Source: an uncultured Syntrophomonadaceae bacterium (GTDB lineage: Bacteria > Bacillota > Dethiobacteria > DTU022). From it: a stretch of 64,000 bases of DNA. The position numbers and the translations under genes were made by a program. Shown here one piece after another: positions 1 to 64,000 of the stretch (the first letter of the stretch is position 1; every line of letters starts with the position of its first letter). The stretch spans positions 13,865-77,864 of the forward strand of contig CAZBKZ010000008.1 of assembly GCA_964492615.1 (NCBI GenBank), in the 5' to 3' direction. The notes beneath the pieces were generated by a model, which saw only the letters and a program-made list of their open reading frames with translations, did not search any database and had not been told where the DNA came from.

Positions 1-812
1 ACCCGGGAGGGAGCGTCAAAGACAGAATTGGCCTGAACATGTTATATTCTGCAGAAAGAGAAGGCATAATAGGTCCCGGCTCGGTAATAATTGAGCCGAC
101 CAGTGGGAATACAGGGATAGCGCTGGCCATGGTTAGTGCAGTAAAGGGATACAAGTGTATTCTGGTTATGCCTGAAACTATGAGCGATGAACGTAAAATT
201 ATGCTCAGGGCCCTGGGAGCCGAGCTGATTCTCACTTCTGGCAGCCTGGGGATGAAGGGAGCGGTGGAACAAGCCGAAAAACTGGCTACAGAAAACAGTA
301 ATTACTTTATGCCGCTGCAGTTTGCGAACCCGGCCAACCCCGAAATACACTCAGTTACGACAGCTGAAGAAATATGGTCTGATACAGACGGCAGGATTGA
401 CATATTGGTTTCGGGAGTCGGAACAGGCGGTACTATAACGGGAGTAGCCCGCGAACTGAAAAAACGAAAACCTTCGCTTTTGGTTGTTGCGGTGGAACCA
501 GATGAATCTCCGGTTTTATCAGGCGGAACACCGGCTGCGCATAAAATACAGGGTTTAGGTGCAGGTTTCATCCCCGAAGTTCTGCAGGTTGACCTGATTG
601 ACGAAATAGTCAGGGTCAAAGGAGAAGAGGCTGTTGAGACAGCGCGTAAAATGATCAGGGAAGAAGGTTTGCTGGTCGGAATTTCTGCAGGTGCGGCTGT
701 TCATGCGTCTTTGAAAATTACTGAAAAAGATGAAAACAAAAATAAACTAATCGTTGTTATCTGCCCCGACCTGGCGGAAAGATACATCTCAACGGCCTTA
801 TTTGATAGTTGA
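1..812 (+). CDS. cysK: Cysteine synthase A (O-acetylserine sulfhydrylase), 5'-partial; continues upstream of the window
   Basis: The frame is open from base 1 and reads ...[10 protein letters not shown] upstream of the listed ORF. TSGNTG PLP-binding motif, [10 protein letters not shown] loop and overall CysK-like sequence. Confidence 0.85.
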
Positions 813-851
813 AACTGAAAGAGCACAGTTTCATACAAGGAGGTTACGGTT

Positions 852-1268
852 ATGCAGCTCTCCACGAAAGTGCGCTATGCGATAAGGGCTATGGTTGACA
901 TGGCCATGCAGCCCGGGGGTGAACCGGTTAAACTAAAAGATATAGCCTCAAGACAAGATATCTCTCTCAAATACCTGGAGCAGGTAATGCTTCCTCTTCG
1001 TGTTAATGCGTTTGTCGTAACAAGGAAAGGAAGCCGGGGTGGTTACACCTTAACCAGGCCTCCCCGCGAGATAACCCTGCTTGAAATAGTTAAAAGCGTG
1101 GAAGGCTCTGTAGCCCCGGTAGAATGTGCTGATGATCCGAACGTCTGTGAACGTTCGGAGCATTGTTCAACACACCTGGCCTGGATTGGTCTTAAAGAAG
1201 CGATAGAAGATCAGCTTGGCCGGATCAGCCTGGAAGATTTGGCAGAGAAGCAGCAGCTTTTATATTAA
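852..1268 (+). CDS. Rrf2-family transcriptional regulator (CymR/IscR-like)
   Basis: The N-terminal MQLSTKVRYAIRAMVDMA winged-helix segment is typical of the Rrf2 family. It lies immediately downstream of cysK. RBS GGAGG precedes the ATG. Confidence 0.75.
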   Translation: MQLSTKVRYAIRAMVDMAMQPGGEPVKLKDIASRQDISLKYLEQVMLPLRVNAFVVTRKGSRGGYTLTRPPREITLLEIVKSVEGSVAPVECADDPNVCERSEHCSTHLAWIGLKEAIEDQLGRISLEDLAEKQQLLY

Positions 1269-1311
1269 CTGCTCTCTTGCCATTATTGCTGAAACTAGAT
1301 GATGGACGAAG

Positions 1312-3801
1312 GTGAGTATAATGAAAAAAGTTTCATTATTAATAGAAGGTATGCATTGTGCCTCCTGTTCCAACAGCCTGGAAAAGGCTCTGAAGGATAC
1401 GGAAGGTGTGATTGAAGTAGCGGTTAACCTGGCAATGGCCAAGGCTTATTTGCAGTATGATCCTGAGCTGATTTCTATGGATCAATTATTACAAAAAGTG
1501 GAGGATGCCGGTTTTAAAGGAAAACCTGAAGATGATCCATCACTGAAAGAAAATGTTTTCCTGGTGGAAGGGATGAGTTGCGCCTCATGTGCAGTGGGCC
1601 TTGAATCAAAATTACAGAATGTGGATGGTGTTAACGGGGCTAGGGTAAATTTTGCTTCCGGAAAAGCATATGTCAGTTATGATCATTCCCTGGTCAGCAG
1701 GGAGAAACTGGTTTCTCTGATCAACGAATCAGGTTACATGGTTGTCAATGGCGCGGAAAATAGTGAAACAGCAAAACAGGATACTACTGCTGAAGATCGT
1801 GAAGAAACGCTAGTCAGGCAGGCAGCTGCCAGAATGTGGCTTGCCATTGTCTTTGCTTCCGTGATCATGGTCTTGATGATGATCAATATGTTTATTCAGC
1901 CTTTGCCAGGCTATTTTGCAATTTCGGTGGTTTTGGCTTTTCCGGCAGTATTCGTTGCCGGCTGGGAAACTCACCGGGGAACTGTAAAAGCCCTGAAACG
2001 TTTCAGCGCGAACATGGATACGCTGGTAACCCTTGGTTCTGCCCTGCCATACCTCTTAAGTTTATTAAACTTTTTTTATCCGCTGACTACATTTGTTGAA
2101 ATGGCTGCCAGTATTATGGCGCTGCACCTGGTTGGCCGTTACCTGGAAACCAGGGCCAGGGGCAGGGCTTCCCAGGCAATTAAAAAACTGCTGGCTCTGG
2201 GAGCGAAAACAGCCCGAATCATTGTTAATGGCCGGGAAATAGATGTTCCACTGGAGCAGTTGCAGGCAGGACATGAAATGCTGGTTAAACCAGGTGAAAA
2301 AATACCTACCGACGGGGTAGTTCTTGAAGGCAGCAGCAGCGTCGACGAATCGATGGCTACAGGTGAGTCAATACCTGTTGAGAAGATGATAGGCAGTGAA
2401 GTGATTGGGGCAACTATTAACGGGCAAGGTTTTCTCAGGGTCAGGGCAACCAGGGTTGGTAAAGATACTTTTTTGGCCCAGGTAATCAGGCTGGTTGAAG
2501 AGGCCCAGGGTTCCAAGGTGCCGATCCAGGAGTTTGCCGATCGGGTTACCGGTTATTTTGTTCCGACCGTGATTCTGATTGCCCTGGCATCATTTATATC
2601 CTGGCTTCTTTTCCCAGGTTTCCATTTGGCGGTAATCAGATTTTTCGACTTGCCCTGGACCAATATTGAAGCACCTGTGCTAACCCTGGCTTTTATGGCA
2701 GCGACTGCTGTTCTGGTAATTTCTTGCCCCTGTGCTCTGGGTCTTGCCACTCCGACAGCTTTGATGGTAGGCAGTGGAATGGGAGCGGAACAGGGGATAC
2801 TAATCCGCAGCGGCGAGGCAATTCAGACAATGAAAGATGTTAAAATAATAGCTTTTGATAAAACAGGCACCCTGACCAGGGGTCAGCCGGCAGTAACAGA
2901 TTTCAGCACTTTTAACGGTTTTGCTCACAAATCCGTACTTCTTCTGGCGGCAAGCCTGGAAGCTGTTTCAGAGCACCCGCTGGCTGGAGCCATAGTGGAC
3001 AGGTCCAGGAAGGAAGGGTTAGACAGCCTTCCTGTCAGCGAGTTTAAGGCAGCAACAGGACAGGGAATCAGCGGTTTCGTTGAAGGGAAAATGGTTCTTG
3101 CCGGCAGTCGACGTTTTATGAAATCCGCCGGGGTCTCTTTCGATAGTGTGGAAGACCAAATAACATTATATGAAGAAGAGGGAAAAAGTATTGTGTTAAT
3201 TGCTGTTGGCGGAGCGCTGGCCGGTATAGCTGCTGTCGCTGACACCCTGAAAGACGAGGCGGTCCAAACAGTGAAAGAGCTGAAAAATATGGGCCTTAAA
3301 ACTGCAATGATAACCGGGGATAATCATGTTACGGCAGAAGCGATAGGGTTGCGGATTGGAATAAATGAAGTTATCTCAGAAGTTCTTCCGGAAGGAAAGG
3401 TTGATGCAGTAAAAAAACTGCAGTCAGAACACGGGCTGATAGCCATGGTTGGAGATGGGATTAATGATGCTCCCGCTTTAAAACAGTCAAATGTGGGGAT
3501 AGCGATCGGGACCGGAACTGATGTGGCGATTGAAGCTGCAGACATTACCCTGGTGAGCGGTAACCTTGGGTCGGTAATATCAGCTATTAAATTATCGCGG
3601 GCTACATTTAATAAAATACGCCAGAATTATTTTTGGGCCTGGTTTTATAACAGTATTGCAATTCCTGTTGCTTTTCTGGGGCTGCTGCATCCGATTATCG
3701 GTGCCGGTGCGATGGCCCTGAGTTCCCTGAATGTGGTGCTGAACTCACTGCGTCTCAAAAAGACTAACCTGGCTCCCGACTATAGAGGAAACAAATCCTG
3801 A
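1312..3801 (+). CDS. copA: Copper-translocating P-type ATPase with two N-terminal heavy-metal-associated (HMA) domains
   Basis: Two HMA motifs ([12 protein letters not shown] and [12 protein letters not shown]), CPC transmembrane metal site, DKTGTLT phosphorylation motif, GDGINDAP hinge; 829 aa. Confidence 0.9.
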
Positions 3802-3841
3802 TTATCCGGTTGAATTAATGATGCGCCCGTATTATAAACCA

Positions 3842-3878
3842 AAAGACCTGCTTAAATAGAGCGGGTCTTTGTTTATTT
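3842..3878 (+). terminator. Rho-independent terminator after copA
   Basis: Hairpin aaaagacctgc...gcgggtctttt followed by a tttgtttattt run. Confidence 0.55.
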
Positions 3879-4030
3879 AATAACTCTTCACACTTTTTTG
3901 ATTGATTTAACTGAAGGTCACCGGCTTTTTTACCAGGGGATTATAAAAATTATTTATTTGGCAGGAATGATTATTAAAATATAGAATATAATTATAAACA
4001 AATATATAATTATACAGGAGGTTATCGGTT

Positions 4031-4627
4031 ATGAGTGTAAAAGTAGGCCAAAAAGCACCTGACTTTGAAGCAAACGTCTTTCATGAAGGGGCTTTTAAAA
4101 AAGTTAAACTTTCGGATTACCAGGGCAAATGGGTGATTATTTGTTTCTATCCCGGTGATTTCACCTTTGTCTGACCGACAGAATTGGCGTCAGTTGCCGC
4201 CAGGTATAAAGAAATCAAGGATCTTGATGCTGAAGTTTTATCCTGTAGTGTAGACAGCCAGTTTACTCATAAGATCTGGCAGGAAGTTGAACTTTCGAAG
4301 ATGGTTGAAGGAGGCGTTCCATACCCGATGATGGCAGATACCGGGGGGAAAATCGGTACCCTTTACGGTGTCTATGACGAAGAAGGCGGAGTTAATGTGC
4401 GCGGACGTTTCCTGATCGATCCCGACGGAGTTATCCAGGCTATGGAAGTTTTAACTCCCCCGGTTGGGCGCAATGTTGATGAGCTGATTCGTCAGCTTCA
4501 GGCATTCCAACATGTTCGTAAGACAAACGAGCCTACTCCTTCAGGCTGGAAACCGGGCAAGAAGTCGCTTAAGCCAGGGCCGGACCTTGTTGGCCGGGTT
4601 TGGGAAGCCTGGAAAATCGGAGACTAA
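4031..4627 (+). CDS. prxU: Selenocysteine-containing peroxiredoxin (AhpC/Tsa family, PrxU-like); UGA at 4172-4174 read as Sec at codon 48
   Basis: The ATG at 4031 has an AGGAGG RBS. Translation reads ...FYPGDFTFV-[TGA][13 protein letters not shown]..., so the UGA sits exactly where the peroxidatic Cys of the FTFVCPTE motif belongs. The listed ORF 4184..4627 is in the same frame and supplies the rest of the peroxiredoxin fold. A SECIS-like hairpin lies at 4184-4203. Confidence 0.7.
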
Positions 4628-4640
4628 AGGAGTATTGAAA

Positions 4641-4991
4641 GTGCTGTATTTTTATTGTGTTAAAACCTGAACAACCTGTCGTAAAGCGAAAGCGTGGCTT
4701 TCGGAAAGAAGGGTAACTTTTTCATATCGCGATATTATCAGGGAACCGCTGACGGAAGAAGAACTGATCAGGATGGCTTCCCTTAAGGATTTAACTGTTA
4801 AGGAGCTGTTAAACCCCGGGAGTACTGTTTTTAAAAAAATGGGCTTAAAGATCGAAGCGCTTGATGATAAACAGGCAGCAACTTTAATCAACGAAAATCC
4901 CAGGATCATGCGTAGACCTCTTTTAAGTAATGGTCGGGACCTGGTGATAGGTTTTGATGTGGAAGAGTATTCAACCCTGGCGGGTGTATAA
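4641..4991 (+). CDS. ArsC/Spx-family (YffB-like) thioredoxin-fold protein with selenocysteine; UGA at 4668-4670 as codon 10 gives a U-T-T-C redox motif
   Basis: GTG at 4641 has an AAAGGAG RBS. Translation reads VLYFYCVKT-[TGA]-TTCRKAKAWLSERRVTFSYRDI..., and continues in frame into the listed ORF 4773..4991. The Spx/ArsC family has CxxCRKAxxWL at this position. A perfect 7-bp hairpin CGAAAGC-gtg-GCTTTCG lies at 4687-4703, 17 nt after the UGA, consistent with a bacterial SECIS. Confidence 0.6.
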
Positions 4992-5015
4992 CCCTTAATA
5001 AATACTGTTCAAAAA

Positions 5016-5050
5016 GCGGCCCCGGTTTCTAAAAAACCGGGGCTGTTTTA
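5016..5050 (+). terminator. Rho-independent terminator after the selenoprotein pair
   Basis: GC-rich hairpin gcggccccggttt/aaaccggggctgt followed by ttta. Confidence 0.6.
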
Positions 5051-5119
5051 TTGACGTAACCTTCATAAACTAAACTTATTCGGTTAATATATTAGTATAA
5101 TGCTGGTGGAGGCGACACT

Positions 5120-5650
5120 ATGAAATTGGAATGCAGGGGTATAAGTGTTGAATGTGTAAAAGGGGATATAGCTTCCCAGGTTGACCTGGAAGCGGTTGTT
5201 AATGCTGCTAATGCTGAACTGCTACCTGGTGGCGGGGTGGCCGGAGCCCTCCACAGGGCAGCCGGGCCGGGATTAGAAAAGGAAGGAAGGCAACTGGCCC
5301 TGCTCAAGCCTGGCCAGGCAGTGATTACCGGGGGGCATAATCTTCCCAATCGCTTTGTCATTCACTGCCTTGGGCCGGTATATGGTATCGATAAACCGGA
5401 AAAAATTCTGCTGGCCGATTGCTATCGTAATGCCCTTAAACTTGCCGAACAACATCAAATTAGCAGTATAGCTTTTCCATCAATCTCAACCGGAATCTTT
5501 GGTTACCCGATGGCAGAGGCTGCTACAATAGCTTTTAAGACGGTTGGAGAAATGCTACCGTTTTTAAAACGGGTTAAACTGATTCGTTTTGTCCTATATG
5601 ATGCTGAAGCCCTGCAGCTACACGCTGAAATAATGAACGGTATTTTATAA
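5120..5650 (+). CDS. Macro-domain protein (O-acetyl-ADP-ribose deacetylase, MacroD/YmdB-like)
   Basis: VVNAANAELLPGGGVAGALHRAAG and SIAFPSISTGIFGYP motifs are typical of macro domains; 176 aa. Confidence 0.75.
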   Translation: MKLECRGISVECVKGDIASQVDLEAVVNAANAELLPGGGVAGALHRAAGPGLEKEGRQLALLKPGQAVITGGHNLPNRFVIHCLGPVYGIDKPEKILLADCYRNALKLAEQHQISSIAFPSISTGIFGYPMAEAATIAFKTVGEMLPFLKRVKLIRFVLYDAEALQLHAEIMNGIL

Positions 5651-5752
5651 AACAGGAATATAGCGGGCACTGATTGAGAAAGGTATTAGCATGTTTTACT
5701 CGAATAGAATAATTAACCATAGAGTAAATAAACAGGCAGGGCAGGTGAAAAT

Positions 5753-6037
5753 ATGGACCCAAAAGATGAAGCTTTTGAAAAAGCAATCAATACTATAAAA
5801 ATTGAACTAAGCGATCAGGAAAAGGTAGCGCTGCATGATCAGCTTGGTCGATTTCAGAAATGGCTTGAATTGATGGAGATGGCAGAAACAGAAGGTTCTG
5901 ATCTGCATTATTTCGGTTGCAGCGTGGAAAATAATATGAGAGAAGATCGACCGCTGGAAAGCGATCTGGAGGAAATCAGAAAAGAAGCTGTTGAGTTTGA
6001 AGATGGTTTCTACCTGGTTCCCAGAATAATTGATTAA
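5753..6037 (+). CDS. gatC: Asp-tRNA(Asn)/Glu-tRNA(Gln) amidotransferase subunit C
   Basis: 94 aa; NNMREDR and DGFYLVPRII match conserved GatC C-terminal motifs. It lies immediately upstream of the gatA-like and gatB genes. Confidence 0.7.
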   Translation: MDPKDEAFEKAINTIKIELSDQEKVALHDQLGRFQKWLELMEMAETEGSDLHYFGCSVENNMREDRPLESDLEEIRKEAVEFEDGFYLVPRIID

Positions 6038-6058
6038 ACCCCGGCAAGGAGGTTTGCT

Positions 6059-7465
6059 GTGAAGGCAACGGAGCTAAATGCGCTTAAAGCTGCGGAGGCG
6101 ATTAATAATCAGGAAGTGTCGGCTACCAGCTTTGTCGAAGAGATAATTGATTACTGTAAAGAACTAGATAACAAGAAAAAAATATTTTCCCACCTGGCTG
6201 ACGAAAAAGCGCTGGAGCAGGCAGCCGCGGTCGACCAAAAAGTTCAGGGTGGTTTCAATCTGCCCCTGGCAGGGGTGCCACTGGTCATTGCCGATAATTA
6301 TGCTTTCAAGGGTATGCCTGCTGCTATTGCTTCCAGGACCCTGCAAAATTACCATCCGCCATTCAGCGCAGCAGCTGTGGAAAAACTAACTGGTGCCGGA
6401 GCGGTTGTGATCGGGAAAACAATTGTTGGAGATATGGGGCTTGATACAGTTGCTGAAAAAGACAAAGAAGGTTCTTTATTTAAAGCTCCTCTTTATTTAG
6501 CAAAAGGGGGCGCTGCTGCCGCGGCAGCAGGTGGCTGTATTTTATCCCTGGAAAGTGACAGCAGTGGCATAACCAGGCAAACAGCTTCGCGAAACGGGGT
6601 TTTTGGCCTGCGCCCCACACCCGGAAGGGTTTCTAGGTTTGGTTTAAATCTGTGTTGTGGCTCATTTGATTATCCCGGTTTTGCTGCTGCCCACCTTGGT
6701 GATTTAGCTGTTTTATTACAGGCATCAACAGGATACGATGAGCGTGATGTTATGACTGCTGCCAACCGTATCCAGCGTGATAAATTTGTTTACGATAATA
6801 ACCCGTCAAGGTTAAAAATCGGTTTCTTTCCTTCGTATTTAGACTTTCTTGATGCAGAAGTGGCAGATACTTATGAAAAAATGCATCTGCTATGCAGAAA
6901 AATTGGTTTTAAAACTGTAGACTTGAAGTTGGGAATCCTGCAGGAATCTCTGCGGGCTTTTTATGTAATCTCATATGCCGAAACATCATCAACTTTGAGC
7001 CGGTTTGATGGTATCCGTTTTGGCTCTGCGGCAGAAAGCGATGACCTGGAGGAGTATTATTTCAAAACCCGGCGGCTTACTTTCGGGTCTGAAGCATGCC
7101 GCCGTTCAATAATTGGTACATACCTGTTAAGTGATGAAAACTATGGACGTTATTATAAAAAAGCGCTCAAAGTATTGAATAACACCCGGCGGCTTTTTGC
7201 AGAAATGCTGGATAAGTGCGATCTACTTCTTATGCCTCTTTATAAATCTGCTTCTCCGATAGCTGGTGCAGACTTTATTCAAACATACGAAGAGAATTGC
7301 TTGACTGCCCCGGTAAACATGGCAGGATTACCTTCCCTGGCTTTTCCCGGCGGTTTTCAGGTAATAGCAGAACCCTTTGGAGAAGAAAAATTGCTGGCGC
7401 TGGCGGAAAACCTTTCAATCGTTGAAGAAGTAACAGGCAGTAACAGCGAAAAGGGGGAGGTGTGA
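6059..7465 (+). CDS. gatA: GatA-like amidase-signature protein with substituted catalytic triad (candidate pseudo-glutaminase subunit)
   Basis: Position, length (468 aa) and flanking GatA-like sequence fit gatA. Where canonical GatA has IKDN...GGSSGGSAAAVAAG...GSDTGGSIRQPA, this protein reads IADN...GGAAAAAAGGCIL...ESDSSGITRQTA. The Lys-cisSer-Ser triad residues therefore appear as Ala, Ala and Ile. Confidence 0.65.
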   Translation: MKATELNALKAAEAINNQEVSATSFVEEIIDYCKELDNKKKIFSHLADEKALEQAAAVDQKVQGGFNLPLAGVPLVIADNYAFKGMPAAIASRTLQNYHPPFSAAAVEKLTGAGAVVIGKTIVGDMGLDTVAEKDKEGSLFKAPLYLAKGGAAAAAAGGCILSLESDSSGITRQTASRNGVFGLRPTPGRVSRFGLNLCCGSFDYPGFAAAHLGDLAVLLQASTGYDERDVMTAANRIQRDKFVYDNNPSRLKIGFFPSYLDFLDAEVADTYEKMHLLCRKIGFKTVDLKLGILQESLRAFYVISYAETSSTLSRFDGIRFGSAAESDDLEEYYFKTRRLTFGSEACRRSIIGTYLLSDENYGRYYKKALKVLNNTRRLFAEMLDKCDLLLMPLYKSASPIAGADFIQTYEENCLTAPVNMAGLPSLAFPGGFQVIAEPFGEEKLLALAENLSIVEEVTGSNSEKGEV

Positions 7466-7469
7466 TTAA

Positions 7470-8912
7470 ATGGCCTACGAAATAGTGATTGGCCTCGAAG
7501 TCCATGTTGAACTGCAAACAGCGAGTAAACTGTTTTGTTCCTGTCCAAATAGTTTTGTATCAGAGGCAAATAAACATACTTGCCCAGTGTGCCTGGGGTT
7601 CCCAGGAGCACTTCCCCGTTTAAATCGCGAGGCAGTAAAGCGGGCATTAACGGCTTCACTGGCTCTTAATTGTCAGATCGCCCTGACCAGTTATTTTGAT
7701 CGTAAAAATTATTTTTATCCCGATATGCCAAAAGGGTACCAGATCTCTCAGTTTTTTGAACCTATAGGAAGGTACGGTCATCTCGATATTGAAGACGATC
7801 GGGGAGATCTAAAAAGAATCCGTATCGGACGGGTTCACATGGAAGAAGATGCAGGAAAGCTCGTCCATTCACCTTCTGGTGACGGGGCGATGGTCGATTA
7901 TAACCGCGCCGGAGTCCCGCTGGTTGAGATCGTGACCGAACCGGATCTTTGTTCACCGGGCGAGGCAAGACGTTACTTGGAAAAGTTAAAGGCAGTTCTA
8001 CAGTACGCTAGGGTATCAGACTGTAAAATGGAAGAAGGCAGTCTCCGTTGCGACGCGAACATATCACTGCGCCCTGCCGGCAGTAAAGTGCTGGGCAATA
8101 AAACAGAATTAAAAAATATGAATTCATTTAAAGCTGTGGAACAGTCATTGGAGCACGAGATAAAAAGACAGAGGAAGATTCTCGACAATAACGAACAGGT
8201 ATTATCGCAAACGCTGCGCTGGAATGAGGAAAGCGGTACGACGATTGCCATGCGGGGTAAACTTCAGGCTCAGGATTACCGCTGTTTTACTGATCCCGAA
8301 CTGACCCCGGTTTGCCTTACAGATGAAGAAGTTGAAAGAGCTAAAACTGCCCTGCCGGAGATGGCGGAAGAAAGGGCCCTTCGTTTTGTGAAGGAGCTCG
8401 GGCTGCCGGTTTATGACGCAGGAGTTCTTACAGCAACCAGGGACCTGGCTGATTACTTCGAAAGCTGCCTGAAACACTTCAATAACCCTAAAACAGTCAG
8501 TAACTGGGTAATGGGTGAATTAACCGCTCTTTTAAACAGTGCCGGCCAGGAAATTAAAGGCTGTCGTTTTAGTCCCAAATTCATGGGAGAGCTGCTTGAA
8601 ATGATCGATGAGAAGGTTATCAGCGGGAAAATTGCCAAGGATGTTCTCGATAAATCATTCAAAAGCGGGAAAGCTCCGCACGAAGTTGTTAAAGATGAGG
8701 GATTATTGCAGATCAGCGATCAGTCAGAACTGGAAACGTTAGTTAAAAAGGTGATTGCAGGTAATCCGGATAGTGTGGAAAGTTACCGGGGTGGTAAAAA
8801 GAAAGTTATCGGTTTTCTTGTTGGCCAGGTTATGCAGGAAACTAAAGGTAAAGCAAATCCCCAGGTTGTTAATGAGCTGTTAGTGAAGATTATAGAAGAG
8901 AATGGTAAATGA
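7470..8912 (+). CDS. gatB: Asp-tRNA(Asn)/Glu-tRNA(Gln) amidotransferase subunit B
   Basis: N-terminus MAYEIVIGLEVHVELQT..KLFC.C, 480 aa, C-terminal YqeY-like domain. Confidence 0.9.
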   Translation: MAYEIVIGLEVHVELQTASKLFCSCPNSFVSEANKHTCPVCLGFPGALPRLNREAVKRALTASLALNCQIALTSYFDRKNYFYPDMPKGYQISQFFEPIGRYGHLDIEDDRGDLKRIRIGRVHMEEDAGKLVHSPSGDGAMVDYNRAGVPLVEIVTEPDLCSPGEARRYLEKLKAVLQYARVSDCKMEEGSLRCDANISLRPAGSKVLGNKTELKNMNSFKAVEQSLEHEIKRQRKILDNNEQVLSQTLRWNEESGTTIAMRGKLQAQDYRCFTDPELTPVCLTDEEVERAKTALPEMAEERALRFVKELGLPVYDAGVLTATRDLADYFESCLKHFNNPKTVSNWVMGELTALLNSAGQEIKGCRFSPKFMGELLEMIDEKVISGKIAKDVLDKSFKSGKAPHEVVKDEGLLQISDQSELETLVKKVIAGNPDSVESYRGGKKKVIGFLVGQVMQETKGKANPQVVNELLVKIIEENGK

Positions 8913-8958
8913 TACATACAGGCTGGTCTAGCAAGAGTTAATACAGGTAATAATAATT

Positions 8959-8984
8959 AAGGAAGGGCTAATGCCCTTCCTTTT
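8959..8984. terminator. Bidirectional hairpin terminator between gatB (+) and serC (-)
   Basis: aaggaagggc-taat-gcccttcc-tttt. Confidence 0.6.
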
Positions 8985-8993
8985 ATGTCACTT

Positions 8994-10118
8994 TTATGTG
9001 CCCGTTATTTCCTGATACGCCCACTCAAGCCATTGCATGGCCAGTTTCAGATCTTCTGCCTCCACCGTGGCGCCGCACCAGAAGCGCAACCCCGGAGGAG
9101 CGTCCCGGTAAGAGCCTATATCAAAAGCCGCTTTTTCGTCGGCCAGTAATTTAACCAGCTCTTTAATTCTGTCAGGTTCGAGTTCTACTGTAAGGCATAC
9201 ACTGGTGTTGGATCTGGTTTCAGGATTTGATGCTAAAAAAGAGATCCAGTTCCGGGTTGTTACAAAATCTTCAATTATCCGCAGATTATTCTCACTGCGC
9301 CGGACCAGGGCCGGCAGGCCGCCGATGCTTTCTGCCCAGCAGAGAGCATCAATATAGTCTTCATTACAAAGCATTGAAGGTGTGTTAATTGTAGATCCCT
9401 CAAAAATATCCTTAATTAAATTACCGTTTTTTGTCAGCCTGAATATTTTTGGTAAAGGTCTGGGAGGGTTAAAAGTTTCAAGCCGCTCTACTGCCCGCGG
9501 TGATAAGATTAATACGCCGTGCCCGGCTTCTCCCCCCAGTACTTTTTGCCAGGAAAAAGTGGCCACATCAAGCTTGTCCCAGGGGATATCCATGGCGAAT
9601 ACAGCTGATGTTGCATCGCAAATTGTTAACCCTCCACGGTTGATGGGGATAAAATCACCATTCGGCACTTTAACTCCGCTGGTAGTGCCGTTCCAGGTGA
9701 AAACAAGATCATGTTCAAAGTTTACCTGGCTTAAATCAGGCAGGTGGCCGTAATCAGCAGCATACAAGTTAACATTTTCAAGATTAAGCTGCCTGGTAAT
9801 GTCATCAGCCCAGGCTTTGCCAAACGATTCAAAGTAGACAACGTCCACAGGCCGGGCTCCAAGCAGGTTCCACATGGCCATCTCTAGAGCTCCTGTATCG
9901 GATGCCGGCACGATTCCAACCAGGTAGTCATCAGGCAGGTCAAGCAGCTGCCTGGTTTTTTCAATTGCTTTCTGCAGGCGGGCTTTCCCAATATTACTGC
10001 GATGTGAGCGTCCCAGTATGGAGATATCCAGCTTGTCCAGGCTGTAACCGGGACGTTTAGCGCATGGTCCGGAAGAAAAATTGGGACAGGCCGGTTTTTG
10101 CTCAGGTTTTACGTTCAT
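8994..10118 (-). CDS. serC: Phosphoserine aminotransferase (class V aminotransferase, Methanosarcina-type SerC)
   Basis: [15 protein letters not shown]-terminal motif and class V aminotransferase fold. I chose the start at 10118 (MNVKPEQ...), which follows a GGAGG RBS, rather than the longer listed ORF. Confidence 0.6.
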
Positions 10119-10422
10119 TATTTTGTCCTCCAGCTTCGTTAACATTGTGCAGATAATATATATCAACAATTGGCGCCTGTAAATAAATGCGAGTATCCAT
10201 GTTACAAAAAGCACAAGCGAATAATTTTTATTTTACCTTATTGTCATGCTGCTGTAAACGTGAAACCGGTTTTGCACTAAAAATTTTTGTTCTCTTAATG
10301 TGATCTGTTATAATAAGAATGTAGTAATGAAAAAAGATATCAATTAGAATAACAACTGCAGCTTATTATTTATAATGCGTTATCTAATAATGAATAATAT
10401 TTTCATTAAGGAGGGGTGTTCC

Positions 10423-11361
10423 GTGCGTCGTTTTGTTATATTTATTCTGGCCCTGCTCATGGTTACTGTTGTAAGTGCCTGTTACAGTAGTGATTTTAAG
10501 CATGCTGATCCGGGGAAAACAAGAGCTGTTACCACAATTTATCCTCTTCATAACATGATCAACGAGCTGGGTGGTGAGCTGATTAGCGCTGATTATCTGC
10601 TGCCTCCCGGTGCAAGTCCTCATACTTTTGAGCCGACGGCAGAACAGGCCAGATTAATCAGTGGCGCCGAGCTTTTTGTTTATATTGGTGCGGAGCTGGA
10701 TCAGTGGGCGGTTAAGATGGCCGATGGCTCAGATCCAGGACAGAAAGTTCTTGACCTGTCGCTTGAGGTACCTCTTATAACCCGCGAAACTAAGGAGAAT
10801 GACCAGGATTCCTGTGAAGAGCACGGCCATGACCACGGACCTGCCGATCCTCACTACTGGCTTGATCCGGTTTTGGTCAGGGATTATCTTGCCCCGGCTA
10901 TAACAGATGCTCTAGTCTCACTATCACCTGCTGATGAACAGTATTTTCTTGAACAACTTGAACGGTACCGGGAAGAGCTGAATAAACTTGACCGGGAAAT
11001 AAAAGCAGAGCTTGCAGCATATTCAGTAAAGAAATTCATAACATTCCATTCAGCCTGGCACTATTTTGCCCTTCGCTATAACCTGGAAGAAGTTGCTGTA
11101 ATTGCCAATTTCCCCGGTCAGGAACCCTCGGCCGGCTGGATGGCTGAGTTGGTTAAACTGGTTGATGAAAAGAAGATTAAGGTGATATTTGCCGAGCCCC
11201 AGTTTTCTTCTGCACTGGCTGAACAAATAGCAGCAGAAAGCGGTATTGAAGTATTGCTGCTCGATCCAATTGGGGGAGAAGGCCTTGGAGGCAGGGAAAC
11301 CTATCTTGATTTGATGCGTTACAATCTCGAGCTATTCAAGAAGGGATTTTCAGAAGAATAA
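10423..11361 (+). CDS. znuA: Zinc ABC transporter substrate-binding lipoprotein (ZnuA/TroA family) with a His/Asp-rich loop
   Basis: GTG start after an AAGGAGGGG RBS. Signal peptide with lipobox VSAC. His-rich insert EEHGHDHGPADPHYW typical of ZnuA. Cluster 9 SBP fold. Confidence 0.8.
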   Translation: MRRFVIFILALLMVTVVSACYSSDFKHADPGKTRAVTTIYPLHNMINELGGELISADYLLPPGASPHTFEPTAEQARLISGAELFVYIGAELDQWAVKMADGSDPGQKVLDLSLEVPLITRETKENDQDSCEEHGHDHGPADPHYWLDPVLVRDYLAPAITDALVSLSPADEQYFLEQLERYREELNKLDREIKAELAAYSVKKFITFHSAWHYFALRYNLEEVAVIANFPGQEPSAGWMAELVKLVDEKKIKVIFAEPQFSSALAEQIAAESGIEVLLLDPIGGEGLGGRETYLDLMRYNLELFKKGFSEE

Positions 11362-11394
11362 CGAGGCTGAGGTTTATCAGGGGAGGCTGCCGGT

Positions 11395-12162
11395 TTGAAA
11401 ACTGTAATCGATGCCCGAAATATTACTGTGATGCTTAGTGGTAAAGAAGTTCTTAAAAAAATCAGTTTTTCCGTGCGGCAGGGGGAACTTGTTGGTATTA
11501 TCGGGCCGAACGGGGCCGGTAAAACGACTCTGCTCAGGGCTCTGTTGGGCCTGGTTCCCCTGGCAAATGGCACCCTGAAAGTAATGGGCTGCTCATATCC
11601 AAATTTAAAAGCGGCAAGAGCAGGAATCGGTTATATGCCACAGAGACAATCGTTTGCAAGAAACATTCCCTTGTTGGTCAGTGATGTTGTGGCAACCGGA
11701 TTACTGTCGCATAAAACCCTGTTTAAAAGGCTTGATAAGGCCGAGAGTAAAATTATTGAGTCGCTTGATGCAGTAAGCATGAAGACTTACCTGAAAAGAT
11801 CTTTTCAGGATCTTTCAGGAGGAGAACAGCAGCGAGTTTTACTGGCCAGGGCCTTGGTTCGTCAGCCTGGTTTGCTGTTGCTTGATGAGCCGAACTCCGG
11901 ACTTGATTTTAATGCTCAAAGACAGTTTATAGAAATGCTTGATAAGCTAAAATCTAAAATGAATCTTGCAATAGCCTATGTCTCACATGATCTTGTTTCC
12001 ATTGCTGCTTCTTCTGACAGTCTGCTCTGTATAAACCGGACCATGCATATACATGGCGATCCGGCTGAAGTAATCCACAGCCCCCATTTTGAATGTGTTT
12101 ATCGCTGCCAGTTTGATTTGCTGAATAGTATTTTGCATGAAAGGGAGTGTTTGAATGAGTGA
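11395..12162 (+). CDS. znuC: Zinc ABC transporter ATP-binding protein
   Basis: Walker A GPNGAGKTT, signature LSGGEQQR, Walker B LLLDEP. TTG start with a GGGGAGG RBS. Confidence 0.8.
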   Translation: MKTVIDARNITVMLSGKEVLKKISFSVRQGELVGIIGPNGAGKTTLLRALLGLVPLANGTLKVMGCSYPNLKAARAGIGYMPQRQSFARNIPLLVSDVVATGLLSHKTLFKRLDKAESKIIESLDAVSMKTYLKRSFQDLSGGEQQRVLLARALVRQPGLLLLDEPNSGLDFNAQRQFIEMLDKLKSKMNLAIAYVSHDLVSIAASSDSLLCINRTMHIHGDPAEVIHSPHFECVYRCQFDLLNSILHERECLNE

Positions 12163-12985
12163 GATGATTTCCTATGCTTTTATGCAGAAAGCACTTCTGG
12201 CGGCAGTTCTTGTAGGTCTGCTCTGCTCTACCCTATCTTTTTTTGTCGTAATCAAAAAGCTTTCTTTTCTTGGTGCCGGTATTTCGCATACTGCTCTTGG
12301 AGGTATTGCTATCGGACTCGTCACCGGCGTTGACCCGGTTTTAACAGGATCAATATTTGCAGTCGGGACCTCAATGAGTATCGGTTATATCAGCAAAGCA
12401 GGAAAGGTAGGCGAAGATACGGTTATTGGTATTTTTTATGCAAGCGGGATGGCTCTGGGCATCACCTTGATCAGCTCGTTTAAAGGATATTATCCGGAGC
12501 TGTTTACCCTGTTGTTTGGAAATATTTTAGCGGTAACAGTCAAAGATATATTAATAATGGCGGCAGTATTGTTTACTGTCCTCCTGTTTGTAGGTATTTT
12601 TTTTAAAGAGCTGATTGCGATTTGTTTCGACGAAGAAATGGCTGAGGCTGGGGGAGTGCCTGTAAACCTGATATACATGGGACTTCTGGCGGCAATGGGT
12701 TTGACTGTGATGGTGTCTATTCAGCTGGTCGGTGTTGTTCTTGTGTCAGCGCTCATTGTTATTCCAGGTGCAATCGCCTCCCGCCTGAGCAGAAATTACC
12801 GCAGCATGCTTTTAGTATCACTGTTATTTGGTACGGGAGGAAGTTTATGCGGGCTTATTATATCCTATGTTTATCCTGTCCCTCCCGGTGCGGCTATTGT
12901 CCTAATCCTTGCACTTTTATTCGGCCTGATCATAGCTTTTAAACTTCTGTTTGATAGAAAACGCCCCATACTGATTAAGGAATAG
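12155..12985 (+). CDS. znuB: Zinc ABC transporter permease
   Basis: Multi-pass hydrophobic 276-aa protein, overlapping znuC by 8 nt; ZnuB/MntB-like. Confidence 0.8.
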   Translation: MSEMISYAFMQKALLAAVLVGLLCSTLSFFVVIKKLSFLGAGISHTALGGIAIGLVTGVDPVLTGSIFAVGTSMSIGYISKAGKVGEDTVIGIFYASGMALGITLISSFKGYYPELFTLLFGNILAVTVKDILIMAAVLFTVLLFVGIFFKELIAICFDEEMAEAGGVPVNLIYMGLLAAMGLTVMVSIQLVGVVLVSALIVIPGAIASRLSRNYRSMLLVSLLFGTGGSLCGLIISYVYPVPPGAAIVLILALLFGLIIAFKLLFDRKRPILIKE

Positions 12986-13022
12986 CACTGAATGCTCCGG
13001 ACCGATGAAAGCAGGTGTTTTA

Positions 13023-13478
13023 ATGAAAGAGAAACAACTGGCAGCGATTAAAAATATATTGAGGAAGAATGGTTATAAACTAACCTTGCCCCGTTTGGTA
13101 ATTATTCAATGTCTGCTAAGGAATAAAGACCATCTAAGCATTGCCGGTATTTATGAACGTATTTGTGACGAAAACCCCGGTATCGGTATGACAACTGTCT
13201 ACCGGACTGTTGACCTTTTGCTTGAGCTGGGTATAGTCAGAATTTTAATTTTAAAAAACAGCCAGCCACTCTTTGAGCTGAATTGGCCTAACGACCATCA
13301 CCATCACCTGGTTTGCAGACGCTGTGGAAAAGTTGTTGAGTTTGGCAGCTGTAATTTTAAACAGATTGCCGGTGAAATTGAAAAGGTTACCAACTTTACA
13401 ATTGAAGAGCATACCCTGGAGGCATACGGGTTATGCCCGAAATGCTCAGACGTCAATCATTCAACAGAAAAGATATAG
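13023..13478 (+). CDS. zur: Fur-family transcriptional regulator (Zur-like)
   Basis: Winged-helix N-terminus, HHHHLVCRRCGKV and C-terminal CPKC metal sites. It is the last gene of the znu operon. Confidence 0.75.
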   Translation: MKEKQLAAIKNILRKNGYKLTLPRLVIIQCLLRNKDHLSIAGIYERICDENPGIGMTTVYRTVDLLLELGIVRILILKNSQPLFELNWPNDHHHHLVCRRCGKVVEFGSCNFKQIAGEIEKVTNFTIEEHTLEAYGLCPKCSDVNHSTEKI

Positions 13479-15163
13479 TAATAAATTGGCTGCCCCCCAT
13501 ACTGGGGTTCTACTTCGATGTTAGGATATTCCTCAGCTATAGATTTAATCAGGGCAGCAGTTTCGCTATGTACGACATCCTGTCCACTGAAAATTGTAAC
13601 CAGGTCGTCACTTTCAGTGACAATCTGCCTGAGAAGTTCTGCAGCTACCTGTTTTAGGTCGTCGCCTGATGACATGATCTTATCGCTGTATAGACCTACA
13701 TACTGTCCTTCCCTTATCTCTTTGCCTCCGGAAAAAGTGTCTCTTGTGGCATAGGTTACCAGGCCGGTTTTGACCTCTTTGCTAGCTTTCTCCATCGCCT
13801 GAAGGTTTTCTCCGGTCGGAATGCGCGGATTGTAGGCAAGGAGGGCGGCCAGCCCTTCGGGCAGGGTTTTTGTTTTTAGTACCTCTATTTCCTTATTGGC
13901 CAGGTTTTTAACCTGTTCAGCGACCATGATGATGTTTTTATTGTTTGGCAGAATTATAGCGCCCTGCTGGGGCAGTTTTTCGACAGCTTTTAACATCTCT
14001 TCCACGTTGGGATTCATTGTTTGGCCGCCGTAAACTATTTCATCGGCCCCCAGGCTGAGAAAAATTTCCCTGAAACCCTCACCAAAAGAAACTGAAATGA
14101 TACCGACTTCACCTTTTTCATGGGGCAGAACCGATGGCAGAATAAAAACATTTTCATTGTTGGCATGGCTATTCTTTGCTCTATCTGCTTGCTGGTCGAT
14201 CATGTTTTCTATTTTTATGTCATGCAGCGAACCGTAATTCTGGCAGGTTTGCAGAACCAGGCCCGGTGCTTGGGCATGGATATGAACTTTAATGAAGCCC
14301 CGGTCTCCGACAACCAGCAGTGAATCGCCCAGCGGTTCAAGCAATCTCTTCAGGGTATCCAGATTATCCAGGTTATCACTCTCGGTTATTAAAATCAGTT
14401 CTGTGCAGTATGGGTTTTCAAGGTTAAACTTTTCACTGGTTGCAAATGCTGGAGTATCAATTGTCATGGCCCCGAAGGCCGGCTGATTATCATCTTCACC
14501 TTTGTTTGTAAGCAAATCGTTAATAGATTTTTTCAGGGCATAGAGACATCCTTCAAGGAATACAAGCAGACCAAGGCCACCGGCATCAACAACACCAGCC
14601 TCTTTAAGAGCCGGCAGCATTTCAGTAGTTTTTGCCAGGGCTGTTTTTCCGTTTTTTATAGCTTCTTCGATGCTGTCCTGCAGGTTGCTGCCTCTGCGTG
14701 AAGCTGATCTCAATCCGCGGGCCATCTCTCGCGAAACGGTCAGAATAGTTCCTTCGACCGGTTTGGATACGGCTTTATAGGCATAAACTACCCCGTATTG
14801 AAAAGCTTTGCTCAGTTCAGCTGAAGTTATTTTTTCTTTTCGCTGCAGACCGTGAGCGATTCCTTTTAAAATTTGCGAAAGAATAACTCCTGAATTGCCA
14901 CGGGCACCGAGTAGGGCCCGGGAGGCGACTATTTCAGAGAGTTCGCCTATCGATTGCCCTTCATAGGCCAGGGTACCTTCTACAGCGGCCTTAAGGGTCA
15001 TACTCATGTTCGTACCTGTGTCACCATCAGGAACCGGGAAGACGTTTAAAGAGTTTATTTTATCTTTTTGCTGTTCAAAGAATAAATTTGCGCCAAGGAT
15101 CATTTTTTTAAAATCCCCTGCACGCAAAAAAGTTCTTGCTTCTTTATCAACCGGATTATCCAA
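13457..15163 (-). CDS. yloV: DAK2-domain fusion protein YloV
   Basis: N-terminal DAK2 domain (FPVPDGDTGTNM), 568 aa, overall YloV architecture. Confidence 0.75.
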   Translation of the reverse strand: MDNPVDKEARTFLRAGDFKKMILGANLFFEQQKDKINSLNVFPVPDGDTGTNMSMTLKAAVEGTLAYEGQSIGELSEIVASRALLGARGNSGVILSQILKGIAHGLQRKEKITSAELSKAFQYGVVYAYKAVSKPVEGTILTVSREMARGLRSASRRGSNLQDSIEEAIKNGKTALAKTTEMLPALKEAGVVDAGGLGLLVFLEGCLYALKKSINDLLTNKGEDDNQPAFGAMTIDTPAFATSEKFNLENPYCTELILITESDNLDNLDTLKRLLEPLGDSLLVVGDRGFIKVHIHAQAPGLVLQTCQNYGSLHDIKIENMIDQQADRAKNSHANNENVFILPSVLPHEKGEVGIISVSFGEGFREIFLSLGADEIVYGGQTMNPNVEEMLKAVEKLPQQGAIILPNNKNIIMVAEQVKNLANKEIEVLKTKTLPEGLAALLAYNPRIPTGENLQAMEKASKEVKTGLVTYATRDTFSGGKEIREGQYVGLYSDKIMSSGDDLKQVAAELLRQIVTESDDLVTIFSGQDVVHSETAALIKSIAEEYPNIEVEPQYGGQPIYYYIFSVE

Positions 15164-15253
15164 AACTTGTCTCCTTGTTTTATGATATCAGTTTTTACTT
15201 AACTGAATAATAACACAGTTCTCATGGTAATGTCACCTTGCCGCTGCCGTTCT

Positions 15254-16204
15254 TTAAACATGATTTCTTAGCATTAATTCAGAGGGATGGGGTTCCAGGT
15301 AGGTTTGATTTTCAAGGTAATCGATACTGTACTTGCGAATATAGTGTTTCAGTATAGTTAAAGGGACAATCAGCGGAGTATAACCTGCAGCATAGCTATC
15401 GATCAATTCCAATAGCTCTGATTTTTCATCAGAAGAAATGACTTTTTTAAAATATCCCATTATATGCTGCAGCACATTTACATTCTTTTTAACCGTTGCT
15501 TTTAGTTTTAAGGCTTCAAGAAGATTGTCCTGGTAATTTTCATATAGCTCTAATGAAGCTATATTTTTACCATTTGCCACGAGTTTACCCATTACAGATA
15601 GATGTCGGGTGCTGTGAGCCATTAATTGCAGTTTATGCCGGGCATGAAAGTGAATCAAATTTTTATAGCTCGGTTCCTGCTGCATAAAAAGCTTCCAGCG
15701 GTAAAAGCAGAATATCCGTTCAATAAAATTTTCCCTTAATGGTATATCATGCAGACGTCCTTCTTCTTCGACCGGAACTGAGGGAAATGCTTTTACAAAA
15801 GCATCGGCGAATAAACCCCGGCCTGTATTCCCGGAGAAGCCCGATGAGTTGTATATTTTTATCCGATGCAAGCCTGAGCTGGGCGATTTGCTTTTAAAGA
15901 TGAAAGCAGACAGGTTTTCCTGCTCCAGTTCCCGGATTTTTCTTTTACAAAAACTATTCATTTGATCTGTATAATCTACCTTGCTTCTTATGGTTATCAG
16001 ACGTGGAGCTTCCGGATCTCCTTCGAGGTGCATCGCTTCACGGGGTACAGGCAGACCGCACTCTACCTCCGGGCAGACAGGGACAAAATCAAAATAATAA
16101 CCAAGAATATCAATTATATAACGATCCTGTTTGTGACCACCATCATAACGTACCTTGTTACCAAGCAGGCATGAGCTTACTCCAACTTTAATTTTACTGT
16201 TCAC
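15254..16204 (-). CDS. DUF523/DUF1722 fusion protein (TudS-like thiouracil desulfidase domain plus YbgA-like domain)
   Basis: N-terminal VSSCLLG..VRYDGG..VCPEVECGLPVPRE (DUF523 Cys cluster) and C-terminal DUF1722-like helical region. Confidence 0.55.
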   Translation of the reverse strand: MNSKIKVGVSSCLLGNKVRYDGGHKQDRYIIDILGYYFDFVPVCPEVECGLPVPREAMHLEGDPEAPRLITIRSKVDYTDQMNSFCKRKIRELEQENLSAFIFKSKSPSSGLHRIKIYNSSGFSGNTGRGLFADAFVKAFPSVPVEEEGRLHDIPLRENFIERIFCFYRWKLFMQQEPSYKNLIHFHARHKLQLMAHSTRHLSVMGKLVANGKNIASLELYENYQDNLLEALKLKATVKKNVNVLQHIMGYFKKVISSDEKSELLELIDSYAAGYTPLIVPLTILKHYIRKYSIDYLENQTYLEPHPSELMLRNHV

Positions 16205-16336
16205 TTATTAATTCCTCCTCCACAAGTTAGGTTCGATTAAAAGCATCTCTTTTCCTTTGCAAAATTTTCTTATCATTAAGAAGGGTTAAACTGGGGCTTT
16301 GTCGAAAAAACAGAGATACTTTGCATCCAGGGAAGG

Positions 16337-18268
16337 ATGGTGCCGGTATTCATGCTGGAGGGCAGGCGCAATTATTTTTGCAGTAGGACAATATTTTATT
16401 TCTTAATTCTCGGAATAGTATTCTTTTCACTGCCGGCAGGCTTGGTGGAAGCCCGTTCGCTTGAAATTGTGGAGGTTGATATAAGAGCAGAAATATTACC
16501 CAATGGTGATCTCAGGGTAGTTGAGAGCCGTACTGTTGATTTCAATGGCCAGTTTCAGGGTATGTATCAGGAGATTGATTTTTTTGAAATTGAACTTTAC
16601 AGTGAAATAAATGTTCGTGAAGGAGACAATTATTACACAATTGTAGACCAATTTCCCACGACAGAACCGGGGACCTATTCGATCCAGGTTTATGGTGAAG
16701 ATTATTTTACCGTAGACTGGAGTTTTTATGCCCTGGATGAAAAAAGAACTTTTACACTTGAATATATTGCCCGTGATGTTGTTGTGGTTCATAACGACGT
16801 GGCTGAGTTTAATTACAAGTTCATCGGGGATCGCTGGGGTTTCCCCAGCAGCAGCGCTTTTGTCCGCTTAACTCTTCCCAATGGAGCGGAATCAGAAGAT
16901 GTAAGAGCCTGGGGGCATGGTCCGCGTAATGGTGAAATAGACATTATCAGCCCTTCCGAGATAACCTGGTGGGTGGCGCCTCTTCCAGCCAACACTTTTT
17001 TGGAGGGGCGGGTTACTTTTCCTGTTTCACTTGTTCCGGAGTCAGGCAGGTTTAGCGGCAGGGAAGCCCTGCCTGATATTTTAAAAGAAGAACAGCGCTG
17101 GGCAGCTTCTACAAATGCTTTGCGTTATGCTCATAAGTTTCAGGGCTACATAACCATTTTGCTGTTAGCCCTGGGAGGCTGGCGGTTGCTGGTTCTCTGG
17201 CGAAAAGCGCTGAACCGCAAGAGCGCCTACCGGGGCGATTATTATCGTGAGTTGCCCGGTGATTACTCTCCGGCTGCAGCAGGGTATCTTTGGAACAAGA
17301 AAAAGATCATGCCTGATAACCTGTCAGCCCAGATTCTTAACCTTGCCCGGTTGCGGCATTTAAAAATTGAAGAGATACCGGGTGGCGATGATTTTCAGCT
17401 GGTAGAACAGCAATCAGAGCGCCCTCTTTCCTCCCTGGACACCTTGATTATGGAATTTATATTTAAAACGGTTTATAAGCATTTTGCAACTGACGAGGAT
17501 AAGGAAAACGATGAAAAGGCTGGTCAATTGAGTAAGATAGTTACTTTTAAGCAAATACAGGAATATGCTAAGAAAAGGGCAAACCAGTTTTACAGCTTTT
17601 ACAACTCCTGGTCTTCAGCAGCAAAAAAAGCCGGAGAAGAACAAAAATTTTTTGGGAAAAGTTCTGCCTTTAACTGGGGATGTCTGCCGCTTATCCTGAT
17701 GATCGTACTAGCCCTAGTTGCCATGATCTGGTGGGAGCTATATCTTCTCGGTGTTATTCTGATTATACTGCCTTTCATTTTGTTTTTTGCATCGCCAAAT
17801 ACTTACTATACTGAATACGGTGCTGATCAGCTTATGAAATGGAGGGCTTTTCGTAAATTCCTGCTCCATTTTTCATCTATGGACCGTTCAGCGGTTCCTT
17901 CACTGGTTATCTGGGAGCATTATTTGGTTTATGCCGTGGTGCTTGGAGTGGCCAAACAGGTTATTGACCAACTTGCCCTTGTTTTCCCAAAACCAGAAAT
18001 TGATCCCACATTTAACCAGACCAGCTGGTCTGGTTTTGGTGCTGCACACAGCCTGGCGGCCATACACAGTATGAGCAGGATGACCACTTCCCTGAACAGG
18101 ACAATCAGCGGGGCCAGGCGCACGGCAAGTTCAACAATAGCTGCTTCAAGGTCCAGTTCGAGTTCCAGGTCTTCAGGCGGCTTTTCATCAGGCAGCGGCT
18201 TTGGCGGCGGTGGTTTTTCAGGCGGTGGTGGTGGCGGTTTTGGCGGTGGTGGCGGCGGCTTTCGTTAA
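16337..18268 (+). CDS. DUF2207-family membrane protein with C-terminal Gly-rich tail
   Basis: Signal/TM segment, large extracytoplasmic domain, multiple TM helices, terminal SGSGFGGGGFSGGGGGGFGGGGGGFR tail typical of DUF2207. The start codon is uncertain. Confidence 0.55.
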   Translation: MVPVFMLEGRRNYFCSRTIFYFLILGIVFFSLPAGLVEARSLEIVEVDIRAEILPNGDLRVVESRTVDFNGQFQGMYQEIDFFEIELYSEINVREGDNYYTIVDQFPTTEPGTYSIQVYGEDYFTVDWSFYALDEKRTFTLEYIARDVVVVHNDVAEFNYKFIGDRWGFPSSSAFVRLTLPNGAESEDVRAWGHGPRNGEIDIISPSEITWWVAPLPANTFLEGRVTFPVSLVPESGRFSGREALPDILKEEQRWAASTNALRYAHKFQGYITILLLALGGWRLLVLWRKALNRKSAYRGDYYRELPGDYSPAAAGYLWNKKKIMPDNLSAQILNLARLRHLKIEEIPGGDDFQLVEQQSERPLSSLDTLIMEFIFKTVYKHFATDEDKENDEKAGQLSKIVTFKQIQEYAKKRANQFYSFYNSWSSAAKKAGEEQKFFGKSSAFNWGCLPLILMIVLALVAMIWWELYLLGVILIILPFILFFASPNTYYTEYGADQLMKWRAFRKFLLHFSSMDRSAVPSLVIWEHYLVYAVVLGVAKQVIDQLALVFPKPEIDPTFNQTSWSGFGAAHSLAAIHSMSRMTTSLNRTISGARRTASSTIAASRSSSSSRSSGGFSSGSGFGGGGFSGGGGGGFGGGGGGFR

Positions 18269-18333
18269 GGGGAACCAAAAATGTTGTATAATGGTCCTAG
18301 TACCTGAACTACTTAAGGGGGAGGACTTTACTG

Positions 18334-19248
18334 ATGAGAAAAACGATGAGGCTATTAATCCTTGTACTGCCGCTTATTATAGTATTAATGGTTCTACTTC
18401 CCGGGTGTCAGCCTGCCGATACTGCTATTGAACAGCAACCTGTGATCGAAGAAAGTGGTGTTCTGGCCGGAAGCGGGGAGAATGGTACGGTATTAATAAC
18501 TGTAAATGGCACTACCCTTTCATTCGGCTTGGATGAAAGTGCGATGCTGGCAGATATAAACGTGGGGGATGAAATTGTTTTTACCTACATTGAAGCTGAA
18601 GAAACGCTGCTAATACTAACAATTGAGAAGATTGTGAAGGAACCGGAACTGCTTACCTGTAGGGGTATTTATAACGGTCAGATTGACAGCCATTCAGTGG
18701 AAATTGAAATTGATGGCAAGCCGGTTGCATTTTCTATCAACGGCAACTTTAATCCTGATTTGATTGAAAGTGGTTCCATAATTGAATTTACTTATACAGA
18801 AAGTGAACACAGGCCCCTGATTATTTCTGTAGATAATGTTGAGCAGCCGGCTGAAGAAGATGATGACTTTGTGATTGGGGAAGGAATCTATGTTGGTCAG
18901 ATTGATCCCCAATCGGTTGAAATTCAAATTCAGCGGGCATTTACGCTTGCTGGAGATATTGATGTTGAAAGCATTGAAGATGGAGCCCTGGTTGCTTTTA
19001 CATATATGGAAAGTGGTCAGCAGGCGGTAATCGAATCAATCCAAAAGGTCGAGCAGCCTATCGAAGGTGATTATATGCATGGAACGCTGGTGGGCCGGAT
19101 TGATGCCAACTCGATTGAGGTTGAATATTACCAGGCTTTTACTGTTGGTGAAGTGGATCTGGATAATATCGATGATGGAGAAAGAATTGTATTCACCTAC
19201 AGAAGCGGTGAACACCGGCCTGAATTAATTTCAATTAGCATGCCTTGA
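18334..19248 (+). CDS. Secreted lipoprotein with four tandem ~55-60 aa repeats
   Basis: Signal peptide with lipobox LPGCQ. Four internal repeats sharing G(I/T)Y.GQID..SVEI.......F.......D...G..I.FTY....H.P..... Confidence 0.5.
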   Translation: MRKTMRLLILVLPLIIVLMVLLPGCQPADTAIEQQPVIEESGVLAGSGENGTVLITVNGTTLSFGLDESAMLADINVGDEIVFTYIEAEETLLILTIEKIVKEPELLTCRGIYNGQIDSHSVEIEIDGKPVAFSINGNFNPDLIESGSIIEFTYTESEHRPLIISVDNVEQPAEEDDDFVIGEGIYVGQIDPQSVEIQIQRAFTLAGDIDVESIEDGALVAFTYMESGQQAVIESIQKVEQPIEGDYMHGTLVGRIDANSIEVEYYQAFTVGEVDLDNIDDGERIVFTYRSGEHRPELISISMP

Positions 19249-19294
19249 TCTTGATTATTGCAAAAGCAAAAACATGCAGCTTTAATTGTAAGTA

Positions 19295-19340
19295 AAAGGC
19301 CATCACCTTAACCGGTTTGCCAGTGATGGCCTTTCAGTGG
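19295..19340 (+). terminator. Candidate terminator hairpin after the repeat lipoprotein gene
   Basis: aaaggccatcac...gtgatggccttt stem with a 16-nt loop, then a T-rich tail. Confidence 0.4.
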
Positions 19341-19510
19341 TTTCTTATATATTCTTGTCCCCTTGTTTTACAGGCTTTGAACATGTTAATATAGGTAAGT
19401 GTATCAGAATTATCATGTTTAATTACAGCTGAATCAGAGTAGCTGAACATGGTGATTCAGGCTGGAAGGAATATGATAAAAAAGGTTTAGTGTTTGAGAG
19501 GGGTATTTTA

Positions 19511-20884
19511 ATGGCAGATTGTAAAACATGTGGTATGTCATACGACCGGAATCAATATCAGGTATGCCCTTACTGCGGGGAAGAGTCCGGGGAGGATTCT
19601 GTTATTAATAAAGAGATGTCGGGCAGTGGAGCGGCAGTAAAAGAATCTGCCGGTGGCAGTAATGATCAAAAAGAAAAAAACAGGGGCTCGCTTGATTCAG
19701 ATAAAAGATCTGCCGCTAGCAGTTTAAAATATATTATAACCGGTGCAGTTGTTCTGGCAATAATAGCTGCTGTTATCTATGCTATATTTGCTTTCAGCAA
19801 TTCAGGTATTACTGTTCCTGATAAATATCCTACAATCCAGGAAGCCATTGATGCTGCTGAAGACGGAGACGTTATTGTTGTTCAGGTTGGCGTATACAGG
19901 GAAAATCTAGATTTCAGGGGAAAAAATATAACCCTGCAAAGTGTTGATCCCGATGACGAGGCTATTGTAGAGGAAACAATAATTGACGGTGGCGGAAGTG
20001 GAACCGTAGTATCTTTTCGCAGTGGTGAAGGCGAAGGGGCTGTTTTAAGCGGTTTAACCATTACCAGGGGTAGCGGTGTGTTAATTTCCGGTGGTAGCTC
20101 ACCGGTGATTGAAAAATGTGTTATTGAGGACAATAACGCAGAATTTGGAGCCGGTATTGCTATATTTGATTCCGCCCCGACAATCAGGAATAATACCATT
20201 AGAGGTAATTCGGGCTTTCTTGGAGGCGGATTATACATAGAAGAATCCTCGCCTTTAATTGAAAACAATCTGATCACCGGTAACCGGGCCGAAATGGGTA
20301 GCGGGCTCGTGATTATTTCAAACTCAGCTCCCGAACTGGTCGGTAACAGTATTGATAATAATACGGCTACCAGATTAGGCGGTGGTGTTGTTGTGGCAGT
20401 CTATTCCACCCCTGCTATCCGGGATAATTCTATTACCAATAACCGTGCTGAACTTAACGGGGGGGGGCTGCTAATCGAAGAGTCAGAGCCTTCGGTAGAA
20501 GATAATTTCATTTCTGCTAACAGGGCGGCCAACGGTGGAGGTATTTTTGTTGTTAATACATTAAGCAAAGCACTGGTGATCAGGAACAATAATATTTCTG
20601 ATAACCTTTCCTATATTGCAGGAGGAGGTCTTTACCTGGAAGGTTCCTCTCCCACTGTCGAAAACAACGAATTTAAAAATAATATATCCGAATACCTGGG
20701 AGGGGGAGCGGCAATTAATAACTCAGCCCCGTTTTTTGGTTCTAATATTTTCGAAAATAACCAGGCGCAGGATGTTGGCAGCGGGGGAGCAGTGTGGATA
20801 TCTGAAAACTCGGTATATGAAACAGCCGAGCCCGATACAAATAGGTATACCCGGAATGTACCGGATGATCTGTTTCAGCAATAA
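19511..20884 (+). CDS. Zinc-ribbon / single-TM / right-handed parallel beta-helix repeat protein (paralog 1)
   Basis: N-terminal C-x2-C...C-x2-C zinc ribbon (CKTCG...CPYCG), hydrophobic TM anchor, then repeated ..GGG(L/I).I..S.P.I..N.I..N.A beta-helix turns (PbH1/NosD-like). Confidence 0.6.
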   Translation: MADCKTCGMSYDRNQYQVCPYCGEESGEDSVINKEMSGSGAAVKESAGGSNDQKEKNRGSLDSDKRSAASSLKYIITGAVVLAIIAAVIYAIFAFSNSGITVPDKYPTIQEAIDAAEDGDVIVVQVGVYRENLDFRGKNITLQSVDPDDEAIVEETIIDGGGSGTVVSFRSGEGEGAVLSGLTITRGSGVLISGGSSPVIEKCVIEDNNAEFGAGIAIFDSAPTIRNNTIRGNSGFLGGGLYIEESSPLIENNLITGNRAEMGSGLVIISNSAPELVGNSIDNNTATRLGGGVVVAVYSTPAIRDNSITNNRAELNGGGLLIEESEPSVEDNFISANRAANGGGIFVVNTLSKALVIRNNNISDNLSYIAGGGLYLEGSSPTVENNEFKNNISEYLGGGAAINNSAPFFGSNIFENNQAQDVGSGGAVWISENSVYETAEPDTNRYTRNVPDDLFQQ

Positions 20885-20931
20885 AGAATCCCGAAGGGGA
20901 TGATTGTTGCCAGAAAGGAGCACTTGATAAC

Positions 20932-22611
20932 ATGTCAGAAAAAAACGGAGGAATCTCCGCGAAGTATAAAATAATTGTTGTGGGAGCAGTCGTACTCATT
21001 GCCGCAGTGATTGCCGCAGTAATGCTCTATAATCCCAACATTTCTGTTCCAGGCAAATACAGGACTATTCAGCAGGCAATTGAGGCGGCATCAGATGGTG
21101 ATATCATCGTTGTGGAGCCCGGAGTTTATTATGAGCAGATTAACTTTATGGGGAAAGAGATAATTATTCGCAGCACCGATCCTGATGATCCTGAAGTTGT
21201 TGCGGCTACAATTATAGACGGCCGTAAAAGGGGTTCGGTTGTTACCTTTAACAGCGGGGAAGGACAGGATGCAGTGTTGGAAGGCTTTACTGTAACAGGT
21301 GGGGTAGGAACCCTGCTGATGCTTGAGCACCAGTATGATGGCGAAGATATTGTAAATGAAGGTTACTACGGTGGTGGCATCCTGGTTAGCAACGGCAGTT
21401 CGCCCACAATAACAAAGAATGTAATCAGGGGGAATAGTGTTGATCTTGACGGTGGAGGGATAGCGGTTCAGGAAAACTCTAACCCTGCAATAACCGGTAA
21501 TGTTTTTGAGAATAACAATGCTTTTAACGGCGGGGCAATATCAATATGGCAGTCGAGCCCTGCCATTGAAGATAATCAGTTCGAAGATAATCAGGCCGGC
21601 TACCTTGGTGGAGCTATTCTTGTTGATTTTGACTCTTCACCCGTGATTGATAACAATGAGATATTTAATAACGGTTCTACCAGCGGCGGCGCTATAGCGG
21701 TATGGTATAGCAACCCGATCATATCAGCTAACAGTATCCATAATAACTCAGCAATATGGTACGGTGGAGGCATAGCAGTTTTTGATTCATCGCCCAGTAT
21801 TGATAGTAACACTATTTCTAGAAATTCGGCGACCAATAACGGTGGTGGCCTGGCAGTGGCTGAAAATTCTTCTCCCATTATCAGTAACAATATTATATCC
21901 CGTAACTATACCGAAGAAAACGGTGGAGGGATAGCTGTTATTGAAGGTTCTTCACCGTTGATTCTTGATAACGACATATCTGAAAATGCAGTTTTATATG
22001 GCGGGGGAGGAATCTACATTAATGATTCCAGCGCTGAAGTCAGCGGGACCAACCTTTCCGGCAACCTGGTTCAGCAGGATGGCGGTGGCCTTGCCGTGTT
22101 AGCCGGTTCAACGTTAGTAATTGGCAACAGTATAATTGATGACAATACTGCCGGCAGGGCCGGAGGTGGGCTGGTTATTGGCGACGGTTCTACAGTTACA
22201 ATAGAAGATTGTACTATATCGGGGAATAAGGCAATTACGGGTGGCGGCATTATTTCACAGGCATCTGAATCGAATGTGGTAAGAACAATTATTTCAGACA
22301 ACATTGCTCAGGCCGGTTCCGGCGGCGGGGTTTTTCTGATGGTTAATTCAAACGGCTCGTTTAGCAATTGTGATTTTATCGGCAACCAGGCCAACGAGTT
22401 TGGTGGAGGCATGGTGATTTTTGATGATTCCTCTGCAATGTTGCGCGGAAATGCTTTCACAGGTAATGAAGCCCAAATGGGCGGCGCCTATATAGGGTTT
22501 GGCGATGCCAGCATCGATATTACCGAACCGGATGACAACACCTATAACAATAATATCCCTGAGGATGTAGATCCTGTTGTTGAAGAGGGTGAAACGGTAG
22601 AGGATGAATAA
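20932..22611 (+). CDS. TM-anchored right-handed parallel beta-helix repeat protein (paralog 2) with acidic C-terminus
   Basis: The region after the TM helix aligns with paralog 1 (KYRTIQQAIEAASDGDIIVV / KYPTIQEAIDAAEDGDVIVV). About 14 PbH1-like repeats; 559 aa. Confidence 0.6.
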   Translation: MSEKNGGISAKYKIIVVGAVVLIAAVIAAVMLYNPNISVPGKYRTIQQAIEAASDGDIIVVEPGVYYEQINFMGKEIIIRSTDPDDPEVVAATIIDGRKRGSVVTFNSGEGQDAVLEGFTVTGGVGTLLMLEHQYDGEDIVNEGYYGGGILVSNGSSPTITKNVIRGNSVDLDGGGIAVQENSNPAITGNVFENNNAFNGGAISIWQSSPAIEDNQFEDNQAGYLGGAILVDFDSSPVIDNNEIFNNGSTSGGAIAVWYSNPIISANSIHNNSAIWYGGGIAVFDSSPSIDSNTISRNSATNNGGGLAVAENSSPIISNNIISRNYTEENGGGIAVIEGSSPLILDNDISENAVLYGGGGIYINDSSAEVSGTNLSGNLVQQDGGGLAVLAGSTLVIGNSIIDDNTAGRAGGGLVIGDGSTVTIEDCTISGNKAITGGGIISQASESNVVRTIISDNIAQAGSGGGVFLMVNSNGSFSNCDFIGNQANEFGGGMVIFDDSSAMLRGNAFTGNEAQMGGAYIGFGDASIDITEPDDNTYNNNIPEDVDPVVEEGETVEDE

Positions 22612-22639
22612 GTGGGTTTGATATTCTGGTAGCATTTAT

Positions 22640-22700
22640 AAACCGGGAGGCATTTACTCTTTATAATATAAGTAATGTCTCCCGGTTTATTTTACTAAGC
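22640..22700. terminator. Bidirectional terminator-like hairpin between beta-helix paralog 2 (+) and cdr (-)
   Basis: aaaccgggag...ctcccggttt stem with a large internal loop, then a tttatttt run. Confidence 0.4.
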
Positions 22701-22710
22701 GCAGTATTTT

Positions 22711-24375
22711 TTAAGACATCAGCTTGTTTTCACTTTCCAGCGCCTGGTAAGTTCGATATCCTCCGTTCAGATTCTTCACTTTTTTAAAATGTTTTTGTTT
22801 AAGAATTCTCTTGGCGAAATAAGAACGCAAACCTATACTGCAGTATGTTACTGTTTCTTTTTTCGGATCAAGCTCATTCACCCTCTCCCTGATTGCACCG
22901 AGGGGAATGTTGATGCTGCCGGCGATATTGCCTTCTTCATATTCTTCAACTTCCCGAACATCAATGATCTGCCGATCAGGGGTAAGATTATTTATAAGAT
23001 CTGCTGCTTCGGTTGTTTCATAGTCTGCATCAAGCAAATTAGAGGCAACAAAACCAACCATATTCACAGGGTCTTTTGCCGAAGAATAAGGAGGTGCATA
23101 GGATAGCTCGAGGTCGTGCAGGTCGTATACTGTAAGCCCGGCCCTGAGAGCGGTGGCAATTACGTCTATTCTTTTTTCAACACCACTGTAACCTACAGCC
23201 TGGGCCCCGAGGATGTTCCCTTCCGAGCTGAACAGTAGTTTCAGGGAGATGGGCTTGGCCCCGGGGTAATAACCGGCATGATCATTGGGATGAACAATTA
23301 TTTTATTATATTCAATATTTTCGGCCTGCAGTAATCTTTCATTGGCACCGGTTGTTGCTACTGTCATGTCAAATATTTTTAATACAGAGGTTCCCTGGGT
23401 TCCCTTGTAGCGATCTTTGCGTCCGGCAATATTGTTAGCGACGATCCGTCCCTGTTTGTTTGCCGGACCGGCCAGGGGGATAACTGCCGGTTTTCCTGTA
23501 ACAAGATGCTTAACTTCCACGGCATCACCAAGTGCAAAAATAGCCGGATCACTGGTTTGCATCCTGCTGTTTACAATAATGCCCCGGTTTACTTCTAGTC
23601 CAGACTCCGAAGCAAGCTTGATTTCCGGTTTTACACCGATTGAAAGAACTACCAGGTCAGTATTTAACATTTCACCATCGGACAGCTCAACGCTAAGGCT
23701 TTTATTATTACCCTCATGGAATTCTTTGACCCCATTCCCAAGGCGAAGATTCATGTTCATTTCACGCATGTATTGTTGCACCAGGGCAGCCATTTCGTGA
23801 TCGATGGGGGGTAAAACCTGGGGAGCAAGCTCAACCACGGTTATTTCAAGGCCCCTGTGCTGAAGGTTCTCGGCCATTTCCAGGCCTATATAGCCGGCCC
23901 CAACTACTACTGCTCTTCCGGGATTGGCAGTTCTGATAAAGTCAAAAAGCCTATCGGTGTCGCTCACGCTGCGCATACTGAAAATCTTTTTGTTATCAAT
24001 GCCTGGCAGGGGGGGGCGAATTGGCTCAGCTCCGGGAGATAAAACAAGATAATCATAATTTTCCCTGTAACTATCACCTGTCCGGAGATTGGAAATCTCA
24101 ACTTCCTTATTGTCTCGGTCAATTCTTACCGCTTCACTCTTTGTCCGTATATCGATATTAAACCAGCTTTTAAATTTTTCCGGGGTCATCACGAAAAGTT
24201 CTTCACGATCTTCGATGGTGCCGCCAATGTAATAAGGAAGGCCACAGTTGGCGTATGATATATATTCACCCTTTTCAATCAATATGATCTCTGCATTTTC
24301 ATTCAGCCGCCTCAGGCGAGCGGCGGTAGAAGCTCCTCCGGCTACGCCTCCGATTATTATAACTTTGTTTGCCAT
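22711..24375 (-). CDS. cdr: CoA-disulfide reductase / NADH oxidase family flavoprotein with C-terminal rhodanese domain (CoADR-RHD)
   Basis: FAD-binding GGVAGG, redox Cys in SYANCGLPY, C-terminal rhodanese with active-site CSIGLRS. The start at MANKVIIIGG follows an AGGGGGA RBS. Confidence 0.8.
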   Translation of the reverse strand: MANKVIIIGGVAGGASTAARLRRLNENAEIILIEKGEYISYANCGLPYYIGGTIEDREELFVMTPEKFKSWFNIDIRTKSEAVRIDRDNKEVEISNLRTGDSYRENYDYLVLSPGAEPIRPPLPGIDNKKIFSMRSVSDTDRLFDFIRTANPGRAVVVGAGYIGLEMAENLQHRGLEITVVELAPQVLPPIDHEMAALVQQYMREMNMNLRLGNGVKEFHEGNNKSLSVELSDGEMLNTDLVVLSIGVKPEIKLASESGLEVNRGIIVNSRMQTSDPAIFALGDAVEVKHLVTGKPAVIPLAGPANKQGRIVANNIAGRKDRYKGTQGTSVLKIFDMTVATTGANERLLQAENIEYNKIIVHPNDHAGYYPGAKPISLKLLFSSEGNILGAQAVGYSGVEKRIDVIATALRAGLTVYDLHDLELSYAPPYSSAKDPVNMVGFVASNLLDADYETTEAADLINNLTPDRQIIDVREVEEYEEGNIAGSINIPLGAIRERVNELDPKKETVTYCSIGLRSYFAKRILKQKHFKKVKNLNGGYRTYQALESENKLMS

Positions 24376-24538
24376 AACCTTATATCCCCCTTGAATTATC
24401 AATGTTAATTATTATAACATAATATTACAATATATCAATTTAATTTTAACCCTGGTTGACAAAATGATCAGCTTAAATTACGATTATCAGCAGCATTTGT
24501 TTCATTAAATTTTAATAAAGAATCGGGGAAGCGAAACA

Positions 24539-25294
24539 GTGTATATTGAAAATATAAGTCCGGTGCTTTTTACGATCGGTCCTTTTGTTGTTCGCCTTTA
24601 CGGGGTTATGTTTGCCCTTTCTGTTTTAATTGGGTTCTATTATATCCGCAAATACGGAGAGAAAAAAGGTTTTGATGATGATTTCATTTTTACTCTCTTT
24701 ATCTTCATGCTTCTGGCAATTGTTATCGGGGCGAGAGCGGTGTATGTATTTGCCAACTGGTCATATTTTATGGAACACCCTGAACTGATTATCCGTACTG
24801 ATCGAGGCGGACTGGCTTTTCACGGCGGTTTGCTGGGCGGTATTATCAGTAGCTGGGTTTACTGCCTCTATAAAAAAGCGAGTTGGCGTGAGCTGGCAGA
24901 CCTGGCTGTCCCCGGGATTTGTGTGGGGATCATGCTTGTACGGATAGCTAATATTTTTAACCAGGAAATACTGGGACGTCATGCCGAGCTGCTTTTTTTC
25001 GATCGTCATCCTGCTCAGATTTACGGTTCTTTGATTGGGTTAATCATGCTTATTATACACAACCGGTTGGCGAAGAATAGTAATCGTAAACCAGGGTATC
25101 TTTTTTGGAATTTTGTTCTCGGTTATACTATTCTCAGAGGGTTTTTTGAAGAAACTTTCAGGGAAATGCCTCTAATCATCTGGGGCTACATAAACGAAGG
25201 TTGGGGTTTTGGTTTCTTCACTGCGGTCCAGGTATTTACCCCTTTTATTTTACTCCTTGCTATTTTCATGCTGCACAAGATCAGGCAAAGCTGA
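24539..25294 (+). CDS. lgt: Prolipoprotein diacylglyceryl transferase
   Basis: Lgt-like hydrophobic profile and the conserved G..HGGLLGG signature (AFHGGLLGGI); 251 aa. Confidence 0.65.
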   Translation: MYIENISPVLFTIGPFVVRLYGVMFALSVLIGFYYIRKYGEKKGFDDDFIFTLFIFMLLAIVIGARAVYVFANWSYFMEHPELIIRTDRGGLAFHGGLLGGIISSWVYCLYKKASWRELADLAVPGICVGIMLVRIANIFNQEILGRHAELLFFDRHPAQIYGSLIGLIMLIIHNRLAKNSNRKPGYLFWNFVLGYTILRGFFEETFREMPLIIWGYINEGWGFGFFTAVQVFTPFILLLAIFMLHKIRQS

Positions 25295-25415
25295 AAACTT
25301 CAGGTCTGAATGTTGGCTTTATGCAATATAATTGCCTTGAAGACCCATTTATTTTAAACAGCTAAACCTTAAAAAGTTTGGCCAGCCTGTTCCTGCCCAT
25401 TTGATTCACCGTTTC

Positions 25416-25444
25416 TTGACAGTTGAAGGACTGAAATGTAAAAT
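25416..25444 (+). promoter_or_regulatory. Sigma-70-type promoter for msrB (TTGACA, 17-nt spacer, TAAAAT)
   Basis: Consensus -35 and near-consensus -10 about 70 nt upstream of the msrB start. Confidence 0.4.
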
Positions 25445-25514
25445 AATATTAGTATATTATAATATAAAGATGCATAGACAAATCAATTTATGCTTGTTTA
25501 CAGGGGTGAGGCAA

Positions 25515-26066
25515 ATGAGAGATTCAACAGTTAAAATAATTATTTTATTTTTGGTGGTTTTGGCAACCCTGTTAACTGCCGGTTGTGCAGGGAATAGAGT
25601 TAGTGATTATAGCCGTGAAGAGTTTTTAGCCGAGGAGGATGAGATTGTGAATGATTTACGTGAACGTTTGACCGACCTACAGTATGCTGTTACGCAGGAG
25701 GATGCAACTGAACCGGCTTTTAAGAATGAATACTGGGATTTAAAAGAAGAAGGAATCTATGTAGATATTGTATCTGGAGAACCGCTATTCAGTTCGCTGG
25801 ACAAGTTCGATTCTGGTTCAGGATGGCCAAGCTTTACCCGGCCTATAGACGATAGTAGTATTGTTGAAAAGCAAGACATGGGTTTCGGTATGGTGCGTAC
25901 AGAAGTGAGAAGCAGTATCGCCGATTCACATTTGGGGCACCTGTTTCCTGACGGCCCCCAACCAACTGGTTTGCGCTACTGCATTAATTCAGCCGCCCTA
26001 AGATTCATTCCACGGGAGAGGCTTGAGGAAGAAGGTTATGGCAGCTATCTCAAGCTATTTGAATAG
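25515..26066 (+). CDS. msrB: Peptide-methionine (R)-S-oxide reductase MsrB, exported lipoprotein form
   Basis: Lipobox LLTAGC. MsrB core [22 protein letters not shown] and catalytic RYCINSAAL (Cys, not Sec). Confidence 0.8.
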
Positions 26067-26095
26067 CAAAACAGTATAATAAGGATAAAAATTTT

Positions 26096-26124
26096 TAGCG
26101 GAGGGGCAGCCCTCCGCTTTTTAT
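26096..26124 (+). terminator. Rho-independent terminator after msrB
   Basis: agcggaggg-cagc-cctccgct-ttttatt. Confidence 0.65.
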
Positions 26125-26245
26125 TGCTGTTAGATAAAAGAGAAGTTATTGACTACTAGCATTTATAATGTTATATTACGTGTTAGGGTTTACTAACAAT
26201 GGTGCGTCACTAATAATCAGAAGCTGATTGAAGGGAGAGGAACCC

Positions 26246-26644
26246 ATGGAACTTCCAGTGCCGGTTACATCTTCACTTCAGGATTACCTGGAAACTATCT
26301 TAAACCTTATTGAAGAAAACAAGGTGGCAAGGGTTACAGATATTGCAGAGCGCCTTAATATTGCCAAGCCGAGTGTTATACAGGCTCTGACCCTTTTAAA
26401 AGAAAAGAATTTGATTGAACAGGAGCGTTACGGGCCTGTCAAGTTAACAGCCAAAGGACGAGGTTATGCGCAAAGTGTTCAGCACAGGCATACGATTATC
26501 TTTAAATTCTTAACACAGGTGCTTGGAGTATCACCGCAGGCTGCTGAAAAGGATGCTTGCCTGATGGAACATGATTTAAGCAGTGAATCTTTTCACTGTT
26601 TGCTTAAATATCTTGAAAACCATGATATTGATGCCGGTTTATAA
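26246..26644 (+). CDS. DtxR/MntR-family metal-dependent transcriptional repressor
   Basis: LQDYLETI...VARVTDIAERLNIAKPSV helix-turn-helix and metal-binding helix pattern of the DtxR family. It lies directly upstream of feoA-feoB. Confidence 0.7.
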   Translation: MELPVPVTSSLQDYLETILNLIEENKVARVTDIAERLNIAKPSVIQALTLLKEKNLIEQERYGPVKLTAKGRGYAQSVQHRHTIIFKFLTQVLGVSPQAAEKDACLMEHDLSSESFHCLLKYLENHDIDAGL

Positions 26645-26697
26645 AGAAGATACTAAACGTTACGACTAAATGCCAGAAATATTCGGAGGTGTTAAAC

Positions 26698-26955
26698 ATG
26701 GTAGTTAACCTGGTGGAAATGAAGTCCGGTCAGAGCGGTGTAATTGCAGCTTTACAGGGTGGACCGGGTTTTTCAGAAAAGCTTGGTCATATTGGAATTC
26801 GCAGAGGTAAGATGGTTAAAAAGATCAGCTCTGTTTTCAGGCGCGGTCCGGTTACCATATCAATTGACAATTTCCAGGTGGCGATCGGTTATGGGAAAGC
26901 AGTAAGAATAATGGTGGAGGTTAATAACGATGAGAAAAATAGTCCTGGTCGGTAA
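26698..26955 (+). CDS. feoA: Ferrous iron transport protein A
   Basis: Small SH3-like FeoA (MVVNLVEMKSGQSGVI...). RBS GGAGGTG precedes the start. Confidence 0.75.
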   Translation: MVVNLVEMKSGQSGVIAALQGGPGFSEKLGHIGIRRGKMVKKISSVFRRGPVTISIDNFQVAIGYGKAVRIMVEVNNDEKNSPGR

Positions 26956-28759
26956 TCCCAATGTGGGCAAGAGTGTAATTTTTTCCACCCTTACCGGTTC
27001 CAGGGTTATGATCTCAAATTATGCTGGAACCACTGTAGAATATACAAGAGGTGAATTGACAATCGGTGAAGAAACCTTCGAGGTTTTAGATGCTCCGGGA
27101 ACTTACAGCCTCGATCCTTCATCGAAAGTTGAAGAAGTAGCTGCATCGCTGGTTGATAAGGCCGATATTGTTGTAAATGTGGTTGATGCTACAAATCTGG
27201 AACGCAACCTGCTCTTAACTTCGGAAGTTCTTGAAAAAGATGTGCCTGTTATCGTTGCCCTCAATATGGTTGATGAAGCAGGTCACAAAGGGGTTAAGAT
27301 AGACGTGGCCATATTGTCCGGTTTACTTGGTGCCCCGGTTGTCCCTACGGTAGCGGTTAGCGGCGAAGGGCTCAGGAAACTTGTAGATTCCTTGCCCATG
27401 GCGGTTAATCAAAACCGAAAGGCACTTTCCACGGCTGACCGCTGGGTTTATGTGGGAGATATAGTCAAGCAGGTTCAAGAAATTACCCACCGTCATCACA
27501 GCTGGCTTGAATCTCTGCAGGATGCCAGCTTGAAGCCAATAACCGGTATCCCCATCGCTGCCGCAATAATGTACGTCGCCTTTCAGATTGTAATTGGCCT
27601 GGGGGAACTGATAGCTGTATTTATAGAAGAATATATTTTCGAAGGGCTTTATGAACCGCTGCTTGTTAATCTGAGCAGGGTGCTTGGTGGTGAAGGATTT
27701 ATACATAATATATTGATCGGCACTCTGATTGAAGGGGAGATAGAGTTTGAGGAATCACTTGGTGTCTTAACTACCGGCGTATTTGTTGAGTTTGGTGTGG
27801 TGCTGCCTTTTTTAACTGTTTTTTACCTCGTCCTCGGTTTTTTAGAAGACTCCGGTTACCTGCCACGCCTCGCAGTTATGGTTGACCGTGCTCTGCACAG
27901 GGTAGGTCTGCATGGCTATTCCATTATACCGATGGTTCTTGGATTCGGTTGTAATGTTCCTGCAGCCCTGGCTGCCAGAAACCTGGAAAGCCGCCGGGAG
28001 AAATTTATAGTTTGTACTCTAATGGCTATCGCTGTACCATGTATGGCCCAGCTGGCAATGATTGTTGGCCTGGTAGGTCGTTATGGAGGGGCATACCTGG
28101 CAGTGGTTTTCGCTACCCTGTTTTTTATCTGGATCATCCTTGGCCTGATAATCGACCGCTTTATGCCTGGTTATACACCTTCAATGGTTATTGAAATACC
28201 TCCCTATCGTATTCCCAGCATCAAGGCCCAGATGAAAAAGCTGGGAATGAGAGTAAAGGGTTTGGTGGTACATGCCACTCCCTATATTCTCGGGGGTATT
28301 CTTTTGGTTAATATTTTGTATACCAGCGGCATAGTGGAATATATAGGAGTTGTTTTCACCCCGGTTATTACCGGTGTCCTGGGGTTGCCTGGTGAGGCTG
28401 TGTCTACCTTGCTGGTAGGCTTTCTGAGAAAAGATGTGGCCGTAGCTATGCTGGTGCCCCTGGGACTCGATGCCAGGCAATTCGTAATCGGGGCAGTAGT
28501 ACTTGCTGCTTATTTCCCCTGTGTGGCCACTTTTTCTGTGCTTGTCAGGGAACTAGGTGCCAAAGACATGTTAAAGTCTGCCGTAATAATGATTATAACA
28601 GCCTTTTCAGCCGGATTCATGCTCAACATCTTACTCGACCGGATAGTACCGGCACCTTACCTGGCTGCGGGGCTGGTATTAACGGCAATTATACTGGCCA
28701 TATTACTGGGCAGCACTTCTGACCGCAGAGAAATGAAGGATCTGGACAGCGCTGCCTGA
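26930..28759 (+). CDS. feoB: Ferrous iron transport protein B (GTPase plus permease)
   Basis: N-terminal G-domain GNPNVGKS, DAPG, NMVD, followed by gate-motif membrane domains; 609 aa. Confidence 0.9.
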   Translation: MRKIVLVGNPNVGKSVIFSTLTGSRVMISNYAGTTVEYTRGELTIGEETFEVLDAPGTYSLDPSSKVEEVAASLVDKADIVVNVVDATNLERNLLLTSEVLEKDVPVIVALNMVDEAGHKGVKIDVAILSGLLGAPVVPTVAVSGEGLRKLVDSLPMAVNQNRKALSTADRWVYVGDIVKQVQEITHRHHSWLESLQDASLKPITGIPIAAAIMYVAFQIVIGLGELIAVFIEEYIFEGLYEPLLVNLSRVLGGEGFIHNILIGTLIEGEIEFEESLGVLTTGVFVEFGVVLPFLTVFYLVLGFLEDSGYLPRLAVMVDRALHRVGLHGYSIIPMVLGFGCNVPAALAARNLESRREKFIVCTLMAIAVPCMAQLAMIVGLVGRYGGAYLAVVFATLFFIWIILGLIIDRFMPGYTPSMVIEIPPYRIPSIKAQMKKLGMRVKGLVVHATPYILGGILLVNILYTSGIVEYIGVVFTPVITGVLGLPGEAVSTLLVGFLRKDVAVAMLVPLGLDARQFVIGAVVLAAYFPCVATFSVLVRELGAKDMLKSAVIMIITAFSAGFMLNILLDRIVPAPYLAAGLVLTAIILAILLGSTSDRREMKDLDSAA

Positions 28760-28792
28760 TTTAAAGGTGAGACAGCTTCCGGGAAATAAAAG

Positions 28793-28830
28793 AGAGACAT
28801 GCACCGTAGTAAATAGTATGTCTCTTTTCT
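28793..28830. terminator. Bidirectional terminator between feoB (+) and hisF (-)
   Basis: agagacat...atgtctct stem followed by ttttct. Confidence 0.5.
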
Positions 28831-28847
28831 TATCCTGAAAGAGCTGT

Positions 28848-29615
28848 TTATTTTACCTTAACACCGCGATCAGTCAGGTAATTTTTTAAATCGCTTATTT
28901 TAATATCTCCGAAGTGAAAGATTGATGCTGCAAGTAATATAGTTGCACCTGCCTGGGCGGCTTCATAAAAATGTTCCAGTTTTCCTGCCCCCCCTGAAGC
29001 GACGACCTCTGCTGAAACTGCTTTTTTTATTGCCCTTATAACAGGCAGATCATAGCCGGCACGGGAGCCGTCTCCTGCTTTGCTCGTAGGCAAAATAACG
29101 TTAACACCTGTATCGTCAATCTTTTTTGCCCACTCTACAGCATCGGTTCCTGTTGGCGTACGGCCTCCATCAATATAAACTTCATAACCGGAAGGCATGT
29201 TTTTGCTATGATCTACATCAATAGCTACTGTAACCCGCTCCTGCCCCAGATTTTTAACCAGTTCCGCTGCTAAATCCGGCTTGCGGAAAGCAGCGCTGCT
29301 GACTGAAATCCGATCAGCACCGGCCTTAAGTACTGCTTCGGCTGTTTTTATATCACTGATTCCCCCACCAACGGTAAAAGGTACTGTAGTAATTTCGGCT
29401 ACCTGCCTGACCACGTCGAGCATTGTTGCCCTGCCTTCAACGGTTGCAGTTATGTCAAGCAGTGCCAGTTCATCAGCGCCTGCTTTACAGTACTCTGCGG
29501 CACAGGCTACCGGATCGCCGGCATCCCTGATGTTAACGAAATGAACTCCTTTTACCACTCTGCCATTTTGCATATCAAGACAAGGCATAATCCGAACCAA
29601 TGAATCCATAAGCAA
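28848..29615 (-). CDS. hisF: Imidazole glycerol phosphate synthase cyclase subunit
   Basis: PCLDMQNGRVVKGV, TVGGGI, and a C-terminal ASGGAG...AASIFHF (beta/alpha)8 HisF signature. Confidence 0.8.
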   Translation of the reverse strand: MLMDSLVRIMPCLDMQNGRVVKGVHFVNIRDAGDPVACAAEYCKAGADELALLDITATVEGRATMLDVVRQVAEITTVPFTVGGGISDIKTAEAVLKAGADRISVSSAAFRKPDLAAELVKNLGQERVTVAIDVDHSKNMPSGYEVYIDGGRTPTGTDAVEWAKKIDDTGVNVILPTSKAGDGSRAGYDLPVIRAIKKAVSAEVVASGGAGKLEHFYEAAQAGATILLAASIFHFGDIKISDLKNYLTDRGVKVK

Positions 29616-29659
29616 TCCTCCTGTTTCATTAAACTTGTTCTTATTTTACCGACATGCTA

Positions 29660-30175
29660 TTAGCTTAAATCATCTAAAATATTAACTGCTTTTTCCTGCA
29701 TCGAAAGACTTTTACCGGTAATTTCAAGCTTTCGTTTACCGACTTCTCTGAAGCCTAACCGGGCATGAAAAGCCAAAGAACGTTCATTTGGCGGAGTAGA
29801 ATATATTTCACAGGTAATCCGGGGTATCCCGGAATATTGGGCAAAGGAGATGGCATCTTTATACAGTGTTGTACCTATACTTTGACCCTGGTAACCAGGC
29901 TTTATAACGATCCTGTCAATATAAAGGAATTTCTTGTATTGCTGTGAAAACCAATTGTAGTTATCGTTAATATATGGGGTATTATCACTCATTGCCAGCA
30001 GGAAGCCGACTACTTCCTGGTTAATGACTGCAACACGGTGATATGCAGCCAATGAATCGAGCAAGCTCAACCGGTCTAGATCCATAGCGCTGGTATAAAT
30101 AACTTCGGCCGCATTAATTTCGACAATTGCGGAAAAATCATTTACATTGGCATCGCGGATTATAATTTGGCTCAT
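29660..30175 (-). CDS. GNAT-family N-acetyltransferase
   Basis: Acetyl-CoA-binding motif region (Q/R-x-x-G-x-G/A-like: YQGQSIGTTLY); 171 aa. Confidence 0.65.
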   Translation of the reverse strand: MSQIIIRDANVNDFSAIVEINAAEVIYTSAMDLDRLSLLDSLAAYHRVAVINQEVVGFLLAMSDNTPYINDNYNWFSQQYKKFLYIDRIVIKPGYQGQSIGTTLYKDAISFAQYSGIPRITCEIYSTPPNERSLAFHARLGFREVGKRKLEITGKSLSMQEKAVNILDDLS

Positions 30176-30304
30176 TATGCTATCTCCTTTCCAGCATTTA
30201 TCCTGTCCCTATCCATAATAACACAGGTAGAGCCGGGCAGGCACTACTTAACCATGAAGTGGTGTTTTGACCAGCTGATTGACTTCTTATAATCAAGTTT
30301 GCAG

Positions 30305-31558
30305 CTATGAATTTGATAGTGGTGATTGTTTTTTAGAGGCAATGCGCCTTATAAGGCGTTTTCGCCTGTGTTCGAGTGCGTCGGTGTTTATAGCACCTGA
30401 AACCGGAAAGTTATAATACCGTCTAAAATCGAGGAGAGCTTTATCTGTTATCTCGAGAGCTTTTTCAAAGTTCTTTGCCTGGTGTTCGTAATACTTTGCC
30501 AGCTCAACCCGGGCTGGGAGAGCGGAGTTATGATTAAGAGTCAGGTTTTCCCAAATGGCTACAGCTTCAGGCCAGCATTGCTTTCTTTTATAAAAGAGAG
30601 CCAGTTCCAGGGCAGCTTCAGAAGCTAAAGGTCCCTTACCGGATGCTGCCATATTGAGAAAGTCCACTCCGGATCCGATGCGGCCTGCTTCCAGGCAGAG
30701 CTGCCCCAGGGCCAGTGCTTCGGCAGGGTGTTCAATATTCTCTCCGGCCCCGAGGCATGATATTTTGTCGAGCAGGGTAACCATGGAGAGAATGTCGAGC
30801 ACGTTGTGCTGGAAAACCTGTTTCAGGCGACCTGTCTCACCGCGTCTCAGGTAGTTAAAATAAACAGCCGGTATTTCCGCACCGGGGATATCGTCGTAAC
30901 GACGGATGCCGAGCAAGTTTTCTTCAATGGAGCGCAGGGACCGTGAAGCCAAACGGTTTTTCCAGAGAACCCTGGAGCATTGCAGCAGGTCAAGGTGCAG
31001 GGGGGGTGTAGTTTGCCTGATTCCTGCCAGCATCTGGCGGGTTTGGATCAGGGGCAGATCGAATAGTTTACCGTTAAAAGTAATTAAGGCTGAAAAGTTT
31101 TCAGCGGCAGAGGAGAAATGGCTGAGCACAGAACGTTCTTCTGCCGGCCGACGCAGAAAATACTGGCGCAGGAGGAAGTGATTGTTTTCCAGCCAGCCAA
31201 GACCGATTAAAAATGCCAGGGTGCCTGTACCACCGGATAGTCCTGTTGTTTCAACATCAAAAAAGAGGGATTGTGCCGGGGTAAAGGCAGTTAGTCTTTC
31301 ATCCCGTGCCGGCAAGGTCAGCCTTGAGCCACTACAGTTGAGCAGGGAGCCCAGTTCTTTTCCACCGTGCCGGTGATCTAAAGGAAAGATCAGCTCACGA
31401 ATGTAGCAGCACCCGAAAGGCGTTTCTTCTTCACGGCTTTCATTTGGAAATAGTCTGTCTTTGGTTTGGTTAAGAAAGGAGTTGGCCAGTTCCCTGCCGG
31501 TTTTTACTTCACCCGTACGGCGCAGCTCACCGAGTCTTGTCTTTAAATCACGTTTCAA
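30305..31558 (-). CDS. mrfB: RNase-H-like 3'-5' exonuclease with C-terminal TPR domain (YprB/MrfB-like)
   Basis: The exonuclease FFDVETTGLS motif is followed by TPR-like helices. Its start overlaps the stop of the upstream helicase gene (ATGA), implying translational coupling. Confidence 0.6.
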   Translation of the reverse strand: MKRDLKTRLGELRRTGEVKTGRELANSFLNQTKDRLFPNESREEETPFGCCYIRELIFPLDHRHGGKELGSLLNCSGSRLTLPARDERLTAFTPAQSLFFDVETTGLSGGTGTLAFLIGLGWLENNHFLLRQYFLRRPAEERSVLSHFSSAAENFSALITFNGKLFDLPLIQTRQMLAGIRQTTPPLHLDLLQCSRVLWKNRLASRSLRSIEENLLGIRRYDDIPGAEIPAVYFNYLRRGETGRLKQVFQHNVLDILSMVTLLDKISCLGAGENIEHPAEALALGQLCLEAGRIGSGVDFLNMAASGKGPLASEAALELALFYKRKQCWPEAVAIWENLTLNHNSALPARVELAKYYEHQAKNFEKALEITDKALLDFRRYYNFPVSGAINTDALEHRRKRLIRRIASKKQSPLSNS

Positions 31559-33819
31559 CTGAGAATCACCTCGATCAGTTTCAGGGCAGGCTGTTTGACC
31601 GGTTCACCGGCCTGGTAGGACGGTCCGATACAAGATGGGCAACCGTCAATGCACTGGCAGCTGTTTATAACTGAACGGGCTGCTTTAAAGACTTCACGGT
31701 ATTCTTCAAAGATTTTTTTGCTGTATCCAACCCCGCCGGGGAAATTATCATAAATGTAGATAGTTGGCAGTTCGGTAAAAGGTGCTTTAACCTGGCTGAC
31801 AGCTCGCAGATCGCGGGGGTCGCTCATTAAAAAGAGGGAGGCTACCTCGGGAATAAGGTGAGCAAGCCCGAGCAGACCGGATTGAATTTCAGCTTGAGAC
31901 AATAGCTGCGTCACCTCCGGCTTAAAGGTAACCCAGAAAGCAGTGGTATGCATCTCAGTTTCCGGCAGGTCTACCGGGCCGGCACCCAGGTTTTCATGGG
32001 TGTTAAAGCGTATTTTCTTAAACATGGAAACCAGGGCGTTGATGCGTACATCACCCCAGGCCCGATCTACCTGTTTCTCTCCATCGCTGTTAAAAATGTC
32101 GAGGACTTTGAGGTCAACGCTCAGGTTGGCATCAGTGTAGTAATTAACCTCAACCTGCCGTACAAAAGCTTTTTTTTCTGCAAAATCGAGTTTTTCAACC
32201 TGGAACTGGCGACCGCCATGGATATAAATAGCTTCTTCGTGAACCAGCATAGGTGCGCTGAAGCGATCGACCTCCCCGATAGTAACCGGCTTAGAACCGG
32301 TAATATCAGTAATGACTACATTTTCCATGGTAGCGCTGCGCAGGCTGATTTCTTCCGCCGGATATGCATCCTCCATCCAGTGGAAACGACCATCATTCTG
32401 GTAAAGAACATCTTCATCTTCTAAAAAATGCAGGACATCAAGGATTTCGGCAGTGCCGAAACGGTCATTTTTGTCAAAGGGCAGCTCAAATGCCGCACAA
32501 CGAACATGGTTGGTTAAAATGGTTGGGTTATCCGGATCAGCAAGGGCTCGTTCAGGGGTACGTCCAAAGAAGTAGTCCGGGTTTGAAACTATATACTGGT
32601 TAAGTGGTTCACTGTTGGCAATCAACAGAACCAGCGATTCGCCGCTGCGCCGCCCTGATCGGCCGGCCTGCTGCCAGGTGCTGGCTATACTGCCCGGGTA
32701 ACCGGTGATTATACAGGCATCCAGTGCTCCAATATCTATACCCAGTTCAAGAGCGTTGGTGCTGACCACAGCTTTAACAGCACCACTGCGTAAACCTTCT
32801 TCAATTGCTCTTCGTTCCCGGGGCAGGTAGCCCCCCCGGTAGCCACAGATTCCGCTGTCTCGGCCAGGGCGTTCCCTGAAAGCCTGGCGCAGGTAGGTCA
32901 GCAGTACTTCAACGCCAAGACGGCTGCGGGTGAAAACTATTGTCTGTATATCGTTTCTTATTAATTCAGCGGCAACCTTGCGTGTCTCAAGCAGTGAACT
33001 GCGCCGAATACCGAGTTCTGGATTAACCAGGGGTGGGTTGTAAAAAACAAAATGCTTTTCAGAGCGTGGTGCGCCGTTATCGGTAATTACCGTGAGCGGC
33101 TCTTCTATTAATAAGCCGGCCAGTTCGCCGGGATTCGCGATGGTGGCCGAGCAGAGGATGAAACGGGGGTTTGATCCGTAAAAAGCACAGATTCTTTTTA
33201 ACCTGCGGATCACATTGGCTACGTGACTGCCAAAAACGCCGCGATACTGGTGCATTTCATCAATTACAATATATTTTAAGTTTTGAAATAGCTGCACCCA
33301 CTTGGTATGATGGGGGAGAATGGCCGAGTGAAGCATATCAGGATTGGTTACCACTATATGGCCGCTACGGCGGATACCCTGACGTAATCCCGGTTCTGTG
33401 TCGCCGTCATAAGTGTAACAGTTAAGCTTTAAATCAATGTCGGCTGTCAGGTTACGCAGCTCGGCAACCTGATCCTGAGAAAGGGCTTTTGTAGGAAACA
33501 GGTAAAGGGCCCTGCTGCTGGAATCCTTTATCATCGAACTGACAACAGGCAGGTTATAACAAAGCGTTTTACCGGAAGCAGTTGGAGTTACTACAACCAC
33601 ATGGTCACCATGGTTTACAGCATCTACTGCTTCATACTGATGACTGTATAGTTTGGTTATACCGCGCTTTTTTAGAGAGTTAACCAGTTGTGGCTCAAGA
33701 AATTCCGGAAAAGTCCGGTAACGTCCTTCAGAGGCAGGGACCACTTCCCAGCGGGTAACACTGTTCATAAAAGCCGGATTATCATTCCACTGTTGCAAAA
33801 TATCTTTCAGTTTGCTCAT
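31555..33819 (-). CDS. mrfA: DEAD/DEAH-box helicase with C-terminal DUF1998 four-Cys domain (YprA/MrfA-like)
   Basis: Walker A TPTASGKT, DEMH box, helicase C domain, and C-terminal CQC...CPSC zinc cluster (DUF1998). I chose the start at MSKLKDIL because it follows an AAGGCGGA RBS. Confidence 0.75.
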   Translation of the reverse strand: MSKLKDILQQWNDNPAFMNSVTRWEVVPASEGRYRTFPEFLEPQLVNSLKKRGITKLYSHQYEAVDAVNHGDHVVVVTPTASGKTLCYNLPVVSSMIKDSSSRALYLFPTKALSQDQVAELRNLTADIDLKLNCYTYDGDTEPGLRQGIRRSGHIVVTNPDMLHSAILPHHTKWVQLFQNLKYIVIDEMHQYRGVFGSHVANVIRRLKRICAFYGSNPRFILCSATIANPGELAGLLIEEPLTVITDNGAPRSEKHFVFYNPPLVNPELGIRRSSLLETRKVAAELIRNDIQTIVFTRSRLGVEVLLTYLRQAFRERPGRDSGICGYRGGYLPRERRAIEEGLRSGAVKAVVSTNALELGIDIGALDACIITGYPGSIASTWQQAGRSGRRSGESLVLLIANSEPLNQYIVSNPDYFFGRTPERALADPDNPTILTNHVRCAAFELPFDKNDRFGTAEILDVLHFLEDEDVLYQNDGRFHWMEDAYPAEEISLRSATMENVVITDITGSKPVTIGEVDRFSAPMLVHEEAIYIHGGRQFQVEKLDFAEKKAFVRQVEVNYYTDANLSVDLKVLDIFNSDGEKQVDRAWGDVRINALVSMFKKIRFNTHENLGAGPVDLPETEMHTTAFWVTFKPEVTQLLSQAEIQSGLLGLAHLIPEVASLFLMSDPRDLRAVSQVKAPFTELPTIYIYDNFPGGVGYSKKIFEEYREVFKAARSVINSCQCIDGCPSCIGPSYQAGEPVKQPALKLIEVILS

Positions 33820-33996
33820 CAATTTTTCCGCCTTAAACATCAGTTTGTTATACATAAGGTATATTCGCCGCAAAAAAAGATTATCCTACCTGGCAGCCAA
33901 AAGATGCCCTAAAATCAGAGGATTTGCCGGTCTGCTGCCGAAATAAGTAAAGACAAAAACAGCATTTAATTCTATATATTATAGGAGGTAAGTATT

Positions 33997-35034
33997 ATGC
34001 GTAAAGGTAATCCGTTTGGCACACATCGGGTCATCGAGCCGAAAGGCCTGCTTCCCCAGCCGGCTGTAAAAATCGATAATGATATGGAAATATACGACAA
34101 TGAAGTACTGATCGATGTAGAAGTTTTAAACATTGATTCGGCCAGTTTTACCCAGATTGAAGAAGAGGCCGGTGGTGATGAAGCAAAAATAGCTGAAATT
34201 ATGACCGGTATAGTTGCTAAAAGAGGCAAACACCACAATCCTGTGACCGGTTCAGGGGGGATGCTGATCGGCAGGGCTGAGAAGATAGGCCCTAACTGGA
34301 ATGGGAAAACTCCCCTTAAAGAAGGGCAGCGTCTGGCCACCCTGGTTTCTCTCTCACTTACACCACTCAGAATTGATAAGATCAAGAGAATCCATAAAGA
34401 TATTGACCAGGTAGAAATTGAAGGTAAGGCAATTCTGTTTGAAAGTGGCATATTTGCAGTGTTGCCCGATGATTTGCCCCAGACTCTTTCCCTGGCAGTT
34501 TTGGATGTTGCCGGGGCTGCAGCTCAAACTGCAAAGCTGGTTAAGCCCGGCGACAAGGTAGCCATTATAGGGGCCGGCGGTAAATCGGGCCTGCTCTGCC
34601 TTTATGAAGCCAAGAAGAGAGCGGGTGTTACCGGCCAGGTAATTGGCATCGCTCCGCGGGAGGCCAGCATGAAAAGAGCGGAATCTACCGGTTACTGTGA
34701 TGCGGTACTAATGGCCGATGCTTCGGATGCTATTGATATTATGAATAAAGTTCAGGAAGTCACTGACGGTGCCATGGCTGATGTAACAATCAACTGTGTT
34801 AATATTCCCAACACCGAACTCTCCTCGATTCTGGCTACACGCGATGGTGGCATTGTTTATTATTTCAGCATGGCTACCTCTTTTACCGCGGCAGCACTGG
34901 GTGCTGAAGGTGTGGGTAAAGATGTTACAATGATTGTTGGTAACGGTTATACGAAAGATCATGCTGCTATATCACTGAATATTATGAGGGAAAGTCCGGT
35001 TCTGCGGAAAATATTTGAGGATTTATATACATAG
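33997..35034 (+). CDS. kdd: L-erythro-3,5-diaminohexanoate dehydrogenase-like protein
   Basis: 345 aa with a Rossmann GAGGKSG motif. Length and overall sequence fit the Kdd family as I recall it, and the co-location with kal and kce supports this. The call rests on resemblance from memory, not a database hit. Confidence 0.55.
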   Translation: MRKGNPFGTHRVIEPKGLLPQPAVKIDNDMEIYDNEVLIDVEVLNIDSASFTQIEEEAGGDEAKIAEIMTGIVAKRGKHHNPVTGSGGMLIGRAEKIGPNWNGKTPLKEGQRLATLVSLSLTPLRIDKIKRIHKDIDQVEIEGKAILFESGIFAVLPDDLPQTLSLAVLDVAGAAAQTAKLVKPGDKVAIIGAGGKSGLLCLYEAKKRAGVTGQVIGIAPREASMKRAESTGYCDAVLMADASDAIDIMNKVQEVTDGAMADVTINCVNIPNTELSSILATRDGGIVYYFSMATSFTAAALGAEGVGKDVTMIVGNGYTKDHAAISLNIMRESPVLRKIFEDLYT

Positions 35035-35227
35035 GGTTTAGGAAGGGGAAACGTTACTTTCTGAACTAAGCGAATATTTTGCCTGACTCCTTTTATCATG
35101 TTATTGGAAATATCCGCCATCCGGTTTCCGGGGGAGGTGCAATGGCATAAATTAAAGATTCATCTCTCGGCTTATACTTGCAGTTTAAAATGCTAAAACA
35201 AAATAACTCAAAAGGAGTGATTTTTTA

Positions 35228-36379
35228 ATGCGTGTAGCAGTAGTTGGCGGAAGTGGTGAGATGGGTTCTGCGGCATCTTACGACCTGATGAAGAGCGAGG
35301 GTGTCGAACAGGTTGTTTTGTTGAGCAGAAGAGCAAAAAAAGAGAATTTGCATCCCAAGCTGGCAGCCAGTGAAAAGGTATCGGTAAAGAATGTCGATGT
35401 AAACGATACTGAACAACTGGTAAAGTATCTAAAGGATTTTGATGCTGTTGTCAACTGTGTCGGACCTTTCTTTTCAACCGGGTATAAGGTTGTTAAAGCG
35501 GCTATCCAGGCCGGGGTTCATTACGTAGATATCGACGACGATTATGATTCAGTCAAGTTGATGTTAGACCCCGAACTGGATCGCCAGGCAAAAGAAGCAG
35601 GGATAACTGTTTTATATTCAATGGGTGCAGATCCTGGCACAGGTAACATTTTGGCCAGGAAAGCATGTGACGAAATGGACCAGGTTGATATTGTTGATTT
35701 TTACTGGGTCCTCGGTGCATATGACTGCACTGGTAAAGCAGTATGGGAACACGTATTACATATGAATACCGGTATGGTTCCGCAATTCATTGACGGCAGG
35801 CTGCAGGACGTTCCGGCTGGCTCCGAAGTTGAAGTGGTAGATTTTATTGAACCGTTTGGTGCCTGTGAAGTGCATTTTGTCGGCCACCCGGAGCCACTTA
35901 CCTTCCCCAAATATTTTCTCGATAAAGGGGTTAAGCGGGTAACGAACAAGGGCGGTATGTTGCCCAAGTGGGTTAATGACGATATAAGGGTTCAGAATAA
36001 CTGGGGTTTTACTGGAACTGAACCTATAGAGGTCAATGGACAGATGGTTTCTCCTCATGACATGGCACTGGAACTATGGCGTGAAAGGCCGCCTCAGGGC
36101 GATTTGGGCCAGTATACATCAGGTGTCAAGGTTATCATTAAAGGGGTTAAAGATGGTAATGCTATTACCACTACTTATGATATAGCAGGCAATACGGCCC
36201 CCGGAACCGGGATACCGCCTTCTATCGGAGCGCAGATGATTGTCAGGGGAGATATAACTGAGCGTGGGGTCTTGCCTCCAGAGGCATGCGTCGACCCCCA
36301 GATATACCTCGATGAGTTTGTCAAGAGAAAAGCAGTGATTTATGAAAATCGTCACGTTGAAAATATTATAAAAAAATAA
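35228..36379 (+). CDS. Saccharopine-dehydrogenase-like NAD(P)-binding protein (PF03435-like)
   Basis: N-terminal VAVVGGSGEMG Rossmann motif and Sdh-family architecture; 383 aa. Inserted between kdd and kal. Confidence 0.55.
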   Translation: MRVAVVGGSGEMGSAASYDLMKSEGVEQVVLLSRRAKKENLHPKLAASEKVSVKNVDVNDTEQLVKYLKDFDAVVNCVGPFFSTGYKVVKAAIQAGVHYVDIDDDYDSVKLMLDPELDRQAKEAGITVLYSMGADPGTGNILARKACDEMDQVDIVDFYWVLGAYDCTGKAVWEHVLHMNTGMVPQFIDGRLQDVPAGSEVEVVDFIEPFGACEVHFVGHPEPLTFPKYFLDKGVKRVTNKGGMLPKWVNDDIRVQNNWGFTGTEPIEVNGQMVSPHDMALELWRERPPQGDLGQYTSGVKVIIKGVKDGNAITTTYDIAGNTAPGTGIPPSIGAQMIVRGDITERGVLPPEACVDPQIYLDEFVKRKAVIYENRHVENIIKK

Positions 36380-36559
36380 AGAGTAAGTAGGTAGGATAAC
36401 CGGCCAAAGATGCATGGGGTTCAATTACTACAGCGCGATATCATGATTAATCGACCGATCAGCCATATCCCGGTAGCTGTCCCAGGGCACGGTTAATTAT
36501 CTGTAAAAGCGTCCTGCCTGAAGTATTATGGTTTTACTCCGAAGGAGGAAGCAGTAAAG

Positions 36560-37012
36560 ATGATTAATGAAAAAGTTATGCTGCGGATGCGTATCAGCAG
36601 CCAGGATGTTCATTACGGCGGCGGTTTGGTAGACGGCGCTCAGGTAGTAAAATTATTTGGCGATGTGGCAACCGAACTATTAATTCGTCATGATGGTGAT
36701 GAAGGGTTGTTCGTGGCCTACGATATGGTTGAATTTAAAATGCAGCTTTGCGCCGGTGATTTCCTCGAAGTCTGGGGCTGGATTGACAAGGTTGGCAACT
36801 CTTCGAGACACATGCAGTTTGAAGCTTATAAAGTAATTACCAATGCAGGAATAGTTGATAAACCTTCTGCGTGTGATATGCTGGAAGAACCGGTTCTCCT
36901 GGCCCGGGCCAGCGGCACCTGTGTTGTTCCGCTTGAACTGCAAAGAGGGCCTCAGATCAGCAAGTACCTAAAACCGGAAAGCCGCGATACAGGAGGTTGT
37001 AAAAATGGATAA
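36560..37012 (+). CDS. kal: 3-aminobutyryl-CoA ammonia-lyase-like hotdog-fold protein
   Basis: Small (~150 aa) hotdog-fold-like protein lying between kdd and kce, as in the lysine-fermentation cluster. The call is based on context and resemblance. Confidence 0.5.
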   Translation: MINEKVMLRMRISSQDVHYGGGLVDGAQVVKLFGDVATELLIRHDGDEGLFVAYDMVEFKMQLCAGDFLEVWGWIDKVGNSSRHMQFEAYKVITNAGIVDKPSACDMLEEPVLLARASGTCVVPLELQRGPQISKYLKPESRDTGGCKNG

Positions 37013-37817
37013 ACTGATTATTACCGCCGCCCTGACCGGCGCCGAAGTTACAAGGGAGCACAATCCCAACCTGCCAGTAACACCGGCTGAGATTGCCGAG
37101 GCTTCTTATGACTGTTTTAATGCAGGGGCTTCGATGGTTCATGTTCATGTACGTAATCAGGATGGAGCACCGACGCAGTCTGCTGATGTTTTCAAAGAAA
37201 CAATGGAGCTGATCAAGGAAAAATGCAATATCATTGTTCAAACATCAACTGGTGGTGCCGTGGGCATGCCCGCCGAGGAGAGACTGCAGCCAGTTTATCT
37301 TAAGCCTGAGATGGCCACTCTCTCAACCGGCTCGGTAAACTTTGGTGATGACGTTTTTTTGAACCCCCCGGCTTACCTTGAAGAATTTGCCAGGGTGATG
37401 AAGGAGCAGGGTGTAAAGCCCGAGATAGAGGCATTTGATGTAGGGATGATTAACAATGCTCTGTATTTATTAAAAAAAGAATTAATATCGTCTCCGATTC
37501 ATTTTGACTTTGTGATGGGTGTCCCAGGTGGAATACCGGGAACGGTTAAAAACCTGCTGCATATGGTGGAGAGTATACCGGCAGGCAGTACCTGGACAGT
37601 GGCAGGTATGGGAAGAACAGAATTGCCCCTTGGCACGGCAGCGATTATCATGGGGGGTAATGTAAGGGTCGGTTTTGAGGATAATATATATTATGAAAAA
37701 GGAGTTCTGGCCGAAAGCAACGCTCAATTAGTTGAGCGCATAGCGCGTATTTCCAAAATACATGGTCGGGAAGTGGCTTCTCCGGATGAAGCACGGCAGA
37801 TTCTTGGGCTGAAGTAA
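37005..37817 (+). CDS. kce: 3-keto-5-aminohexanoate cleavage enzyme (BKACE/DUF849 family)
   Basis: N-terminal M.KLIITAALTGAE... and overall TIM-barrel BKACE hallmarks; 270 aa; overlaps the kal stop codon. Confidence 0.7.
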   Translation: MDKLIITAALTGAEVTREHNPNLPVTPAEIAEASYDCFNAGASMVHVHVRNQDGAPTQSADVFKETMELIKEKCNIIVQTSTGGAVGMPAEERLQPVYLKPEMATLSTGSVNFGDDVFLNPPAYLEEFARVMKEQGVKPEIEAFDVGMINNALYLLKKELISSPIHFDFVMGVPGGIPGTVKNLLHMVESIPAGSTWTVAGMGRTELPLGTAAIIMGGNVRVGFEDNIYYEKGVLAESNAQLVERIARISKIHGREVASPDEARQILGLK

Positions 37818-37844
37818 TTTATAACTAAAGCAGGTATTTTTTAA

Positions 37845-37880
37845 AAGACCTTCCTTAAATGAGGGAGGTCTTACCTTTTT
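37845..37880 (+). terminator. Rho-independent terminator after kce
   Basis: aagaccttcc-ttaaatga-gggaggtctt, then accttttt. Confidence 0.6.
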
Positions 37881-38062
37881 ACAGGGAAACAAACGACACC
37901 GGGTATATTGTTTAAGTATCAGTTTTGGTAACAGGACAGGCTAAAGGTAATTCCTGTAACTGGAGCGTTTTTAATTTGACTGATTAAACTATCATTTGCC
38001 CGTCATAAAAAAAAATAGTAACATGAAAAAATAAAAAACTGTAGCATGGAAGGGTGACAAAC

Positions 38063-39313
38063 ATGGAATCAAAACCAAGATTAAAGCTGGAAAAGTCGCT
38101 GGCCTTGTTTGAGGAAGCAAAAAAATTGTCTCCGGGCGGGGTTATGGGAATCAGGAGACCTTATAATTTTGTTGAGGGTGAATACCCGATTTACCTCAGT
38201 CATGGACGTGAAGGCCATATTTTTGATGTAGACGGCAACGAATATATAGATATGTTGTGTGCCTATGGACCGATTATCTTAGGCTACAGCGAACCGGAAA
38301 TTAACAGGGCAGTAGTGGAGCAGATGGAAAAGGGCTTTTGCTTTTCCCTGGTTCAACCGATTCAAAATGATTTAATGAAACGTTTGATTAATCTAATCCC
38401 ATCGGCAGAAATGGGACTACTGCTGAAAACAGGCTCCGATGCAACGGGTGTTGCGGTGCGTATTGCAAGGGGTTATAGTGGCAAAGATCTGATTTTGCGC
38501 TGCGGTTACCACGGATGGATGGATTGGTGTGTTGAGGTACCTGGTGGTGTTTCGAAAAAGATTCGTGACCTGACCCTGGATTTTCCTTATGGCGATCTGG
38601 ATGCCCTGGAAGCATTAATCCTTTCAAATAAAGATGATGTTGCCTGTATTATTCTCACGCCGGTTGGTCATCCGCTTGCCGAGCCTGTTGTTGCTCCTCC
38701 CAGGGGTTACCTGGAAGGAGTGCGTGCTCTGGCTGATAAGTATAAAATCATTTTAATTTTTGATGAGATCCGCACCGGTTTCAGGGTTGCAATGGGGGGA
38801 GCTCAGGAGCGTTATGGTGTAGTCCCCGACATGACAACTGTTGGTAAAGCCCTGGCTAATGGCTACGCTATTAGTGCCTGTCTGGGTAAAGCGGAAATAA
38901 TGAAAGTAGCGGAAAAAGAAGTGTTTGTCAGCTCAACTTTTTTCCCCAACAGCCTGGCCATGGTTGCAGCTATGAAATGTCTTGATATCCTTGAACGGGA
39001 AAATGTAATTGAAACTGTCTGGCAGCGTGGTGAGAGATTTCTGAGTGAACTCGGCAAGGCAGTTTCTGCATCAAAAGTGCCGGCAACTGTATCTGGTATT
39101 CCGCCCATGCCATTTTTAACTTTTGACAAAGTAGATAATCTGTACAGTAAGCGGCGTATAGATTTTTACACCGAAACAATCAGGCGCGGTCTCTTTATCC
39201 AACCTTATCACCACTGGTATATTTCATACCGGCATACTGAAGATGATATGGATCAGGCCCTTTGCGCTATTAAAGAAGCCCTGCAAATTGTGGCACAGAG
39301 GTACCCATATTAA
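38063..39313 (+). CDS. Class-III aminotransferase-fold enzyme, glutamate-1-semialdehyde 2,1-aminomutase-like
   Basis: N-terminal KSLALFEEAKKLSPGGV resembles HemL. PLP-lysine region TVGKALANGY. Own promoter and terminator context; start at 38063 after a GGAAGGG RBS. Confidence 0.6.
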   Translation: MESKPRLKLEKSLALFEEAKKLSPGGVMGIRRPYNFVEGEYPIYLSHGREGHIFDVDGNEYIDMLCAYGPIILGYSEPEINRAVVEQMEKGFCFSLVQPIQNDLMKRLINLIPSAEMGLLLKTGSDATGVAVRIARGYSGKDLILRCGYHGWMDWCVEVPGGVSKKIRDLTLDFPYGDLDALEALILSNKDDVACIILTPVGHPLAEPVVAPPRGYLEGVRALADKYKIILIFDEIRTGFRVAMGGAQERYGVVPDMTTVGKALANGYAISACLGKAEIMKVAEKEVFVSSTFFPNSLAMVAAMKCLDILERENVIETVWQRGERFLSELGKAVSASKVPATVSGIPPMPFLTFDKVDNLYSKRRIDFYTETIRRGLFIQPYHHWYISYRHTEDDMDQALCAIKEALQIVAQRYPY

Positions 39314-39358
39314 GTAAAGGAAGGGTGATGAAGTAATAGCAGGAGGATATTACCATGC

Positions 39359-40294
39359 TCAACTGTTTTTGAATAGCGCTCCCTGGTAAGTTCCCCGCTT
39401 TTTAAGTTCACTTTCAACCATGGATGCCAGCTGTCCCGAACTAACAGGCCAGCGAGGAGCTGTCAGCAAAACTTTACTGCTGGCCTGGCTGGCCAGGCGA
39501 TGAATAACACAGGCAGGCGATAACCTTTCCAGACAATCACAGAGCAGATCAATGTAATGTTCGGGTTGATCGAATACTTCGATTGAACCCTCCTCGTAGT
39601 CGGAAGCAAGGGGGGTTCCCCTGATTATCTGGAGATGGTGAAATTTTATTCCGTCTATTTTGCATTTATTCAGGAAATCGATGGTGGCGAGTATCATCTC
39701 TTTTGTTTCGCCGGGAAGGCCTAAGATTATATGCGCACAAATAAAAATTCCCCTGGAGGTTGTCAGCTCCATTGCTTTGGTGAATGCAGCCGAGCCGTGT
39801 CCCCGGTTGATACGTTTTAAGGTTTGATCATGAGCAGACTGCAATCCGTATTCGATCCATGTATGGCAGCGGGCAGCGTACACTTCCAGCAGATCGATAA
39901 TTTCCGCTGAAATACAGTCAGGACGGGTTGCAATACTTAAACCGGCAACCTCATCATCTGACAGCGCTTGATCGTAAAGCACCTTTAACTCTCCCACCGG
40001 GGCATAGGTATTGGTGTAAGCCTGGAAGTAAGCCAGGTAGAGGGCATTCCTGCTCTTTTTCTTGCCTTTCAGTATCTGCTCTCTCACCGAAAGTGTTTTT
40101 TTGCCGCTAAAAGGTGAAAACGATGGGTTGTAGCAATAGCTGCAGCCGCCGGTTCCCACAGTGCCGTCCCTGTTGGGGCAGCTAAAGCCTGCATCAAGAG
40201 GAATTTTATAAACCGGTTTTCCGAATCTTTCTTTAAAAAATTGGCTGAGACGATAATACCAGCCCGGCTGAATTTTATCCCGGTCAGGATTCAT
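39359..40294 (-). CDS. TIGR01212-family radical SAM protein
   Basis: [16 protein letters not shown] radical-SAM cysteine motif near the N-terminus. The start at 40294 (MNPDRDK...) has an AAAGGAA RBS and abuts the mnmG stop. Confidence 0.7.
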
Positions 40295-42233
40295 TTTTAT
40301 TCCTTTCTTCCGGGGCAAAGTCTTCAACTTTTTCCCTTTGCATAATTTCCGGGCGGTCCAGGTATAGAAGCAGAACTGATATATCGGCCGGGCTGACACC
40401 TTCCATACGGGTTGCCTGTCCCACTGTTGCCGGTCTTATTTTTGCCAACTTCTGTCTCGCTTCGCGGGACAGGTTTACAGCCTGCTCATAGTCGAAGCCT
40501 TCAGGGATTTTTTTCTCATGCATCCGGGCTGTTTTCAGGATCATCTGCTCTTGTTTGGCGATATAGCCGGCATACTTAATCTGGTTTTCAATTTCTTCTA
40601 TGGTGCCGGCAGGCAGGTCAACGGGTAGTTCAATACCTTCCCAGGCCATGTAGTCGAGGTAATTTATTTCAGGCCGCCTGATCAGTTCGAGGGCGCTCAC
40701 CGGGTGCCGCAGGGCAGCAGAGTTATGCTGTTCAAGAAATGATTCTACTTTACTGCCCGGGTTGTGTTTGATTTTTCCAAGGCTTCTTATTTCGTTATCG
40801 ATGAATTCCTTTTTAGCCAGGTGCAGCCTGTAACGCTCTTTATCGAGCAGGCCGATATTAAAACCGATTTCACTTAAACGCAGGTCAGCGTTATCCTGCC
40901 TGAGCAGCAGACGGTGTTCCCCCCGGGAAGTAAAAATGCGGTAAGGTTCTTCAACACCTCTTGTAACAAGGTCATCTATTACAACCCCTATATAGGCTTC
41001 ACTTCTTTTCAGGATCAGCGGTTCTAAATCCTGCAGGTTCTGTGCCGCGTTGATTCCGGCTAGCAGACCCTGGGCGGCTGCTTCTTCGTAACCTGTCGTT
41101 CCGTTAATTTGACCGGCAAAGTATAATCTCTTTACAGCTTTAGTTTCCAATGTTGGTTTAAGTCCGGTCGGGGGTGAGTAATCGTATTCTATGGCATACG
41201 CGGGGCGCATGATTTCTACCTCATCAAGCCCTTCAATAGTACGTAAAAACTGTTGCTGCACATCCGGGGGGAGGCCGGTCGAAATACCCTGCAAATAGAG
41301 TTCATCTGTATCCGCACCTTCAGGTTCAATAAAGATTGGGTGGCGGTTGCGGTCGGCAAAACGGACAATCTTATCTTCGATTGATGGGCAGTAGCGGGGG
41401 CCACGACCCTTGATCAGGCCGCTGTAGATAGGGGCAACGGAAAAGTTGTCGCGAATAACTTTGTGTGTTTCGGCATTGGTATAGGTCATCCAGCAGGGAA
41501 TCTGTTCTTCGGGCAGCTCAGCCCTGGATATTGAAAAACCGGAAATGTTTTTTTCTCCTTCAACATGATTAAGTTTACTGAAGTCAATACTGCGCCGGTA
41601 TACTCTCGGCGGAGTACCTGTTTTGAAACGGTCAATTTCAATGCCCAGTTCCTGAAGGCTTTTAACCAGGTTAAAGGAGGGGGTTAGGTTGCCTGGCGCA
41701 GCAGTGTAGTGGAGATTACCCAGGAAGATTTCCGAGCGAAGGTAAACTCCGCTGCAAATAATTACTGCCCTGCAGTGGTAAATTGCGCCGCTTCGTCCGC
41801 GCACTGCTGTCACAGATCCGTTTTTAACCATGATTTTTTCTGCCATATCTTCCCGGATTACCAGGTTTGGTTCTTTTTCTAATGTCAGACGCATGGTGCG
41901 TTGGTAACCCCAGCGGTCAATCTGGGCTCTTATTGCCTGTACGGCCGGCCCTTTGCCTGTGTTAAGCATTCTTACCTGGAGAAGGTTTTTATCGGCAGCC
42001 CGGCTCATTTCGCCACCCAGGGCATCGATCTCTTTGACCAGGTGCCCTTTACCCGGACCGCCAAGTGAAGGGTTGCAGGCCATGTGAGCTATTGTGTCAA
42101 GGTTAATGGTTAACAGCAGGGTTTTGCAGCCGAGACGAGCTGCTGCCAAAGCTGCTTCGCAGCCGGCGTGTCCGGCTCCGATTACCAGTACATCCTTAAT
42201 GGGTTTTGTTTTGTTATTATTTGGCTGGGTCAT
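40284..42233 (-). CDS. mnmG: tRNA uridine 5-carboxymethylaminomethyl modification enzyme MnmG (GidA)
   Basis: FAD-binding [12 protein letters not shown] and the conserved MnmG core throughout; ~650 aa. Confidence 0.9.
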
Positions 42234-42248
42234 GTAATCCACCGCTTT

Positions 42249-43895
42249 TTAATATTCATAACTGCGGGCAATGGGCATTCGCCTGCCCATACCAAAAGAA
42301 CGTGTTGTAACGCGTAGTCCGGGAGCGGCCTGGCGCCTTTTAAATTCGGCCCGGTCAACCATATAAATTACCCTTGCCACTGTTTCCGGTTCATAGCCCT
42401 TTTCTATAATTGCTTGCGCTGACAGGTTCTCTTCAATATAACAGTGCAGAATTGGATCCAGTATATGATAAGGAGGCAGGGAATCTTCATCTTTTTGGTC
42501 AGGACGCAGCTCTGCAGAAGGCGGTTTATTGATTGTTCTAATCGGTATTTGTTCGCTCCGGCAAATGTTGTTAATGTGATTAGCCAGCTCGTAAACCATC
42601 ATTTTGGGCAGATCGGCAATTACAGCCAGTCCACCGGCCATGTCTCCATACATCGTGCAGTAACCGACTGCGAGTTCCGACTTGTTGCCGGTTGTCAGGG
42701 CCAGCAGTCCTTCCCGGTTTGAATAGTGCATGATCAAGTTACCCCTTATACGTGCCTGCAGGTTTTCTTCCGCCAGGTCGCCCAGAGGCCCCATGCCTTG
42801 GTTTAGCTGGTCAATATAAGTGCTGAAGGGGTTGTCGATAGGAACAATGCGGTAAGGCATCCCCAGGTTTTCGGCAAGTCTGACCGCATCTTCAACGCTG
42901 TGTTCGGAAGAGTAAGGAGAAGGAAGCATTATACCTAAAACATTATCGGGGCCGAGAGCATACACTGCCAGGGCAGCAACAACAGCTGAGTCAATGCCGC
43001 CGCTCAAACCCAAAACAACCTTGCTAAAACCGGTTTTATGAACATAATCTTTCAATCCCGTCAGCAGAGCCTGGTAAATGGTATTAATGTTATCATTTGC
43101 TGGTGGCACGGTTTTTCCCGCCGGACTGTTTAGATCATCACTGTCAACGAAAAAAAGTTCTTCTTCAAAAGCGGCAGCACGATAAAGCAGCTCTCCGTTA
43201 CTGTTGTATACCAGGCTGCAGCCGTCAAAAACGAGTTCGTCGTTGCCTCCAACCTGGTTAAGATATATAATGCCACTTTTATACTTGGCAGATAAAAAGG
43301 ATAGAAGGTTTTCTCTAAGCCTGTGTTTGCCTAGATTATATGGAGACGCGGAAAGGTTGATTAGCATGCGGGCATCCTGCTTGAAAAGAAGTTCGACTGG
43401 ATCCAGGTTATGAATCGGATTGGCGAAAAAATCCCGATCATTCCAGATATCTTCGCATATAGTAATTGCTGCCGGGATGCCGTTCAGCATTTCAACCTGA
43501 CGATTGGTGCAGCTTGTGAAATAGCGTTTTTCATCAAACACGTCGTAGTTGGGCAGAAGGGTTTTATGGTGAACTGATTTGACCAGGCCATTTTCAAGGA
43601 CAAAAGCGCTGTTATACAGCTTACTATTTTCATTCTGGAAACTGCCGATTATGATCCCGGGATTTCCCTGGGCGGTTAGCGGAGCGATTTCATTTGAAAC
43701 TATTCTGTTTTCTCTTTCGATGAAGTCGCGGTAAAGCAGTAAATCTTTGGGGGGATAGCCACTAACAGCCATTTCGGTGAAGATAACAAGGTTTGCTTTT
43801 TCTTTCTTAGCTTTCATGTAGACATCTTTGATCCGGGCACAGTTTTTATTTAAGGCACCGATGGTTGGGTTAAGCTGGGCCAGTGCAATGCGCAT
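42249..43895 (-). CDS. nadE: Glutamine-dependent NAD+ synthetase (N-terminal CN-hydrolase domain plus NAD synthetase domain)
   Basis: N-terminal MRIALAQLNP nitrilase-type domain and C-terminal SGGIDS P-loop of NAD synthetase; 548 aa. Confidence 0.85.
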   Translation of the reverse strand: MRIALAQLNPTIGALNKNCARIKDVYMKAKKEKANLVIFTEMAVSGYPPKDLLLYRDFIERENRIVSNEIAPLTAQGNPGIIIGSFQNENSKLYNSAFVLENGLVKSVHHKTLLPNYDVFDEKRYFTSCTNRQVEMLNGIPAAITICEDIWNDRDFFANPIHNLDPVELLFKQDARMLINLSASPYNLGKHRLRENLLSFLSAKYKSGIIYLNQVGGNDELVFDGCSLVYNSNGELLYRAAAFEEELFFVDSDDLNSPAGKTVPPANDNINTIYQALLTGLKDYVHKTGFSKVVLGLSGGIDSAVVAALAVYALGPDNVLGIMLPSPYSSEHSVEDAVRLAENLGMPYRIVPIDNPFSTYIDQLNQGMGPLGDLAEENLQARIRGNLIMHYSNREGLLALTTGNKSELAVGYCTMYGDMAGGLAVIADLPKMMVYELANHINNICRSEQIPIRTINKPPSAELRPDQKDEDSLPPYHILDPILHCYIEENLSAQAIIEKGYEPETVARVIYMVDRAEFKRRQAAPGLRVTTRSFGMGRRMPIARSYEY

Positions 43896-44204
43896 TATTA
43901 CACCCCTTTACAAACAAAGCCCACGGGAATACGACTTTCCCGTGAGCGTTTTTCCCGTTTAAACTCCGGCTTATTCTGGCTGAATTATAAACAAGGCCGG
44001 GTTTAAAGTCAATAGGACCGGAACAATGTGAATTTTTGTCCGTTGATGGTGTCATTTCGTGAGAGCGCTATAAGCCGATATAGTTTTCTTGCCATGGCTG
44101 AGGATTCTTTTTATAATAAAAGTATCCTCCAGGTCGGAGTTTAAAACGCTATATGATATTTTCCGGTTTGGTTAATAATAATTATCAGAAAGTGGGGATT
44201 TTTA

Positions 44205-44414
44205 ATGCTGGAAGTCTATATTAAAGATGGCTGTCCTTATTGTGACAAGCAGGTAGATGTATTGAAAAGAAAAGGAACTGACTTTAAGCTTTATAATGTC
44301 AGCAGAGATATCGATGCCTTGAAAAAAGCTCGTGAAGAATATAAAGCTGATAAAGTTCCGGTGGTTGTTGAAGACGGCGTTTTACAATATACCGGTTTTG
44401 GTGGTGGCGGCTGA
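44205..44414 (+). CDS. Glutaredoxin-like small redox protein (CPYC active site)
   Basis: 69 aa with a YIKDGCPYCDK thioredoxin-fold active site and a Gly-rich C-terminus. Confidence 0.55.
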   Translation: MLEVYIKDGCPYCDKQVDVLKRKGTDFKLYNVSRDIDALKKAREEYKADKVPVVVEDGVLQYTGFGGGG

Positions 44415-44451
44415 GGCATTTAATATCACCGCCGTGTGCGGATTTGGTTGA

Positions 44452-45369
44452 TTAACGGGGATCAAGATGAACCAGTGTATCGCAGAAAAAGCAGGAGCTG
44501 ATATGGTCTTCAACCTGGTGGGCAATTTTATGTGCCTGATCAAGGGAGATGCTGCCGTCTACTTCAATGTGCATTGTTACAACCTTCCACGAACCGTAAT
44601 CATGGATTTCAAGATCGTGAATGTCAATGACACCCCCGACTTCCCGGGCGCTGTTACATATTTTTTGTTTAAGTGTTTGATCAGGAGCTTTCCCCAGCAG
44701 ACGGCTGCATGACTGCCTGGCGATTTTATAACCGGCATAGGCAATAAAGGCGGCAATTGCAAAGCCAAAGTATGCATCAAGGGCAGGAATCCCCAGGTAG
44801 CTTCCGGTTAAAGCAATTAATACAAGTATTGATGAAAGTGAGTCGCTGCGGTGGTGCCATGCATCGGCAGCAAGAGCTTCAGAGTCGATCTTTCGTCCCA
44901 GCACTGCTGAAAAATGGAACATAAATTCTTTTAAAGCTATAGCAAAAAGAACCACTGCAATTGTGAAAAGTCCCGGGCTGGCATAAATATTATTTGTAAC
45001 CCGGTGGTAAGCATTGTAAGCGAAGGCAATACCGGCTGCCAGTAACATTAAGGCTATCAGCAGTCCAGCCAGGTATTCTATGCGCCCGTGGCCGTGAGGG
45101 TGTTCATGATCGGGCTTACGTTTAGCCAGGGAAAACCCGATAAGTACCACCAGTGAAGATAATATGTCGGAAGCGCTGTGTACCGCATCGGCCGTCAGGG
45201 ATACGCTGTTTGTGAGCAGACCGAACAGACCCTTGAGCAGGGTTAAGAAGATGTTACCTGCTATGCTAACCCAGCTTTCTATTAATCCCACGCGGTGTCT
45301 CTCACCGGGATGATGTAGATCCCTGCTGTCAGTAAGTTTGTTTGCCAGGAACGAAGCTAAGTGTTTCAT
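44452..45369 (-). CDS. Cation diffusion facilitator (CDF) family metal efflux transporter
   Basis: Six TM helices, conserved H/D pairs in TM2 and TM5, His-rich cytoplasmic segment DHEHPHGHGR, C-terminal cytoplasmic domain. Confidence 0.75.
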   Translation of the reverse strand: MKHLASFLANKLTDSRDLHHPGERHRVGLIESWVSIAGNIFLTLLKGLFGLLTNSVSLTADAVHSASDILSSLVVLIGFSLAKRKPDHEHPHGHGRIEYLAGLLIALMLLAAGIAFAYNAYHRVTNNIYASPGLFTIAVVLFAIALKEFMFHFSAVLGRKIDSEALAADAWHHRSDSLSSILVLIALTGSYLGIPALDAYFGFAIAAFIAYAGYKIARQSCSRLLGKAPDQTLKQKICNSAREVGGVIDIHDLEIHDYGSWKVVTMHIEVDGSISLDQAHKIAHQVEDHISSCFFCDTLVHLDPR

Positions 45370-45619
45370 TTCACCATTCCCCATATTGTATTCCTACTAT
45401 TATAGCATTATAAAGTTGAAAATCGCATTTTCACTTTTCCTAAAAAAGATAATATGTTTCTAACCAGTTGAGGCATTGCTTGAGCACCGCATTCGGCTGT
45501 AAACGTGATTGTCAATATATAGCTCTGGTAGAAGTTGATATCCTCCTGAATCGATGGGGCAACCTTCTTTGCATCATACAGAGAGATGTGAAATAATTAT
45601 TATTTAGAAATAGTATATC

Positions 45620-45740
45620 CAGCACCGATGGGAGGGTTCCTCCGGCAAGCGGGCCGGATCCATTATAATGATTGGTTTAAATACCCGTATGCTAATCACA
45701 GTCAGGCCCGACCTGCAAGATTAACTGCGGGTTTTTTAGA
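45620..45740 (+). promoter_or_regulatory. Candidate cobalamin riboswitch-like leader (B12-box-like AGTCAGG...GACCTGC at 45700-45716) upstream of the MttB-family gene
   Basis: A 400-nt leader containing AGTCAGGCCCGACCTGC, which fits the B12-box pattern rAGYCMGgAgaCCkGCc. Upstream GC-rich paired elements (GGGAGGG...CCGG...CGGGCCGGATCC) and a downstream T-run (45732-45737) are present. The rest of the Rfam RF00174 core is not clearly recognisable by eye. Confidence 0.3.
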
Positions 45741-45787
45741 TATAAAAGATAAGGAGGTGTGGAGCCTGAATTGAAACAGGCTAAAAG

Positions 45788-47329
45788 ATGAGTAGAACCG
45801 GTATACTGATTAACAAGCCATATAAAAAGCTCAGCAGGGAGCAGGTTGAACTTATTGATCAAACCTCTCTTGAGCTCTTACAAACCCCCGGGATATTATG
45901 CTATCACGAAGAAAGTACCACCCTTTTTGAAAAGGAAGGCGCAAAAATAAAAAAAACCAAAGAAGGTGAACATGATGCCTGGTGGATTAGTATTCCACCC
46001 GGAGTTGTAAAGAGTGCTCTTGAGTCTGCTCCGGCCAGGGTTACCCTGGGTGCCCGCAATCCCGAAAATAGGGTAGTTTTAGACGCAGAAGGAAACAGGG
46101 TCTACTTCGGCACTGGTTCTGAAACTAATTACTGGCTGGAAATCGAGCCGGAGGAATTTACTTCTGATAAAGATGGGGCCAGGAGAACATTTGCGGTTAT
46201 GAAAAAAAGCCGGGGCAGCCTTAACCTGCTCTGCCGATCAGCTCATCTGGCAGAACAGCTGGAAAATCTCGATTTTTTTATCCGCAATGTTAATATTCAG
46301 GATTCTGATATTACAACAGGCAATAAAGACGTCAACGTATTTTTTGCTTCACTTAACCATCTGACTAAACCTGTTATCGGTGGGGTTGCTGATTATGAGC
46401 AGCTGGAAAAAATTGTTAGAATAGCTGAAATAATTGCCGGAGGAAGAGAGCAATTGAGGGAAAATCCCCTGGTTGCATTCATAACCAGCGTTATAAAAAG
46501 CCCGCTGCAGGTTGTTGATGATACCGCAGAAAAGTTAATTGCCATTGCCAGGCTCGGATTGCCTGTTGTTATTTCTACTTCTCCTCAGGGAGGATCAACA
46601 GCGCCTATCGATATGCTGGGTATGGTTGCCCAGGTTAATGCCGAAGCCCTGGCCGGTATAACCATTAATCAGCTTGCCAGTCGCGGCGCACCGGTGATTT
46701 ACGGGGCTGTCCCAGTCAGAGCCAGGATGGATGACTTGCATGACATGTACGGGGTCCCTGAATTCTGTCAATACACTATGGCCTGTGCACAGATGGCCAG
46801 GTATTACGGGGTGCCCTGTTATTCCACGGCAGGGGTTGGCGATGCCAAGGTTCCTGGTATTCAGGCAACAATGGAAAAAATGTACACCCATAGCATGGTT
46901 CCGCTTGCTGCTCCTGACCTGGTGCATTATTCTTTTGGGCTTCTTGACAAGACTCAGACTTATAGTCCGGAACAGGCAGTGCTGGATAATCATCAGATTG
47001 GCATGGTAAAATTTTTGCAAAGAGAACAGGAAGTTAATAGCAATTCAGCAGCTAAAACTAAGAAAATGATAGCTGACGTTATGCACAGCCCATACAGGAT
47101 GTATGCCCGTTATGCCAGGGGGATGCTCAGGCGTGGGGAAATTTTCGCCGGATTTCCTTTTGAAGGGAAATTGGAAGATCAGGACCAGACTTTGCTTAAG
47201 GTGCATGAAAAATTTGCTGAATTGGAAGCGGCTAAACCTAAATACCTGCCGGAAGATACCTGTAAATTAATCTTTAATGAAATATCCGGGCTTCTTCCGC
47301 GGCTTAATCCTTATGGGGAGGTTAAATAA
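45788..47329 (+). CDS. MttB-superfamily methyltransferase lacking pyrrolysine (glycine betaine/quaternary-amine:corrinoid methyltransferase-like, MtgB-type)
   Basis: 513-aa uninterrupted ORF (no in-frame TAG) with MttB-family TIM-barrel sequence features. Directly followed by a corrinoid protein gene. Confidence 0.8.
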   Translation: MSRTGILINKPYKKLSREQVELIDQTSLELLQTPGILCYHEESTTLFEKEGAKIKKTKEGEHDAWWISIPPGVVKSALESAPARVTLGARNPENRVVLDAEGNRVYFGTGSETNYWLEIEPEEFTSDKDGARRTFAVMKKSRGSLNLLCRSAHLAEQLENLDFFIRNVNIQDSDITTGNKDVNVFFASLNHLTKPVIGGVADYEQLEKIVRIAEIIAGGREQLRENPLVAFITSVIKSPLQVVDDTAEKLIAIARLGLPVVISTSPQGGSTAPIDMLGMVAQVNAEALAGITINQLASRGAPVIYGAVPVRARMDDLHDMYGVPEFCQYTMACAQMARYYGVPCYSTAGVGDAKVPGIQATMEKMYTHSMVPLAAPDLVHYSFGLLDKTQTYSPEQAVLDNHQIGMVKFLQREQEVNSNSAAKTKKMIADVMHSPYRMYARYARGMLRRGEIFAGFPFEGKLEDQDQTLLKVHEKFAELEAAKPKYLPEDTCKLIFNEISGLLPRLNPYGEVK

Positions 47330-48028
47330 ATGAGCAGTGATCTGCTTGAATTAATTGTAGAGAATGTTTTACAGGGTCGTCGTAACAGTGATGATGAAGG
47401 CATTGAGGAAGGAGATTTTGGTCAACCAGGGGTTGCTGAGCTGGTTGCCAGGGCCCTTGAAGATGGCATTAATACGGAACAGGTTCTCATAGATGGGCTC
47501 AGCCGTGGGATGCAGATGGTCGGTGACAAGTACGAAAGCGGTGAATACTTTATTCCTGATATGCTCACTGCAGCCGAAGCAGTGGAAGCCGGAATGGCTG
47601 TTCTGGAACCGTACCTGGTCAGCGGAGGTGAAAAGGCCGGCCGGGGTAAAATAGTAATGGCAACGGTTGAAAAAGATCTGCATGATATTGGCAAGAACCT
47701 TGTAACCATAATGCTCAAGGGGGCAGGCTTTAACGTGATTGACCTGGGAATTGATGTGCCGGCTGCCCGAGTGGTTGAGGTAGCTGAGCAGGAAGGCGCT
47801 GCCGTAATCGGTCTTTCGGCTTTACTTAACACTACAATGTCCAACATGAGTGAAGTGGTTAAGCTGCTTGAGGAGAAAGGGCTTCATGACCGCATCAAGG
47901 TATTAATTGGCGGTGCACCCGTATCCGATGATTTTGCAAGGGAAATCGGTGCAGATAGTTATGGCAAAGATGCTTTTGCGGCGATAAAAGAAGCAGAAAA
48001 ACTAATTGTATCCGGAGGGAATGTATAA
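47330..48028 (+). CDS. Cobalamin-binding corrinoid protein (MtbC/MtgC-like)
   Basis: N-terminal B12-binding-2 helical cap plus a Rossmann-like B12-binding domain with DxHxxG (DLHDIGKNLV); 232 aa. Confidence 0.8.
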   Translation: MSSDLLELIVENVLQGRRNSDDEGIEEGDFGQPGVAELVARALEDGINTEQVLIDGLSRGMQMVGDKYESGEYFIPDMLTAAEAVEAGMAVLEPYLVSGGEKAGRGKIVMATVEKDLHDIGKNLVTIMLKGAGFNVIDLGIDVPAARVVEVAEQEGAAVIGLSALLNTTMSNMSEVVKLLEEKGLHDRIKVLIGGAPVSDDFAREIGADSYGKDAFAAIKEAEKLIVSGGNV

Positions 48029-48029
48029 A

Positions 48030-49280
48030 ATGGAAGCTGACCAGGCATACCTGGAAGCCATACAACATGGTCGCTACAGTGAAAAAGTAAAAGGGTTACG
48101 CTGTAAGTATGATCACGTGCGCATACAATTTGAAGATTTCATTACAGCGTATTACCTGAGACCTTACCTGGAAGAAATGATGGAGCAGAAGCTTAACGGA
48201 GAAGAAAATGAAGGATTGCGTTTTTTTGATCTTGGCTGTGGAACTGGAGATGGATATGAACTGCTCTGCAAAATGGCAGGAGATACAAAACTGGCCGAGT
48301 TTGATACAAGGTTAATTCAGGAAGATATGGTACAACAGTACAAGGGGATTGACTTAAATATAGCCCTGCTTAAAGAAGCCAGGGAGTTATTTGGGCACTA
48401 TGAAAATGTTGATTTCTGCAAGGGTAATTTTTCTGAAGGTTTACCCCTGGAAGAAGGGGAAGAACCATATGATCTATATTTTACTTCCTACGGCACGCTT
48501 TCACACTGTAATGACGAAGAACTGGAAAGATTGTTTATTGATATTGCGAAACATGGGCGAGACGGCAGCCTGATCCTGGGAGACTTTATTGGCCGTTATT
48601 CGTATGAGTGGCAGGATACCTGGACGGTTCAACCCGAAGAACAGCCCTTTATTGACTATAAAATAAATTACCTGTATGCAGAAGAACAAAGGGATGAAGT
48701 GGATGTATCATCATTCCCGCTCCGACTGATGTCTCCGGTGGAATTGGACCAGATAATAGACGATGCCTCCCGGAAGAGCGGGGTCAGGTTGGAAGTATTG
48801 AAATACTTTGACCGCTCTCTTTTTATCGGCCGGCATATAGAAACAGGTACATATAACGGCAACCCTCAGCCACTGCGGCTTATGGTTTCGTCACTCTTTG
48901 AAAGAGGTTTGCGTACATATTTCCCCGATCTGAAAGTAAGTTTTCAGCCAAAAGAGGGTTTTAAACACGTGAATGAAGCGCTCCAGGTGTTGGCAGACAG
49001 CTGGAACAGCCTGCTTGACTATACAATGCTGTTAATGGAGCATTATGATGATGGGGAAGAACTGCTTCCCTACCCACCACAAACAGATATTAAATCTTTG
49101 GAGAAAGCATACAGGGTGATGCGACAAACCCTGGAGGGAAGCAGGGGGCTTTACGGTGATATCCGGGCGGATCTTATCGAAGCCCAGCTCGGTTATGCCC
49201 TGCGCAGCCTGGAAATGGGTCTGCAGAATGGCACCGGGGTTGGTCATGGACTGGTTGCTGTGATCCGGGTTAATAAGTAA
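48030..49280 (+). CDS. Class I SAM-dependent methyltransferase with a long C-terminal extension, embedded in the corrinoid methyltransferase locus
   Basis: Motif I FDLGCGTGDG and motif post-I (DLYFTSYG); about 416 aa. The start at 48030 is 8 nt after a GGAGGGA RBS and 1 nt after the corrinoid-protein stop. Confidence 0.55.
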   Translation: MEADQAYLEAIQHGRYSEKVKGLRCKYDHVRIQFEDFITAYYLRPYLEEMMEQKLNGEENEGLRFFDLGCGTGDGYELLCKMAGDTKLAEFDTRLIQEDMVQQYKGIDLNIALLKEARELFGHYENVDFCKGNFSEGLPLEEGEEPYDLYFTSYGTLSHCNDEELERLFIDIAKHGRDGSLILGDFIGRYSYEWQDTWTVQPEEQPFIDYKINYLYAEEQRDEVDVSSFPLRLMSPVELDQIIDDASRKSGVRLEVLKYFDRSLFIGRHIETGTYNGNPQPLRLMVSSLFERGLRTYFPDLKVSFQPKEGFKHVNEALQVLADSWNSLLDYTMLLMEHYDDGEELLPYPPQTDIKSLEKAYRVMRQTLEGSRGLYGDIRADLIEAQLGYALRSLEMGLQNGTGVGHGLVAVIRVNK

Positions 49281-49658
49281 AAGGGTTCTATGTACTCAAT
49301 ATCTATGATAATAAGCGCTGGGCTATAATCAGGCATGATTATCTGTCTTTAATCTTTCTAAAAGCGCAATTGCTTTGAATAAAGCATTTTAATGACGTAT
49401 ATCTGTCATATACGGTATTTGAATAAGGAAGCTTAATATGAAATAATTAATATATATTAATATGCACCAGTTCGTATTCATAAAAATCAAATATTATTCA
49501 AATTAACTTCACAACATCGCTATGTCTTATTTTAATTAATTTGTCAGGTAATGTGATTATAATAATCACTTATTTTGGTTTGCACCTGGTATAAAGTAGT
49601 GTGCTACTATTTTTGTTTTGCGCATTATTACAGAGAAAGGAAGGGTGATTGATAATAA

Positions 49659-50396
49659 ATGAACCTGAATGATGGCTTATTATCTAGTTATTTGTTTTCG
49701 GAAACCGGTTTTTCTTCTGTCACCGGACAGTCAGGCGTTGCGTCCTTATTTTCACGAACTGTTACATATTTTATGCGACGCAGTGATTTAGTCTGGGATT
49801 TGCTTTTAGAGCACATCTGGCTGGTTCTGGTATCAATTTTAATTGCAGTGGCAATAGCTGTCACAATTGGGGTTATCATCAGTTACAAGAGCAGTATAGC
49901 TATTACAGTAATAACTGTCTGCCAGATCTTGATGACCATCCCCAGTATGGCGATGCTTGCTTTTATGGTTCCCATCTTCGGCATAGGTTTTACTACCGGA
50001 GTAATGGCCTTGATCCTTTACAGCTTACTGCCGATCGTTCGCAACACATACACCGGTATTAAGGAAATCAGTCCTGCTATTGTAGAATCGGCAGTGGCCA
50101 TGGGCATGACCGAGTGGAGAGTATTGACCAAAATTAAGATCCCCCTGGCCCGCCCGGTAATCATGGCAGGTATCCGTACGGCAACTGTTATGATCGTTGG
50201 TATCGGCGCTATTGCAGCTTATGTAGGTGCCGGAGGGCTGGGAGAGTTAATTTTTCAGGGGATTTCCCGCTCACATGAACCGATGATAATTGTCGGAGCC
50301 CTTGGAGTTTCAATCATAGCGCTTGCTTTTGATTTCATTCTTTCGTGGGGAGAAAAAAAACTCATGGCAATCAGTAGAACAGGGGAGGCCAAGTAA
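49659..50396 (+). CDS. Osmoprotectant/betaine ABC transporter permease (OpuCB/ProW-like)
   Basis: Multi-TM permease with the ABC importer EAA-like loop region; its stop overlaps the ATPase start. Confidence 0.75.
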   Translation: MNLNDGLLSSYLFSETGFSSVTGQSGVASLFSRTVTYFMRRSDLVWDLLLEHIWLVLVSILIAVAIAVTIGVIISYKSSIAITVITVCQILMTIPSMAMLAFMVPIFGIGFTTGVMALILYSLLPIVRNTYTGIKEISPAIVESAVAMGMTEWRVLTKIKIPLARPVIMAGIRTATVMIVGIGAIAAYVGAGGLGELIFQGISRSHEPMIIVGALGVSIIALAFDFILSWGEKKLMAISRTGEAK

Positions 50397-51508
50397 TGAT
50401 CAAACTAGAAGGAATATCTAAAATATTTCCGGGATCCAAGGTACCGGCTGTTGATAACCTGAACCTGGAAGTTAAAGAAGGCGATATATGTGTTCTGGTT
50501 GGTCCTTCTGGATGCGGAAAGACCACAACCATGAAGATGATTAACCGGATTCACGAACCCAGCAGTGGATCAATCTACATAAATGGTAAAGACGCTTTGA
50601 AAATGAATCCGATTAAACTGCGCCTGGATATCGGCTACGTTATTCAGGAAATCGGATTATTTCCCCATCATACAATTGAAGAGAATGTGGCTACCGTTCC
50701 CAATGAAAAAAAGTGGCCCAGGGAAAAAACAAGAAAAAGAGTGGCCGAAATGTTGACCCTGGTTGGTTTGGACCCGGAAATTTACGGTAACCGCTATCCA
50801 TCCGCATTGAGCGGTGGGCAGCGCCAGCGGGTCGGAGTGGCACGGGCCATGGTCTCCGATCCCCCGATCATGTTGATGGATGAACCTTTTGGCGCAGTTG
50901 ACCCGATTACCAGAGCACGCTTGCAGAATGAATTTTTAAGGATCCAGGAAAGAATCAGTAAAACCATCGTTTTTGTAACCCATGATATCGATGAAGCGAT
51001 TAAGATGGGTGATACAATCGCAGTAATGAGAGAGGGCAAACTGGTGCAGCATGCTACACCGAGTGATTTGCTCAGCGCTCCTGCTGATGAGTTTGTAGGC
51101 AACCTGGTCGGACGAAACCGTTCTATCAAGCGTCTTCACCTGATTCGTATCCGTGAAATACTGGAACATGTGGACAGGGCAAAACCAGCCACAGTGGACA
51201 TGTCATTGAATGATCTGAAGCAGAGGCTTGATGATAGCGAAATTCATTCGGTTATGGTTGTTGATCGCGACAACAAGCTTAAAGGCGTTATCGGGGTTGC
51301 TGATCTTAAGCGCAAAGCCGGTGAAGTGGCTGCCGATTACATTCAGGAGTTGGATCAATCCGTTACAAGCGATGCTACTCTTAACGATGCGCTTTCGGTG
51401 ATGCTTGAATGCGGCGAGGGGTTTGTTGCCGTCGTTAATGAAGACGATCAATACCAGGGGACAATTACCCTTGGTGATTTGCTAAATGTTGTGAAGGAGG
51501 ACGGATAA
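50396..51508 (+). CDS. Glycine betaine/carnitine/choline ABC transporter ATP-binding protein with tandem C-terminal CBS domains (OpuCA/ProV-like)
   Basis: Walker A GPSGCGKTT, signature LSGGQRQR, Walker B LMDEP, followed by two CBS domains. Confidence 0.85.
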   Translation: MIKLEGISKIFPGSKVPAVDNLNLEVKEGDICVLVGPSGCGKTTTMKMINRIHEPSSGSIYINGKDALKMNPIKLRLDIGYVIQEIGLFPHHTIEENVATVPNEKKWPREKTRKRVAEMLTLVGLDPEIYGNRYPSALSGGQRQRVGVARAMVSDPPIMLMDEPFGAVDPITRARLQNEFLRIQERISKTIVFVTHDIDEAIKMGDTIAVMREGKLVQHATPSDLLSAPADEFVGNLVGRNRSIKRLHLIRIREILEHVDRAKPATVDMSLNDLKQRLDDSEIHSVMVVDRDNKLKGVIGVADLKRKAGEVAADYIQELDQSVTSDATLNDALSVMLECGEGFVAVVNEDDQYQGTITLGDLLNVVKEDG

Positions 51509-51511
51509 TCG

Positions 51512-52234
51512 ATGCTGCGAGATATCTGGCGGTGGGGCATACTTCCTCTTTTGTTGATTGCTGTAGGAGTTGCAATTGTAGTTTATGGAGTTAATAATCC
51601 AACCGATTCGCTGGTAGCCCGGGCGCTTACTTACGAAAATGTACTTAGGGGTTTGCGTCAGCACCTGATGCTTATGGTCGTCTCAATGTTTGGCGCAATT
51701 GTTATTGGTGTGTTGGTTGGTATAATGCTTTCCCGCCCAAAACTGTATTACCTGGGGCGCGGTGTTGAAAATGTGGTTAACGTGGGACAGACAATCCCCA
51801 GCCTGGCTATACTGGCTTTGTTTTTTACCATCATGGGGCTCGGTTTTAACGTGGCAGTATTCGCCCTGTTTTTATATTCTATTCTTCCCATCCTCAGGAA
51901 TACGTTTGCCGGTATTGTTAACGTGCAGAAGAGTATTATTGAATCGGCCAGGGGAATGGGTATGAATCCGTTACGTATTTTAGTCAAGATTGAACTGCCC
52001 CTGGCATTTCCGATTATAGTGGCAGGGATTCGCACAGCGATAGTTATAAACGTTGGCGCAGCTACCCTGGCTACCTTTATTGGTGGTGGAGGATTTGGTG
52101 ATTTAATTGTTACCGGCCTTTCACTGCGCCGGGATATGATTGTTTTTACCGGGGCAGGTCTGGCTGCCCTGACGGCAATATTTCTTGACTACTATATTGC
52201 CAGAATTGAAGAAAGATTGGTCAGGTGGACCTGA
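51512..52234 (+). CDS. Osmoprotectant ABC transporter permease (second permease, OpuCD-like)
   Basis: Paralogous to the first permease (...ILPI.RNT..GI..V...). Confidence 0.8.
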   Translation: MLRDIWRWGILPLLLIAVGVAIVVYGVNNPTDSLVARALTYENVLRGLRQHLMLMVVSMFGAIVIGVLVGIMLSRPKLYYLGRGVENVVNVGQTIPSLAILALFFTIMGLGFNVAVFALFLYSILPILRNTFAGIVNVQKSIIESARGMGMNPLRILVKIELPLAFPIIVAGIRTAIVINVGAATLATFIGGGGFGDLIVTGLSLRRDMIVFTGAGLAALTAIFLDYYIARIEERLVRWT

Positions 52235-52297
52235 TCATTTTAAGGTTTGGCTATTTTCCCATATGAGCAAATACCTGAAGGGGGTAAATCTATTAAA

Positions 52298-53218
52298 ATG
52301 TTTAAACGAGTTTTAATTACATTGATCATCATTGCATTACTGGCGGGTTCTCTATTTATATCTGGTTGCCAGTCTGGTGAAGATGGAGTAGTAATTGGTT
52401 CAAAGGAGTTCACCGAGTCGTTGATTCTCAGCCAGATATCCATACTGGCGCTCGAGGCAAATGGGATCCCGACAGTTGATGAAACAGGGCTTGGAGGTAC
52501 TGTAGTTGCCCGCGAAGCTCTTGAAGCAGGAGAAATCGATCACTACTGGGAATATACAGGAACAGCTTTGGTCAATTACTTCGGATTTGATGTACTTACC
52601 GATCCTGAGGAATGCTATCAGCTGGTTAGGGATACTGATCTTGAAAGAAATAATCTGGTATGGCTCGATTACACACAGTATAACAATACTTATGTAATTA
52701 TGATGCGCCAGGCAGATGCAGATGCTCTCGGTATTTATTCGATCAGTGATCTTGCTGCAGCTATTAACGAAGAGGTGGAAGCTCCTGAGCCGGGCACCTG
52801 GAAATTTGGTACCAATCATGAATACTCAACCCGTGATGACGGTTTTCCCGGTTTGCTTGAGCACTACGATTTTGAATTTGACAGTGTTGAAGTAATGGAT
52901 TACGGAATTCTTTATACAGCCCTGAGAGACGGTGAATTAGCCTCGGCGATGGGTTTTGGAACAGATGGCCGTATCACTCCTTTCGAATTGGTTATTCTGG
53001 AAGATGACCAGTTCTTTCACCCTGTCTACAACAGTTCCCCTGTTTTCCGTCAGGAAGTGATTGATGAGTATCCACAAATTCCGGAAATCTTAGGCCCAAT
53101 TGCAACTGCTCTTGACAATGAGAATATGGCGAATTTAAATAGGTTGGTTGATGAAGAAGATCATCTGCCAAGAGAAGTTGCCGAAGAATGGTTAATCGAG
53201 CAGGGTTTTATTGAATAG
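52298..53218 (+). CDS. Osmoprotectant (glycine betaine/choline-type) ABC transporter substrate-binding lipoprotein (OpuCC-like)
   Basis: Lipobox FISGCQ, ~300-aa mature protein, OpuAC/OpuCC-family fold features. Start at MFKRV after an AAGGGGG RBS. Confidence 0.8.
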   Translation: MFKRVLITLIIIALLAGSLFISGCQSGEDGVVIGSKEFTESLILSQISILALEANGIPTVDETGLGGTVVAREALEAGEIDHYWEYTGTALVNYFGFDVLTDPEECYQLVRDTDLERNNLVWLDYTQYNNTYVIMMRQADADALGIYSISDLAAAINEEVEAPEPGTWKFGTNHEYSTRDDGFPGLLEHYDFEFDSVEVMDYGILYTALRDGELASAMGFGTDGRITPFELVILEDDQFFHPVYNSSPVFRQEVIDEYPQIPEILGPIATALDNENMANLNRLVDEEDHLPREVAEEWLIEQGFIE

Positions 53219-53285
53219 GCCAGCTTTATTGGTCTTAAATGATAAATAAAAGTAATATTGCATATTAAGGGAAAGTAGCCGTTAT

Positions 53286-53335
53286 ATGGGGGTGAGTAGG
53301 GTAACCTAATCTTACCCCCATCATTATATATTTTT
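53286..53335 (+). terminator. Terminator-like hairpin after the transporter operon
   Basis: atgggggt...acccccat stem followed by an atatattttt run. Confidence 0.4.
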
Positions 53336-53358
53336 ACAACCAAACAGGAGGGATAAGC

Positions 53359-53853
53359 ATGACGGTGCTGGCGAAACAAATTATGACCAAGCCGGTTATT
53401 ACAGTTAAAGCAGACACCCCGCTGAAAAGAGCCGCTGAAATTCTTGATGAGAACCGGTTTAGCGGGATGCCTGTTGTCGACGACCAGTATAAACTGATTG
53501 GCATATTGTCGGAAGCTGATATTCTGCATTATACACAGCAGATCATCGGGCAGCCTTTAAGAGATCCTCATCGGGTTTTTACAAAAAGCAAAGAAGTGCT
53601 GCATATTGATATTACCCACAGAGGCGTTGAAGTGATAGAATTGGTGGCGGCAACGACAGTAGAGACCCTGATGACTACCGAGGTCATTCATGTAAATGTG
53701 GATACTCCAGTTATGGAAGTTGTCCGCCTGATGAAAAAGCACAATATTAACCGTATTCCGGTAGTTGACAGTAACGATATTTTACAGGGAATTATTACCC
53801 GGGCTGATATTATCAGCATGCTGATCAAATACTGGCCTGCAGAAATGGAGTAA
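53359..53853 (+). CDS. CBS-domain pair protein
   Basis: Two CBS motifs (IMTKPVITV...GMPVVD and VIHVN...INRIPVVD); 164 aa. Confidence 0.75.
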   Translation: MTVLAKQIMTKPVITVKADTPLKRAAEILDENRFSGMPVVDDQYKLIGILSEADILHYTQQIIGQPLRDPHRVFTKSKEVLHIDITHRGVEVIELVAATTVETLMTTEVIHVNVDTPVMEVVRLMKKHNINRIPVVDSNDILQGIITRADIISMLIKYWPAEME

Positions 53854-53905
53854 ATAATATTATAATCACGATGCAGGGATAGATGGATAAACTGGAGGGT
53901 TCTAT

Positions 53906-55360
53906 ATGAAAAGTCCGATCTATGAAGGAGGCAGTTACCGTGTTCTTTCAGACAGGGAGATCGGCCAGATACACGAAACGTCGCTTCGGGTTTTGGAAAC
54001 AGTAGGGTTTGAAATTAATTTTCCACCGGCCCTTAATATGTTTGAAGAAAAAGGTGCTGAGGTTGACCGGACCCGAAGCAGGGTTTACCTGCCCAGGGAG
54101 CTGGTGACTCGCTCTATTAAACAGGCTCCGTCTGAATTCATGTTTTATGGTCGGGAAGAAGGTAAAAGTATTACAGTTGGAGGGAAAAGAGTTCACTTCG
54201 GAACCGGCGGTCTGGCTCTGTATGTTCTGGACCTGGAGCGTAATAAACGCCCGGGGACCCTTAAAGATGTTGCTGATCTGGCTCGTTTGGCTGATAATCT
54301 CGAAAACCTCGACTTTTTTATCATTCCTGTATATCCTCACGATATTAATATTGATACTGTTGATATCAACACTAAGTACCAGGCCCTGCTGCATACCGGC
54401 AAACCGGTTATGGGCGGGATATTTAACCTCCAGGGGCTGGAGGATATGGTTGCTATTGCCTCAATGATTGCCGGAGGGTTGGAGAACCTCAGAAAAAGGC
54501 CGTTCCTTGGGTTTATATCCTCAATCACCAGCCCTTTGAAAATAAGTGCGGATCATGCAGAATATATAATGAAAATTGCCGATTACGGTTTACCGCTGGC
54601 CACTTCAACGGCGCCTGCAGCCGGAGCAACTGCTCCCATTACCCTGGCCGGAACTCTGGTTCAGCAAAATGCTGAGGCATTGATGGGTGTGGTTATCTCT
54701 CAGCTGGTTAATCCGGGAACACCGGTTCTATACAGTGCTGTACCGGTTACCATGGATATGCGCACCATGTCATTTTTAATGGGCAGCATTGAATCAGGTT
54801 TAATGAATGCAGCAATTACCCAGATGGCCCATTTTTATCGTTTGCCCTGTTACCTAACTGTGGGGACAACCGATTCAAAACTTCCTGATGCCCAGGCTGC
54901 GCACGAAGGGGCTTCATCGGCCATGCTTGCAGCACTGGCCGGAGGCAATTTCATTCATGAAGCTTTTGGCATGCTTGATGGGGCTATGACAGTATCTTAT
55001 GCCCAGTATATCATTGATAATGATATTGTAGGCAGTTGTCTCAGAACCCTGAGAGGTATTGAGGTAGATGAAGATACCCTGGCTTATGAAATTATTAAAA
55101 AAGTCGGCCCTGGAGGGAACTACCTGGGAGAAGAACATACAGTTAAGTACGTGCGCACTGAAAGCTTTTCGCCCAGGGCCAGCGACCGGCAGCAATACCA
55201 GCACTGGTTTGATGCGGGCAGCAAGGATAGTTGGAAACGAGCGGAAGAGGTGGTTGAGCAGCTGCTTGGCGAGCCTTTCGTAACTAAAATTCCTGTTGAT
55301 CTGGATCAATTAATCAGGGAGCAATTTCCCGACCTTGTTGATATTAAAGAAAATGAATAG
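53906..55360 (+). CDS. Second MttB-superfamily methyltransferase lacking pyrrolysine (paralog of 45788..47329)
   Basis: 484-aa uninterrupted ORF that aligns with the first MttB-family protein (e.g. ...GTGG.A.YVLDLE... / LENLDFFI motifs shared). Confidence 0.8.
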   Translation: MKSPIYEGGSYRVLSDREIGQIHETSLRVLETVGFEINFPPALNMFEEKGAEVDRTRSRVYLPRELVTRSIKQAPSEFMFYGREEGKSITVGGKRVHFGTGGLALYVLDLERNKRPGTLKDVADLARLADNLENLDFFIIPVYPHDINIDTVDINTKYQALLHTGKPVMGGIFNLQGLEDMVAIASMIAGGLENLRKRPFLGFISSITSPLKISADHAEYIMKIADYGLPLATSTAPAAGATAPITLAGTLVQQNAEALMGVVISQLVNPGTPVLYSAVPVTMDMRTMSFLMGSIESGLMNAAITQMAHFYRLPCYLTVGTTDSKLPDAQAAHEGASSAMLAALAGGNFIHEAFGMLDGAMTVSYAQYIIDNDIVGSCLRTLRGIEVDEDTLAYEIIKKVGPGGNYLGEEHTVKYVRTESFSPRASDRQQYQHWFDAGSKDSWKRAEEVVEQLLGEPFVTKIPVDLDQLIREQFPDLVDIKENE

Positions 55361-55454
55361 TCAGGTGAGCAGGTGCAGAGGAAGGAAAGCAACCGTTTAT
55401 GTAGAAATATTTGCATGGATTATGAAAACTTAGTGATAGGTGTGATATTAAGTA

Positions 55455-56318
55455 ATGAAGATTAAGAAAGCGGTTATTCCGGCAGCCGGCATGGGGACAC
55501 GATTCCTCCCTTTTACCAAGGCTGTGCCCAAGGAAATGCTTCCCGTGGTTGACAAACCAACCCTGCAGTTGATAGTTGAGGAAGTGTTCCAGGCCGGGAT
55601 CGAAGATATCCTGATTATTACCGGCAGGGGTAAGACTGCAATAGAGGATCATTTTGATCGCAGTATTGAACTGGAGAACATGCTGCAGAGCAAAAAGAAA
55701 GCTGATGAATTGAAAGAGATAAAAGAGATTGCTTCCCTGGCAAATATATTTTATGTGCGCCAGAAAGAGCCACTCGGTCTGGGTCATGCTGTGCTTTGTG
55801 CCCGCCAATTCATTGGTAATGAACCCTTTGCTGTTTTATTGGGAGATGATCTGGTTCATGCAGAAGTTCCCGTTATCGGTCAGCTGGCGGCAGTATATGA
55901 AGAAAAAGGCAGCACTGTAGTTGGCTGTAAGCGTGTTGGTATGGAAAACGTTCATAAATACGGCGTTGTTGATTGTGAAGATCCCGATGCTGAAGTAGTC
56001 AGAGTCAGAAAGTTGACTGAAAAACCGCGTCGTGAGGAAGCCGTCTCAGATTTGGCCGTACTTGGCAGATATATTATAGACCCTGAAATCTTTGATATTA
56101 TTGAAAGGACCGGCCCCGGTGCCGGTGGTGAAATCCAGCTGACTGATGCGCTAAATAGTCTTGCTGCAGAAAAACCTGTTTGGGCTTATACTTTTCATGG
56201 CCGCCGGTATGATGTTGGCGACAAACTCGGTTTTCTCGAAGCAACGGTTGAATATGCCCTGCGCAGGGAAGGCCTGGCTGAAGATTTTAAACAATATCTG
56301 AAGTCTCTGCCGCTTTGA
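55455..56318 (+). CDS. galU: UTP--glucose-1-phosphate uridylyltransferase
   Basis: KAVIPAAGMGTRFLP.TKA.PKEMLP and the conserved GalU core; 287 aa. Confidence 0.85.
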   Translation: MKIKKAVIPAAGMGTRFLPFTKAVPKEMLPVVDKPTLQLIVEEVFQAGIEDILIITGRGKTAIEDHFDRSIELENMLQSKKKADELKEIKEIASLANIFYVRQKEPLGLGHAVLCARQFIGNEPFAVLLGDDLVHAEVPVIGQLAAVYEEKGSTVVGCKRVGMENVHKYGVVDCEDPDAEVVRVRKLTEKPRREEAVSDLAVLGRYIIDPEIFDIIERTGPGAGGEIQLTDALNSLAAEKPVWAYTFHGRRYDVGDKLGFLEATVEYALRREGLAEDFKQYLKSLPL

Positions 56319-56370
56319 TCAGTTTCCTTATATTTATTTAGGATAATACCTGGATTAAGGAGGGATTCAG

Positions 56371-57684
56371 TTGTACCTTCATTCGGCTCCCCTGGCGGAC
56401 ATTGCCGGTAACTTAAGGTTAGGCACTGTTAGTTTGAAAGATTACATCAACAATACCTGTGACATGATAGAAGAGATAGATCATAAGCTGGAGGCCTTTT
56501 TGCCTGAATCAGGACGCCGTGATCGTTTACTTGTAGAGGCTGAAAATCTTCTGGCAGCATATCCGGAACCGTCTCAACGCCCACCTTTGTTTGGTGTTTT
56601 AATCGGAGTGAAAGATATATATCATGCAGATGGTTTTGATACCCGGGCAGGCTCCAGGCTTGATCCCGGGGTGTTGAGCGGAAGCGAAGCAGATACAGTA
56701 AGGTTGCTGAAACAGGCCGGGGCATTAGTGCTGGGCAAAACAGTAACAACAGAATTTGCCTACTTTGAGCCCGGCCCAACCAGGAATCCACATAACCCCA
56801 ACCATACACCGGGTGGTTCAAGCAGTGGCTCAGCTGCTGCGGTTGCCGCCGGAATGACACCTCTTGCCCTCGGCACACAGACCATTGGTTCAATTAACAG
56901 GCCTGCCGCTTTCTGTGGAGTGGTAGGTTTCAAGCCGAGTTATGGGCGGATTCCAACCGGAGGGTTGCTCTATTTCTCGCGCTCGGCTGATCATGCCGGT
57001 TGCTTCACCCAGGATGTTGAGGGAATGCTCCTGGCCGCTTCAGTCTTATGTCATGACTGGCGTGAAATAAAAGTTAACTACCAGCCTGTTCTCGGTATAC
57101 CCAGGGGGAAATACCTTGAGCAGGCAACAGACGAAGCACTGGAAGCCTTTAAGACCCAGGTGATCAGGCTGCGATCAGAAGGTTATGAAGTTAATGAGGT
57201 TAACGCACTGGATGACATAGAAAATATTGCGTTATGGCACCGCAAGCTGGTTTCTGCCGAGCTGGCGATTGAACATGCCGAACTATACTCTCGTTTCAGT
57301 GAACTTTACAGGCCTAAAACTGCTGAATTAATTGAAGAAGGTCTGTTAGTGAACAAAAGTGAGCTAATTGAAGCTCGTAAAAAGCAAAAAAGTCTGAGAG
57401 AGAGGCTTGAGACAAAAATACGTCAGGCGGGTATTGATCTCTGGATTACACCCGCAGCTCCGGGTCCGGCACCTGCGGGCATTGAAGCTACAGGTGATCC
57501 TGCCATGAATATGCCATGGACTAATTCGGGATTACCATCGGTTAATCTCCCTGCGGGAAAAGCACAAAATGATTTACCGCTTGGCTTACAGTTGATCGCT
57601 CCTTATATGGGAGACGAACTGCTTTTGTCATGGGCTAAAGGGGTGGCTGCTGTTTTTCTTGATTACCAGGCTTACAGGGTTTAA
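56371..57684 (+). CDS. Amidase-signature family amidase (intact Ser-cisSer-Lys triad)
   Basis: IGVKDIY (Lys), GGSSSGSAAAVAAG and GTQTIGSINRPAA motifs are intact; 437 aa. TTG start with an AAGGAGGGA RBS. Confidence 0.75.
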   Translation: MYLHSAPLADIAGNLRLGTVSLKDYINNTCDMIEEIDHKLEAFLPESGRRDRLLVEAENLLAAYPEPSQRPPLFGVLIGVKDIYHADGFDTRAGSRLDPGVLSGSEADTVRLLKQAGALVLGKTVTTEFAYFEPGPTRNPHNPNHTPGGSSSGSAAAVAAGMTPLALGTQTIGSINRPAAFCGVVGFKPSYGRIPTGGLLYFSRSADHAGCFTQDVEGMLLAASVLCHDWREIKVNYQPVLGIPRGKYLEQATDEALEAFKTQVIRLRSEGYEVNEVNALDDIENIALWHRKLVSAELAIEHAELYSRFSELYRPKTAELIEEGLLVNKSELIEARKKQKSLRERLETKIRQAGIDLWITPAAPGPAPAGIEATGDPAMNMPWTNSGLPSVNLPAGKAQNDLPLGLQLIAPYMGDELLLSWAKGVAAVFLDYQAYRV

Positions 57685-58141
57685 CTTTTGTTTCAACCAG
57701 GATGAAACGATCGATAATCACCGCTGCTCCCCTGGTAATTATAATGGCCAGGATTGTCCTTGTCACAATCAAAACTAAAGGGTTAGCCCCGAAAATTGAA
57801 AATATAACGGTATCTTCAATTACAGAATGTGAAATACTTAGAAAAATGCCAATCAGTAACAGGTCACGTTTATTCAGGTATCCTTCTTTGGCATAATCAA
57901 TTATCAGGGCTGAACCCAGTACTATACCAAAAAACATTCCACCCAGCAGGGGGAATGCCGCTTCCTGGGGCAGGGTTAAAAAAGCCAGGGCTCCCTTGAC
58001 CTTACCGGTAATTTTTTCAATGATCTTGTAATGCCTTGCCAGTTCAATAAGTATGATCACCGGAACCAAAATCAGGGCTATCCGGCCGATACCGGTCAGG
58101 GTCGAAAAAGCGGTATTAATTATTAACAAAAGAATTTCCAT
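57635..58141 (-). CDS. spmB: Nucleoside-recognition (Gate) domain membrane protein, SpmB-like
   Basis: Gate-domain hydrophobic profile; it is the second gene of a two-gene spmA/spmB-like pair. Confidence 0.5.
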   Translation of the reverse strand: MEILLLIINTAFSTLTGIGRIALILVPVIILIELARHYKIIEKITGKVKGALAFLTLPQEAAFPLLGGMFFGIVLGSALIIDYAKEGYLNKRDLLLIGIFLSISHSVIEDTVIFSIFGANPLVLIVTRTILAIIITRGAAVIIDRFILVETKVKPCKPGNQEKQQPPL

Positions 58142-58145
58142 TTAT

Positions 58146-58646
58146 TTAACCTCCTACTACCAGGCTGTAGACCAGGTTCAGTAAGATTCCCGCAACAATT
58201 GCCGTTAAAACTCGCAGAGCGACTGAGACTGGTATTCGAAGCCCTGTATAACTGCAAATGACACTTTCGATCGGAAGTTCATGGCAGATACCAATCATAA
58301 CTGCCAAAATAGTGATTTGGTGCGGCTCAGGGGTAAAAGTGGCAATAACGCCAAAGGCAGCATAAAAATTAACAAAAAAGCCAAGCAGCAATGCAATTGA
58401 GGCTTCCCCGGGCAAACCGAAGAGTGACATTGCCGGTGTAAAGAAGTGAGCGATTGACTCAATTATTCCAAGGTAATCAAGAACTGCTACCAGGCAGGAA
58501 ACGGGAATAACAATTTTTATCAGGAGCAGCAAGATCTGCAGGCTTTTAACTAAACCTTTTTTCAACGGTTCTGCAAGGGTTGACATTTTTAATTCTCCTT
58601 GTTTTCTTCTATTGATTTGGTGGTTTTCTTCAAATAGTGCCAGCAA
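58146..58646 (-). CDS. spmA: Nucleoside-recognition (Gate) domain membrane protein, SpmA-like
   Basis: Gate-domain hydrophobic profile; first gene of the pair. Confidence 0.5.
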   Translation of the reverse strand: MLALFEENHQINRRKQGELKMSTLAEPLKKGLVKSLQILLLLIKIVIPVSCLVAVLDYLGIIESIAHFFTPAMSLFGLPGEASIALLLGFFVNFYAAFGVIATFTPEPHQITILAVMIGICHELPIESVICSYTGLRIPVSVALRVLTAIVAGILLNLVYSLVVGG

Positions 58647-58682
58647 AATTTAATTATTCAGCAATAATATAAAAAAGAGAAG

Positions 58683-58700
58683 TGTCCCGGTTTGTAAAAC
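58683..58700 (-). terminator. Terminator hairpin downstream of the site-2 protease gene (minus strand)
   Basis: Perfect CCGGTTT-gta-AAACCGG stem; on the minus strand it is followed by cttctcttttttat. Confidence 0.5.
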
Positions 58701-58762
58701 CGGAACGCTTAACTGGTTTAATGATATAAGGACCGGTAGTTGTTTAGGAGATTTAGGACTTT

Positions 58763-59917
58763 TTAGTCTGAGCCGAGTACAGTATGCATCTGCATAAAAC
58801 GCATCATATCGGTATGGCTTAACAGCCCCACCAGGTCTCCTTCATCCATTACCAGGGCCCGTCCCCTGTTTTGAGAAGCCATTCTTAACATTACTTCGGC
58901 AGCATCAGCGTCTGGTTGAATAACCATGGTGTTTTTAAGTGGTGTGAGGATACGAGATACCCTGGTTTCAGACCATTTGTCACGCGGCACCTCTTTCATA
59001 TTCTGGAGGGTGACCAATCCATGGGTGGTCGACCCGTAAACAACGGGGAAAGCACCGTATTTGTAATGCAGAAAGCATTCTGCAAGTTCTTCAAGGGTAT
59101 CGTCCGGTGAAACTGTCTGCAAATTTCTGCTCATCAAGGTAGAAACTTTAATGCCGGCAAAGGTTTCTTTAAAGACAAGCTGTGAATAGCTTGATTGCCC
59201 GGCCTGGGAAATCATCCATCCTAAAAATATTAACCACAACCCCCAGAGGTCACCCTGGAAAAGGATCATTAAAAACCCTAAAACGATAACCAAAAAGGAA
59301 AGCACACTGCCAAGGCTAACGGCTATTCTCGTTGCTTTTAACATATTTTTATTAAACAACCAAACAATTGCCCTGAAAATGCGTCCACCGTCAAGGGGAA
59401 AGGCTGGAACGAGGTTGAAGAGAGCCATGATCAGGTTTAGCTGGGCGATAAAGTATACGGCTTCGCTTAAAATAAAACCGGGGGCAAGCAGGTAAAAATA
59501 TATAAACCCTAATACAAGGGCGATCGCCAGGCTGGTCAGGGGTCCTGCCGCTGTTATTTTTAATTCGGTGGAAGGATTAGTCGGTTCTGCTTCCATCTGG
59601 GCTACCCCCCCGAAAATAAACAGGGTGATTTTTTTAATCGGGATACCGGCCTTGATTGCCACCAGCGAATGGCCCAGTTCATGGGTTAGTACTGATATGA
59701 AAAATACAAGAGCGGTCAATATACCTGCTGCCCAGTATCCTGGCGGTGTAAGCCCTGCAACTGCTGTGGGGAAATAGACCCGGGCCAGGGTCAGGCTGAA
59801 TAGAAAGAAGACCAACAGCCAGCTGATGTTTACCTCAACTGGGATGCCTTTAATTGTAATGACCCTGAATGAACTGTTCACTGTTAACTCACCCTTTTTT
59901 GCAATTCTGTTGAACAT
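58763..59917 (-). CDS. Site-2 protease family (M50) zinc metalloprotease with C-terminal CBS pair
   Basis: HELGHSL zinc-binding motif within TM helices, LDGG motif, then two CBS domains; 384 aa. Confidence 0.75.
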   Translation of the reverse strand: MFNRIAKKGELTVNSSFRVITIKGIPVEVNISWLLVFFLFSLTLARVYFPTAVAGLTPPGYWAAGILTALVFFISVLTHELGHSLVAIKAGIPIKKITLFIFGGVAQMEAEPTNPSTELKITAAGPLTSLAIALVLGFIYFYLLAPGFILSEAVYFIAQLNLIMALFNLVPAFPLDGGRIFRAIVWLFNKNMLKATRIAVSLGSVLSFLVIVLGFLMILFQGDLWGLWLIFLGWMISQAGQSSYSQLVFKETFAGIKVSTLMSRNLQTVSPDDTLEELAECFLHYKYGAFPVVYGSTTHGLVTLQNMKEVPRDKWSETRVSRILTPLKNTMVIQPDADAAEVMLRMASQNRGRALVMDEGDLVGLLSHTDMMRFMQMHTVLGSD

Positions 59918-60084
59918 AGACCGGGCTTTATACCAGGTCAGGCTTTGTCATGGCATATCTCTTATTATAGCAGAGTATTTTTCCGGCATGCAATTGTTAC
60001 CCTGCCCTGATTATGAACATTATGATAAAATGGTATTGATTTTGCTCAAAAAGGTATCCTATATTTTTGCAGGGAGGGGCTTAT

Positions 60085-60510
60085 GTGACACCACGAAAAG
60101 CAGCTTTAATCATTACCCTGGACCTGGTTTTGCTCCTGGTGCTTTTGCTTATATTGAGTTTTTACGGTATGAGCCACCTGATGATATTCTTTCTCGGGCT
60201 CGTGTTTCTGGTGATTACCATTTATGATTTGCGAACCTCCTGCTTTTCTTCTCTGTTTTCTTCTTTTTTAAATCTAGCTGATTCAGAGGAAACTGGTCGT
60301 TTCAAATGGCTCCCTGTTTCATTGTCTGTCCTGCTTCTAATCTTCAGTGTGCCCGTACTCCTGGAACATGGTTTGGTCAACAGCAGTCAGCGCTGGGCTA
60401 TGCAGGGCGGACAGCTGTTTCGTGTTGCCATCCCGGCGGCATCCGGCACAGCAATAGTAATTATGATTGCCCTCTGGACGCTATTTAAGGGAGCAAAGCG
60501 AAAAGAATAA
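60085..60510 (+). CDS. Hypothetical small membrane protein
   Basis: Three or four predicted TM helices. GTG start with an AGGGAGGGG RBS. No recognisable family. Confidence 0.35.
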   Translation: MTPRKAALIITLDLVLLLVLLLILSFYGMSHLMIFFLGLVFLVITIYDLRTSCFSSLFSSFLNLADSEETGRFKWLPVSLSVLLLIFSVPVLLEHGLVNSSQRWAMQGGQLFRVAIPAASGTAIVIMIALWTLFKGAKRKE

Positions 60511-60516
60511 ACGTGA

Positions 60517-61644
60517 TTAAATCAATTCTTCGAGAGAAATAGAAACTTCCTCTCTCACTTCGCGATCAGGTTCATTTATTAAAGATTTTTCAAGATAGAA
60601 CCTGGCCTTTTCCCCCCCGAGATGGCACAGAGCCCAGGCAGCATGAAGGCGGATTACCGGACGATGGTCATTTTCCAGGAGACGGGCCAGTGGTTTAATT
60701 GCTACTTCACTGCCGCTGTTGCCCAGGGCGATGACGGCATTCCTTTGGATGGTGGTTTTACCCCGCCAGCCTGCTGAAGTGAGGCCGATTGTGCAGTCAA
60801 AATCTTTGCGGGTTATAGAAATCAGGGGAATCAGTAGTGGTTCAGCCGGAAAAAGATTTGGGTATTCTGCAATGCCTGGTGCATTGTCTTTGCTTCTGTT
60901 GAAAGGACATATTTCCTGGCAGTAGTCACAGCCATAAATCTTGTTTTGTAAAAGGGTGCGAAATTGTCGGGGGAATATACCTGATGCCTGGGTTAAATAG
61001 GAGAGGCAGCGATAAGGGTCGATAGTATAAGGCTCAATCAGGGCGCCTGTCGGGCAGTTATCAATACACAGTCTGCAGTCACCGCACGATCGGTTATCAG
61101 GGTTGTCTGAAGGTTTGATGAAACGGCTTACCAGAATTGTCCCCAGTGCAACATAGGAGCCATGCTTACGACTGATTAAAGTGCAGTTTTTACCTATGAA
61201 GCCCAGTCCGCTTTTATATGCCAACTCTCTTTCCAGCAGGGGACTGCGATCAGTGAGGATACGAAAAACAAGCTTTTGCCTGGCCGACTGGTTCAACTTT
61301 TCCATAAATTCCTTCGCCTGGTTTTCCACTATTGCATGATAATCTAGAGTTCGCGCGCAGCGGGCTACCAGACCTTTTGGCTCAAAAGCAATTGTGGGAG
61401 CCGTGTTGCCGGGTAGGTTATAAGGTATGGCAACAGTAATGATTGAACGGCAGTTGTCAAACAGGGCAGCAGGTGAAAGACGTAGTTCTACATCTTTTGT
61501 TTCAAAGGGACTAAGCCGGTTTTCGGCAGCTCTTTTCTCCAGGCGTTCACGCATGTAGGTTAAAGGTTCGGCTGTAGTAACTCCGATATCGCTTATTCCG
61601 GTTGAAGCAGCTGCCCTTTTAATTGTTTCTTCACTGACAGGCAA
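60517..61644 (-). CDS. queG: tRNA epoxyqueuosine(34) reductase QueG
   Basis: C..C..C...CP (CGDCRLCIDNCP) ferredoxin motifs, a second Cys cluster, C-terminal HEAT-like repeats. TTG start with an AAAGGAGA RBS. Confidence 0.8.
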   Translation of the reverse strand: MPVSEETIKRAAASTGISDIGVTTAEPLTYMRERLEKRAAENRLSPFETKDVELRLSPAALFDNCRSIITVAIPYNLPGNTAPTIAFEPKGLVARCARTLDYHAIVENQAKEFMEKLNQSARQKLVFRILTDRSPLLERELAYKSGLGFIGKNCTLISRKHGSYVALGTILVSRFIKPSDNPDNRSCGDCRLCIDNCPTGALIEPYTIDPYRCLSYLTQASGIFPRQFRTLLQNKIYGCDYCQEICPFNRSKDNAPGIAEYPNLFPAEPLLIPLISITRKDFDCTIGLTSAGWRGKTTIQRNAVIALGNSGSEVAIKPLARLLENDHRPVIRLHAAWALCHLGGEKARFYLEKSLINEPDREVREEVSISLEELI

Positions 61645-61881
61645 GACATTTTCTCCTTTTCAAAAACTATAAAGCCGTTTGTTGGCAAGCAGGTAGAGTT
61701 GTTTATATTTAATACTGAACTTGTCATTATTACAAAACAGATGAAGAAATAATGGTGTTATTGATGATTACATATTACTAACCAGATAATTATTTGTAAA
61801 GATTGTTTACTGATGACTGTATTGCTAATCATTGCAACGATATTCCAGAAAAACTGCAGGAATCGGAATAGATGAAGAAGA

Positions 61882-62175
61882 ATGTACTTAAATGATGGAG
61901 GATTAATAATACAGGCTTTTCAGGAGGTTGACACAGAAGTGGGTTCTCCCTGGGTTGTTTTAACTGAAGCCTCTGATGATTTGGAAGCTGATATAATAAT
62001 CGGTTTCTTAAGAGATAGAGGTGTGCCTGCTGAAAAGGCTGACAGCAGTCCTTATACCGGAGCGATGAGAGTAATCAGCGGAATGGCTATCGAAGTCCAG
62101 GTTATTGTGCCTGAAAAATTTTATGATGAAGCCATTCAGTTAATTGATAACCTGGAAGGAGGTTCAGATCAGTAA
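61882..62175 (+). CDS. Small DUF2007-like protein (putative signal-transducing protein fold)
   Basis: 97 aa. The W/VVL.....D..EA.II.G.L...G pattern resembles DUF2007. Confidence 0.35.
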   Translation: MYLNDGGLIIQAFQEVDTEVGSPWVVLTEASDDLEADIIIGFLRDRGVPAEKADSSPYTGAMRVISGMAIEVQVIVPEKFYDEAIQLIDNLEGGSDQ

Positions 62176-62177
62176 AT

Positions 62178-63161
62178 ATGGAACCGGTAAAAAAACCATT
62201 TTTTTCAGATAAGCCGCAGGGCGAAAGAAATGCTTATTATTTACTATTCATTCTGACAGCAATTTCAGCTATATTTTTAATATTGTTCTGGCCGCAAACA
62301 AGAAGTATGGATTTGGCAGTTGCCTTGCATGGGTTGTCCAGCCGTTTTGTTGAAATGTTTTTCAGGGCGGTTACCTTTCTTGGCGATGACCAGTTCTTCA
62401 TGATTTTTTTTTCAATCATAATCTGGTGTGTTAACAAGATTCTCGGGTTCTGGAGTGCTTTTATGCTGCTCTCTTCGGCTACATACAGCAATTTTATCAA
62501 GGATTTAACTCTCCTCGAACGCCCTGCCCTGGAAGGAGTAAATCATCCTGAGGGTAGTTATGCTTTTCCCAGCGGACATACATTAACTGCGGTGACAGTT
62601 TGGCCTTACATGGCGGTCAGGTTAAAGAAGCGGGGATACTGGATCTGGGCTGCTGCTGCCATTGTGTTAATTGGTTTTTCCCGTTTAGTCTTAGGCTATC
62701 ACTTTTTAGGTGATATCCTGGGAGGGATAGCATTTGGAATACCCTTTTTGTGTTTCTTTTTATGGCTTAGTCATCTGTTTTATTCAAAAAGCTGGCATGA
62801 ACGATTTTCCATCTCCCTCTTAATAACCCTTGCTGTTGTTGTTCCGCTATTCCTGACTGCGCTTCTTCCGGGAGCTGACCCTCCTAAGATACTTGGCTAC
62901 CTTTGTGGCGCTTCTCTCGGTTACATAATAGAAAGAAATAAAATAGGGATGGTTGAAAAAGCACCTTTTTACAAGCAAATTATTAAGGTTATGATTGGTC
63001 TTGCCGTGCTGTTCGGAATAATAGTCGGATTGGGAGGCGTTTTGCCATCCTCTGTTGTTTGGCTCGGCTTTATTCGTTATGCCCTGGCTGGAGTTTGGGT
63101 TACCCTGTTTGCTCCAATGGTTTTCGTTGCCCTAAAACTTTCGGCAGGTAAGAGCAGGTAA
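62178..63161 (+). CDS. PAP2-family phosphatase fused to a multi-TM domain
   Basis: PAP2 motifs: FPSGHT and SRLVLGYHFLGDILGG within membrane helices; 327 aa. Confidence 0.65.
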   Translation: MEPVKKPFFSDKPQGERNAYYLLFILTAISAIFLILFWPQTRSMDLAVALHGLSSRFVEMFFRAVTFLGDDQFFMIFFSIIIWCVNKILGFWSAFMLLSSATYSNFIKDLTLLERPALEGVNHPEGSYAFPSGHTLTAVTVWPYMAVRLKKRGYWIWAAAAIVLIGFSRLVLGYHFLGDILGGIAFGIPFLCFFLWLSHLFYSKSWHERFSISLLITLAVVVPLFLTALLPGADPPKILGYLCGASLGYIIERNKIGMVEKAPFYKQIIKVMIGLAVLFGIIVGLGGVLPSSVVWLGFIRYALAGVWVTLFAPMVFVALKLSAGKSR

Positions 63162-63260
63162 TTATACTTATTTTTATCGTAATTTTATTTGTAATAAGCT
63201 ATAATGAAAAAAGTTAAAGGCATCAGTATTTTAATTGCATTTACCCTGGAGGTGAACTAG

Positions 63261-63464
63261 TTGATCGGCGGCAAAATTGGATTATGGGAAATATTGCTTA
63301 TACTTGCTGTTGCCCTGATCATATTCGGCCCGGCCAAGCTTCCTGAGTTGGGGCGCTCTATTGGTAACGGATTAAGGGAATTTAAAAAGGCGACCAGGGA
63401 ATTAAAAGAGAGTGTAAGCATAAACGAGTCTGATATTGATTTAGATGAGGACAAGAATCAGTAA
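63261..63464 (+). CDS. tatA: Twin-arginine translocase TatA/E-family protein (copy 1)
   Basis: G.WE....L.V.L.IFGP.KLPELGR..G...REFKKA consensus. Confidence 0.8.
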   Translation: MIGGKIGLWEILLILAVALIIFGPAKLPELGRSIGNGLREFKKATRELKESVSINESDIDLDEDKNQ

Positions 63465-63580
63465 TAGCCTGTTGAGCGCTGAAAAAGCTCAAACCTGAAG
63501 TTTTTGTTTGAAAAGGAGTTTGTGATACAATAATAACTAAGTAAACATGATTTACTTATTATTACCGGGGAGGATACAAT

Positions 63581-63769
63581 ATGTTCGGTAAGATTGGGCC
63601 ACTGGAAATAGGGCTGATTTTAGTAATAATCCTGCTAATATTTGGTGCAAAAAAACTGCCTGAACTGGCCAAGGCCATTGGTAAAAGTGTGGTTGAACTG
63701 AAAGATGGGCTTAAAGGCGGTTCTGATTCCGACGAATCAACACCTTCGAATTCTGAACCGAAAAAATAA
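63581..63769 (+). CDS. tatA: Twin-arginine translocase TatA/E-family protein (copy 2)
   Basis: MFGKIGPLEIGLILVIILLIFGAKKLPELAKAIGKSV; TatA consensus. Confidence 0.8.
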   Translation: MFGKIGPLEIGLILVIILLIFGAKKLPELAKAIGKSVVELKDGLKGGSDSDESTPSNSEPKK

Positions 63770-63846
63770 AGATGACCTTTTCCAACTGATGCTAAATTAT
63801 TATTCATTGAGGCAGTGGTTAGGATACCGGGAGGTATTCAGCAACT

Positions 63847-64000
63847 TTGAGTAAAAACAAAGACGGTACAATGACCGTTCTTGAACATCTTGCGGAGTTG
63901 CGGTTGCGCCTGCTCATATCAGCAGGCGTTTTGCTTGTGACTGCGATGATCTGCTTTGCATACATTGAAGTAATCCGTTCAGTTATCACAGTTCCCCTTG
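63847..64000 (+). CDS. tatC: Twin-arginine translocase subunit TatC, 3'-partial (continues beyond window)
   Basis: ..MTVLEHLAELRLRLLISAGVLLV..FAY matches the TatC N-terminus. TTG start after GGGAGGT. Confidence 0.65.
   Translation, partial: MSKNKDGTMTVLEHLAELRLRLLISAGVLLVTAMICFAYIEVIRSVITVPL

What the first reader, a model, noticed from the sequence alone, without database searches (positions are those of the whole stretch)
33997..39313. Lysine-fermentation-like cluster (kdd, saccharopine-dehydrogenase-like, kal, kce) with a separately transcribed GSA-aminomutase-like PLP enzyme and no kamA/kamDE in the window
The window has a 345-aa Kdd-like dehydrogenase, a ~150-aa hotdog-fold Kal-like protein and a BKACE/DUF849 Kce-like enzyme. 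These are the three lower-pathway enzymes that convert 3,5-diaminohexanoate to 3-aminobutyryl-CoA and acetoacetate and then to crotonyl-CoA plus NH3. The radical-SAM lysine 2,3-aminomutase and the B12-dependent beta-lysine 5,6-aminomutase are not nearby. Instead a saccharopine-dehydrogenase-family oxidoreductase sits inside the operon. A HemL-like PLP enzyme, an intramolecular amino-group mutase fold, follows under its own promoter. This could be a variant route generating the diamino or keto-amino acid substrate without B12-dependent chemistry. Alternatively the BKACE/Kdd pair may act on a different substrate, such as a beta-lysine-type compatible solute, which would fit an organism that also imports and catabolises betaines.
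Basis: partly seen in the sequence, partly recalled or inferred. Interest (0 to 1): 0.7.

Follow-up and report, generated by a model that had tools for sequence, protein, structure and literature searches.

The report
Split lysine-fermentation operon with Kat
This is the lower half of the known bacterial lysine fermentation pathway (kdd, kal, kce) followed by the already characterised 'HemL-like' 3-aminobutyryl-CoA aminotransferase Kat, so it is mostly ordinary. The one unexplained gene, a saccharopine-dehydrogenase-fold enzyme, turns out to sit next to Kat-type genes in many anaerobes.

Summary
The region 33997-39313 encodes Kdd, an SDH-fold oxidoreductase, Kal, Kce and a HemL-like class-III PLP enzyme. 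Kdd, Kal and Kce all exceed NCBIfam equivalog cut-offs. No kamA, kamD or kamE lies anywhere in the 64 kb window.

The proposed B12-independent route is not supported. A 'HemL-like' enzyme in lysine-fermentation clusters was characterised in 2011 as Kat, the 3-aminobutyryl-CoA:2-oxoglutarate aminotransferase (PMC3149608). Homologues 70-75% identical to the window protein sit between kamE or kdd and kce in clusters that also carry lysine-pathway genes (kamDE and kamA in L013). A 67% homologue of the SDH-like gene is co-operonic with kamDE, so it does not replace the mutase.

One result is new. The SDH-like protein is an operonic partner of Kat-type aminotransferases in nearly every locus recovered (66 of 76 directly adjacent, median gap 20 bp), mostly outside lysine clusters. 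Its fold matches lysine 6-dehydrogenase, carboxyspermidine dehydrogenase and saccharopine reductase.

Best reading: a split lower lysine-fermentation operon of a Dethiobacteria bacterium with two exits for 3-aminobutyryl-CoA, Kal and Kat. The SDH-like enzyme is the likely NADP-linked deaminating partner of Kat. The upper pathway is presumably encoded elsewhere; this was not tested.

The parts
33997..35034 (+). kdd, L-erythro-3,5-diaminohexanoate dehydrogenase (345 aa)
   Evidence: NF052381 270.6 bits against a cut-off of 200. PF26370 KDD_N on the identical metagenome contigs. 384 bits to solved 3,5-DAH dehydrogenase 7dl3. AGGAGG ribosome-binding site upstream.
35228..36379 (+). Saccharopine-dehydrogenase-fold NAD(P) oxidoreductase (383 aa). 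It is a conserved partner of Kat-type aminotransferases; its substrate is unknown.
36560..37012 (+). [quoted passage not shown]
   Evidence: NF052388 170.2 bits against a cut-off of 160. 108.6 bits to beta-alanyl-CoA ammonia-lyase 4mtu. Overlaps the kce start by 8 nt.
37005..37817 (+). [quoted passage not shown]
   Evidence: NF052387 442.7 bits against a cut-off of 382; PF05853 371.6 bits. 297 bits to Cloacimonas Kce 2y7d. The HxH, GFEDN and N-terminal TGAE motifs are conserved in the printed alignment.
37845..37882 (+). Intrinsic-terminator-like hairpin plus T-run between kce and kat
   Evidence: 12-bp stem. -18.3 kcal/mol, z = -4.05. The stem is kept with changed bases on both sides in the 95% relative L014.
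38063..39313 (+). kat-like class-III PLP aminotransferase ('HemL-like', 416 aa from ATG 38063; the ORF opens at GTG 38054)
   Evidence: PF00202 175 bits. hemL TIGR00713 271.5 bits against a cut-off of 527. Homologues 70-75% identical lie between kamE or kdd and kce in L013, L018 and L097. 53% identical to the AT417 group, some members of which IMG names '3-aminobutanoyl-CoA transaminase'.

Best explanation
The locus is the lower half of the lysine fermentation pathway in an uncultured Dethiobacteria bacterium (Bacillota).

Proposed mechanism:
1. Kdd oxidatively deaminates L-erythro-3,5-diaminohexanoate to 3-keto-5-aminohexanoate.
2. Kce transfers the C4 unit onto acetyl-CoA, giving (S)-3-aminobutyryl-CoA and acetoacetate.
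3. 3-Aminobutyryl-CoA then has two exits. Kal, in the operon, eliminates ammonia to give crotonyl-CoA. The separately terminated 'HemL-like' gene is a Kat-type beta-aminoacyl-CoA aminotransferase, which gives acetoacetyl-CoA and glutamate.

The SDH-fold protein is an NAD(P)-dependent amine/imine oxidoreductase and the conserved operonic partner of Kat-type enzymes. My committed guess, at about 40%, is that it supplies the pyridine-nucleotide half of a transaminase/dehydrogenase couple. It would do this either by re-oxidising the amino carrier or by directly deaminating the beta-aminoacyl-CoA. The net reaction would then be 3-aminobutyryl-CoA + NADP+ -> acetoacetyl-CoA + NH4+ + NADPH.

The upper pathway (KamA, KamDE) and the CoA-transferase, thiolase and Bcd steps are encoded elsewhere in the genome. 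This is inferred, not shown.

Shown here: family membership of Kdd, Kal and Kce; the fold of the SDH-like protein; the gene-neighbourhood statistics. Inferred: Kat activity, the SDH-like reaction, the transcription units, and the presence of kamA/kamDE elsewhere.
For: - Kdd, Kal and Kce exceed the NCBIfam equivalog cut-offs. Kdd and Kce have strong matches to the solved canonical enzymes, and Kal matches beta-alanyl-CoA ammonia-lyase.
- Kat precedent: a 'HemL-like' gene at the kal locus was shown to be a 3-aminobutyryl-CoA:2-oxoglutarate aminotransferase that acts only on thioesters (PMC3149608).
- Window Kat-like homologues of 70-75% identity lie inside or next to lysine-fermentation genes in 5 of the 6 contexts outside the window's own lineage that were inspected. 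These are L013 with the full cluster, L018 kdd-SDH-kat-kce, L097 kdd-kat-kce-HP-mutS, L098 thl-hbd-crt...kamA...kat and L011 kamA-atoDA...kat. L012 shows no such genes.
- IMG names some proteins of the AT417 group '3-aminobutanoyl-CoA transaminase'. The listed AT417 homologues are 74-96% identical to AT417, which is itself 53-56% identical to the window protein and its close homologues.
- SDH-like homologues occur in lysine clusters in four different arrangements: the window, L018, L007 and L020.
- SDH-like and Kat-like genes are adjacent in 66 of 76 loci. They share a strand in 63, the AT is downstream in 62, and the median gap is 20 bp. Most exceptions are contig ends or ORF-picking artefacts.
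- Split lysine clusters are documented for Cloacimonas and are seen here in L011 and L098.
- The same gene order is kept in a 95% relative (L014). A 79% relative (L018) keeps the same chromosomal site, helicase/RNaseH | cluster | mnmG-nadE.
Against: - kamA, kamD and kamE were not found in the window, nor within 10 kb of the cluster in the relatives L014 and L018. The rest of the genome could not be searched, so the source of 3,5-diaminohexanoate is unproven.
- The sequence of the characterised Kat (CLOAM0809) could not be obtained, so identity to it is untested.
- In 2011 Perret et al. found no clear Kat homologue in IMG or the other metagenome and gut-survey collections they searched, and only one RefSeq protein at 60% identity. 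The Bacillota family may therefore be a somewhat distant branch.
- Having both Kal and Kat looks redundant.
- No PF03435-family enzyme is known to act on glutamate or on an acyl-CoA.
- Some SDH-like homologues lack a neighbouring Kat: L007, L020, L099 and L100.
- The Kal score is only just above its cut-off (170 against 160).
Confidence: 0.7

Rival explanations
1. One reading: the SDH-like dehydrogenase and the HemL-like enzyme, acting as an intramolecular aminomutase, together make 3,5-diaminohexanoate or 3-keto-5-aminohexanoate from lysine or beta-lysine. They would thereby replace the radical-SAM and B12 mutases.
For: - No kamA/kamDE in 64 kb, nor near the cluster in two relatives.
- The HemL-like protein's best named hits include GSA aminomutase.
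- The SDH-like fold is that of lysine 6-dehydrogenase.
Against: - A 67% SDH-like homologue is co-operonic with kamD and kamE (L007).
- A 72% HemL-like homologue lies between kamE and kce, with kamA downstream (L013).
- The characterised family member is a transaminase acting after Kce (PMC3149608).
- The hemL model score is half its cut-off.
- The SDH-like/Kat-like pair occurs in about 70 loci that lack kdd and kce altogether, so its job is not to feed Kdd.
- No PLP/NAD chemistry is known that moves an amino group from C6 to an unactivated C5 (established enzymology).
- The organism encodes corrinoid-dependent enzymes.
Confidence: 0.06
2. The genome truly lacks the upper pathway. The cluster scavenges externally supplied 3,5-diaminohexanoate, beta-lysine-derived solutes or 3-aminobutyrate-type compounds released by neighbours (cross-feeding). 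The SDH-like protein would process an additional omega- or (omega-1)-amino group of that substrate.
For: - The lower-pathway-only arrangement is conserved in three related genomes (window, L014, L018).
- Kal and Kat without the rest of the pathway have been reported in sediment Thaumarchaeota and interpreted as scavenging (PMC8397731).
- A 53% SDH-like homologue sits in a different basic-amino-acid-type catabolic operon (L100).
- LysDH is a top structural match.
Against: - No transporter gene is in or next to the cluster.
- 3,5-Diaminohexanoate is not a known extracellular metabolite (my knowledge).
- Split clusters with kamA elsewhere are common in relatives.
- The rest of the genome was not examined.
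Confidence: 0.14
3. The SDH-like enzyme deaminates the C5 amino group at the C6 stage, converting 3-keto-5-aminohexanoate to 3,5-dioxohexanoate, which a BKACE then cleaves. This would be a third, Kal- and Kat-independent way of removing the second nitrogen.
For: - L007 and L020 show kdd, kce and the SDH-like gene with no kal or kat in view.
- NCBIfam holds a BKACE equivalog for 3,5-dioxohexanoate cleavage, and window Kce scores 244 bits to it.
- The fold is that of amine dehydrogenases.
Against: - The window and L018 keep kal or kat beside the SDH-like gene, which would then be redundant.
- Kce in all these loci keeps the N-terminal TGAE glutamate. I recall this residue as contacting the substrate amino group; the conservation is, and the role is from my memory of the 2y7d paper.
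- This model does not explain the near-obligate pairing with Kat-type genes outside lysine clusters.
Confidence: 0.1

Closest known systems
Kat-variant lysine fermentation cluster of 'Candidatus Cloacimonas acidaminovorans' and a digester Bacteroidetes contig (Perret et al. 2011, PMC3149608)
   Same: A class-III aminotransferase annotated as HemL (GSA aminomutase) sits beside kce and kdd. kdd and kce are canonical. The clusters can be split across the genome.
   Different: In those organisms kat replaces kal; here both kal and kat are present. The kat-like gene here lies behind a terminator-like hairpin. An SDH-fold gene, not mentioned in that paper (0 occurrences of 'saccharopine'), is inserted after kdd. 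Identity to the characterised Kat could not be measured.
Canonical lysine fermentation cluster (Fusobacterium nucleatum / Clostridium sticklandii type: kamA, kamDE, kdd, kce, kal, atoAD, thl), as summarised in PMC3149608
   Same: kdd, kce and kal are equivalogs. kal and kce are translationally coupled.
   Different: kamA, kamD, kamE, the MutS-like and HP reactivase-type genes, atoAD and thl are all absent from the 64 kb window. SDH-like and kat-like genes are present in addition.
L-lysine 6-dehydrogenase (PH1688, 3abi), carboxy(nor)spermidine dehydrogenase (8deb, 8h4z, 4ina) and saccharopine reductase (1e5l, 1ff9): the PF03435 family
   Different: Only about 20% identity. 32 bits against a cut-off of 800 for the carboxynorspermidine synthase equivalog. 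The genomic partner is a beta-aminoacyl-CoA-type aminotransferase, not polyamine or lysine-biosynthesis genes. The substrate is unknown.
Glutamate-1-semialdehyde 2,1-aminomutase (HemL)
   Same: Closest solved structures by sequence (about 212 bits). Same class-III fold.
   Different: Scores about half the hemL equivalog cut-off (271.5 against 527.3). No haem-biosynthesis neighbours. Close homologues are embedded in lysine-fermentation clusters.

Membership tests
Lysine fermentation lower pathway (Kdd/Kce/Kal) | Kdd: match to the 3,5-diaminohexanoate dehydrogenase equivalog above its curated cut-off | tested here: met
   NF052381 270.6 bits against 200. 384 bits to 7dl3.
Lysine fermentation lower pathway (Kdd/Kce/Kal) | Kce: BKACE fold, Kce equivalog above cut-off, metal and substrate motifs kept | tested here: met
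   NF052387 442.7 bits against 382; PF05853 371.6 bits. The alignment to 2y7d keeps HxH, GFEDN and TGAE. The assignment of these motifs to Zn and substrate binding is from my memory of the structure paper.
Lysine fermentation lower pathway (Kdd/Kce/Kal) | Kal: match to the 3-aminobutyryl-CoA ammonia-lyase equivalog above cut-off | tested here: met
   NF052388 170.2 bits against 160, a narrow margin. Homology to beta-alanyl-CoA ammonia-lyase 4mtu.
Complete lysine fermentation cluster | kamA (radical SAM plus LAM_C) and kamD/kamE (Lys-AminoMut_A; OAM_dimer plus B12-binding) in the same locus | tested here: not met
   blastp with L013 KamA/D/E gave no hit in the window except a 26% B12-domain match to a methyltransferase corrinoid protein. 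Pfam of all window ORFs found none.
Complete lysine fermentation cluster | kamA/kamDE present somewhere in the same genome | not testable with these tools
The remainder of the MAG cannot be read.
Kat, 3-aminobutyryl-CoA aminotransferase (EC 2.6.1.111) | Class-III PLP fold, HemL-like but not HemL | tested here: met
   PF00202 175 bits. hemL 271.5 bits against 527.3.
Kat, 3-aminobutyryl-CoA aminotransferase (EC 2.6.1.111) | Gene located within or beside lysine-fermentation genes, at the kal position | tested here: met
   In the window it lies directly after kce. Homologues in L013, L018 and L097 lie between kamE or kdd and kce.
Kat, 3-aminobutyryl-CoA aminotransferase (EC 2.6.1.111) | High sequence identity to the characterised CLOAM0809 / DIG1_60031 proteins | not testable with these tools
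   The sequence is not in PDB, NCBIfam or the paper. Indirect support only: IMG labels some proteins of the AT417 group, whose reference copy is 53% identical to the window protein, as '3-aminobutanoyl-CoA transaminase'.
Kat, 3-aminobutyryl-CoA aminotransferase (EC 2.6.1.111) | Transaminates 3-aminobutyryl-CoA, not free beta-amino acids | not testable with these tools
   Needs an enzyme assay.
HemL (glutamate-1-semialdehyde 2,1-aminomutase) | Score at or above the TIGR00713 / PRK00062 cut-offs | tested here: not met
   271.5 bits against 527.3, and 268.1 against 398.
PF03435 saccharopine-reductase / LysDH / CASDH superfamily | N-terminal NADP-binding domain plus C-terminal domain, and the matching 3-D fold | tested here: met
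Carboxy(nor)spermidine dehydrogenase / lysine 6-dehydrogenase (specific enzymes) | Equivalog-level sequence match | tested here: not met
   NF043000 32 bits against 800. About 20% identity to 8deb and 3abi.

The most novel reading that the evidence does not exclude
The SDH-fold oxidoreductase and the Kat-type aminotransferase may form an undescribed two-enzyme module. It is found from Dethiobacteria lysine clusters to Thermodesulfobacteriota and Syntrophorhabdaceae operons that also carry a 4-hydroxybenzoyl-CoA-reductase-like Se/Mo enzyme. The module would carry out a new NAD(P)-linked reaction on beta-aminoacyl-CoA or diamino substrates. Candidate reactions are a PLP/NADP-coupled oxidative deamination and an omega-amine dehydrogenation that opens a B12-independent branch of (beta-)lysine catabolism. 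In this lineage the module would have been recruited into the lysine fermentation operon.
Probability: 0.3. Interest if true: 0.6.

Novelty: new variant of a known kind. Interest (0 to 1): 0.4.

Why it matters
The finding does not reveal a B12-free lysine pathway. Four of the five genes are new members of characterised families, and the 'aminomutase' has been explained since 2011.

It does show a cluster variant that carries both known exits for 3-aminobutyryl-CoA, Kal and Kat. This would let an anaerobe choose between a reductive route (crotonyl-CoA to butyrate) and an oxidative route (acetoacetyl-CoA to acetate plus ATP).

It also exposes a conserved, uncharacterised SDH-fold partner of Kat-type transaminases. 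Assigning that enzyme would fill a gap left open in the published Kat pathway, namely how the amino group or 2-oxoglutarate is recycled. It would also annotate hundreds of 'saccharopine dehydrogenase' and 'HemL' gene pairs in sediment and digester anaerobes.

Tried and rejected
- Riboswitch or leader RNA in the 180-245 nt intergenic gaps: Rfam at gathering threshold over the window, and at E <= 1 over 33700-39500, found nothing in the cluster. Spacer conservation against L014 is no higher than expected for a 95% relative.
- Sigma-54 promoter: some related clusters carry sigma-54 activators, but a regex scan found none here. The sigma-70 consensus scan gave no more hits than shuffles, and none upstream of kdd or kat.
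- Obtaining the characterised Kat sequence for a direct comparison failed. It is not in PDB, has no NCBIfam model among the hits, and is not in the paper or its supplements. Two homologue searches returned only closer, unnamed relatives.
- Genome-collection scan with the SDH-like protein: only one true relative was found (L014), so organism-level synteny is thin.
- Literature search for an SDH-like gene in lysine fermentation gave no relevant paper.
- The Foldseek afdb50 library was unavailable.
- I considered the SDH-like protein as a beta-ketoacyl-CoA reductase, the 'missing' acetoacetyl-CoA to crotonyl-CoA link noted by Perret. I ranked this low because the 12 best structural neighbours all act on C-N bonds.
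- I considered the HemL-like protein as the true HemL. I rejected this on the model score and on the context of its close homologues.

Full report
**Observation**

- NCBIfam places three of them in lysine-fermentation equivalogs above the curated cut-offs. Kdd at 33997-35034 scores 270.6 bits on NF052381 against 200. Kal at 36560-37012 scores 170.2 on NF052388 against 160. Kce at 37005-37817 scores 442.7 on NF052387 against 382.
- Pfam agrees for Kce (BKACE, 371.6 bits).
- Kdd scores 384 bits to the solved 3,5-diaminohexanoate dehydrogenase 7dl3. Kce scores 297 bits to Cloacimonas Kce 2y7d with the HxH, GFEDN and TGAE motifs conserved. Kal is homologous to beta-alanyl-CoA ammonia-lyase.
- The 383-aa protein at 35228-36379 carries both saccharopine-dehydrogenase Pfam domains and reaches no equivalog.
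- The last ORF is a class-III PLP enzyme. Its best named hits include HemL at about half the cut-off (271.5 bits against 527.3). Its likely start is the ATG at 38063, giving 416 aa, as called on the identical metagenome contigs.
- kal and kce overlap by 8 nt.
- A 12-bp hairpin plus T-run follows kce at 37845-37882. It folds at -18.3 kcal/mol with z = -4.05 and keeps its stem with changed bases in a 95% relative. A transcriptional break before the last gene is therefore plausible. A separate promoter was not demonstrated.

**Surroundings**

- All remaining window ORFs of at least 120 aa were annotated. Upstream, on the - strand, lie an MrfA-type helicase and an RNase-H-like protein. Downstream, also on the - strand, lie mnmL/ytqA, mnmG and nadE.
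- Further out are metal transporters, gatA/B, feoAB, two MttB-family methyltransferases with a corrinoid protein, and an OpuA-type betaine ABC transporter.
- There is no kamA, kamD, kamE, atoAD, thiolase or bcd/etf anywhere in the window.
- blastp with KamA, KamD and KamE taken from locus L013 hit only the B12 domain of the methyltransferase corrinoid protein, at 26% identity.
- Rfam found only a PYLIS_3 match, in an MttB homologue, and nothing in the cluster.

**Organism**

- The identical locus occurs on several metagenome contigs.
- The only close genome in the GTDB collection is an 'uncultured Syntrophomonadaceae bacterium' MAG, at 95% identity and with the same gene order (L014).
- A member of the 90% protein cluster is named 'Dethiobacteria bacterium'.

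**The HemL-like gene**

- Perret et al. 2011 (PMC3149608) found a gene annotated hemL at the kal locus of lysine-fermentation clusters. They showed that the protein, Kat, transaminates 3-aminobutyryl-CoA with 2-oxoglutarate to give acetoacetyl-CoA. It acts only on thioesters.
- The window protein belongs to a very conserved Bacillota family; the 120 best hits are at least 69% identical.
- I inspected six contexts outside the window's own lineage, and five carry lysine-pathway genes:
  - L013: kdd-HP-sigma54 activator-kamD-kamE-[AT]-kce-kamA-atoD-atoA-thl (72% identity).
  - L018: kdd-SDH-[AT]-kce (75%).
  - L097: kdd-[AT]-kce-HP-mutS-like (70%).
  - L098: thl-hbd-crt-...-kamA-mttB-[AT].
  - L011, Zhaonella: kamA-atoDA-...-[AT].
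  - L012 shows none.
- The window protein is 53% identical to a second large group, referred to here as AT417. IMG names some proteins of that group '3-aminobutanoyl-CoA transaminase'.
- I could not obtain the sequence of the characterised enzyme, so direct identity is untested.
- On context and family, the protein is most likely a Kat-type beta-aminoacyl-CoA aminotransferase acting after Kce. It is unlikely to be a mutase acting before Kdd.

**The SDH-like gene**

- Close homologues (63-100% identity) are few. They appear in lysine clusters in four arrangements:
  - the window and L014: kdd-SDH-kal-kce|kat;
  - L018: kdd-SDH-kat-kce, at the same chromosomal site between the helicase and mnmG;
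  - L007: PucR/kdd-HP-mutS-kamD-kamE-kce-SDH-LysO (67% identity);
  - L020: SDH-kce-kdd.
- Co-operonic kamDE in L007 shows that the SDH-like gene does not replace the B12 mutase.
- A metagenome scan with an alignment of the family returned 80 loci at 42-79% identity. In these loci and in L009 the SDH-like gene is immediately next to a Kat-like gene in 66 of the 76 SDH-like genes retained. They share a strand in 63, the AT is downstream in 62, and the median gap is 20 bp.
- Of the ten exceptions, five end within 250 bp of the contig edge. Four have the AT within about 1 kb according to blast. Only L020 has a different neighbour.
- Most of these loci have no kdd or kce. Their commonest other neighbours are as follows:
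  - a three-subunit xanthine-dehydrogenase-family enzyme best matching 4-hydroxybenzoyl-CoA reductase, though below its cut-offs;
  - the selenium-dependent molybdenum-cofactor protein YqeB;
  - a thiolase-like protein;
  - a methylmalonyl-CoA-epimerase-like protein;
  - a family-III CoA-transferase.
- The named hits are from Thermodesulfobacteriota and Syntrophorhabdaceae.
- The lysine-cluster subgroup has Ser-Arg after strand beta2, which suggests NADP. Several members of the 45-46% identity group have Asp there, which suggests NAD (inference).

**Mechanism**

Shown by family membership:
1. Kdd converts 3,5-diaminohexanoate to 3-keto-5-aminohexanoate.
2. Kce, with acetyl-CoA, gives 3-aminobutyryl-CoA and acetoacetate.
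3. Kal gives crotonyl-CoA and NH3.

Inferred from context and precedent: the Kat-like enzyme offers a second exit to acetoacetyl-CoA and glutamate.

Inferred from fold and neighbourhood: the SDH-like enzyme handles the nitrogen or carbonyl that Kat handles. My committed guess, at about 40%, is a transaminase/dehydrogenase couple whose net reaction is NADP-linked oxidative deamination of 3-aminobutyryl-CoA. This fits the dehydrogenase step that Perret's scheme needs to recycle 2-oxoglutarate.

Alternatives for the SDH-like enzyme:
- an (omega-1)- or omega-amine dehydrogenase acting on the C6 diamino or keto-amino acid, or on (beta-)lysine (about 25-30%);
- a beta-ketoacyl-CoA reductase (about 10%);
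- something else.

**Source of 3,5-diaminohexanoate**

This is unresolved. Split clusters are documented and are seen in relatives.

**Verdict**

The B12-independent-route idea is unlikely, at about 6%. The locus is a new variant of a known system. Its interesting residue is the conserved, uncharacterised pairing of the SDH-like gene with Kat-type genes.

Noticed in passing
window 54866-54965 (inside ORF 53906-55360): The Rfam PYLIS_3 (mttB pyrrolysine insertion element) match, 52.8 bits, lies inside an uninterrupted 484-aa MttB-family ORF with no in-frame stop. This looks like a non-pyrrolysine MttB homologue that keeps the RNA-like sequence. It sits beside an OpuA-type betaine ABC transporter (49659-53218), a second MttB homologue (45788-47329) and a corrinoid protein (47330-48028).
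   Followed up: partly
L009, L031, L055, L063, L075, L083 and about 35 other loci of L021-L096: There is a recurrent module in Thermodesulfobacteriota- and Syntrophorhabdaceae-type contigs. It comprises a three-subunit 4-hydroxybenzoyl-CoA-reductase-like Mo enzyme (617 bits against a cut-off of 995), YqeB (Se-dependent Mo cofactor), a MoeA-like protein and a thiolase-like protein, followed by the SDH-like and Kat-like genes. Often a methylmalonyl-CoA-epimerase-like protein, a family-III CoA-transferase and Liv-type ABC transporters are also present. The substrate is unknown.
   Followed up: partly
L011 (Zhaonella formicivorans CP085524.1) 3339-11254; L098 4484-11254: kamA, an NhaC-family transporter and (in L011) atoDA lie a few kb upstream of the Kat-like gene. 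An MttB-family gene sits immediately before it. No kdd, kce or kamDE lies within 10 kb. This could be a split cluster or a KamA-plus-Kat (beta-lysyl-CoA?) route.
   Followed up: no
L018 7549-8649: In the 79% relative a 366-aa protein with an HTH domain and a 4Fe-4S ferredoxin domain sits directly upstream of kdd on the same strand. It is a possible regulator. It is absent from the window, where no regulator adjoins the cluster.
   Followed up: partly
L018 8738-13323 versus window 33997-39313: At the same chromosomal site the sister lineage has kdd-SDH-kat-kce and no kal. The window has kdd-SDH-kal-kce, then a terminator-like hairpin, then kat. So kal was gained, or kat was displaced, within this lineage.
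   Followed up: partly
L100 5094-13390: A 53% SDH-like homologue lies in a different PucR-associated operon. Its neighbours are a 2-hydroxyacid dehydrogenase, an SSF transporter, a TPP enzyme, a DDAH/arginine-deiminase-like protein and an ADP-forming acyl-CoA synthetase. Ornithine carbamoyltransferase and an AbfD/HpaB-like protein are nearby. This hints at an amine-dehydrogenase role in another basic-amino-acid pathway.
   Followed up: no
L007 3969-5000; L013 5139-6158; L097 12132-13040: A conserved protein of about 300-343 aa with no Pfam match accompanies kamDE and/or the MutS-like gene in lysine clusters. It is the 'HP' of Perret's Figure 2 and remains unannotated.
   Followed up: no
window 8994-10214 (-) and 60067-60510 (+): ORFs of 406 aa and 147 aa have no Pfam match at E <= 1e-4.
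   Followed up: no

What the first reader, a model, noticed from the sequence alone, without database searches (positions are those of the whole stretch)
45788..55360. Quaternary-amine (betaine-type) corrinoid methyl-transfer locus with two non-pyrrolysine MttB-family paralogs, a corrinoid protein and a dedicated OpuC-like importer
The locus contains a 513-aa and a 484-aa MttB-superfamily ORF, both uninterrupted by TAG. They flank a B12-binding corrinoid protein (DxHxxG), a four-gene osmoprotectant-type ABC importer (permease, CBS-containing ATPase, permease, substrate-binding lipoprotein) and a CBS protein. Non-Pyl MttB homologs are the known glycine betaine (MtgB), proline betaine (MtpB), carnitine (MtcB) and gamma-butyrobetaine (MtyB) methyltransferases. 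Two divergent paralogs around one corrinoid protein suggest two different quaternary-amine substrates feeding one methyl carrier, with a substrate-specific importer. The methylcorrinoid:THF methyltransferase and the RamA-type reductive activase expected for a complete system are not in the window.
Basis: partly seen in the sequence, partly recalled or inferred. Interest (0 to 1): 0.7.

Follow-up and report, generated by a model that had tools for sequence, protein, structure and literature searches.

The report
Corrinoid-plus-SAM methyl-transfer cassette with betaine importer
The locus is real, but it is one copy of an undescribed cassette found in hundreds of anaerobes, joining two unusual pyrrolysine-free MttB-type methyltransferases, a B12 protein, an overlooked SAM-dependent methyltransferase and a betaine/choline-type importer, probably to manage the methyl groups of an osmoprotectant.

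Summary
Both MttB-family ORFs lack an in-frame TAG. The pyrrolysine position is Val350 (GTT) in A and Thr321 (ACA) in B.

The order A - corrinoid protein - MT416 held in 61 of 62 related loci that had enough upstream flank, by script, and in the 62nd by eye. These loci span soda-lake Syntrophomonadaceae, Thermodesulfobacteriota, Nitrospirota, Dehalococcoidia and Planctomycetes. A B-type paralog lay within the fetched flank in 56 of 80 loci.

Relatives add the parts missing here: a methyl-THF:corrinoid methyltransferase, RamA or a MetH-activation-like protein, AsnB homologs, and sometimes AhcY and MetK.

Neither paralog has MtgB's glycine-betaine-binding residues. Arg312, reported as conserved in all characterised quaternary-amine enzymes, is Tyr in both clades. 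Calling the locus "betaine-type" is therefore unproven.

MT416 also occurs without any corrinoid genes. It is found fused to AsnB beside OpuA-type transporters, and fused to a universal stress protein domain.

My best reading (about 0.35) is a hybrid corrinoid/SAM N-methylation and turnover system for a trimethylammonium osmolyte. A purely catabolic system is nearly as likely. This is a new variant of a known kind.

The parts
45611..45737 (+). Conserved 5' leader of the A operon. It has a hairpin (TCCGG-UAAGCGGG-CCGGA) followed by an intrinsic terminator (CCCGUA...CAGG...CCUG...UACGGG-U6). The hairpin-loop sequence GCGGG could pair with CCCGU as an antiterminator.
   Evidence: A promoter-like TTTGCA-18-(TG)AATAAT lies at 45568-45597. 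The leader is conserved in 22 Syntrophomonadaceae loci. A covariance model gives exactly one hit per locus, always upstream of A, and none elsewhere in the window. It matches no Rfam family. It shows no compensatory changes, so a structured regulatory role is inferred, not shown.
45751..45787 (+). Split ribosome-binding site. The Shine-Dalgarno AAGGAGG (45751-45757) is separated from the start codon by a hairpin (arms 45763-45768 and 45777-45782).
   Evidence: Across 22 distinct sequences, 90.9% of cells are paired. Six sequences have U-A changed to C-G at one pair. No shuffle in 500 reached the observed covariation score, and the slid controls were far lower.
45788..47329 (+). Paralog A: a divergent pyrrolysine-free MttB-family methyltransferase (513 aa). 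It has a beta-hairpin insertion at residues 115-142 and Val350 at the pyrrolysine position.
   Evidence: Pfam MTTB 204.6 bits; TIGR02369 242.8 bits against a cutoff of 525. The AF2 model has pLDDT 81.5 and matches MtgB 2qne (TM 0.77/0.83) and MttB 7xcn (0.77/0.81) over the full length. The clade has 70 members, with S/Y/V/Y/T invariant at the MtgB positions 97/312/317/348/356.
47330..48028 (+). Corrinoid (B12-binding) protein, 232 aa. Its start codon directly abuts the stop codon of A.
   Evidence: B12-binding_2 (59.4 bits) and B12-binding (99.9 bits) domains; DLHDIG motif. It is closest to the MtgC and TIGR02370 models but scores below their cutoffs.
48030..49280 (+). MT416: a 416-aa class-I SAM-dependent methyltransferase with family-specific N-terminal helix and C-terminal helical insertion.
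49281..49658 (+). Intergenic region with a conserved second promoter (TTGAAT-17-TATGAAATAAT type), which separates two transcription units.
   Evidence: Promoter-like site at 49419-49447. It is conserved in 16 aligned loci and resembles the promoter upstream of the leader.
49659..50396 (+). ABC importer permease 1
   Evidence: BPD_transp_1; best NCBIfam matches are choline and ProW permeases.
50396..51508 (+). ABC importer ATPase with C-terminal tandem CBS domains
   Evidence: TIGR01186 proV 357.6 bits, above the cutoff of 326.6.
51512..52234 (+). ABC importer permease 2
   Evidence: BPD_transp_1.
52298..53218 (+). Substrate-binding lipoprotein of the OpuBC/OpuCC/OsmF class
   Evidence: OpuAC domain 176.1 bits. 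The closest solved chains are Thermoanaerobacter OpuBC-derived sensors (6v1r), OsmF (4wep) and OpuCC (3ppn). The tyrosine-bearing motifs EYTG, NNTY and YTA are kept. Lipobox FISGC.
53359..53853 (+). Stand-alone CBS-pair protein, always paired with B in the Syntrophomonadaceae loci
   Evidence: CBS domains 120.9 bits; weak CbpB-like match at 52.6 bits. It is conserved before B in 17 loci.
53906..55360 (+). Paralog B: a pyrrolysine-free MttB-family methyltransferase (484 aa) with Thr321 at the pyrrolysine position and Glu at the MtgB His348 position.
   Evidence: MTTB 370.1 bits; TIGR02369 445.2 bits against a cutoff of 525. Full-length alignments to MtgB (284 bits) and MttB (271 bits). The clade has 59 members and includes the 487-aa paralog of Desulfoferrobacter suflitae.
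54866..54965 (+). Rfam PYLIS_3 match inside B. I read it as a coding-sequence homology echo, not a functional pyrrolysine insertion element.
   Evidence: 52.8 bits against a gathering score of 38, but the model's UAG aligns to ACA.

Best explanation
The locus is one copy of a cassette conserved across several phyla of anaerobes. It has two transcription units. The first is a leader-controlled operon encoding paralog A, its corrinoid protein and MT416, with gaps of 0 and 1 nt between the genes. The second encodes an OpuB/OpuC-type importer for trimethylammonium compounds, a CBS-pair protein and paralog B.

I propose that the cassette manages the N-methyl groups of a betaine- or choline-type compatible solute. 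The importer takes the solute up. The corrinoid enzymes move methyl groups between cobalamin (and so the methyl-THF pool of the Wood-Ljungdahl pathway) and the amine nitrogen of the solute or its less methylated precursors. MT416 uses SAM for the methylation that methyl-THF cannot drive, namely formation of the quaternary ammonium.

On this reading, A, the corrinoid protein and MT416 form a hybrid corrinoid/SAM N-methylation line. B, which is transcribed with the importer, removes a methyl group from imported or surplus solute.

Shown: gene content, families, absence of pyrrolysine, conservation of the cassette, its partner genes in relatives, and the occurrence of MT416 without corrinoid genes. 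Inferred: the substrate, the direction of the A reaction, and the division of labour between A, B and MT416.
For: 1. Linkage. A, the corrinoid protein and MT416 are adjacent and in the same order in 61/62 loci by script, and in the 62nd by eye. These come from 494 relatives found in species-representative genomes spanning at least five phyla. Two further A homologs taken independently show the same arrangement. In the window the three genes are separated by 0 and 1 nt and share one leader and promoter. Co-produced enzymes should not make and destroy the same compound.

2. MT416 is a small-molecule SAM enzyme and not a corrinoid accessory. Its SAM motif is intact and it has the class-I fold. 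It occurs with no MttB or corrinoid gene nearby. Two independent AsnB-MT416 fusions each sit next to an OpuA-type betaine transporter. There is also a Usp-MT416 fusion and a stand-alone copy in the halophile Natranaerobius. Its nearest solved relatives by profile include phosphoethanolamine N-methyltransferases, which build a trimethylammonium group (a weak match).

3. Partner genes in relatives point to SAM flux and osmotic adaptation. AhcY and MetK, TrkA/TrkH and an MscS-type channel occur nearby. OpuA/OpuC importers are present in 31 of 80 loci.

4. The corrinoid side is linked to THF. A pterin-binding methyltransferase is present in 43 of 80 loci. A RamA or a MetH-activation-like protein is also present.

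5. The active sites differ from those of the known quaternary-amine demethylases. Arg312 is Tyr in both clades. Position 348 is Tyr in A and Asp or Glu in B, whereas the H348E change abolishes MtgB activity.

6. Own knowledge, not computed here. The free energies of methanogenesis from methylamines and from methanol imply that N-methylation of primary to tertiary amines from methyl-pterins is exergonic. Only the quaternising step should need a stronger donor such as SAM.

7. The betaine synthesis route of the soda-lake Syntrophomonadaceae is reported as unresolved (PMC6295475).
Against: Every characterised MttB-family enzyme is catabolic, running from substrate to Co(I). No tool here gives the direction of the reaction or the substrate. 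RamA, a pterin-binding MT2 and importers are also the standard kit of catabolic systems. In the window B has no corrinoid protein of its own and must share the one from the first unit, which blurs the proposed division of labour. The AsnB link is strong in other phyla, where there are gene fusions and intergenic gaps of 8-30 nt. It is absent from this genome's cluster, and the model leaves it unexplained. The match to phosphoethanolamine N-methyltransferases is weak. Methylation of an amine by methyl-Co(III) without pyrrolysine has no biochemical precedent.
Confidence: 0.35

Rival explanations
1. Purely catabolic system, as the first reader proposed or in a sequential variant. The importer brings in a quaternary amine. 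B and A demethylate either two different substrates or the same molecule twice (for example betaine to dimethylglycine to sarcosine), passing the methyl groups to the single corrinoid protein. An MT2 and a RamA encoded elsewhere deliver the methyl groups to THF. MT416 has an accessory role that is not understood.
For: All characterised family members work in this direction (PMC8604678; PMC13080624; PMC12155760). Importers, a pterin-binding MT2 and RamA or a MetH-activation-like protein accompany the cassette in relatives. Stepwise demethylation by pyrrolysine-free MttB members has been proposed for strain DCMF (PMC9768040). The host lineages carry the Wood-Ljungdahl pathway and could use the methyl groups (PMC6295475).
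Against: It does not explain why a SAM-consuming methyltransferase is the most conserved neighbour of A and the corrinoid protein and is translationally coupled to them. It also leaves the AsnB, AhcY and MetK associations unexplained. Both paralogs lack Arg312, which is reported as conserved in every characterised quaternary-amine enzyme.
Confidence: 0.3
2. Substrate pre-modification, by analogy with MthK and MthB. MT416 (together with AsnB in other phyla) chemically modifies the imported compound, for example by masking a carboxylate as an ester or amide. The modified compound then fits A and B, which lack the carboxylate-binding arginine.
For: There is a precedent: choline must be phosphorylated by MthK before MthB can demethylate it. 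AsnB and a carboxyl methyltransferase would both neutralise a carboxylate. A and B lack Arg312, and B has Asp or Glu at position 348. AsnB and MT416 are fused in some genomes.
Against: Spending one SAM, which itself costs a methyl-THF plus ATP, for each substrate molecule makes little energetic sense for syntrophs and sulfate reducers (inference). The AsnB-MT416 fusions occur where no MttB or corrinoid gene is nearby.
Confidence: 0.1
3. MT416 is a SAM-dependent reactivator. It remethylates the oxidised corrinoid protein, as the activation domain of MetH does, and so replaces RamA.
For: The window's cluster has neither RamA nor a MetH-activation-like gene. One partial protein, P0289, reads as a B12-binding domain fused to MT416.
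Against: 37 of 80 loci carry a MetH-activation-like gene in addition to MT416, and one locus carries RamA. MT416 also occurs with no corrinoid gene nearby. The one B12-binding fusion is a fragment, and a single error at a 1-nt gene junction could produce it.
Confidence: 0.07
4. MT416 is an unconventional MT2. It passes the methyl group from the methylated corrinoid protein to an acceptor other than THF.
For: The gene order MT1 - corrinoid protein - third methyltransferase mirrors the canonical three-component operons.
Against: No class-I methyltransferase is known to use methylcobalamin (own knowledge). The SAM-binding motifs are intact. The cassette usually also encodes a normal pterin-binding MT2. 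MT416 exists without corrinoid partners.
Confidence: 0.05

Closest known systems
MtgB/MtgC/MtgA glycine betaine:THF methyltransferase system of Desulfitobacterium hafniense (PDB 2qne, 9yce)
   Same: It has a pyrrolysine-free MttB-fold MT1 and a small cognate corrinoid protein with a DxHxxG motif. MtgB is the best solved match for both paralogs: 144 and 284 bits by sequence, and TM 0.77/0.83 for the A model.
   Different: Identity is only 30% for A and 35% for B. All four betaine-binding residues differ: Y97, R312, H348 and F356 become S, Y, Y, T in A and G, Y, E, A in B. No MT2 is encoded in the window. A class-I SAM methyltransferase is part of the operon here.
MttB/MttC trimethylamine methyltransferase of Methanosarcina barkeri (PDB 7xcl, 7xcn)
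   Same: It has the same fold. The FGTG and P-x-Y active-site motifs are shared with A and B. B's coding sequence even triggers the Rfam PYLIS_3 model.
   Different: There is no UAG codon and no pyrrolysine: the position is Val in A and Thr in B. Both score below the TIGR02369 cutoff.
MthB/MthC/MthA plus MthK choline system of Eubacterium limosum (PMC12155760)
   Same: It is an MttB-family MT1 co-localised with an enzyme that acts on the small-molecule substrate. This is the only reported case of a substrate-modifying partner.
   Different: There the partner is a kinase whose phosphate is recycled. Here it is a SAM-dependent methyltransferase. MthB is reported to keep Arg312, whereas A and B do not.
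SAM-dependent routes to trimethylammonium compounds: glycine/sarcosine/dimethylglycine N-methyltransferases and phosphoethanolamine N-methyltransferase
   Same: These are class-I fold enzymes. In some relatives MT416 is associated with AhcY, MetK and osmolyte transporters. There is a weak profile similarity to phosphoethanolamine N-methyltransferases.
   Different: MT416 matches no specific Pfam or NCBIfam family. It carries about 140 extra residues between strands 6 and 7. It is genetically tied to corrinoid enzymes.
OpuB/OpuC/OsmF-type osmoprotectant ABC importers
   Same: It has two permeases, a CBS-bearing ATPase and an OpuAC-fold lipoprotein that keeps the tyrosine-bearing motifs.
   Different: The ligand is unknown. 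The binding protein scores below the OsmF equivalog cutoff (176.8 against 400).

Membership tests
MttB superfamily (PF06253) | Significant match to the family profile | tested here: met
   A scores 204.6 bits and B scores 370.1 bits against a cutoff of 25.
MttB superfamily (PF06253) | TIM-barrel fold with a C-terminal extension, as in MtgB and MttB | tested here: met
   The A model matches 2qne and 7xcn at TM about 0.77-0.83 over about 510 columns. B aligns end to end by sequence.
Pyrrolysine-containing trimethylamine methyltransferase MttB | In-frame UAG (pyrrolysine) at the active-site position | tested here: not met
   The codon is GTT (Val350) in A and ACA (Thr321) in B. Neither has an internal TAG, and TAG serves as the stop codon of B.
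Pyrrolysine-containing trimethylamine methyltransferase MttB | Score above the TIGR02369 equivalog cutoff (525 bits) | tested here: not met
   A scores 242.8 bits and B scores 445.2 bits.
MtgB glycine betaine:corrinoid methyltransferase | Betaine-binding residues Y97, R312, H348 and F356 (PMC13080624) | tested here: not met
   A has S, Y, Y, T, invariant in 70/70 clade members. B has G, Y, E, A; across the B clade the residues are G, Y, D/E, C/A.
Characterised pyrrolysine-free quaternary-amine methyltransferases (MtgB, MtcB, MtpB, MtyB, MthB) | Conserved Arg at the MtgB-312 position, which binds the acidic group of the substrate | tested here: not met
   The residue is Tyr in all 129 members of the A and B clades. 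The conservation claim comes from PMC13080624.
Characterised pyrrolysine-free quaternary-amine methyltransferases (MtgB, MtcB, MtpB, MtyB, MthB) | Substrate-dependent methylation of the Co(I) corrinoid protein | not testable with these tools
   This needs an enzyme assay.
Methyltransferase-cognate corrinoid proteins (MtgC/MttC type) | B12-binding_2 cap plus Rossmann B12-binding domain with DxHxxG | tested here: met
   The domains score 59.4 and 99.9 bits, and the DLHDIG motif is present.
Methyltransferase-cognate corrinoid proteins (MtgC/MttC type) | Score above the NCBIfam MtgC or TIGR02370 cutoffs | tested here: not met
   NF047996 scores 199.6 against 370. TIGR02370 scores 194.2 against 215.3.
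Complete MT1 - corrinoid protein - MT2 - activase system | A pterin-binding MT2 and a RamA-type activase encoded with MT1 and the corrinoid protein | tested here: not met
   Neither is present in the 64-kb window. Both are adjacent to the cassette in relatives. The rest of this genome could not be searched.
Betaine/choline/proline-type ABC importer (OpuA/B/C) | ProV-family ATPase with CBS domains, two permeases, and an OpuAC binding protein with an aromatic cage | tested here: met
   TIGR01186 scores 357.6 against a cutoff of 326.6. OpuAC scores 176.1 bits. The tyrosine-bearing motifs align with OpuBC and OpuCC structures. The ligand was not determined.
Class-I SAM-dependent methyltransferases | Rossmann-type fold with the glycine-rich SAM-binding motif I | tested here: met
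Glycine/sarcosine/dimethylglycine N-methyltransferases | Specific sequence-family match | tested here: inconclusive
   There is no NCBIfam hit at all, and only generic Pfam methyltransferase domains match. A putative sarcosine/dimethylglycine enzyme (2o57) appears only as one generic structural hit among many.

The most novel reading that the evidence does not exclude
MttB-family enzymes run biosynthetically here. A, and possibly B, transfer methyl groups from methyl-THF through the corrinoid protein onto a primary or secondary amine of the glycine, ethanolamine or an amide-bearing series. MT416 then spends a single SAM on the final quaternising step. Energy-limited Wood-Ljungdahl anaerobes would thereby obtain a low-cost route to a trimethylammonium osmolyte. 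This would be the first corrinoid-dependent N-methylation pathway and the first anabolic role for the MttB superfamily.
Probability: 0.3. Interest if true: 0.85.

Novelty: new variant of a known kind. Interest (0 to 1): 0.62.

Why it matters
Pyrrolysine-free MttB homologs are very numerous, and only a few substrates are known. This cassette defines two large, sharply conserved clades whose active sites break the rule shared by all characterised members, since neither has Arg312.

It also ties those clades to a SAM-dependent methyltransferase, a combination I could not find described in the searchable literature. If the corrinoid side feeds methyl groups into a solute, that would change how the cost of osmoadaptation in salt-stressed syntrophs and sulfate reducers is understood. 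It could also close the open question of betaine or choline synthesis in soda-lake syntrophic acetate oxidisers.

If the system is catabolic, it points to an unrecognised methylated substrate in marine and soda-lake sediments. In either case Desulfoferrobacter suflitae DRH4, a cultured organism, carries the full cassette, so the question can be tested directly.

Tried and rejected
1. A missed amber codon: rejected. There is no internal TAG, and the PYLIS_3 hit aligns its UAG to ACA.

2. Assigning A or B to MtgB: rejected on the active-site residues.

3. A known riboswitch in the leader, or between MT416 and the importer: no Rfam family matched at E up to 10. The B12-box-like stretch I saw by eye is not supported.

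5. Literature searches for an MttB/corrinoid/SAM-methyltransferase/AsnB combination found nothing relevant. Papers on Natranaerobius gave no data on its homolog.

6. MT416 as a reactivator or as an MT2: considered and ranked low (see the rival explanations).

7. Unbiased clustering of all neighbouring ORFs found no further conserved partner beyond those listed. Most of the extra clusters were antisense shadow ORFs.

8. I did not use the third homolog search on B, because the locus analysis had already placed it.

Full report
**Observation**

- Paralog A: 45788-47329, 513 aa.
- Corrinoid protein with DLHDIG: 47330-48028.
- Importer: two permeases, a ProV-type ATPase with tandem CBS domains (TIGR01186, 357.6 bits against a cutoff of 326.6), and an OpuAC lipoprotein.
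- CBS-pair protein: 53359-53853.
- Paralog B: 53906-55360, 484 aa.

Neither paralog contains an internal TAG. Alignment to the Methanosarcina MttB structure places Val350 (GTT) of A and Thr321 (ACA) of B at the pyrrolysine position. B and the binding-protein gene both stop at TAG.

Rfam reports a PYLIS_3 match inside B, but the model's UAG aligns to ACA. I read this as an echo of coding-sequence homology.

Pfam scans of all ORFs of at least 150 aa in the 64-kb window found no pterin-binding MT2 and no RamA.

A 416-aa ORF at 48030-49280 starts 1 nt after the corrinoid gene and carries a class-I SAM-methyltransferase domain. I call it MT416.

**Source organism**

Identical proteins occur on metagenome contigs. 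The nearest species-representative genome locus is an uncultured Syntrophomonadaceae MAG, where the MT416 match is 91% identical. It is followed by many MAGs whose isolate names (CSSed, T1Sed, B1Sed) I recognise as soda-lake sediment samples, which is my own knowledge and not a tool result. The window also encodes Lgt, GatAB, MnmG and FakA, so the organism is a bacterium.

**The conserved cassette**

MT416 belongs to a well-conserved family. One search gave 940 hits and a search of clustered representatives gave 402. The family alignment has 58 invariant columns.

A scan of one genome per species found 494 relatives. I analysed the best 80 loci. Of 62 loci with enough upstream sequence, 61 by script have an A-type MttB gene and a corrinoid gene directly upstream of MT416 in that order. 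The 62nd shows the same arrangement by eye.

The hosts include Syntrophomonadaceae, many Thermodesulfobacteriota (among them the cultured Desulfoferrobacter suflitae DRH4), Nitrospirota, Dehalococcoidia and a Planctomycete. Two further A homologs, chosen independently, show the same arrangement.

Other genes found within the 80 loci:

| Gene | Loci (of 80) |
|---|---|
| B-type paralog | 56 |
| Pterin-binding methyl-THF:corrinoid methyltransferase | 43 |
| AsnB homolog | 43 |
| MetH-activation-domain-like protein | 37 |
| OpuAC binding protein | 31 |

Individual loci add RamA, a second corrinoid protein, AhcY, MetK, TrkA/TrkH or an MscS-type channel. The only exception seen is Natranaerobius, where the MT416 homolog stands alone.

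**The two MttB clades**

I clustered 136 MttB-family proteins from these loci together with MtgB and MttB. This gives an A clade of 70 members, containing window A and the 511-aa D. suflitae protein. It also gives a B clade of 59 members, containing window B and the 487-aa D. suflitae protein. Both clades are separate from the two reference enzymes.

Pairwise identities are 52% (A to its D. suflitae counterpart), 42% (B to its counterpart), 36% (A to B), and 26-36% to MtgB or MttB. The AF2 model of A (pLDDT 81.5) matches MtgB and MttB over its full length at TM about 0.8, and the A-specific insertion folds as a beta-hairpin.

The published glycine-betaine contacts of MtgB are Y97, R312, H348 and F356. 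R312 is reported as conserved in MtgB, MtcB, MtpB, MthB and MtyB, and the R312L and H348E changes abolish activity (PMC13080624).

| Position in MtgB | MtgB | A clade (70/70) | B clade |
|---|---|---|---|
| 97 | Y | S | G |
| 312 | R | Y | Y |
| 348 | H | Y | D or E |
| 356 | F | T | C or A |

 Both clades share FGTG and P-x-Y motifs with true MttB. They are therefore pyrrolysine-free members of the superfamily, but they cannot be filed under MtgB or any other characterised enzyme.

**MT416**

Motif I (DLGCGxGDG) is invariant. The model (pLDDT 83.7) has a class-I core, with an N-terminal helix and a helical insertion of about 140 residues between strands 6 and 7.

The search of clustered representatives revealed domain fusions.

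- Two AsnB-MT416 proteins. Each is encoded next to an OpuA-type ABC transporter, with no MttB or corrinoid gene nearby.
- One universal-stress-protein-MT416 fusion.
- One partial B12-binding-MT416 fragment.

In the Thermodesulfobacteriota loci, AsnB homologs follow MT416 after 8-30 nt. The commoner type has Ser or Ala in place of the N-terminal catalytic Cys.

Two conclusions follow. MT416 works on a small molecule linked to betaine-type transport and stress. It does not depend on corrinoid proteins.

**Transcription units**

Upstream of A lies a promoter-like site and a 127-nt leader. The leader contains a hairpin and an intrinsic terminator.

A covariance model finds the leader exactly once per locus, always before A, in 22 Syntrophomonadaceae loci, and nowhere else in the window. 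It matches no Rfam family and shows no compensatory substitutions. Its role as an attenuator or riboswitch is therefore inferred.

Between the Shine-Dalgarno sequence and the start codon sits a hairpin with real covariation. A second, similar promoter is conserved between MT416 and the importer.

A, the corrinoid protein and MT416 therefore form one unit. The importer, the CBS protein and B form another.

**Interpretation**

The tight coupling of A, the corrinoid protein and MT416 argues that they act in the same direction in one pathway. A SAM-consuming step is hard to fit into energy-yielding demethylation in syntrophs and sulfate reducers. It is normal in the synthesis of methylated osmolytes.

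From my own knowledge of the free energies of methylotrophic methanogenesis, methyl transfer from a methyl-pterin to a primary, secondary or tertiary amine is favourable. Only the formation of a quaternary ammonium needs a stronger donor.

I therefore favour, at about 0.35, a hybrid pathway with four elements.

1. The corrinoid enzymes shuttle methyl groups between the THF pool and the amine.
2. MT416 carries out the quaternising step.
3. B demethylates imported or surplus solute.
4. The importer recovers the solute.

The solute is unknown. Candidates are the glycine series, the ethanolamine or choline series, or an amide-bearing betaine. The ethanolamine series is suggested by the binding protein's nearest solved relatives, which derive from a choline-binding OpuBC, and by the phosphoethanolamine-methyltransferase hint. 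The amide-bearing betaine is suggested by the AsnB link.

The main rival, at about 0.30, is ordinary catabolism of one or two quaternary amines, or stepwise demethylation as proposed for strain DCMF, with MT416 left unexplained. Pre-modification of the substrate in the manner of MthK and MthB, SAM-dependent reactivation, and an unconventional MT2 are less likely.

**Novelty**

The components belong to known kinds. Four full-text searches found no description of the combination or of the two MttB clades. I rate it a new variant of a known kind.

It can be tested in Desulfoferrobacter suflitae and with recombinant proteins.

Noticed in passing
window 45611-45737: A conserved leader with a hairpin and terminator lies upstream of paralog A. 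It matches no Rfam family. It occurs once per locus in 22 related Syntrophomonadaceae loci, and is absent from the more distant loci that carry the same cassette. It is a candidate new attenuator or riboswitch, but shows no compensatory base changes.
   Followed up: partly
window 45751-45790: The Shine-Dalgarno sequence lies about 30 nt from the start codon, separated from it by a covarying 6-8 bp hairpin. The hairpin would bring the two to normal spacing. Most relatives use TTG as the start codon here.
   Followed up: partly
window 54866-54965: The Rfam PYLIS_3 model scores above its gathering threshold inside a gene with no UAG. The model appears to detect mttB-like coding sequence and not a pyrrolysine insertion signal.
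   Followed up: yes
L009 13003-14526 and the equivalent genes in about 35 loci (for example L044, L061): The AsnB paralogs that directly follow the MT416 homolog have Ser or Ala in place of the N-terminal catalytic Cys. They cannot hydrolyse glutamine and may use another nucleophile.
   Followed up: partly
P0269, P0275 (L093 6929-9634), P0297 (L095 8001-9794), P0289: Natural fusions of the MT416 domain exist with a full AsnB, with a universal stress protein domain, and (in one fragment) with a B12-binding domain. The AsnB fusions sit next to OpuA-type transporters, with no corrinoid genes nearby.
   Followed up: partly
window 33997-39313: This cluster encodes a zinc-type dehydrogenase, a saccharopine-dehydrogenase-like protein, a 150-aa protein of unknown function, a BKACE beta-keto-acid cleavage enzyme and a class-III aminotransferase. 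It is syntenic in related MAGs. It may be a lysine or beta-amino-acid pathway, and BKACE enzymes also act in carnitine breakdown.
   Followed up: no
window 49281-49658: The promoter between MT416 and the importer has nearly the same extended -10 region (TATGAAATAAT) as the promoter upstream of the leader (ATATGACATAAT in relatives). This hints at common control of the two units. An imperfect palindrome, ACGTATAT-N5-ATATACGG, lies just upstream.
   Followed up: partly
window 56371-57684 and 6059-8912: A second amidase-family gene sits next to galU, just downstream of the locus, in addition to the gatA/gatB pair at 6059-8912. It is syntenic in related MAGs, and its function is unknown.
   Followed up: no
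window 18334-22611: A CusF-like protein is followed by two NosD-like beta-helix proteins. They lie near copper- and zinc-handling genes: a P-type ATPase at 1312-3801, the ZnuABC genes and Fur at 10375-13478.
   Followed up: no

What the first reader, a model, noticed from the sequence alone, without database searches (positions are those of the whole stretch)
48030..49280. Unusual ~416-aa class I SAM-dependent methyltransferase inserted between the corrinoid protein and the betaine transporter genes
The protein has a clear motif I (FDLGCGTGDG) and post-I motif, plus a ~200-aa C-terminal extension without a recognisable domain. Its start is separated by one nucleotide from the corrinoid-protein stop and has its own RBS, so it is almost certainly co-transcribed. 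A SAM-dependent methyltransferase is not part of any described MttB-family/corrinoid demethylation system. It could methylate the corrinoid or the substrate. It could be a glycine/sarcosine/dimethylglycine N-methyltransferase-like enzyme interconverting betaine precursors. It could also be a novel accessory or regulatory component. This is the least explained gene of the locus.
Basis: partly seen in the sequence, partly recalled or inferred. Interest (0 to 1): 0.6.

Follow-up and report, generated by a model that had tools for sequence, protein, structure and literature searches.

The report
SAM methyltransferase wedded to corrinoid demethylase
A real, uncharacterised 416-residue SAM-dependent methyltransferase gene sits directly behind one particular corrinoid-protein/MttB gene pair in about 80 loci from several bacterial phyla, and elsewhere is fused to asparagine synthetase, which points to an undescribed pathway that makes and un-makes a methylated (betaine-type) osmolyte in salt-adapted anaerobes.

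Summary
The gene runs from ATG 48030 to stop 49280 (416 aa). It starts 1 nt after the corrinoid-protein stop and has its own GGAGGG ribosome-binding site. SAM motif I is intact, and the C-terminal ~220 aa match no known domain.

It is not a housekeeping methyltransferase and not an insertion.
- In 78 of 79 evaluable related loci a corrinoid protein lies immediately upstream. In 65 of 66 a distinct MttB clade ('MttB-B') lies before that. These loci come from Dethiobacteria/Syntrophomonadaceae, Thermodesulfobacteriota and others.
- The reverse holds too: 3 of 3 sampled MttB-B homologues are followed by the corrinoid protein and this methyltransferase.
- Twenty-six loci share the seven-gene order MetH-activation-like, MttB-A, pterin methyltransferase, MttB-B, corrinoid protein, methyltransferase, asparagine-synthetase(-like).
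- Five divergent asparagine-synthetase–methyltransferase fusion proteins exist. Two were examined in context; both lie next to OpuA-type transporters with no MttB or corrinoid gene called nearby.

The enzyme therefore acts on a small molecule on its own. A weak profile match to phosphoethanolamine N-methyltransferase aligns the invariant His159 with that enzyme's catalytic His.

Best model (about 0.45): it N-methylates an amine into the quaternary osmolyte that MttB-B demethylates. The acceptor is unknown; an asparagine-derived betaine is a candidate. I found no literature describing this association.

The parts
45600..45745 (+). Conserved 5' leader ending in an intrinsic-terminator-like hairpin plus U-run, upstream of the MttB-B gene. 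Candidate attenuator or riboswitch for the operon.
   Evidence: Promoter-like site 45568-45597 and terminator-like site 45710-45733. The leader is conserved in 11-13 related loci. No Rfam match at E <= 1.
45788..47329 (+). MttB-B: a 513-aa non-pyrrolysine MttB-superfamily methyltransferase of a distinct clade. Predicted quaternary-amine:corrinoid methyltransferase of unknown substrate.
   Evidence: PF06253 E = 2.1e-60, a weak score. Orthologues are 48-52% identical across phyla. It lies two genes upstream of the methyltransferase in 65/66 loci. The MtgB glycine-betaine-binding positions are (S/T)/Y/Y/T and are conserved.
47330..48028 (+). Corrinoid (B12-binding) protein, 232 aa, the cognate partner of MttB-B ('CoP1').
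   Evidence: PF02310 and PF02607. Best NCBIfam matches are MtgC-type corrinoid proteins, below cut-off. It lies immediately upstream of the methyltransferase in 78/79 loci.
48014..48019 (+). Shine-Dalgarno sequence GGAGGG for the methyltransferase gene, lying inside the end of the corrinoid-protein gene.
   Evidence: Read directly from the sequence.
48030..49280 (+). The finding: a 416-aa class I SAM-dependent methyltransferase of an uncharacterised family. Motif I is at residues 65-75. The invariant His159 codon is at 48504-48506. The C-terminal lid domain covers roughly residues 190-416.
49659..53218 (+). OpuA-type betaine/choline ABC transporter: permease 49659-50396, ATPase 50396-51508, permease 51512-52234, OpuAC binding protein 52247-53218.
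   Evidence: OpuAC PF04069 E = 1.3e-51. The transporter is syntenic in related loci. Opu genes occur in 38 of 92 loci.
53359..53853 (+). Stand-alone CBS-pair protein (164 aa), conserved directly upstream of MttB-A in the Dethiobacteria-type loci. Possible adenosyl-ligand sensor.
   Evidence: PF00571 E = 2.6e-35. Synteny. The sensor role is inference.
53906..55360 (+). MttB-A: a second non-pyrrolysine MttB-superfamily methyltransferase (484 aa), the conserved partner clade in the same loci.
   Evidence: PF06253 E = 1.4e-110. Orthologues are 42-52% identical across phyla. The pyrrolysine position is Thr321. The MtgB-binding positions are G/Y/(D,E)/(C,A).

Best explanation
The gene encodes an active SAM-dependent small-molecule N-methyltransferase of a previously uncharacterised ~415-aa family. 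I propose that it methylates an amino-acid-type amine, probably repeatedly, up to the quaternary (betaine) stage. Its product would then be the same quaternary amine that the MttB-B enzyme and corrinoid protein encoded directly upstream demethylate, passing the methyl group on to tetrahydrofolate.

On this reading the module is a make / take-up / un-make unit for a betaine-type compatible solute in salt-adapted anaerobes. SAM-dependent synthesis builds the pool and the OpuA transporter imports it. Corrinoid-dependent demethylation recovers the expensive methyl groups for the Wood-Ljungdahl pathway when the pool must shrink.

Shown here:
- The gene is real and its SAM motifs are intact.
- The MttB-B / corrinoid protein / methyltransferase synteny is strict.
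- The methyltransferase is linked to and fused with asparagine synthetase.
- Family members exist without any corrinoid protein.

Inferred:
- N-methylation chemistry through His159.
- The methyltransferase product being the MttB-B substrate.
- The osmolyte role.
- The identity of the acceptor. The candidate in the AsnB-linked lineages is asparagine or aspartate. It is unknown for this window, which has no AsnB gene.
For: (1) Synteny. The corrinoid protein is immediately upstream in 78/79 loci and MttB-B before it in 65/66. The median intergenic gap is 17.5 nt and is 1 nt in this window. Reciprocally, three MttB-B homologues from different lineages are each followed by the corrinoid protein and the methyltransferase.

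(2) Autonomy of the enzyme. Five divergent AsnB-methyltransferase fusion clusters exist (49-55% identical; 901-949 aa). The two I aligned retain nearly all family-invariant residues. The two examined in context (P0295, P0301) lie beside OpuA-type ABC transporters with no MttB or corrinoid gene called in the flanking ~10 kb. Natranaerobius has a stand-alone copy.

(3) Biosynthetic look of the neighbourhood. A true AsnB (574 bits against a cut-off of 499; N-terminus MCGI) or a Cys2-to-Ser paralogue directly follows the methyltransferase in 41/67 loci. MetK and/or AhcY occur in 6 loci. TrkAH and an MscS-like channel flank the Desulfoferrobacter locus. ProA lies in the Firmicute-type loci.

(4) Chemistry. 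The family profile's second-best group of solved relatives is Plasmodium phosphoethanolamine N-methyltransferase (E = 3.7e-5 to 7e-5). That enzyme trimethylates a primary amine. Invariant His159 aligns with PfPMT His132 and D185 with D159. The catalytic role of PfPMT His132 is from my own knowledge of the literature. Foldseek's best hits are small-molecule methyltransferases, including GNMT, CcbJ and TylM1.

(5) The MttB part is catabolic and complete. Pterin-binding methyltransferases and reactivation factors are present in related loci.

(6) Precedent for accessory substrate-handling enzymes in MttB operons: the MthK kinase (PMC12155760).
Confidence: 0.45

Rival explanations
1. Catabolic substrate tailoring. 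The methyltransferase converts an imported tertiary amine or thioether into the quaternary 'onium' form that a non-pyrrolysine MttB can attack. This would be analogous to MthK phosphorylating choline before MthB acts.
For: The MthK precedent. Tight coupling to MttB-B and the corrinoid protein. The substrates of both MttBs are evidently not bound as glycine betaine is in MtgB. How anaerobes demethylate dimethylglycine is unresolved.
Against: Methylating with SAM and then removing one methyl yields no net demethylation and costs about three ATP equivalents per SAM (established biochemistry). This does not explain the AsnB fusions or the stand-alone copies that lack MttB.
Confidence: 0.15
2. SAM-dependent (re)methylation of the corrinoid protein. 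A class I methyltransferase would trap Co(I) as methyl-Co(III), replacing or assisting MetH-type or RamA-type reactivation.
For: The corrinoid-protein-then-methyltransferase gene order parallels the order 'second corrinoid protein then reactivation factor' in loci with two corrinoid proteins. In those loci the methyltransferase occupies the 'MT2' slot of an MttB-B / corrinoid protein triad. The window's 64 kb holds no MetH-activation-like gene. I did not search it for a RACo/RamA homologue.
Against: Related loci already encode a reactivation factor. These are MetH-activation-like proteins that keep the RFSPGY SAM motif or a RACo-type activase. Family members with the same invariant residues occur with no corrinoid protein at all, and fused to AsnB. 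The conserved His aligned to the PMT catalytic His suggests amine deprotonation. No class I methyltransferase is known to methylate a corrinoid (own knowledge).
Confidence: 0.1
3. Protein-modifying or regulatory role. The methyltransferase would methylate a residue of MttB-B or the corrinoid protein, as McmA does for methyl-coenzyme M reductase, or would act as a SAM sensor controlling the module.
For: Strict adjacency and likely stoichiometric co-expression. A large conserved lid domain could be a protein-binding surface.
Against: The same autonomy argument applies: fusions and stand-alone copies exist without MttB-B or the corrinoid protein. The position equivalent to pyrrolysine in MttB-B is an invariant Val, which is not modifiable. 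The catalytic motifs are fully conserved, which a pure sensor would not need.
Confidence: 0.07
4. An unrelated housekeeping methyltransferase (rRNA/tRNA, UbiE/MenG, CmoA/B) that merely neighbours the locus.
For: Only generic Pfam methyltransferase domains are detected.
Against: NCBIfam scores are more than tenfold below every family cut-off. Synteny with MttB-B and the corrinoid protein spans phyla. The family is small: 154 representatives at E <= 1e-30 among 1.84 billion.
Confidence: 0.02

Closest known systems
Phosphoethanolamine N-methyltransferase (PfPMT/PMT; PDB 3UJ6, 4R6W)
   Same: Class I SAM-dependent small-molecule N-methyltransferase that makes a quaternary amine by repeated methylation. 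It is the best named solved relative of the family profile (E = 3.7e-5). The alignment extends past the Rossmann core, and the catalytic His is conserved as His159.
   Different: PMT is ~260 aa, and this protein has an extra ~150-aa helical lid. The overall Foldseek TM-score normalised to the query is only ~0.3-0.37 for any solved methyltransferase. I could not establish equivalents of the PMT phosphate-binding residues. PMT is not linked to corrinoid proteins.
Glycine/sarcosine/dimethylglycine N-methyltransferases (GSMT/SDMT) of halophile betaine-synthesis operons
   Same: The proposed physiological role is the same: SAM-dependent synthesis of a betaine osmolyte. The operon logic is also similar, with MetK/AhcY in some loci.
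   Different: There is no detectable specific sequence relationship. The PDB profile hits at E <= 1 include no chain named as a sarcosine/dimethylglycine methyltransferase. GNMT appears only as one of many generic fold matches. Length and architecture differ. The partner enzyme here is asparagine synthetase.
MttB-superfamily three-component systems (MtgBCA, MtpB, MtcB, MtyB, MthBCA+MthK)
   Same: The locus has the MttB-type MT1 and a corrinoid protein. Related loci add the pterin-binding MT2 and a reactivation factor. As with MthK, an extra enzyme acting on the substrate is encoded in the operon.
   Different: No described system contains a SAM-dependent methyltransferase or an asparagine synthetase. 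Both MttBs lack the MtgB glycine-betaine-binding residues.
CpaM, 'corrinoid protein-associated methyltransferase' (NCBIfam NF043040, hypothetical equivalog)
   Same: In concept it is the same: a class I methyltransferase family named for its association with corrinoid proteins.
   Different: It is a different family (model of 216 positions). The window protein gives no hit even at E <= 10. Only distant relatives give sub-threshold hits of 20-29 bits against a cut-off of 180. I found no paper on CpaM.
MetH activation domain (PF02965) and RamA/RACo reductive activases
   Same: All involve SAM or ATP acting on corrinoid proteins, and all are encoded in the same related operons.
   Different: Fold and family are unrelated. 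These factors are present as separate genes alongside the methyltransferase.

Membership tests
Class I (Rossmann-fold) SAM-dependent methyltransferases | Glycine-rich motif I (E/DxGxGxG) that binds SAM | tested here: met
   D67-L-G-C-G-T-G-D-G75. G69, C70 and G71 are invariant in 52 sequences.
Class I (Rossmann-fold) SAM-dependent methyltransferases | Acidic residue at the end of beta-2 and the alternating beta/alpha core fold | tested here: met
   D108 is conserved in at least 90% of sequences after strand 101-108. The AF2 model has the alternating strand/helix core. Foldseek gives probability 1.0 to many class I methyltransferases. Pfam Methyltransf_25 scores above its cut-off (35.3 against 27).
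Phosphoethanolamine N-methyltransferase (PMT) | Catalytic His (PfPMT His132) after beta-4 | tested here: met
   Invariant His159 aligns with PfPMT His132 in the profile alignment. The role of His132 is from my own knowledge of the literature.
Phosphoethanolamine N-methyltransferase (PMT) | Catalytic Tyr19 and the phosphate-binding set (Tyr160, Tyr175, Arg179, Tyr181, Lys247), in a ~260-aa architecture | tested here: inconclusive
   Trp/Phe186 aligns with Tyr160. The other positions fall in regions that are not reliably aligned. The protein is 416 aa with an extra lid. I therefore do not file it as a PMT.
GSMT/SDMT glycine-betaine synthesis methyltransferases | Specific sequence similarity to GSMT/SDMT/GNMT-type enzymes | tested here: not met
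   No such solved chain appears among the profile hits at E <= 1. No NCBIfam or Pfam family of that kind matches. GNMT appears only as a generic fold hit with TM-score (query-normalised) 0.32.
CpaM corrinoid protein-associated methyltransferase (NF043040) | Score at or above the family cut-off (180 bits) | tested here: not met
   No hit at E <= 10 for the window protein, P0073 or P0045.
Methylcobamide:acceptor MT2 enzymes (MtgA/AcsE pterin-binding; MtaA/MtbA UroD-like) | Pterin-binding TIM barrel (PF00809) or UroD-like fold | tested here: not met
   Neither domain is present in the protein. Separate PF00809 genes are present in related loci.
MetH-type SAM-dependent reactivation domain (PF02965) | Met_synt_B12 fold with the RxxxGY SAM motif | tested here: not met
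   The methyltransferase has no PF02965 match. That family is represented by a different gene in related loci, carrying RFSPGY.
Housekeeping methyltransferases (UbiE/MenG, BioC, CmoA/B, rRNA/tRNA methyltransferases) | Score at or above the curated family cut-off | tested here: not met
   UbiE scores 16.8 against 216, BioC 15.9 against 185, MenG/UbiE 14.5 against 158. No RNA-methyltransferase family was hit.
MttB-B / corrinoid protein / methyltransferase module (defined here) | Gene order MttB-B, corrinoid protein, methyltransferase on one strand with short gaps | tested here: met
   Window 45788-49280, with no gap between MttB-B and the corrinoid-protein gene and a 1-nt gap before the methyltransferase. 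The same order is found in 65/66 and 78/79 loci.

The most novel reading that the evidence does not exclude
Asparagine synthetase plus this methyltransferase make a so far unknown compatible solute, an N-methylated asparagine such as N,N,N-trimethylasparagine ('asparagine betaine'). MttB-B with its corrinoid protein would be the dedicated demethylase for that solute. If so, marine, hypersaline and soda-lake sediment anaerobes possess a complete, previously unseen synthesis / uptake / methyl-recovery cycle for a new osmolyte, which would also be a new methyl substrate feeding the Wood-Ljungdahl pathway.
Probability: 0.15. Interest if true: 0.85.

Novelty: new variant of a known kind. Interest (0 to 1): 0.66.

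Why it matters
MttB-superfamily systems control the fate of quaternary amines, which are osmolytes, methane precursors and trimethylamine precursors, in sediments and guts. Most clades of the superfamily have no known substrate. Here one clade (MttB-B) turns out to be locked to a SAM-dependent methyltransferase across phyla, and often to an asparagine synthetase as well. That gives a concrete, testable handle on both the substrate of this clade and the function of an orphan methyltransferase family. If the synthesis/demethylation model holds, it would show how energy-limited halophilic anaerobes recover the high cost of methylated osmolytes. It could also reveal a new compatible solute. Even if the model fails, a SAM enzyme inside a corrinoid demethylation operon is undescribed and needs a new mechanistic explanation.

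Tried and rejected
- **Solved-structure sequence search** with the single protein found nothing meaningful; the best E was 0.08, a DnaJ chance hit.
- **C-terminal half alone** against Pfam at E <= 10: no domain.
- **Riboswitch search** over 43800-56500: only a PYLIS_3 hit inside MttB-A. No known ligand-sensing RNA gives a clue to the substrate.
- **Literature searches** for the association, for CpaM and for asparagine-type betaines found nothing relevant.
- **Cluster names** gave only 'class I SAM-dependent methyltransferase'.
- **Reverse (biosynthetic) operation of MttB with methyl-THF as donor.** I considered this and rejected it on thermodynamic grounds (own reasoning from established methyl-transfer potentials). 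Regeneration of SAM from SAH by methyl-corrinoid fails for the same reason.
- **Post-translational pyrrolysine surrogate** made by AsnB plus the methyltransferase. Rejected because the Dethiobacteria-type loci lack AsnB and the pyrrolysine-equivalent residue of MttB-B is an invariant Val.
- **Contexts of remote family members** (Usp fusion; ~390-aa subfamily) were uninformative.
- The single genome-collection scan, run with one protein, reached only 8 close relatives. Its quota was then spent, so I could not check whether Natranaerobius encodes MttB-B elsewhere in its genome.
Full report
**1. The observation**

The window carries an uninterrupted reading frame from ATG 48030 to the TAA at 49278-49280, encoding 416 aa. 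The mechanical ORF begins earlier, at TTG 48006. ATG 48030 is the start with a proper Shine-Dalgarno sequence (GGAGGG 48014-48019, 10-nt spacing). Motif I (FFDLGCGTGDG, residues 65-75) is present.

Pfam gives only generic class I methyltransferase matches over residues ~60-180; the best is Methyltransf_25 at E = 1.9e-8. NCBIfam gives nothing near any cut-off: UbiE scores 16.8 bits against 216 and BioC 15.9 against 185. The C-terminal 227 residues match no Pfam family even at E <= 10.

The gene is clearly real. There are 940 homologues with E <= 1e-3, and the best 120 are nearly all full length at 405-450 aa. An AlphaFold2 model built from 52 homologues is confident along the whole chain (pLDDT 90.1, pTM 0.90). 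The C-terminal half is not a loose extension. It adds strands to the sheet and a helical bundle, and it holds many of the 40 invariant residues.

**2. The gene is a fixed part of an MttB/corrinoid module, not an insertion**

Upstream lie a divergent MttB-superfamily gene (45788-47329, 513 aa; 'MttB-B') and a corrinoid protein (47330-48028). Downstream lie an OpuA-type ABC transporter, a CBS-pair protein and a second MttB (53906-55360, 484 aa; 'MttB-A').

Eight genome loci from soda-lake Syntrophomonadaceae/Dethiobacteria-type MAGs show the same MttB-B, corrinoid protein, methyltransferase order. So do phylogenetically distant Thermodesulfobacteriota, including Desulfoferrobacter suflitae. There the methyltransferase is only 43% identical, MttB-B 52% and the corrinoid protein 55%.

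A metagenome scan added 80 loci. Over 92 non-redundant loci:
- The corrinoid protein is the immediate upstream neighbour in 78 of 79 evaluable cases.
- MttB-B precedes the corrinoid protein in 65 of 66.
- The corrinoid-stop to methyltransferase-start distance has a median of 17.5 nt, and 54 of 82 are 30 nt or less.

The reverse test also holds. Three MttB-B homologues picked from other lineages are each followed by the corrinoid protein and the methyltransferase. The only exception found is Natranaerobius, where the methyltransferase stands alone.

Twenty-six loci share the full order MetH-activation-like protein, MttB-A, pterin-binding methyltransferase, MttB-B, corrinoid protein, methyltransferase, asparagine-synthetase(-like). 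Thirty-eight loci carry Opu transporter genes, 53 an AsnB-type gene and 6 MetK and/or AhcY.

**3. What the partners say**

Neither MttB looks like the characterised glycine-betaine enzyme MtgB. The four residues shown to bind glycine betaine are Y97, R312, H348 and F356 (PMC13080624). In MttB-A they are G / Y / D or E / C or A. In MttB-B they are S or T / Y / Y / T. Both patterns are conserved across 52 and 68 orthologues respectively. The substrates are therefore unknown and probably not bound as glycine betaine is in MtgB.

Related loci carry their own reactivation factors. One kind is a ~220-aa protein with the MetH activation-domain motif RFSPGY and a C-terminal Cys cluster. The other, in one lineage, is a RACo-type ATP-dependent activase.

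In loci with two corrinoid proteins, MttB-A, the second corrinoid protein and the pterin methyltransferase form a canonical triad. MttB-B, the first corrinoid protein and the SAM methyltransferase form a second triad.

**4. The decisive clue: the enzyme works without corrinoid proteins and is fused to asparagine synthetase**

An exhaustive HMM search of 1.84 billion cluster representatives finds a small family: 154 proteins at E <= 1e-30. Among them are proteins of 901-949 aa in which a complete asparagine synthetase B precedes the methyltransferase domain. The AsnB part scores 566 bits on NF006949 against a cut-off of 499, and its N-terminus is MCGI. Five such fusion clusters exist, only 49-55% identical to one another, so the fusion is old and maintained.

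The methyltransferase domains of the two fusions I aligned keep almost every family-invariant residue. The two fusions whose context I examined (P0295, P0301) lie next to OpuA-type ABC transporters, one of them also near a Na+/H+ exchanger and a MarR regulator. No MttB or corrinoid gene is called in the flanking ~10 kb.

In the Thermodesulfobacteriota-type operons the gene directly after the methyltransferase is an AsnB in 41 of 67 evaluable loci. It is either a true AsnB or a paralogue whose catalytic Cys2 is replaced by Ser (MSG[FL]...). It is sometimes translationally coupled, with a 4-nt overlap in L016. A Usp-methyltransferase fusion also exists.

Together with the Natranaerobius orphan, this shows that the methyltransferase has an autonomous small-molecule activity tied to asparagine synthetase. 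That argues against its being a corrinoid-methylating or protein-modifying factor.

**5. Likely chemistry**

Foldseek against the PDB returns only generic small-molecule class I methyltransferases (CcbJ, GNMT, TylM1, cap methyltransferase, FPP methyltransferases). Query-normalised TM-scores are ~0.3-0.37, and the lid domain is unmatched.

A profile of the family against all PDB sequences ranks 1WZN first. Next come the Plasmodium phosphoethanolamine N-methyltransferases (E = 3.7e-5 to 7e-5). That alignment runs beyond the Rossmann core. It places invariant His159 on PfPMT His132 and D185 on D159. His132 is the catalytic base of PfPMT according to my own knowledge of the literature. PMT converts a primary amine to a quaternary one by three methylations in one site.

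The family also has many invariant Arg, Lys and aromatic residues (K26, Y27, R31, W194, W198, Y210, R262, R268, Y275, R283, R295). These would suit a zwitterionic or anionic amine, but I could not place them in 3D. I therefore infer, without having shown it, N-methylation of an amino-acid-type acceptor.

**6. Best model**

The methyltransferase makes or re-makes the quaternary amine that MttB-B and its corrinoid protein demethylate. OpuA imports it. AsnB, where present, supplies or finishes the acceptor, and MetK/AhcY regenerate SAM. The pterin methyltransferase passes recovered methyl groups to tetrahydrofolate.

The surroundings support an osmolyte-turnover reading:
- TrkAH and an MscS-like channel flank the Desulfoferrobacter locus.
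- ProA is part of the Firmicute-type loci.
- The source records of the close genome loci are soda-lake sediment MAGs, to judge from their sample names.
- 'Ca. Syntrophonatronum', a relative, has no recognised betaine synthesis route (PMC6295475).

Co-expression of synthesis and breakdown needs post-translational control. I regard this as the main weakness. For this window, which lacks AsnB, the acceptor remains open. Confidence is about 0.45.

**7. Rivals**

- *Catabolic tailoring by analogy to MthK* (PMC12155760). This is attractive but gives no net methyl gain.
- *SAM-dependent methylation of the corrinoid protein.* Gene order supports it, but the separate reactivation factors and the corrinoid-free family members count against it.
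- *Protein modification or SAM sensing.* This faces the same autonomy objection.
- *A housekeeping role.* This is excluded by the synteny statistics.

**8. Comparison with what is known, and novelty**

The protein is a class I SAM methyltransferase (membership features met). It is not a member of GSMT/SDMT, PMT, UbiE/BioC, CpaM (NF043040; no hit at E <= 10), the MT2 families or the MetH activation domain. No paper I could find describes a SAM methyltransferase or an asparagine synthetase as part of an MttB system. None describes an asparagine-type betaine as a microbial solute. I rate it a new variant of a known kind: an MttB/corrinoid methyl-transfer module with two undescribed accessory enzymes, built around an orphan methyltransferase family.

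**9. Limits**

Noticed in passing
window 45568-45787 (+): A conserved ~130-nt 5' leader lies upstream of the MttB-B gene. It has a promoter-like site (45568-45597), a conserved hairpin (CTCCGG...GGCCGGA) and a long terminator-like hairpin plus U7 (about 45690-45740). Related soda-lake loci share it, and it has no Rfam match. It is a candidate attenuator or riboswitch of unknown ligand. In addition, the AAGGAGGTG box (45751-45759) lies 28 nt from ATG 45788. A conserved hairpin separates them and shows compensatory changes (CAGCCTGG/CCAGGCTG versus CAGCCCGG/CCGGGCTG).
   Followed up: partly
window 54866-54965 (+): Rfam PYLIS_3 (pyrrolysine insertion sequence of mttB) matches above its gathering score (52.8 against 38 bits) inside MttB-A. 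This gene has no in-frame stop, and Thr321 sits at the pyrrolysine position. The match probably reflects conserved coding sequence, or descent from a pyrrolysine-type mttB.
   Followed up: partly
L003 13003-14526, L016 11260-12780 and 24 further loci: An asparagine-synthetase paralogue has its N-terminal catalytic Cys2 replaced by Ser (MSG[FL]VV...), so it is probably glutaminase-dead. It lies directly after the methyltransferase gene and sometimes overlaps it by 4 nt. Its substrate is unknown.
   Followed up: partly
P0295, P0418, P0419, P0420, P0301; loci L101-L103: Bifunctional asparagine synthetase B-methyltransferase fusion proteins (901-949 aa) occur in five divergent clusters. The two examined in context lie next to OpuA-type ABC transporters with no MttB or corrinoid genes nearby.
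   Followed up: yes
L003 4254-4949, L098 14586-15233, L100 14326-14988 and about 30 further loci: Stand-alone ~220-aa proteins related to the MetH activation domain. They keep the RFSPGY SAM-binding motif and add a C-terminal CxxCx4C cluster. They are encoded at the head of the operon or directly after the second corrinoid protein, and are likely SAM-dependent reactivation factors for MttB-type systems.
   Followed up: partly
L009 14785-19617, L012 14578-19185, L100 15004-17322: In the Firmicute-type loci with two corrinoid proteins the module is followed by a bona fide ProA (546 bits against a cut-off of 289) and a GCS2-like carboxylate-amine ligase. L009 and L012 also have an aldehyde:ferredoxin oxidoreductase. 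No ProB gene was seen in the stretch annotated. The GCS2-like enzyme might supply gamma-glutamyl phosphate for osmotic proline synthesis (speculative).
   Followed up: no
window 53359-53853 (+): A stand-alone CBS-pair protein is conserved immediately upstream of MttB-A in the Dethiobacteria-type loci. It is a possible adenosyl-ligand (SAM/AMP) sensor for the module.
   Followed up: no
P0314 (350 aa, contig-limited fragment): One representative joins the end of a B12-binding domain to the start of the methyltransferase in a single reading frame. It may be a genuine corrinoid protein-methyltransferase fusion, or an assembly or frameshift artefact given the 1-nt gene spacing.
   Followed up: no
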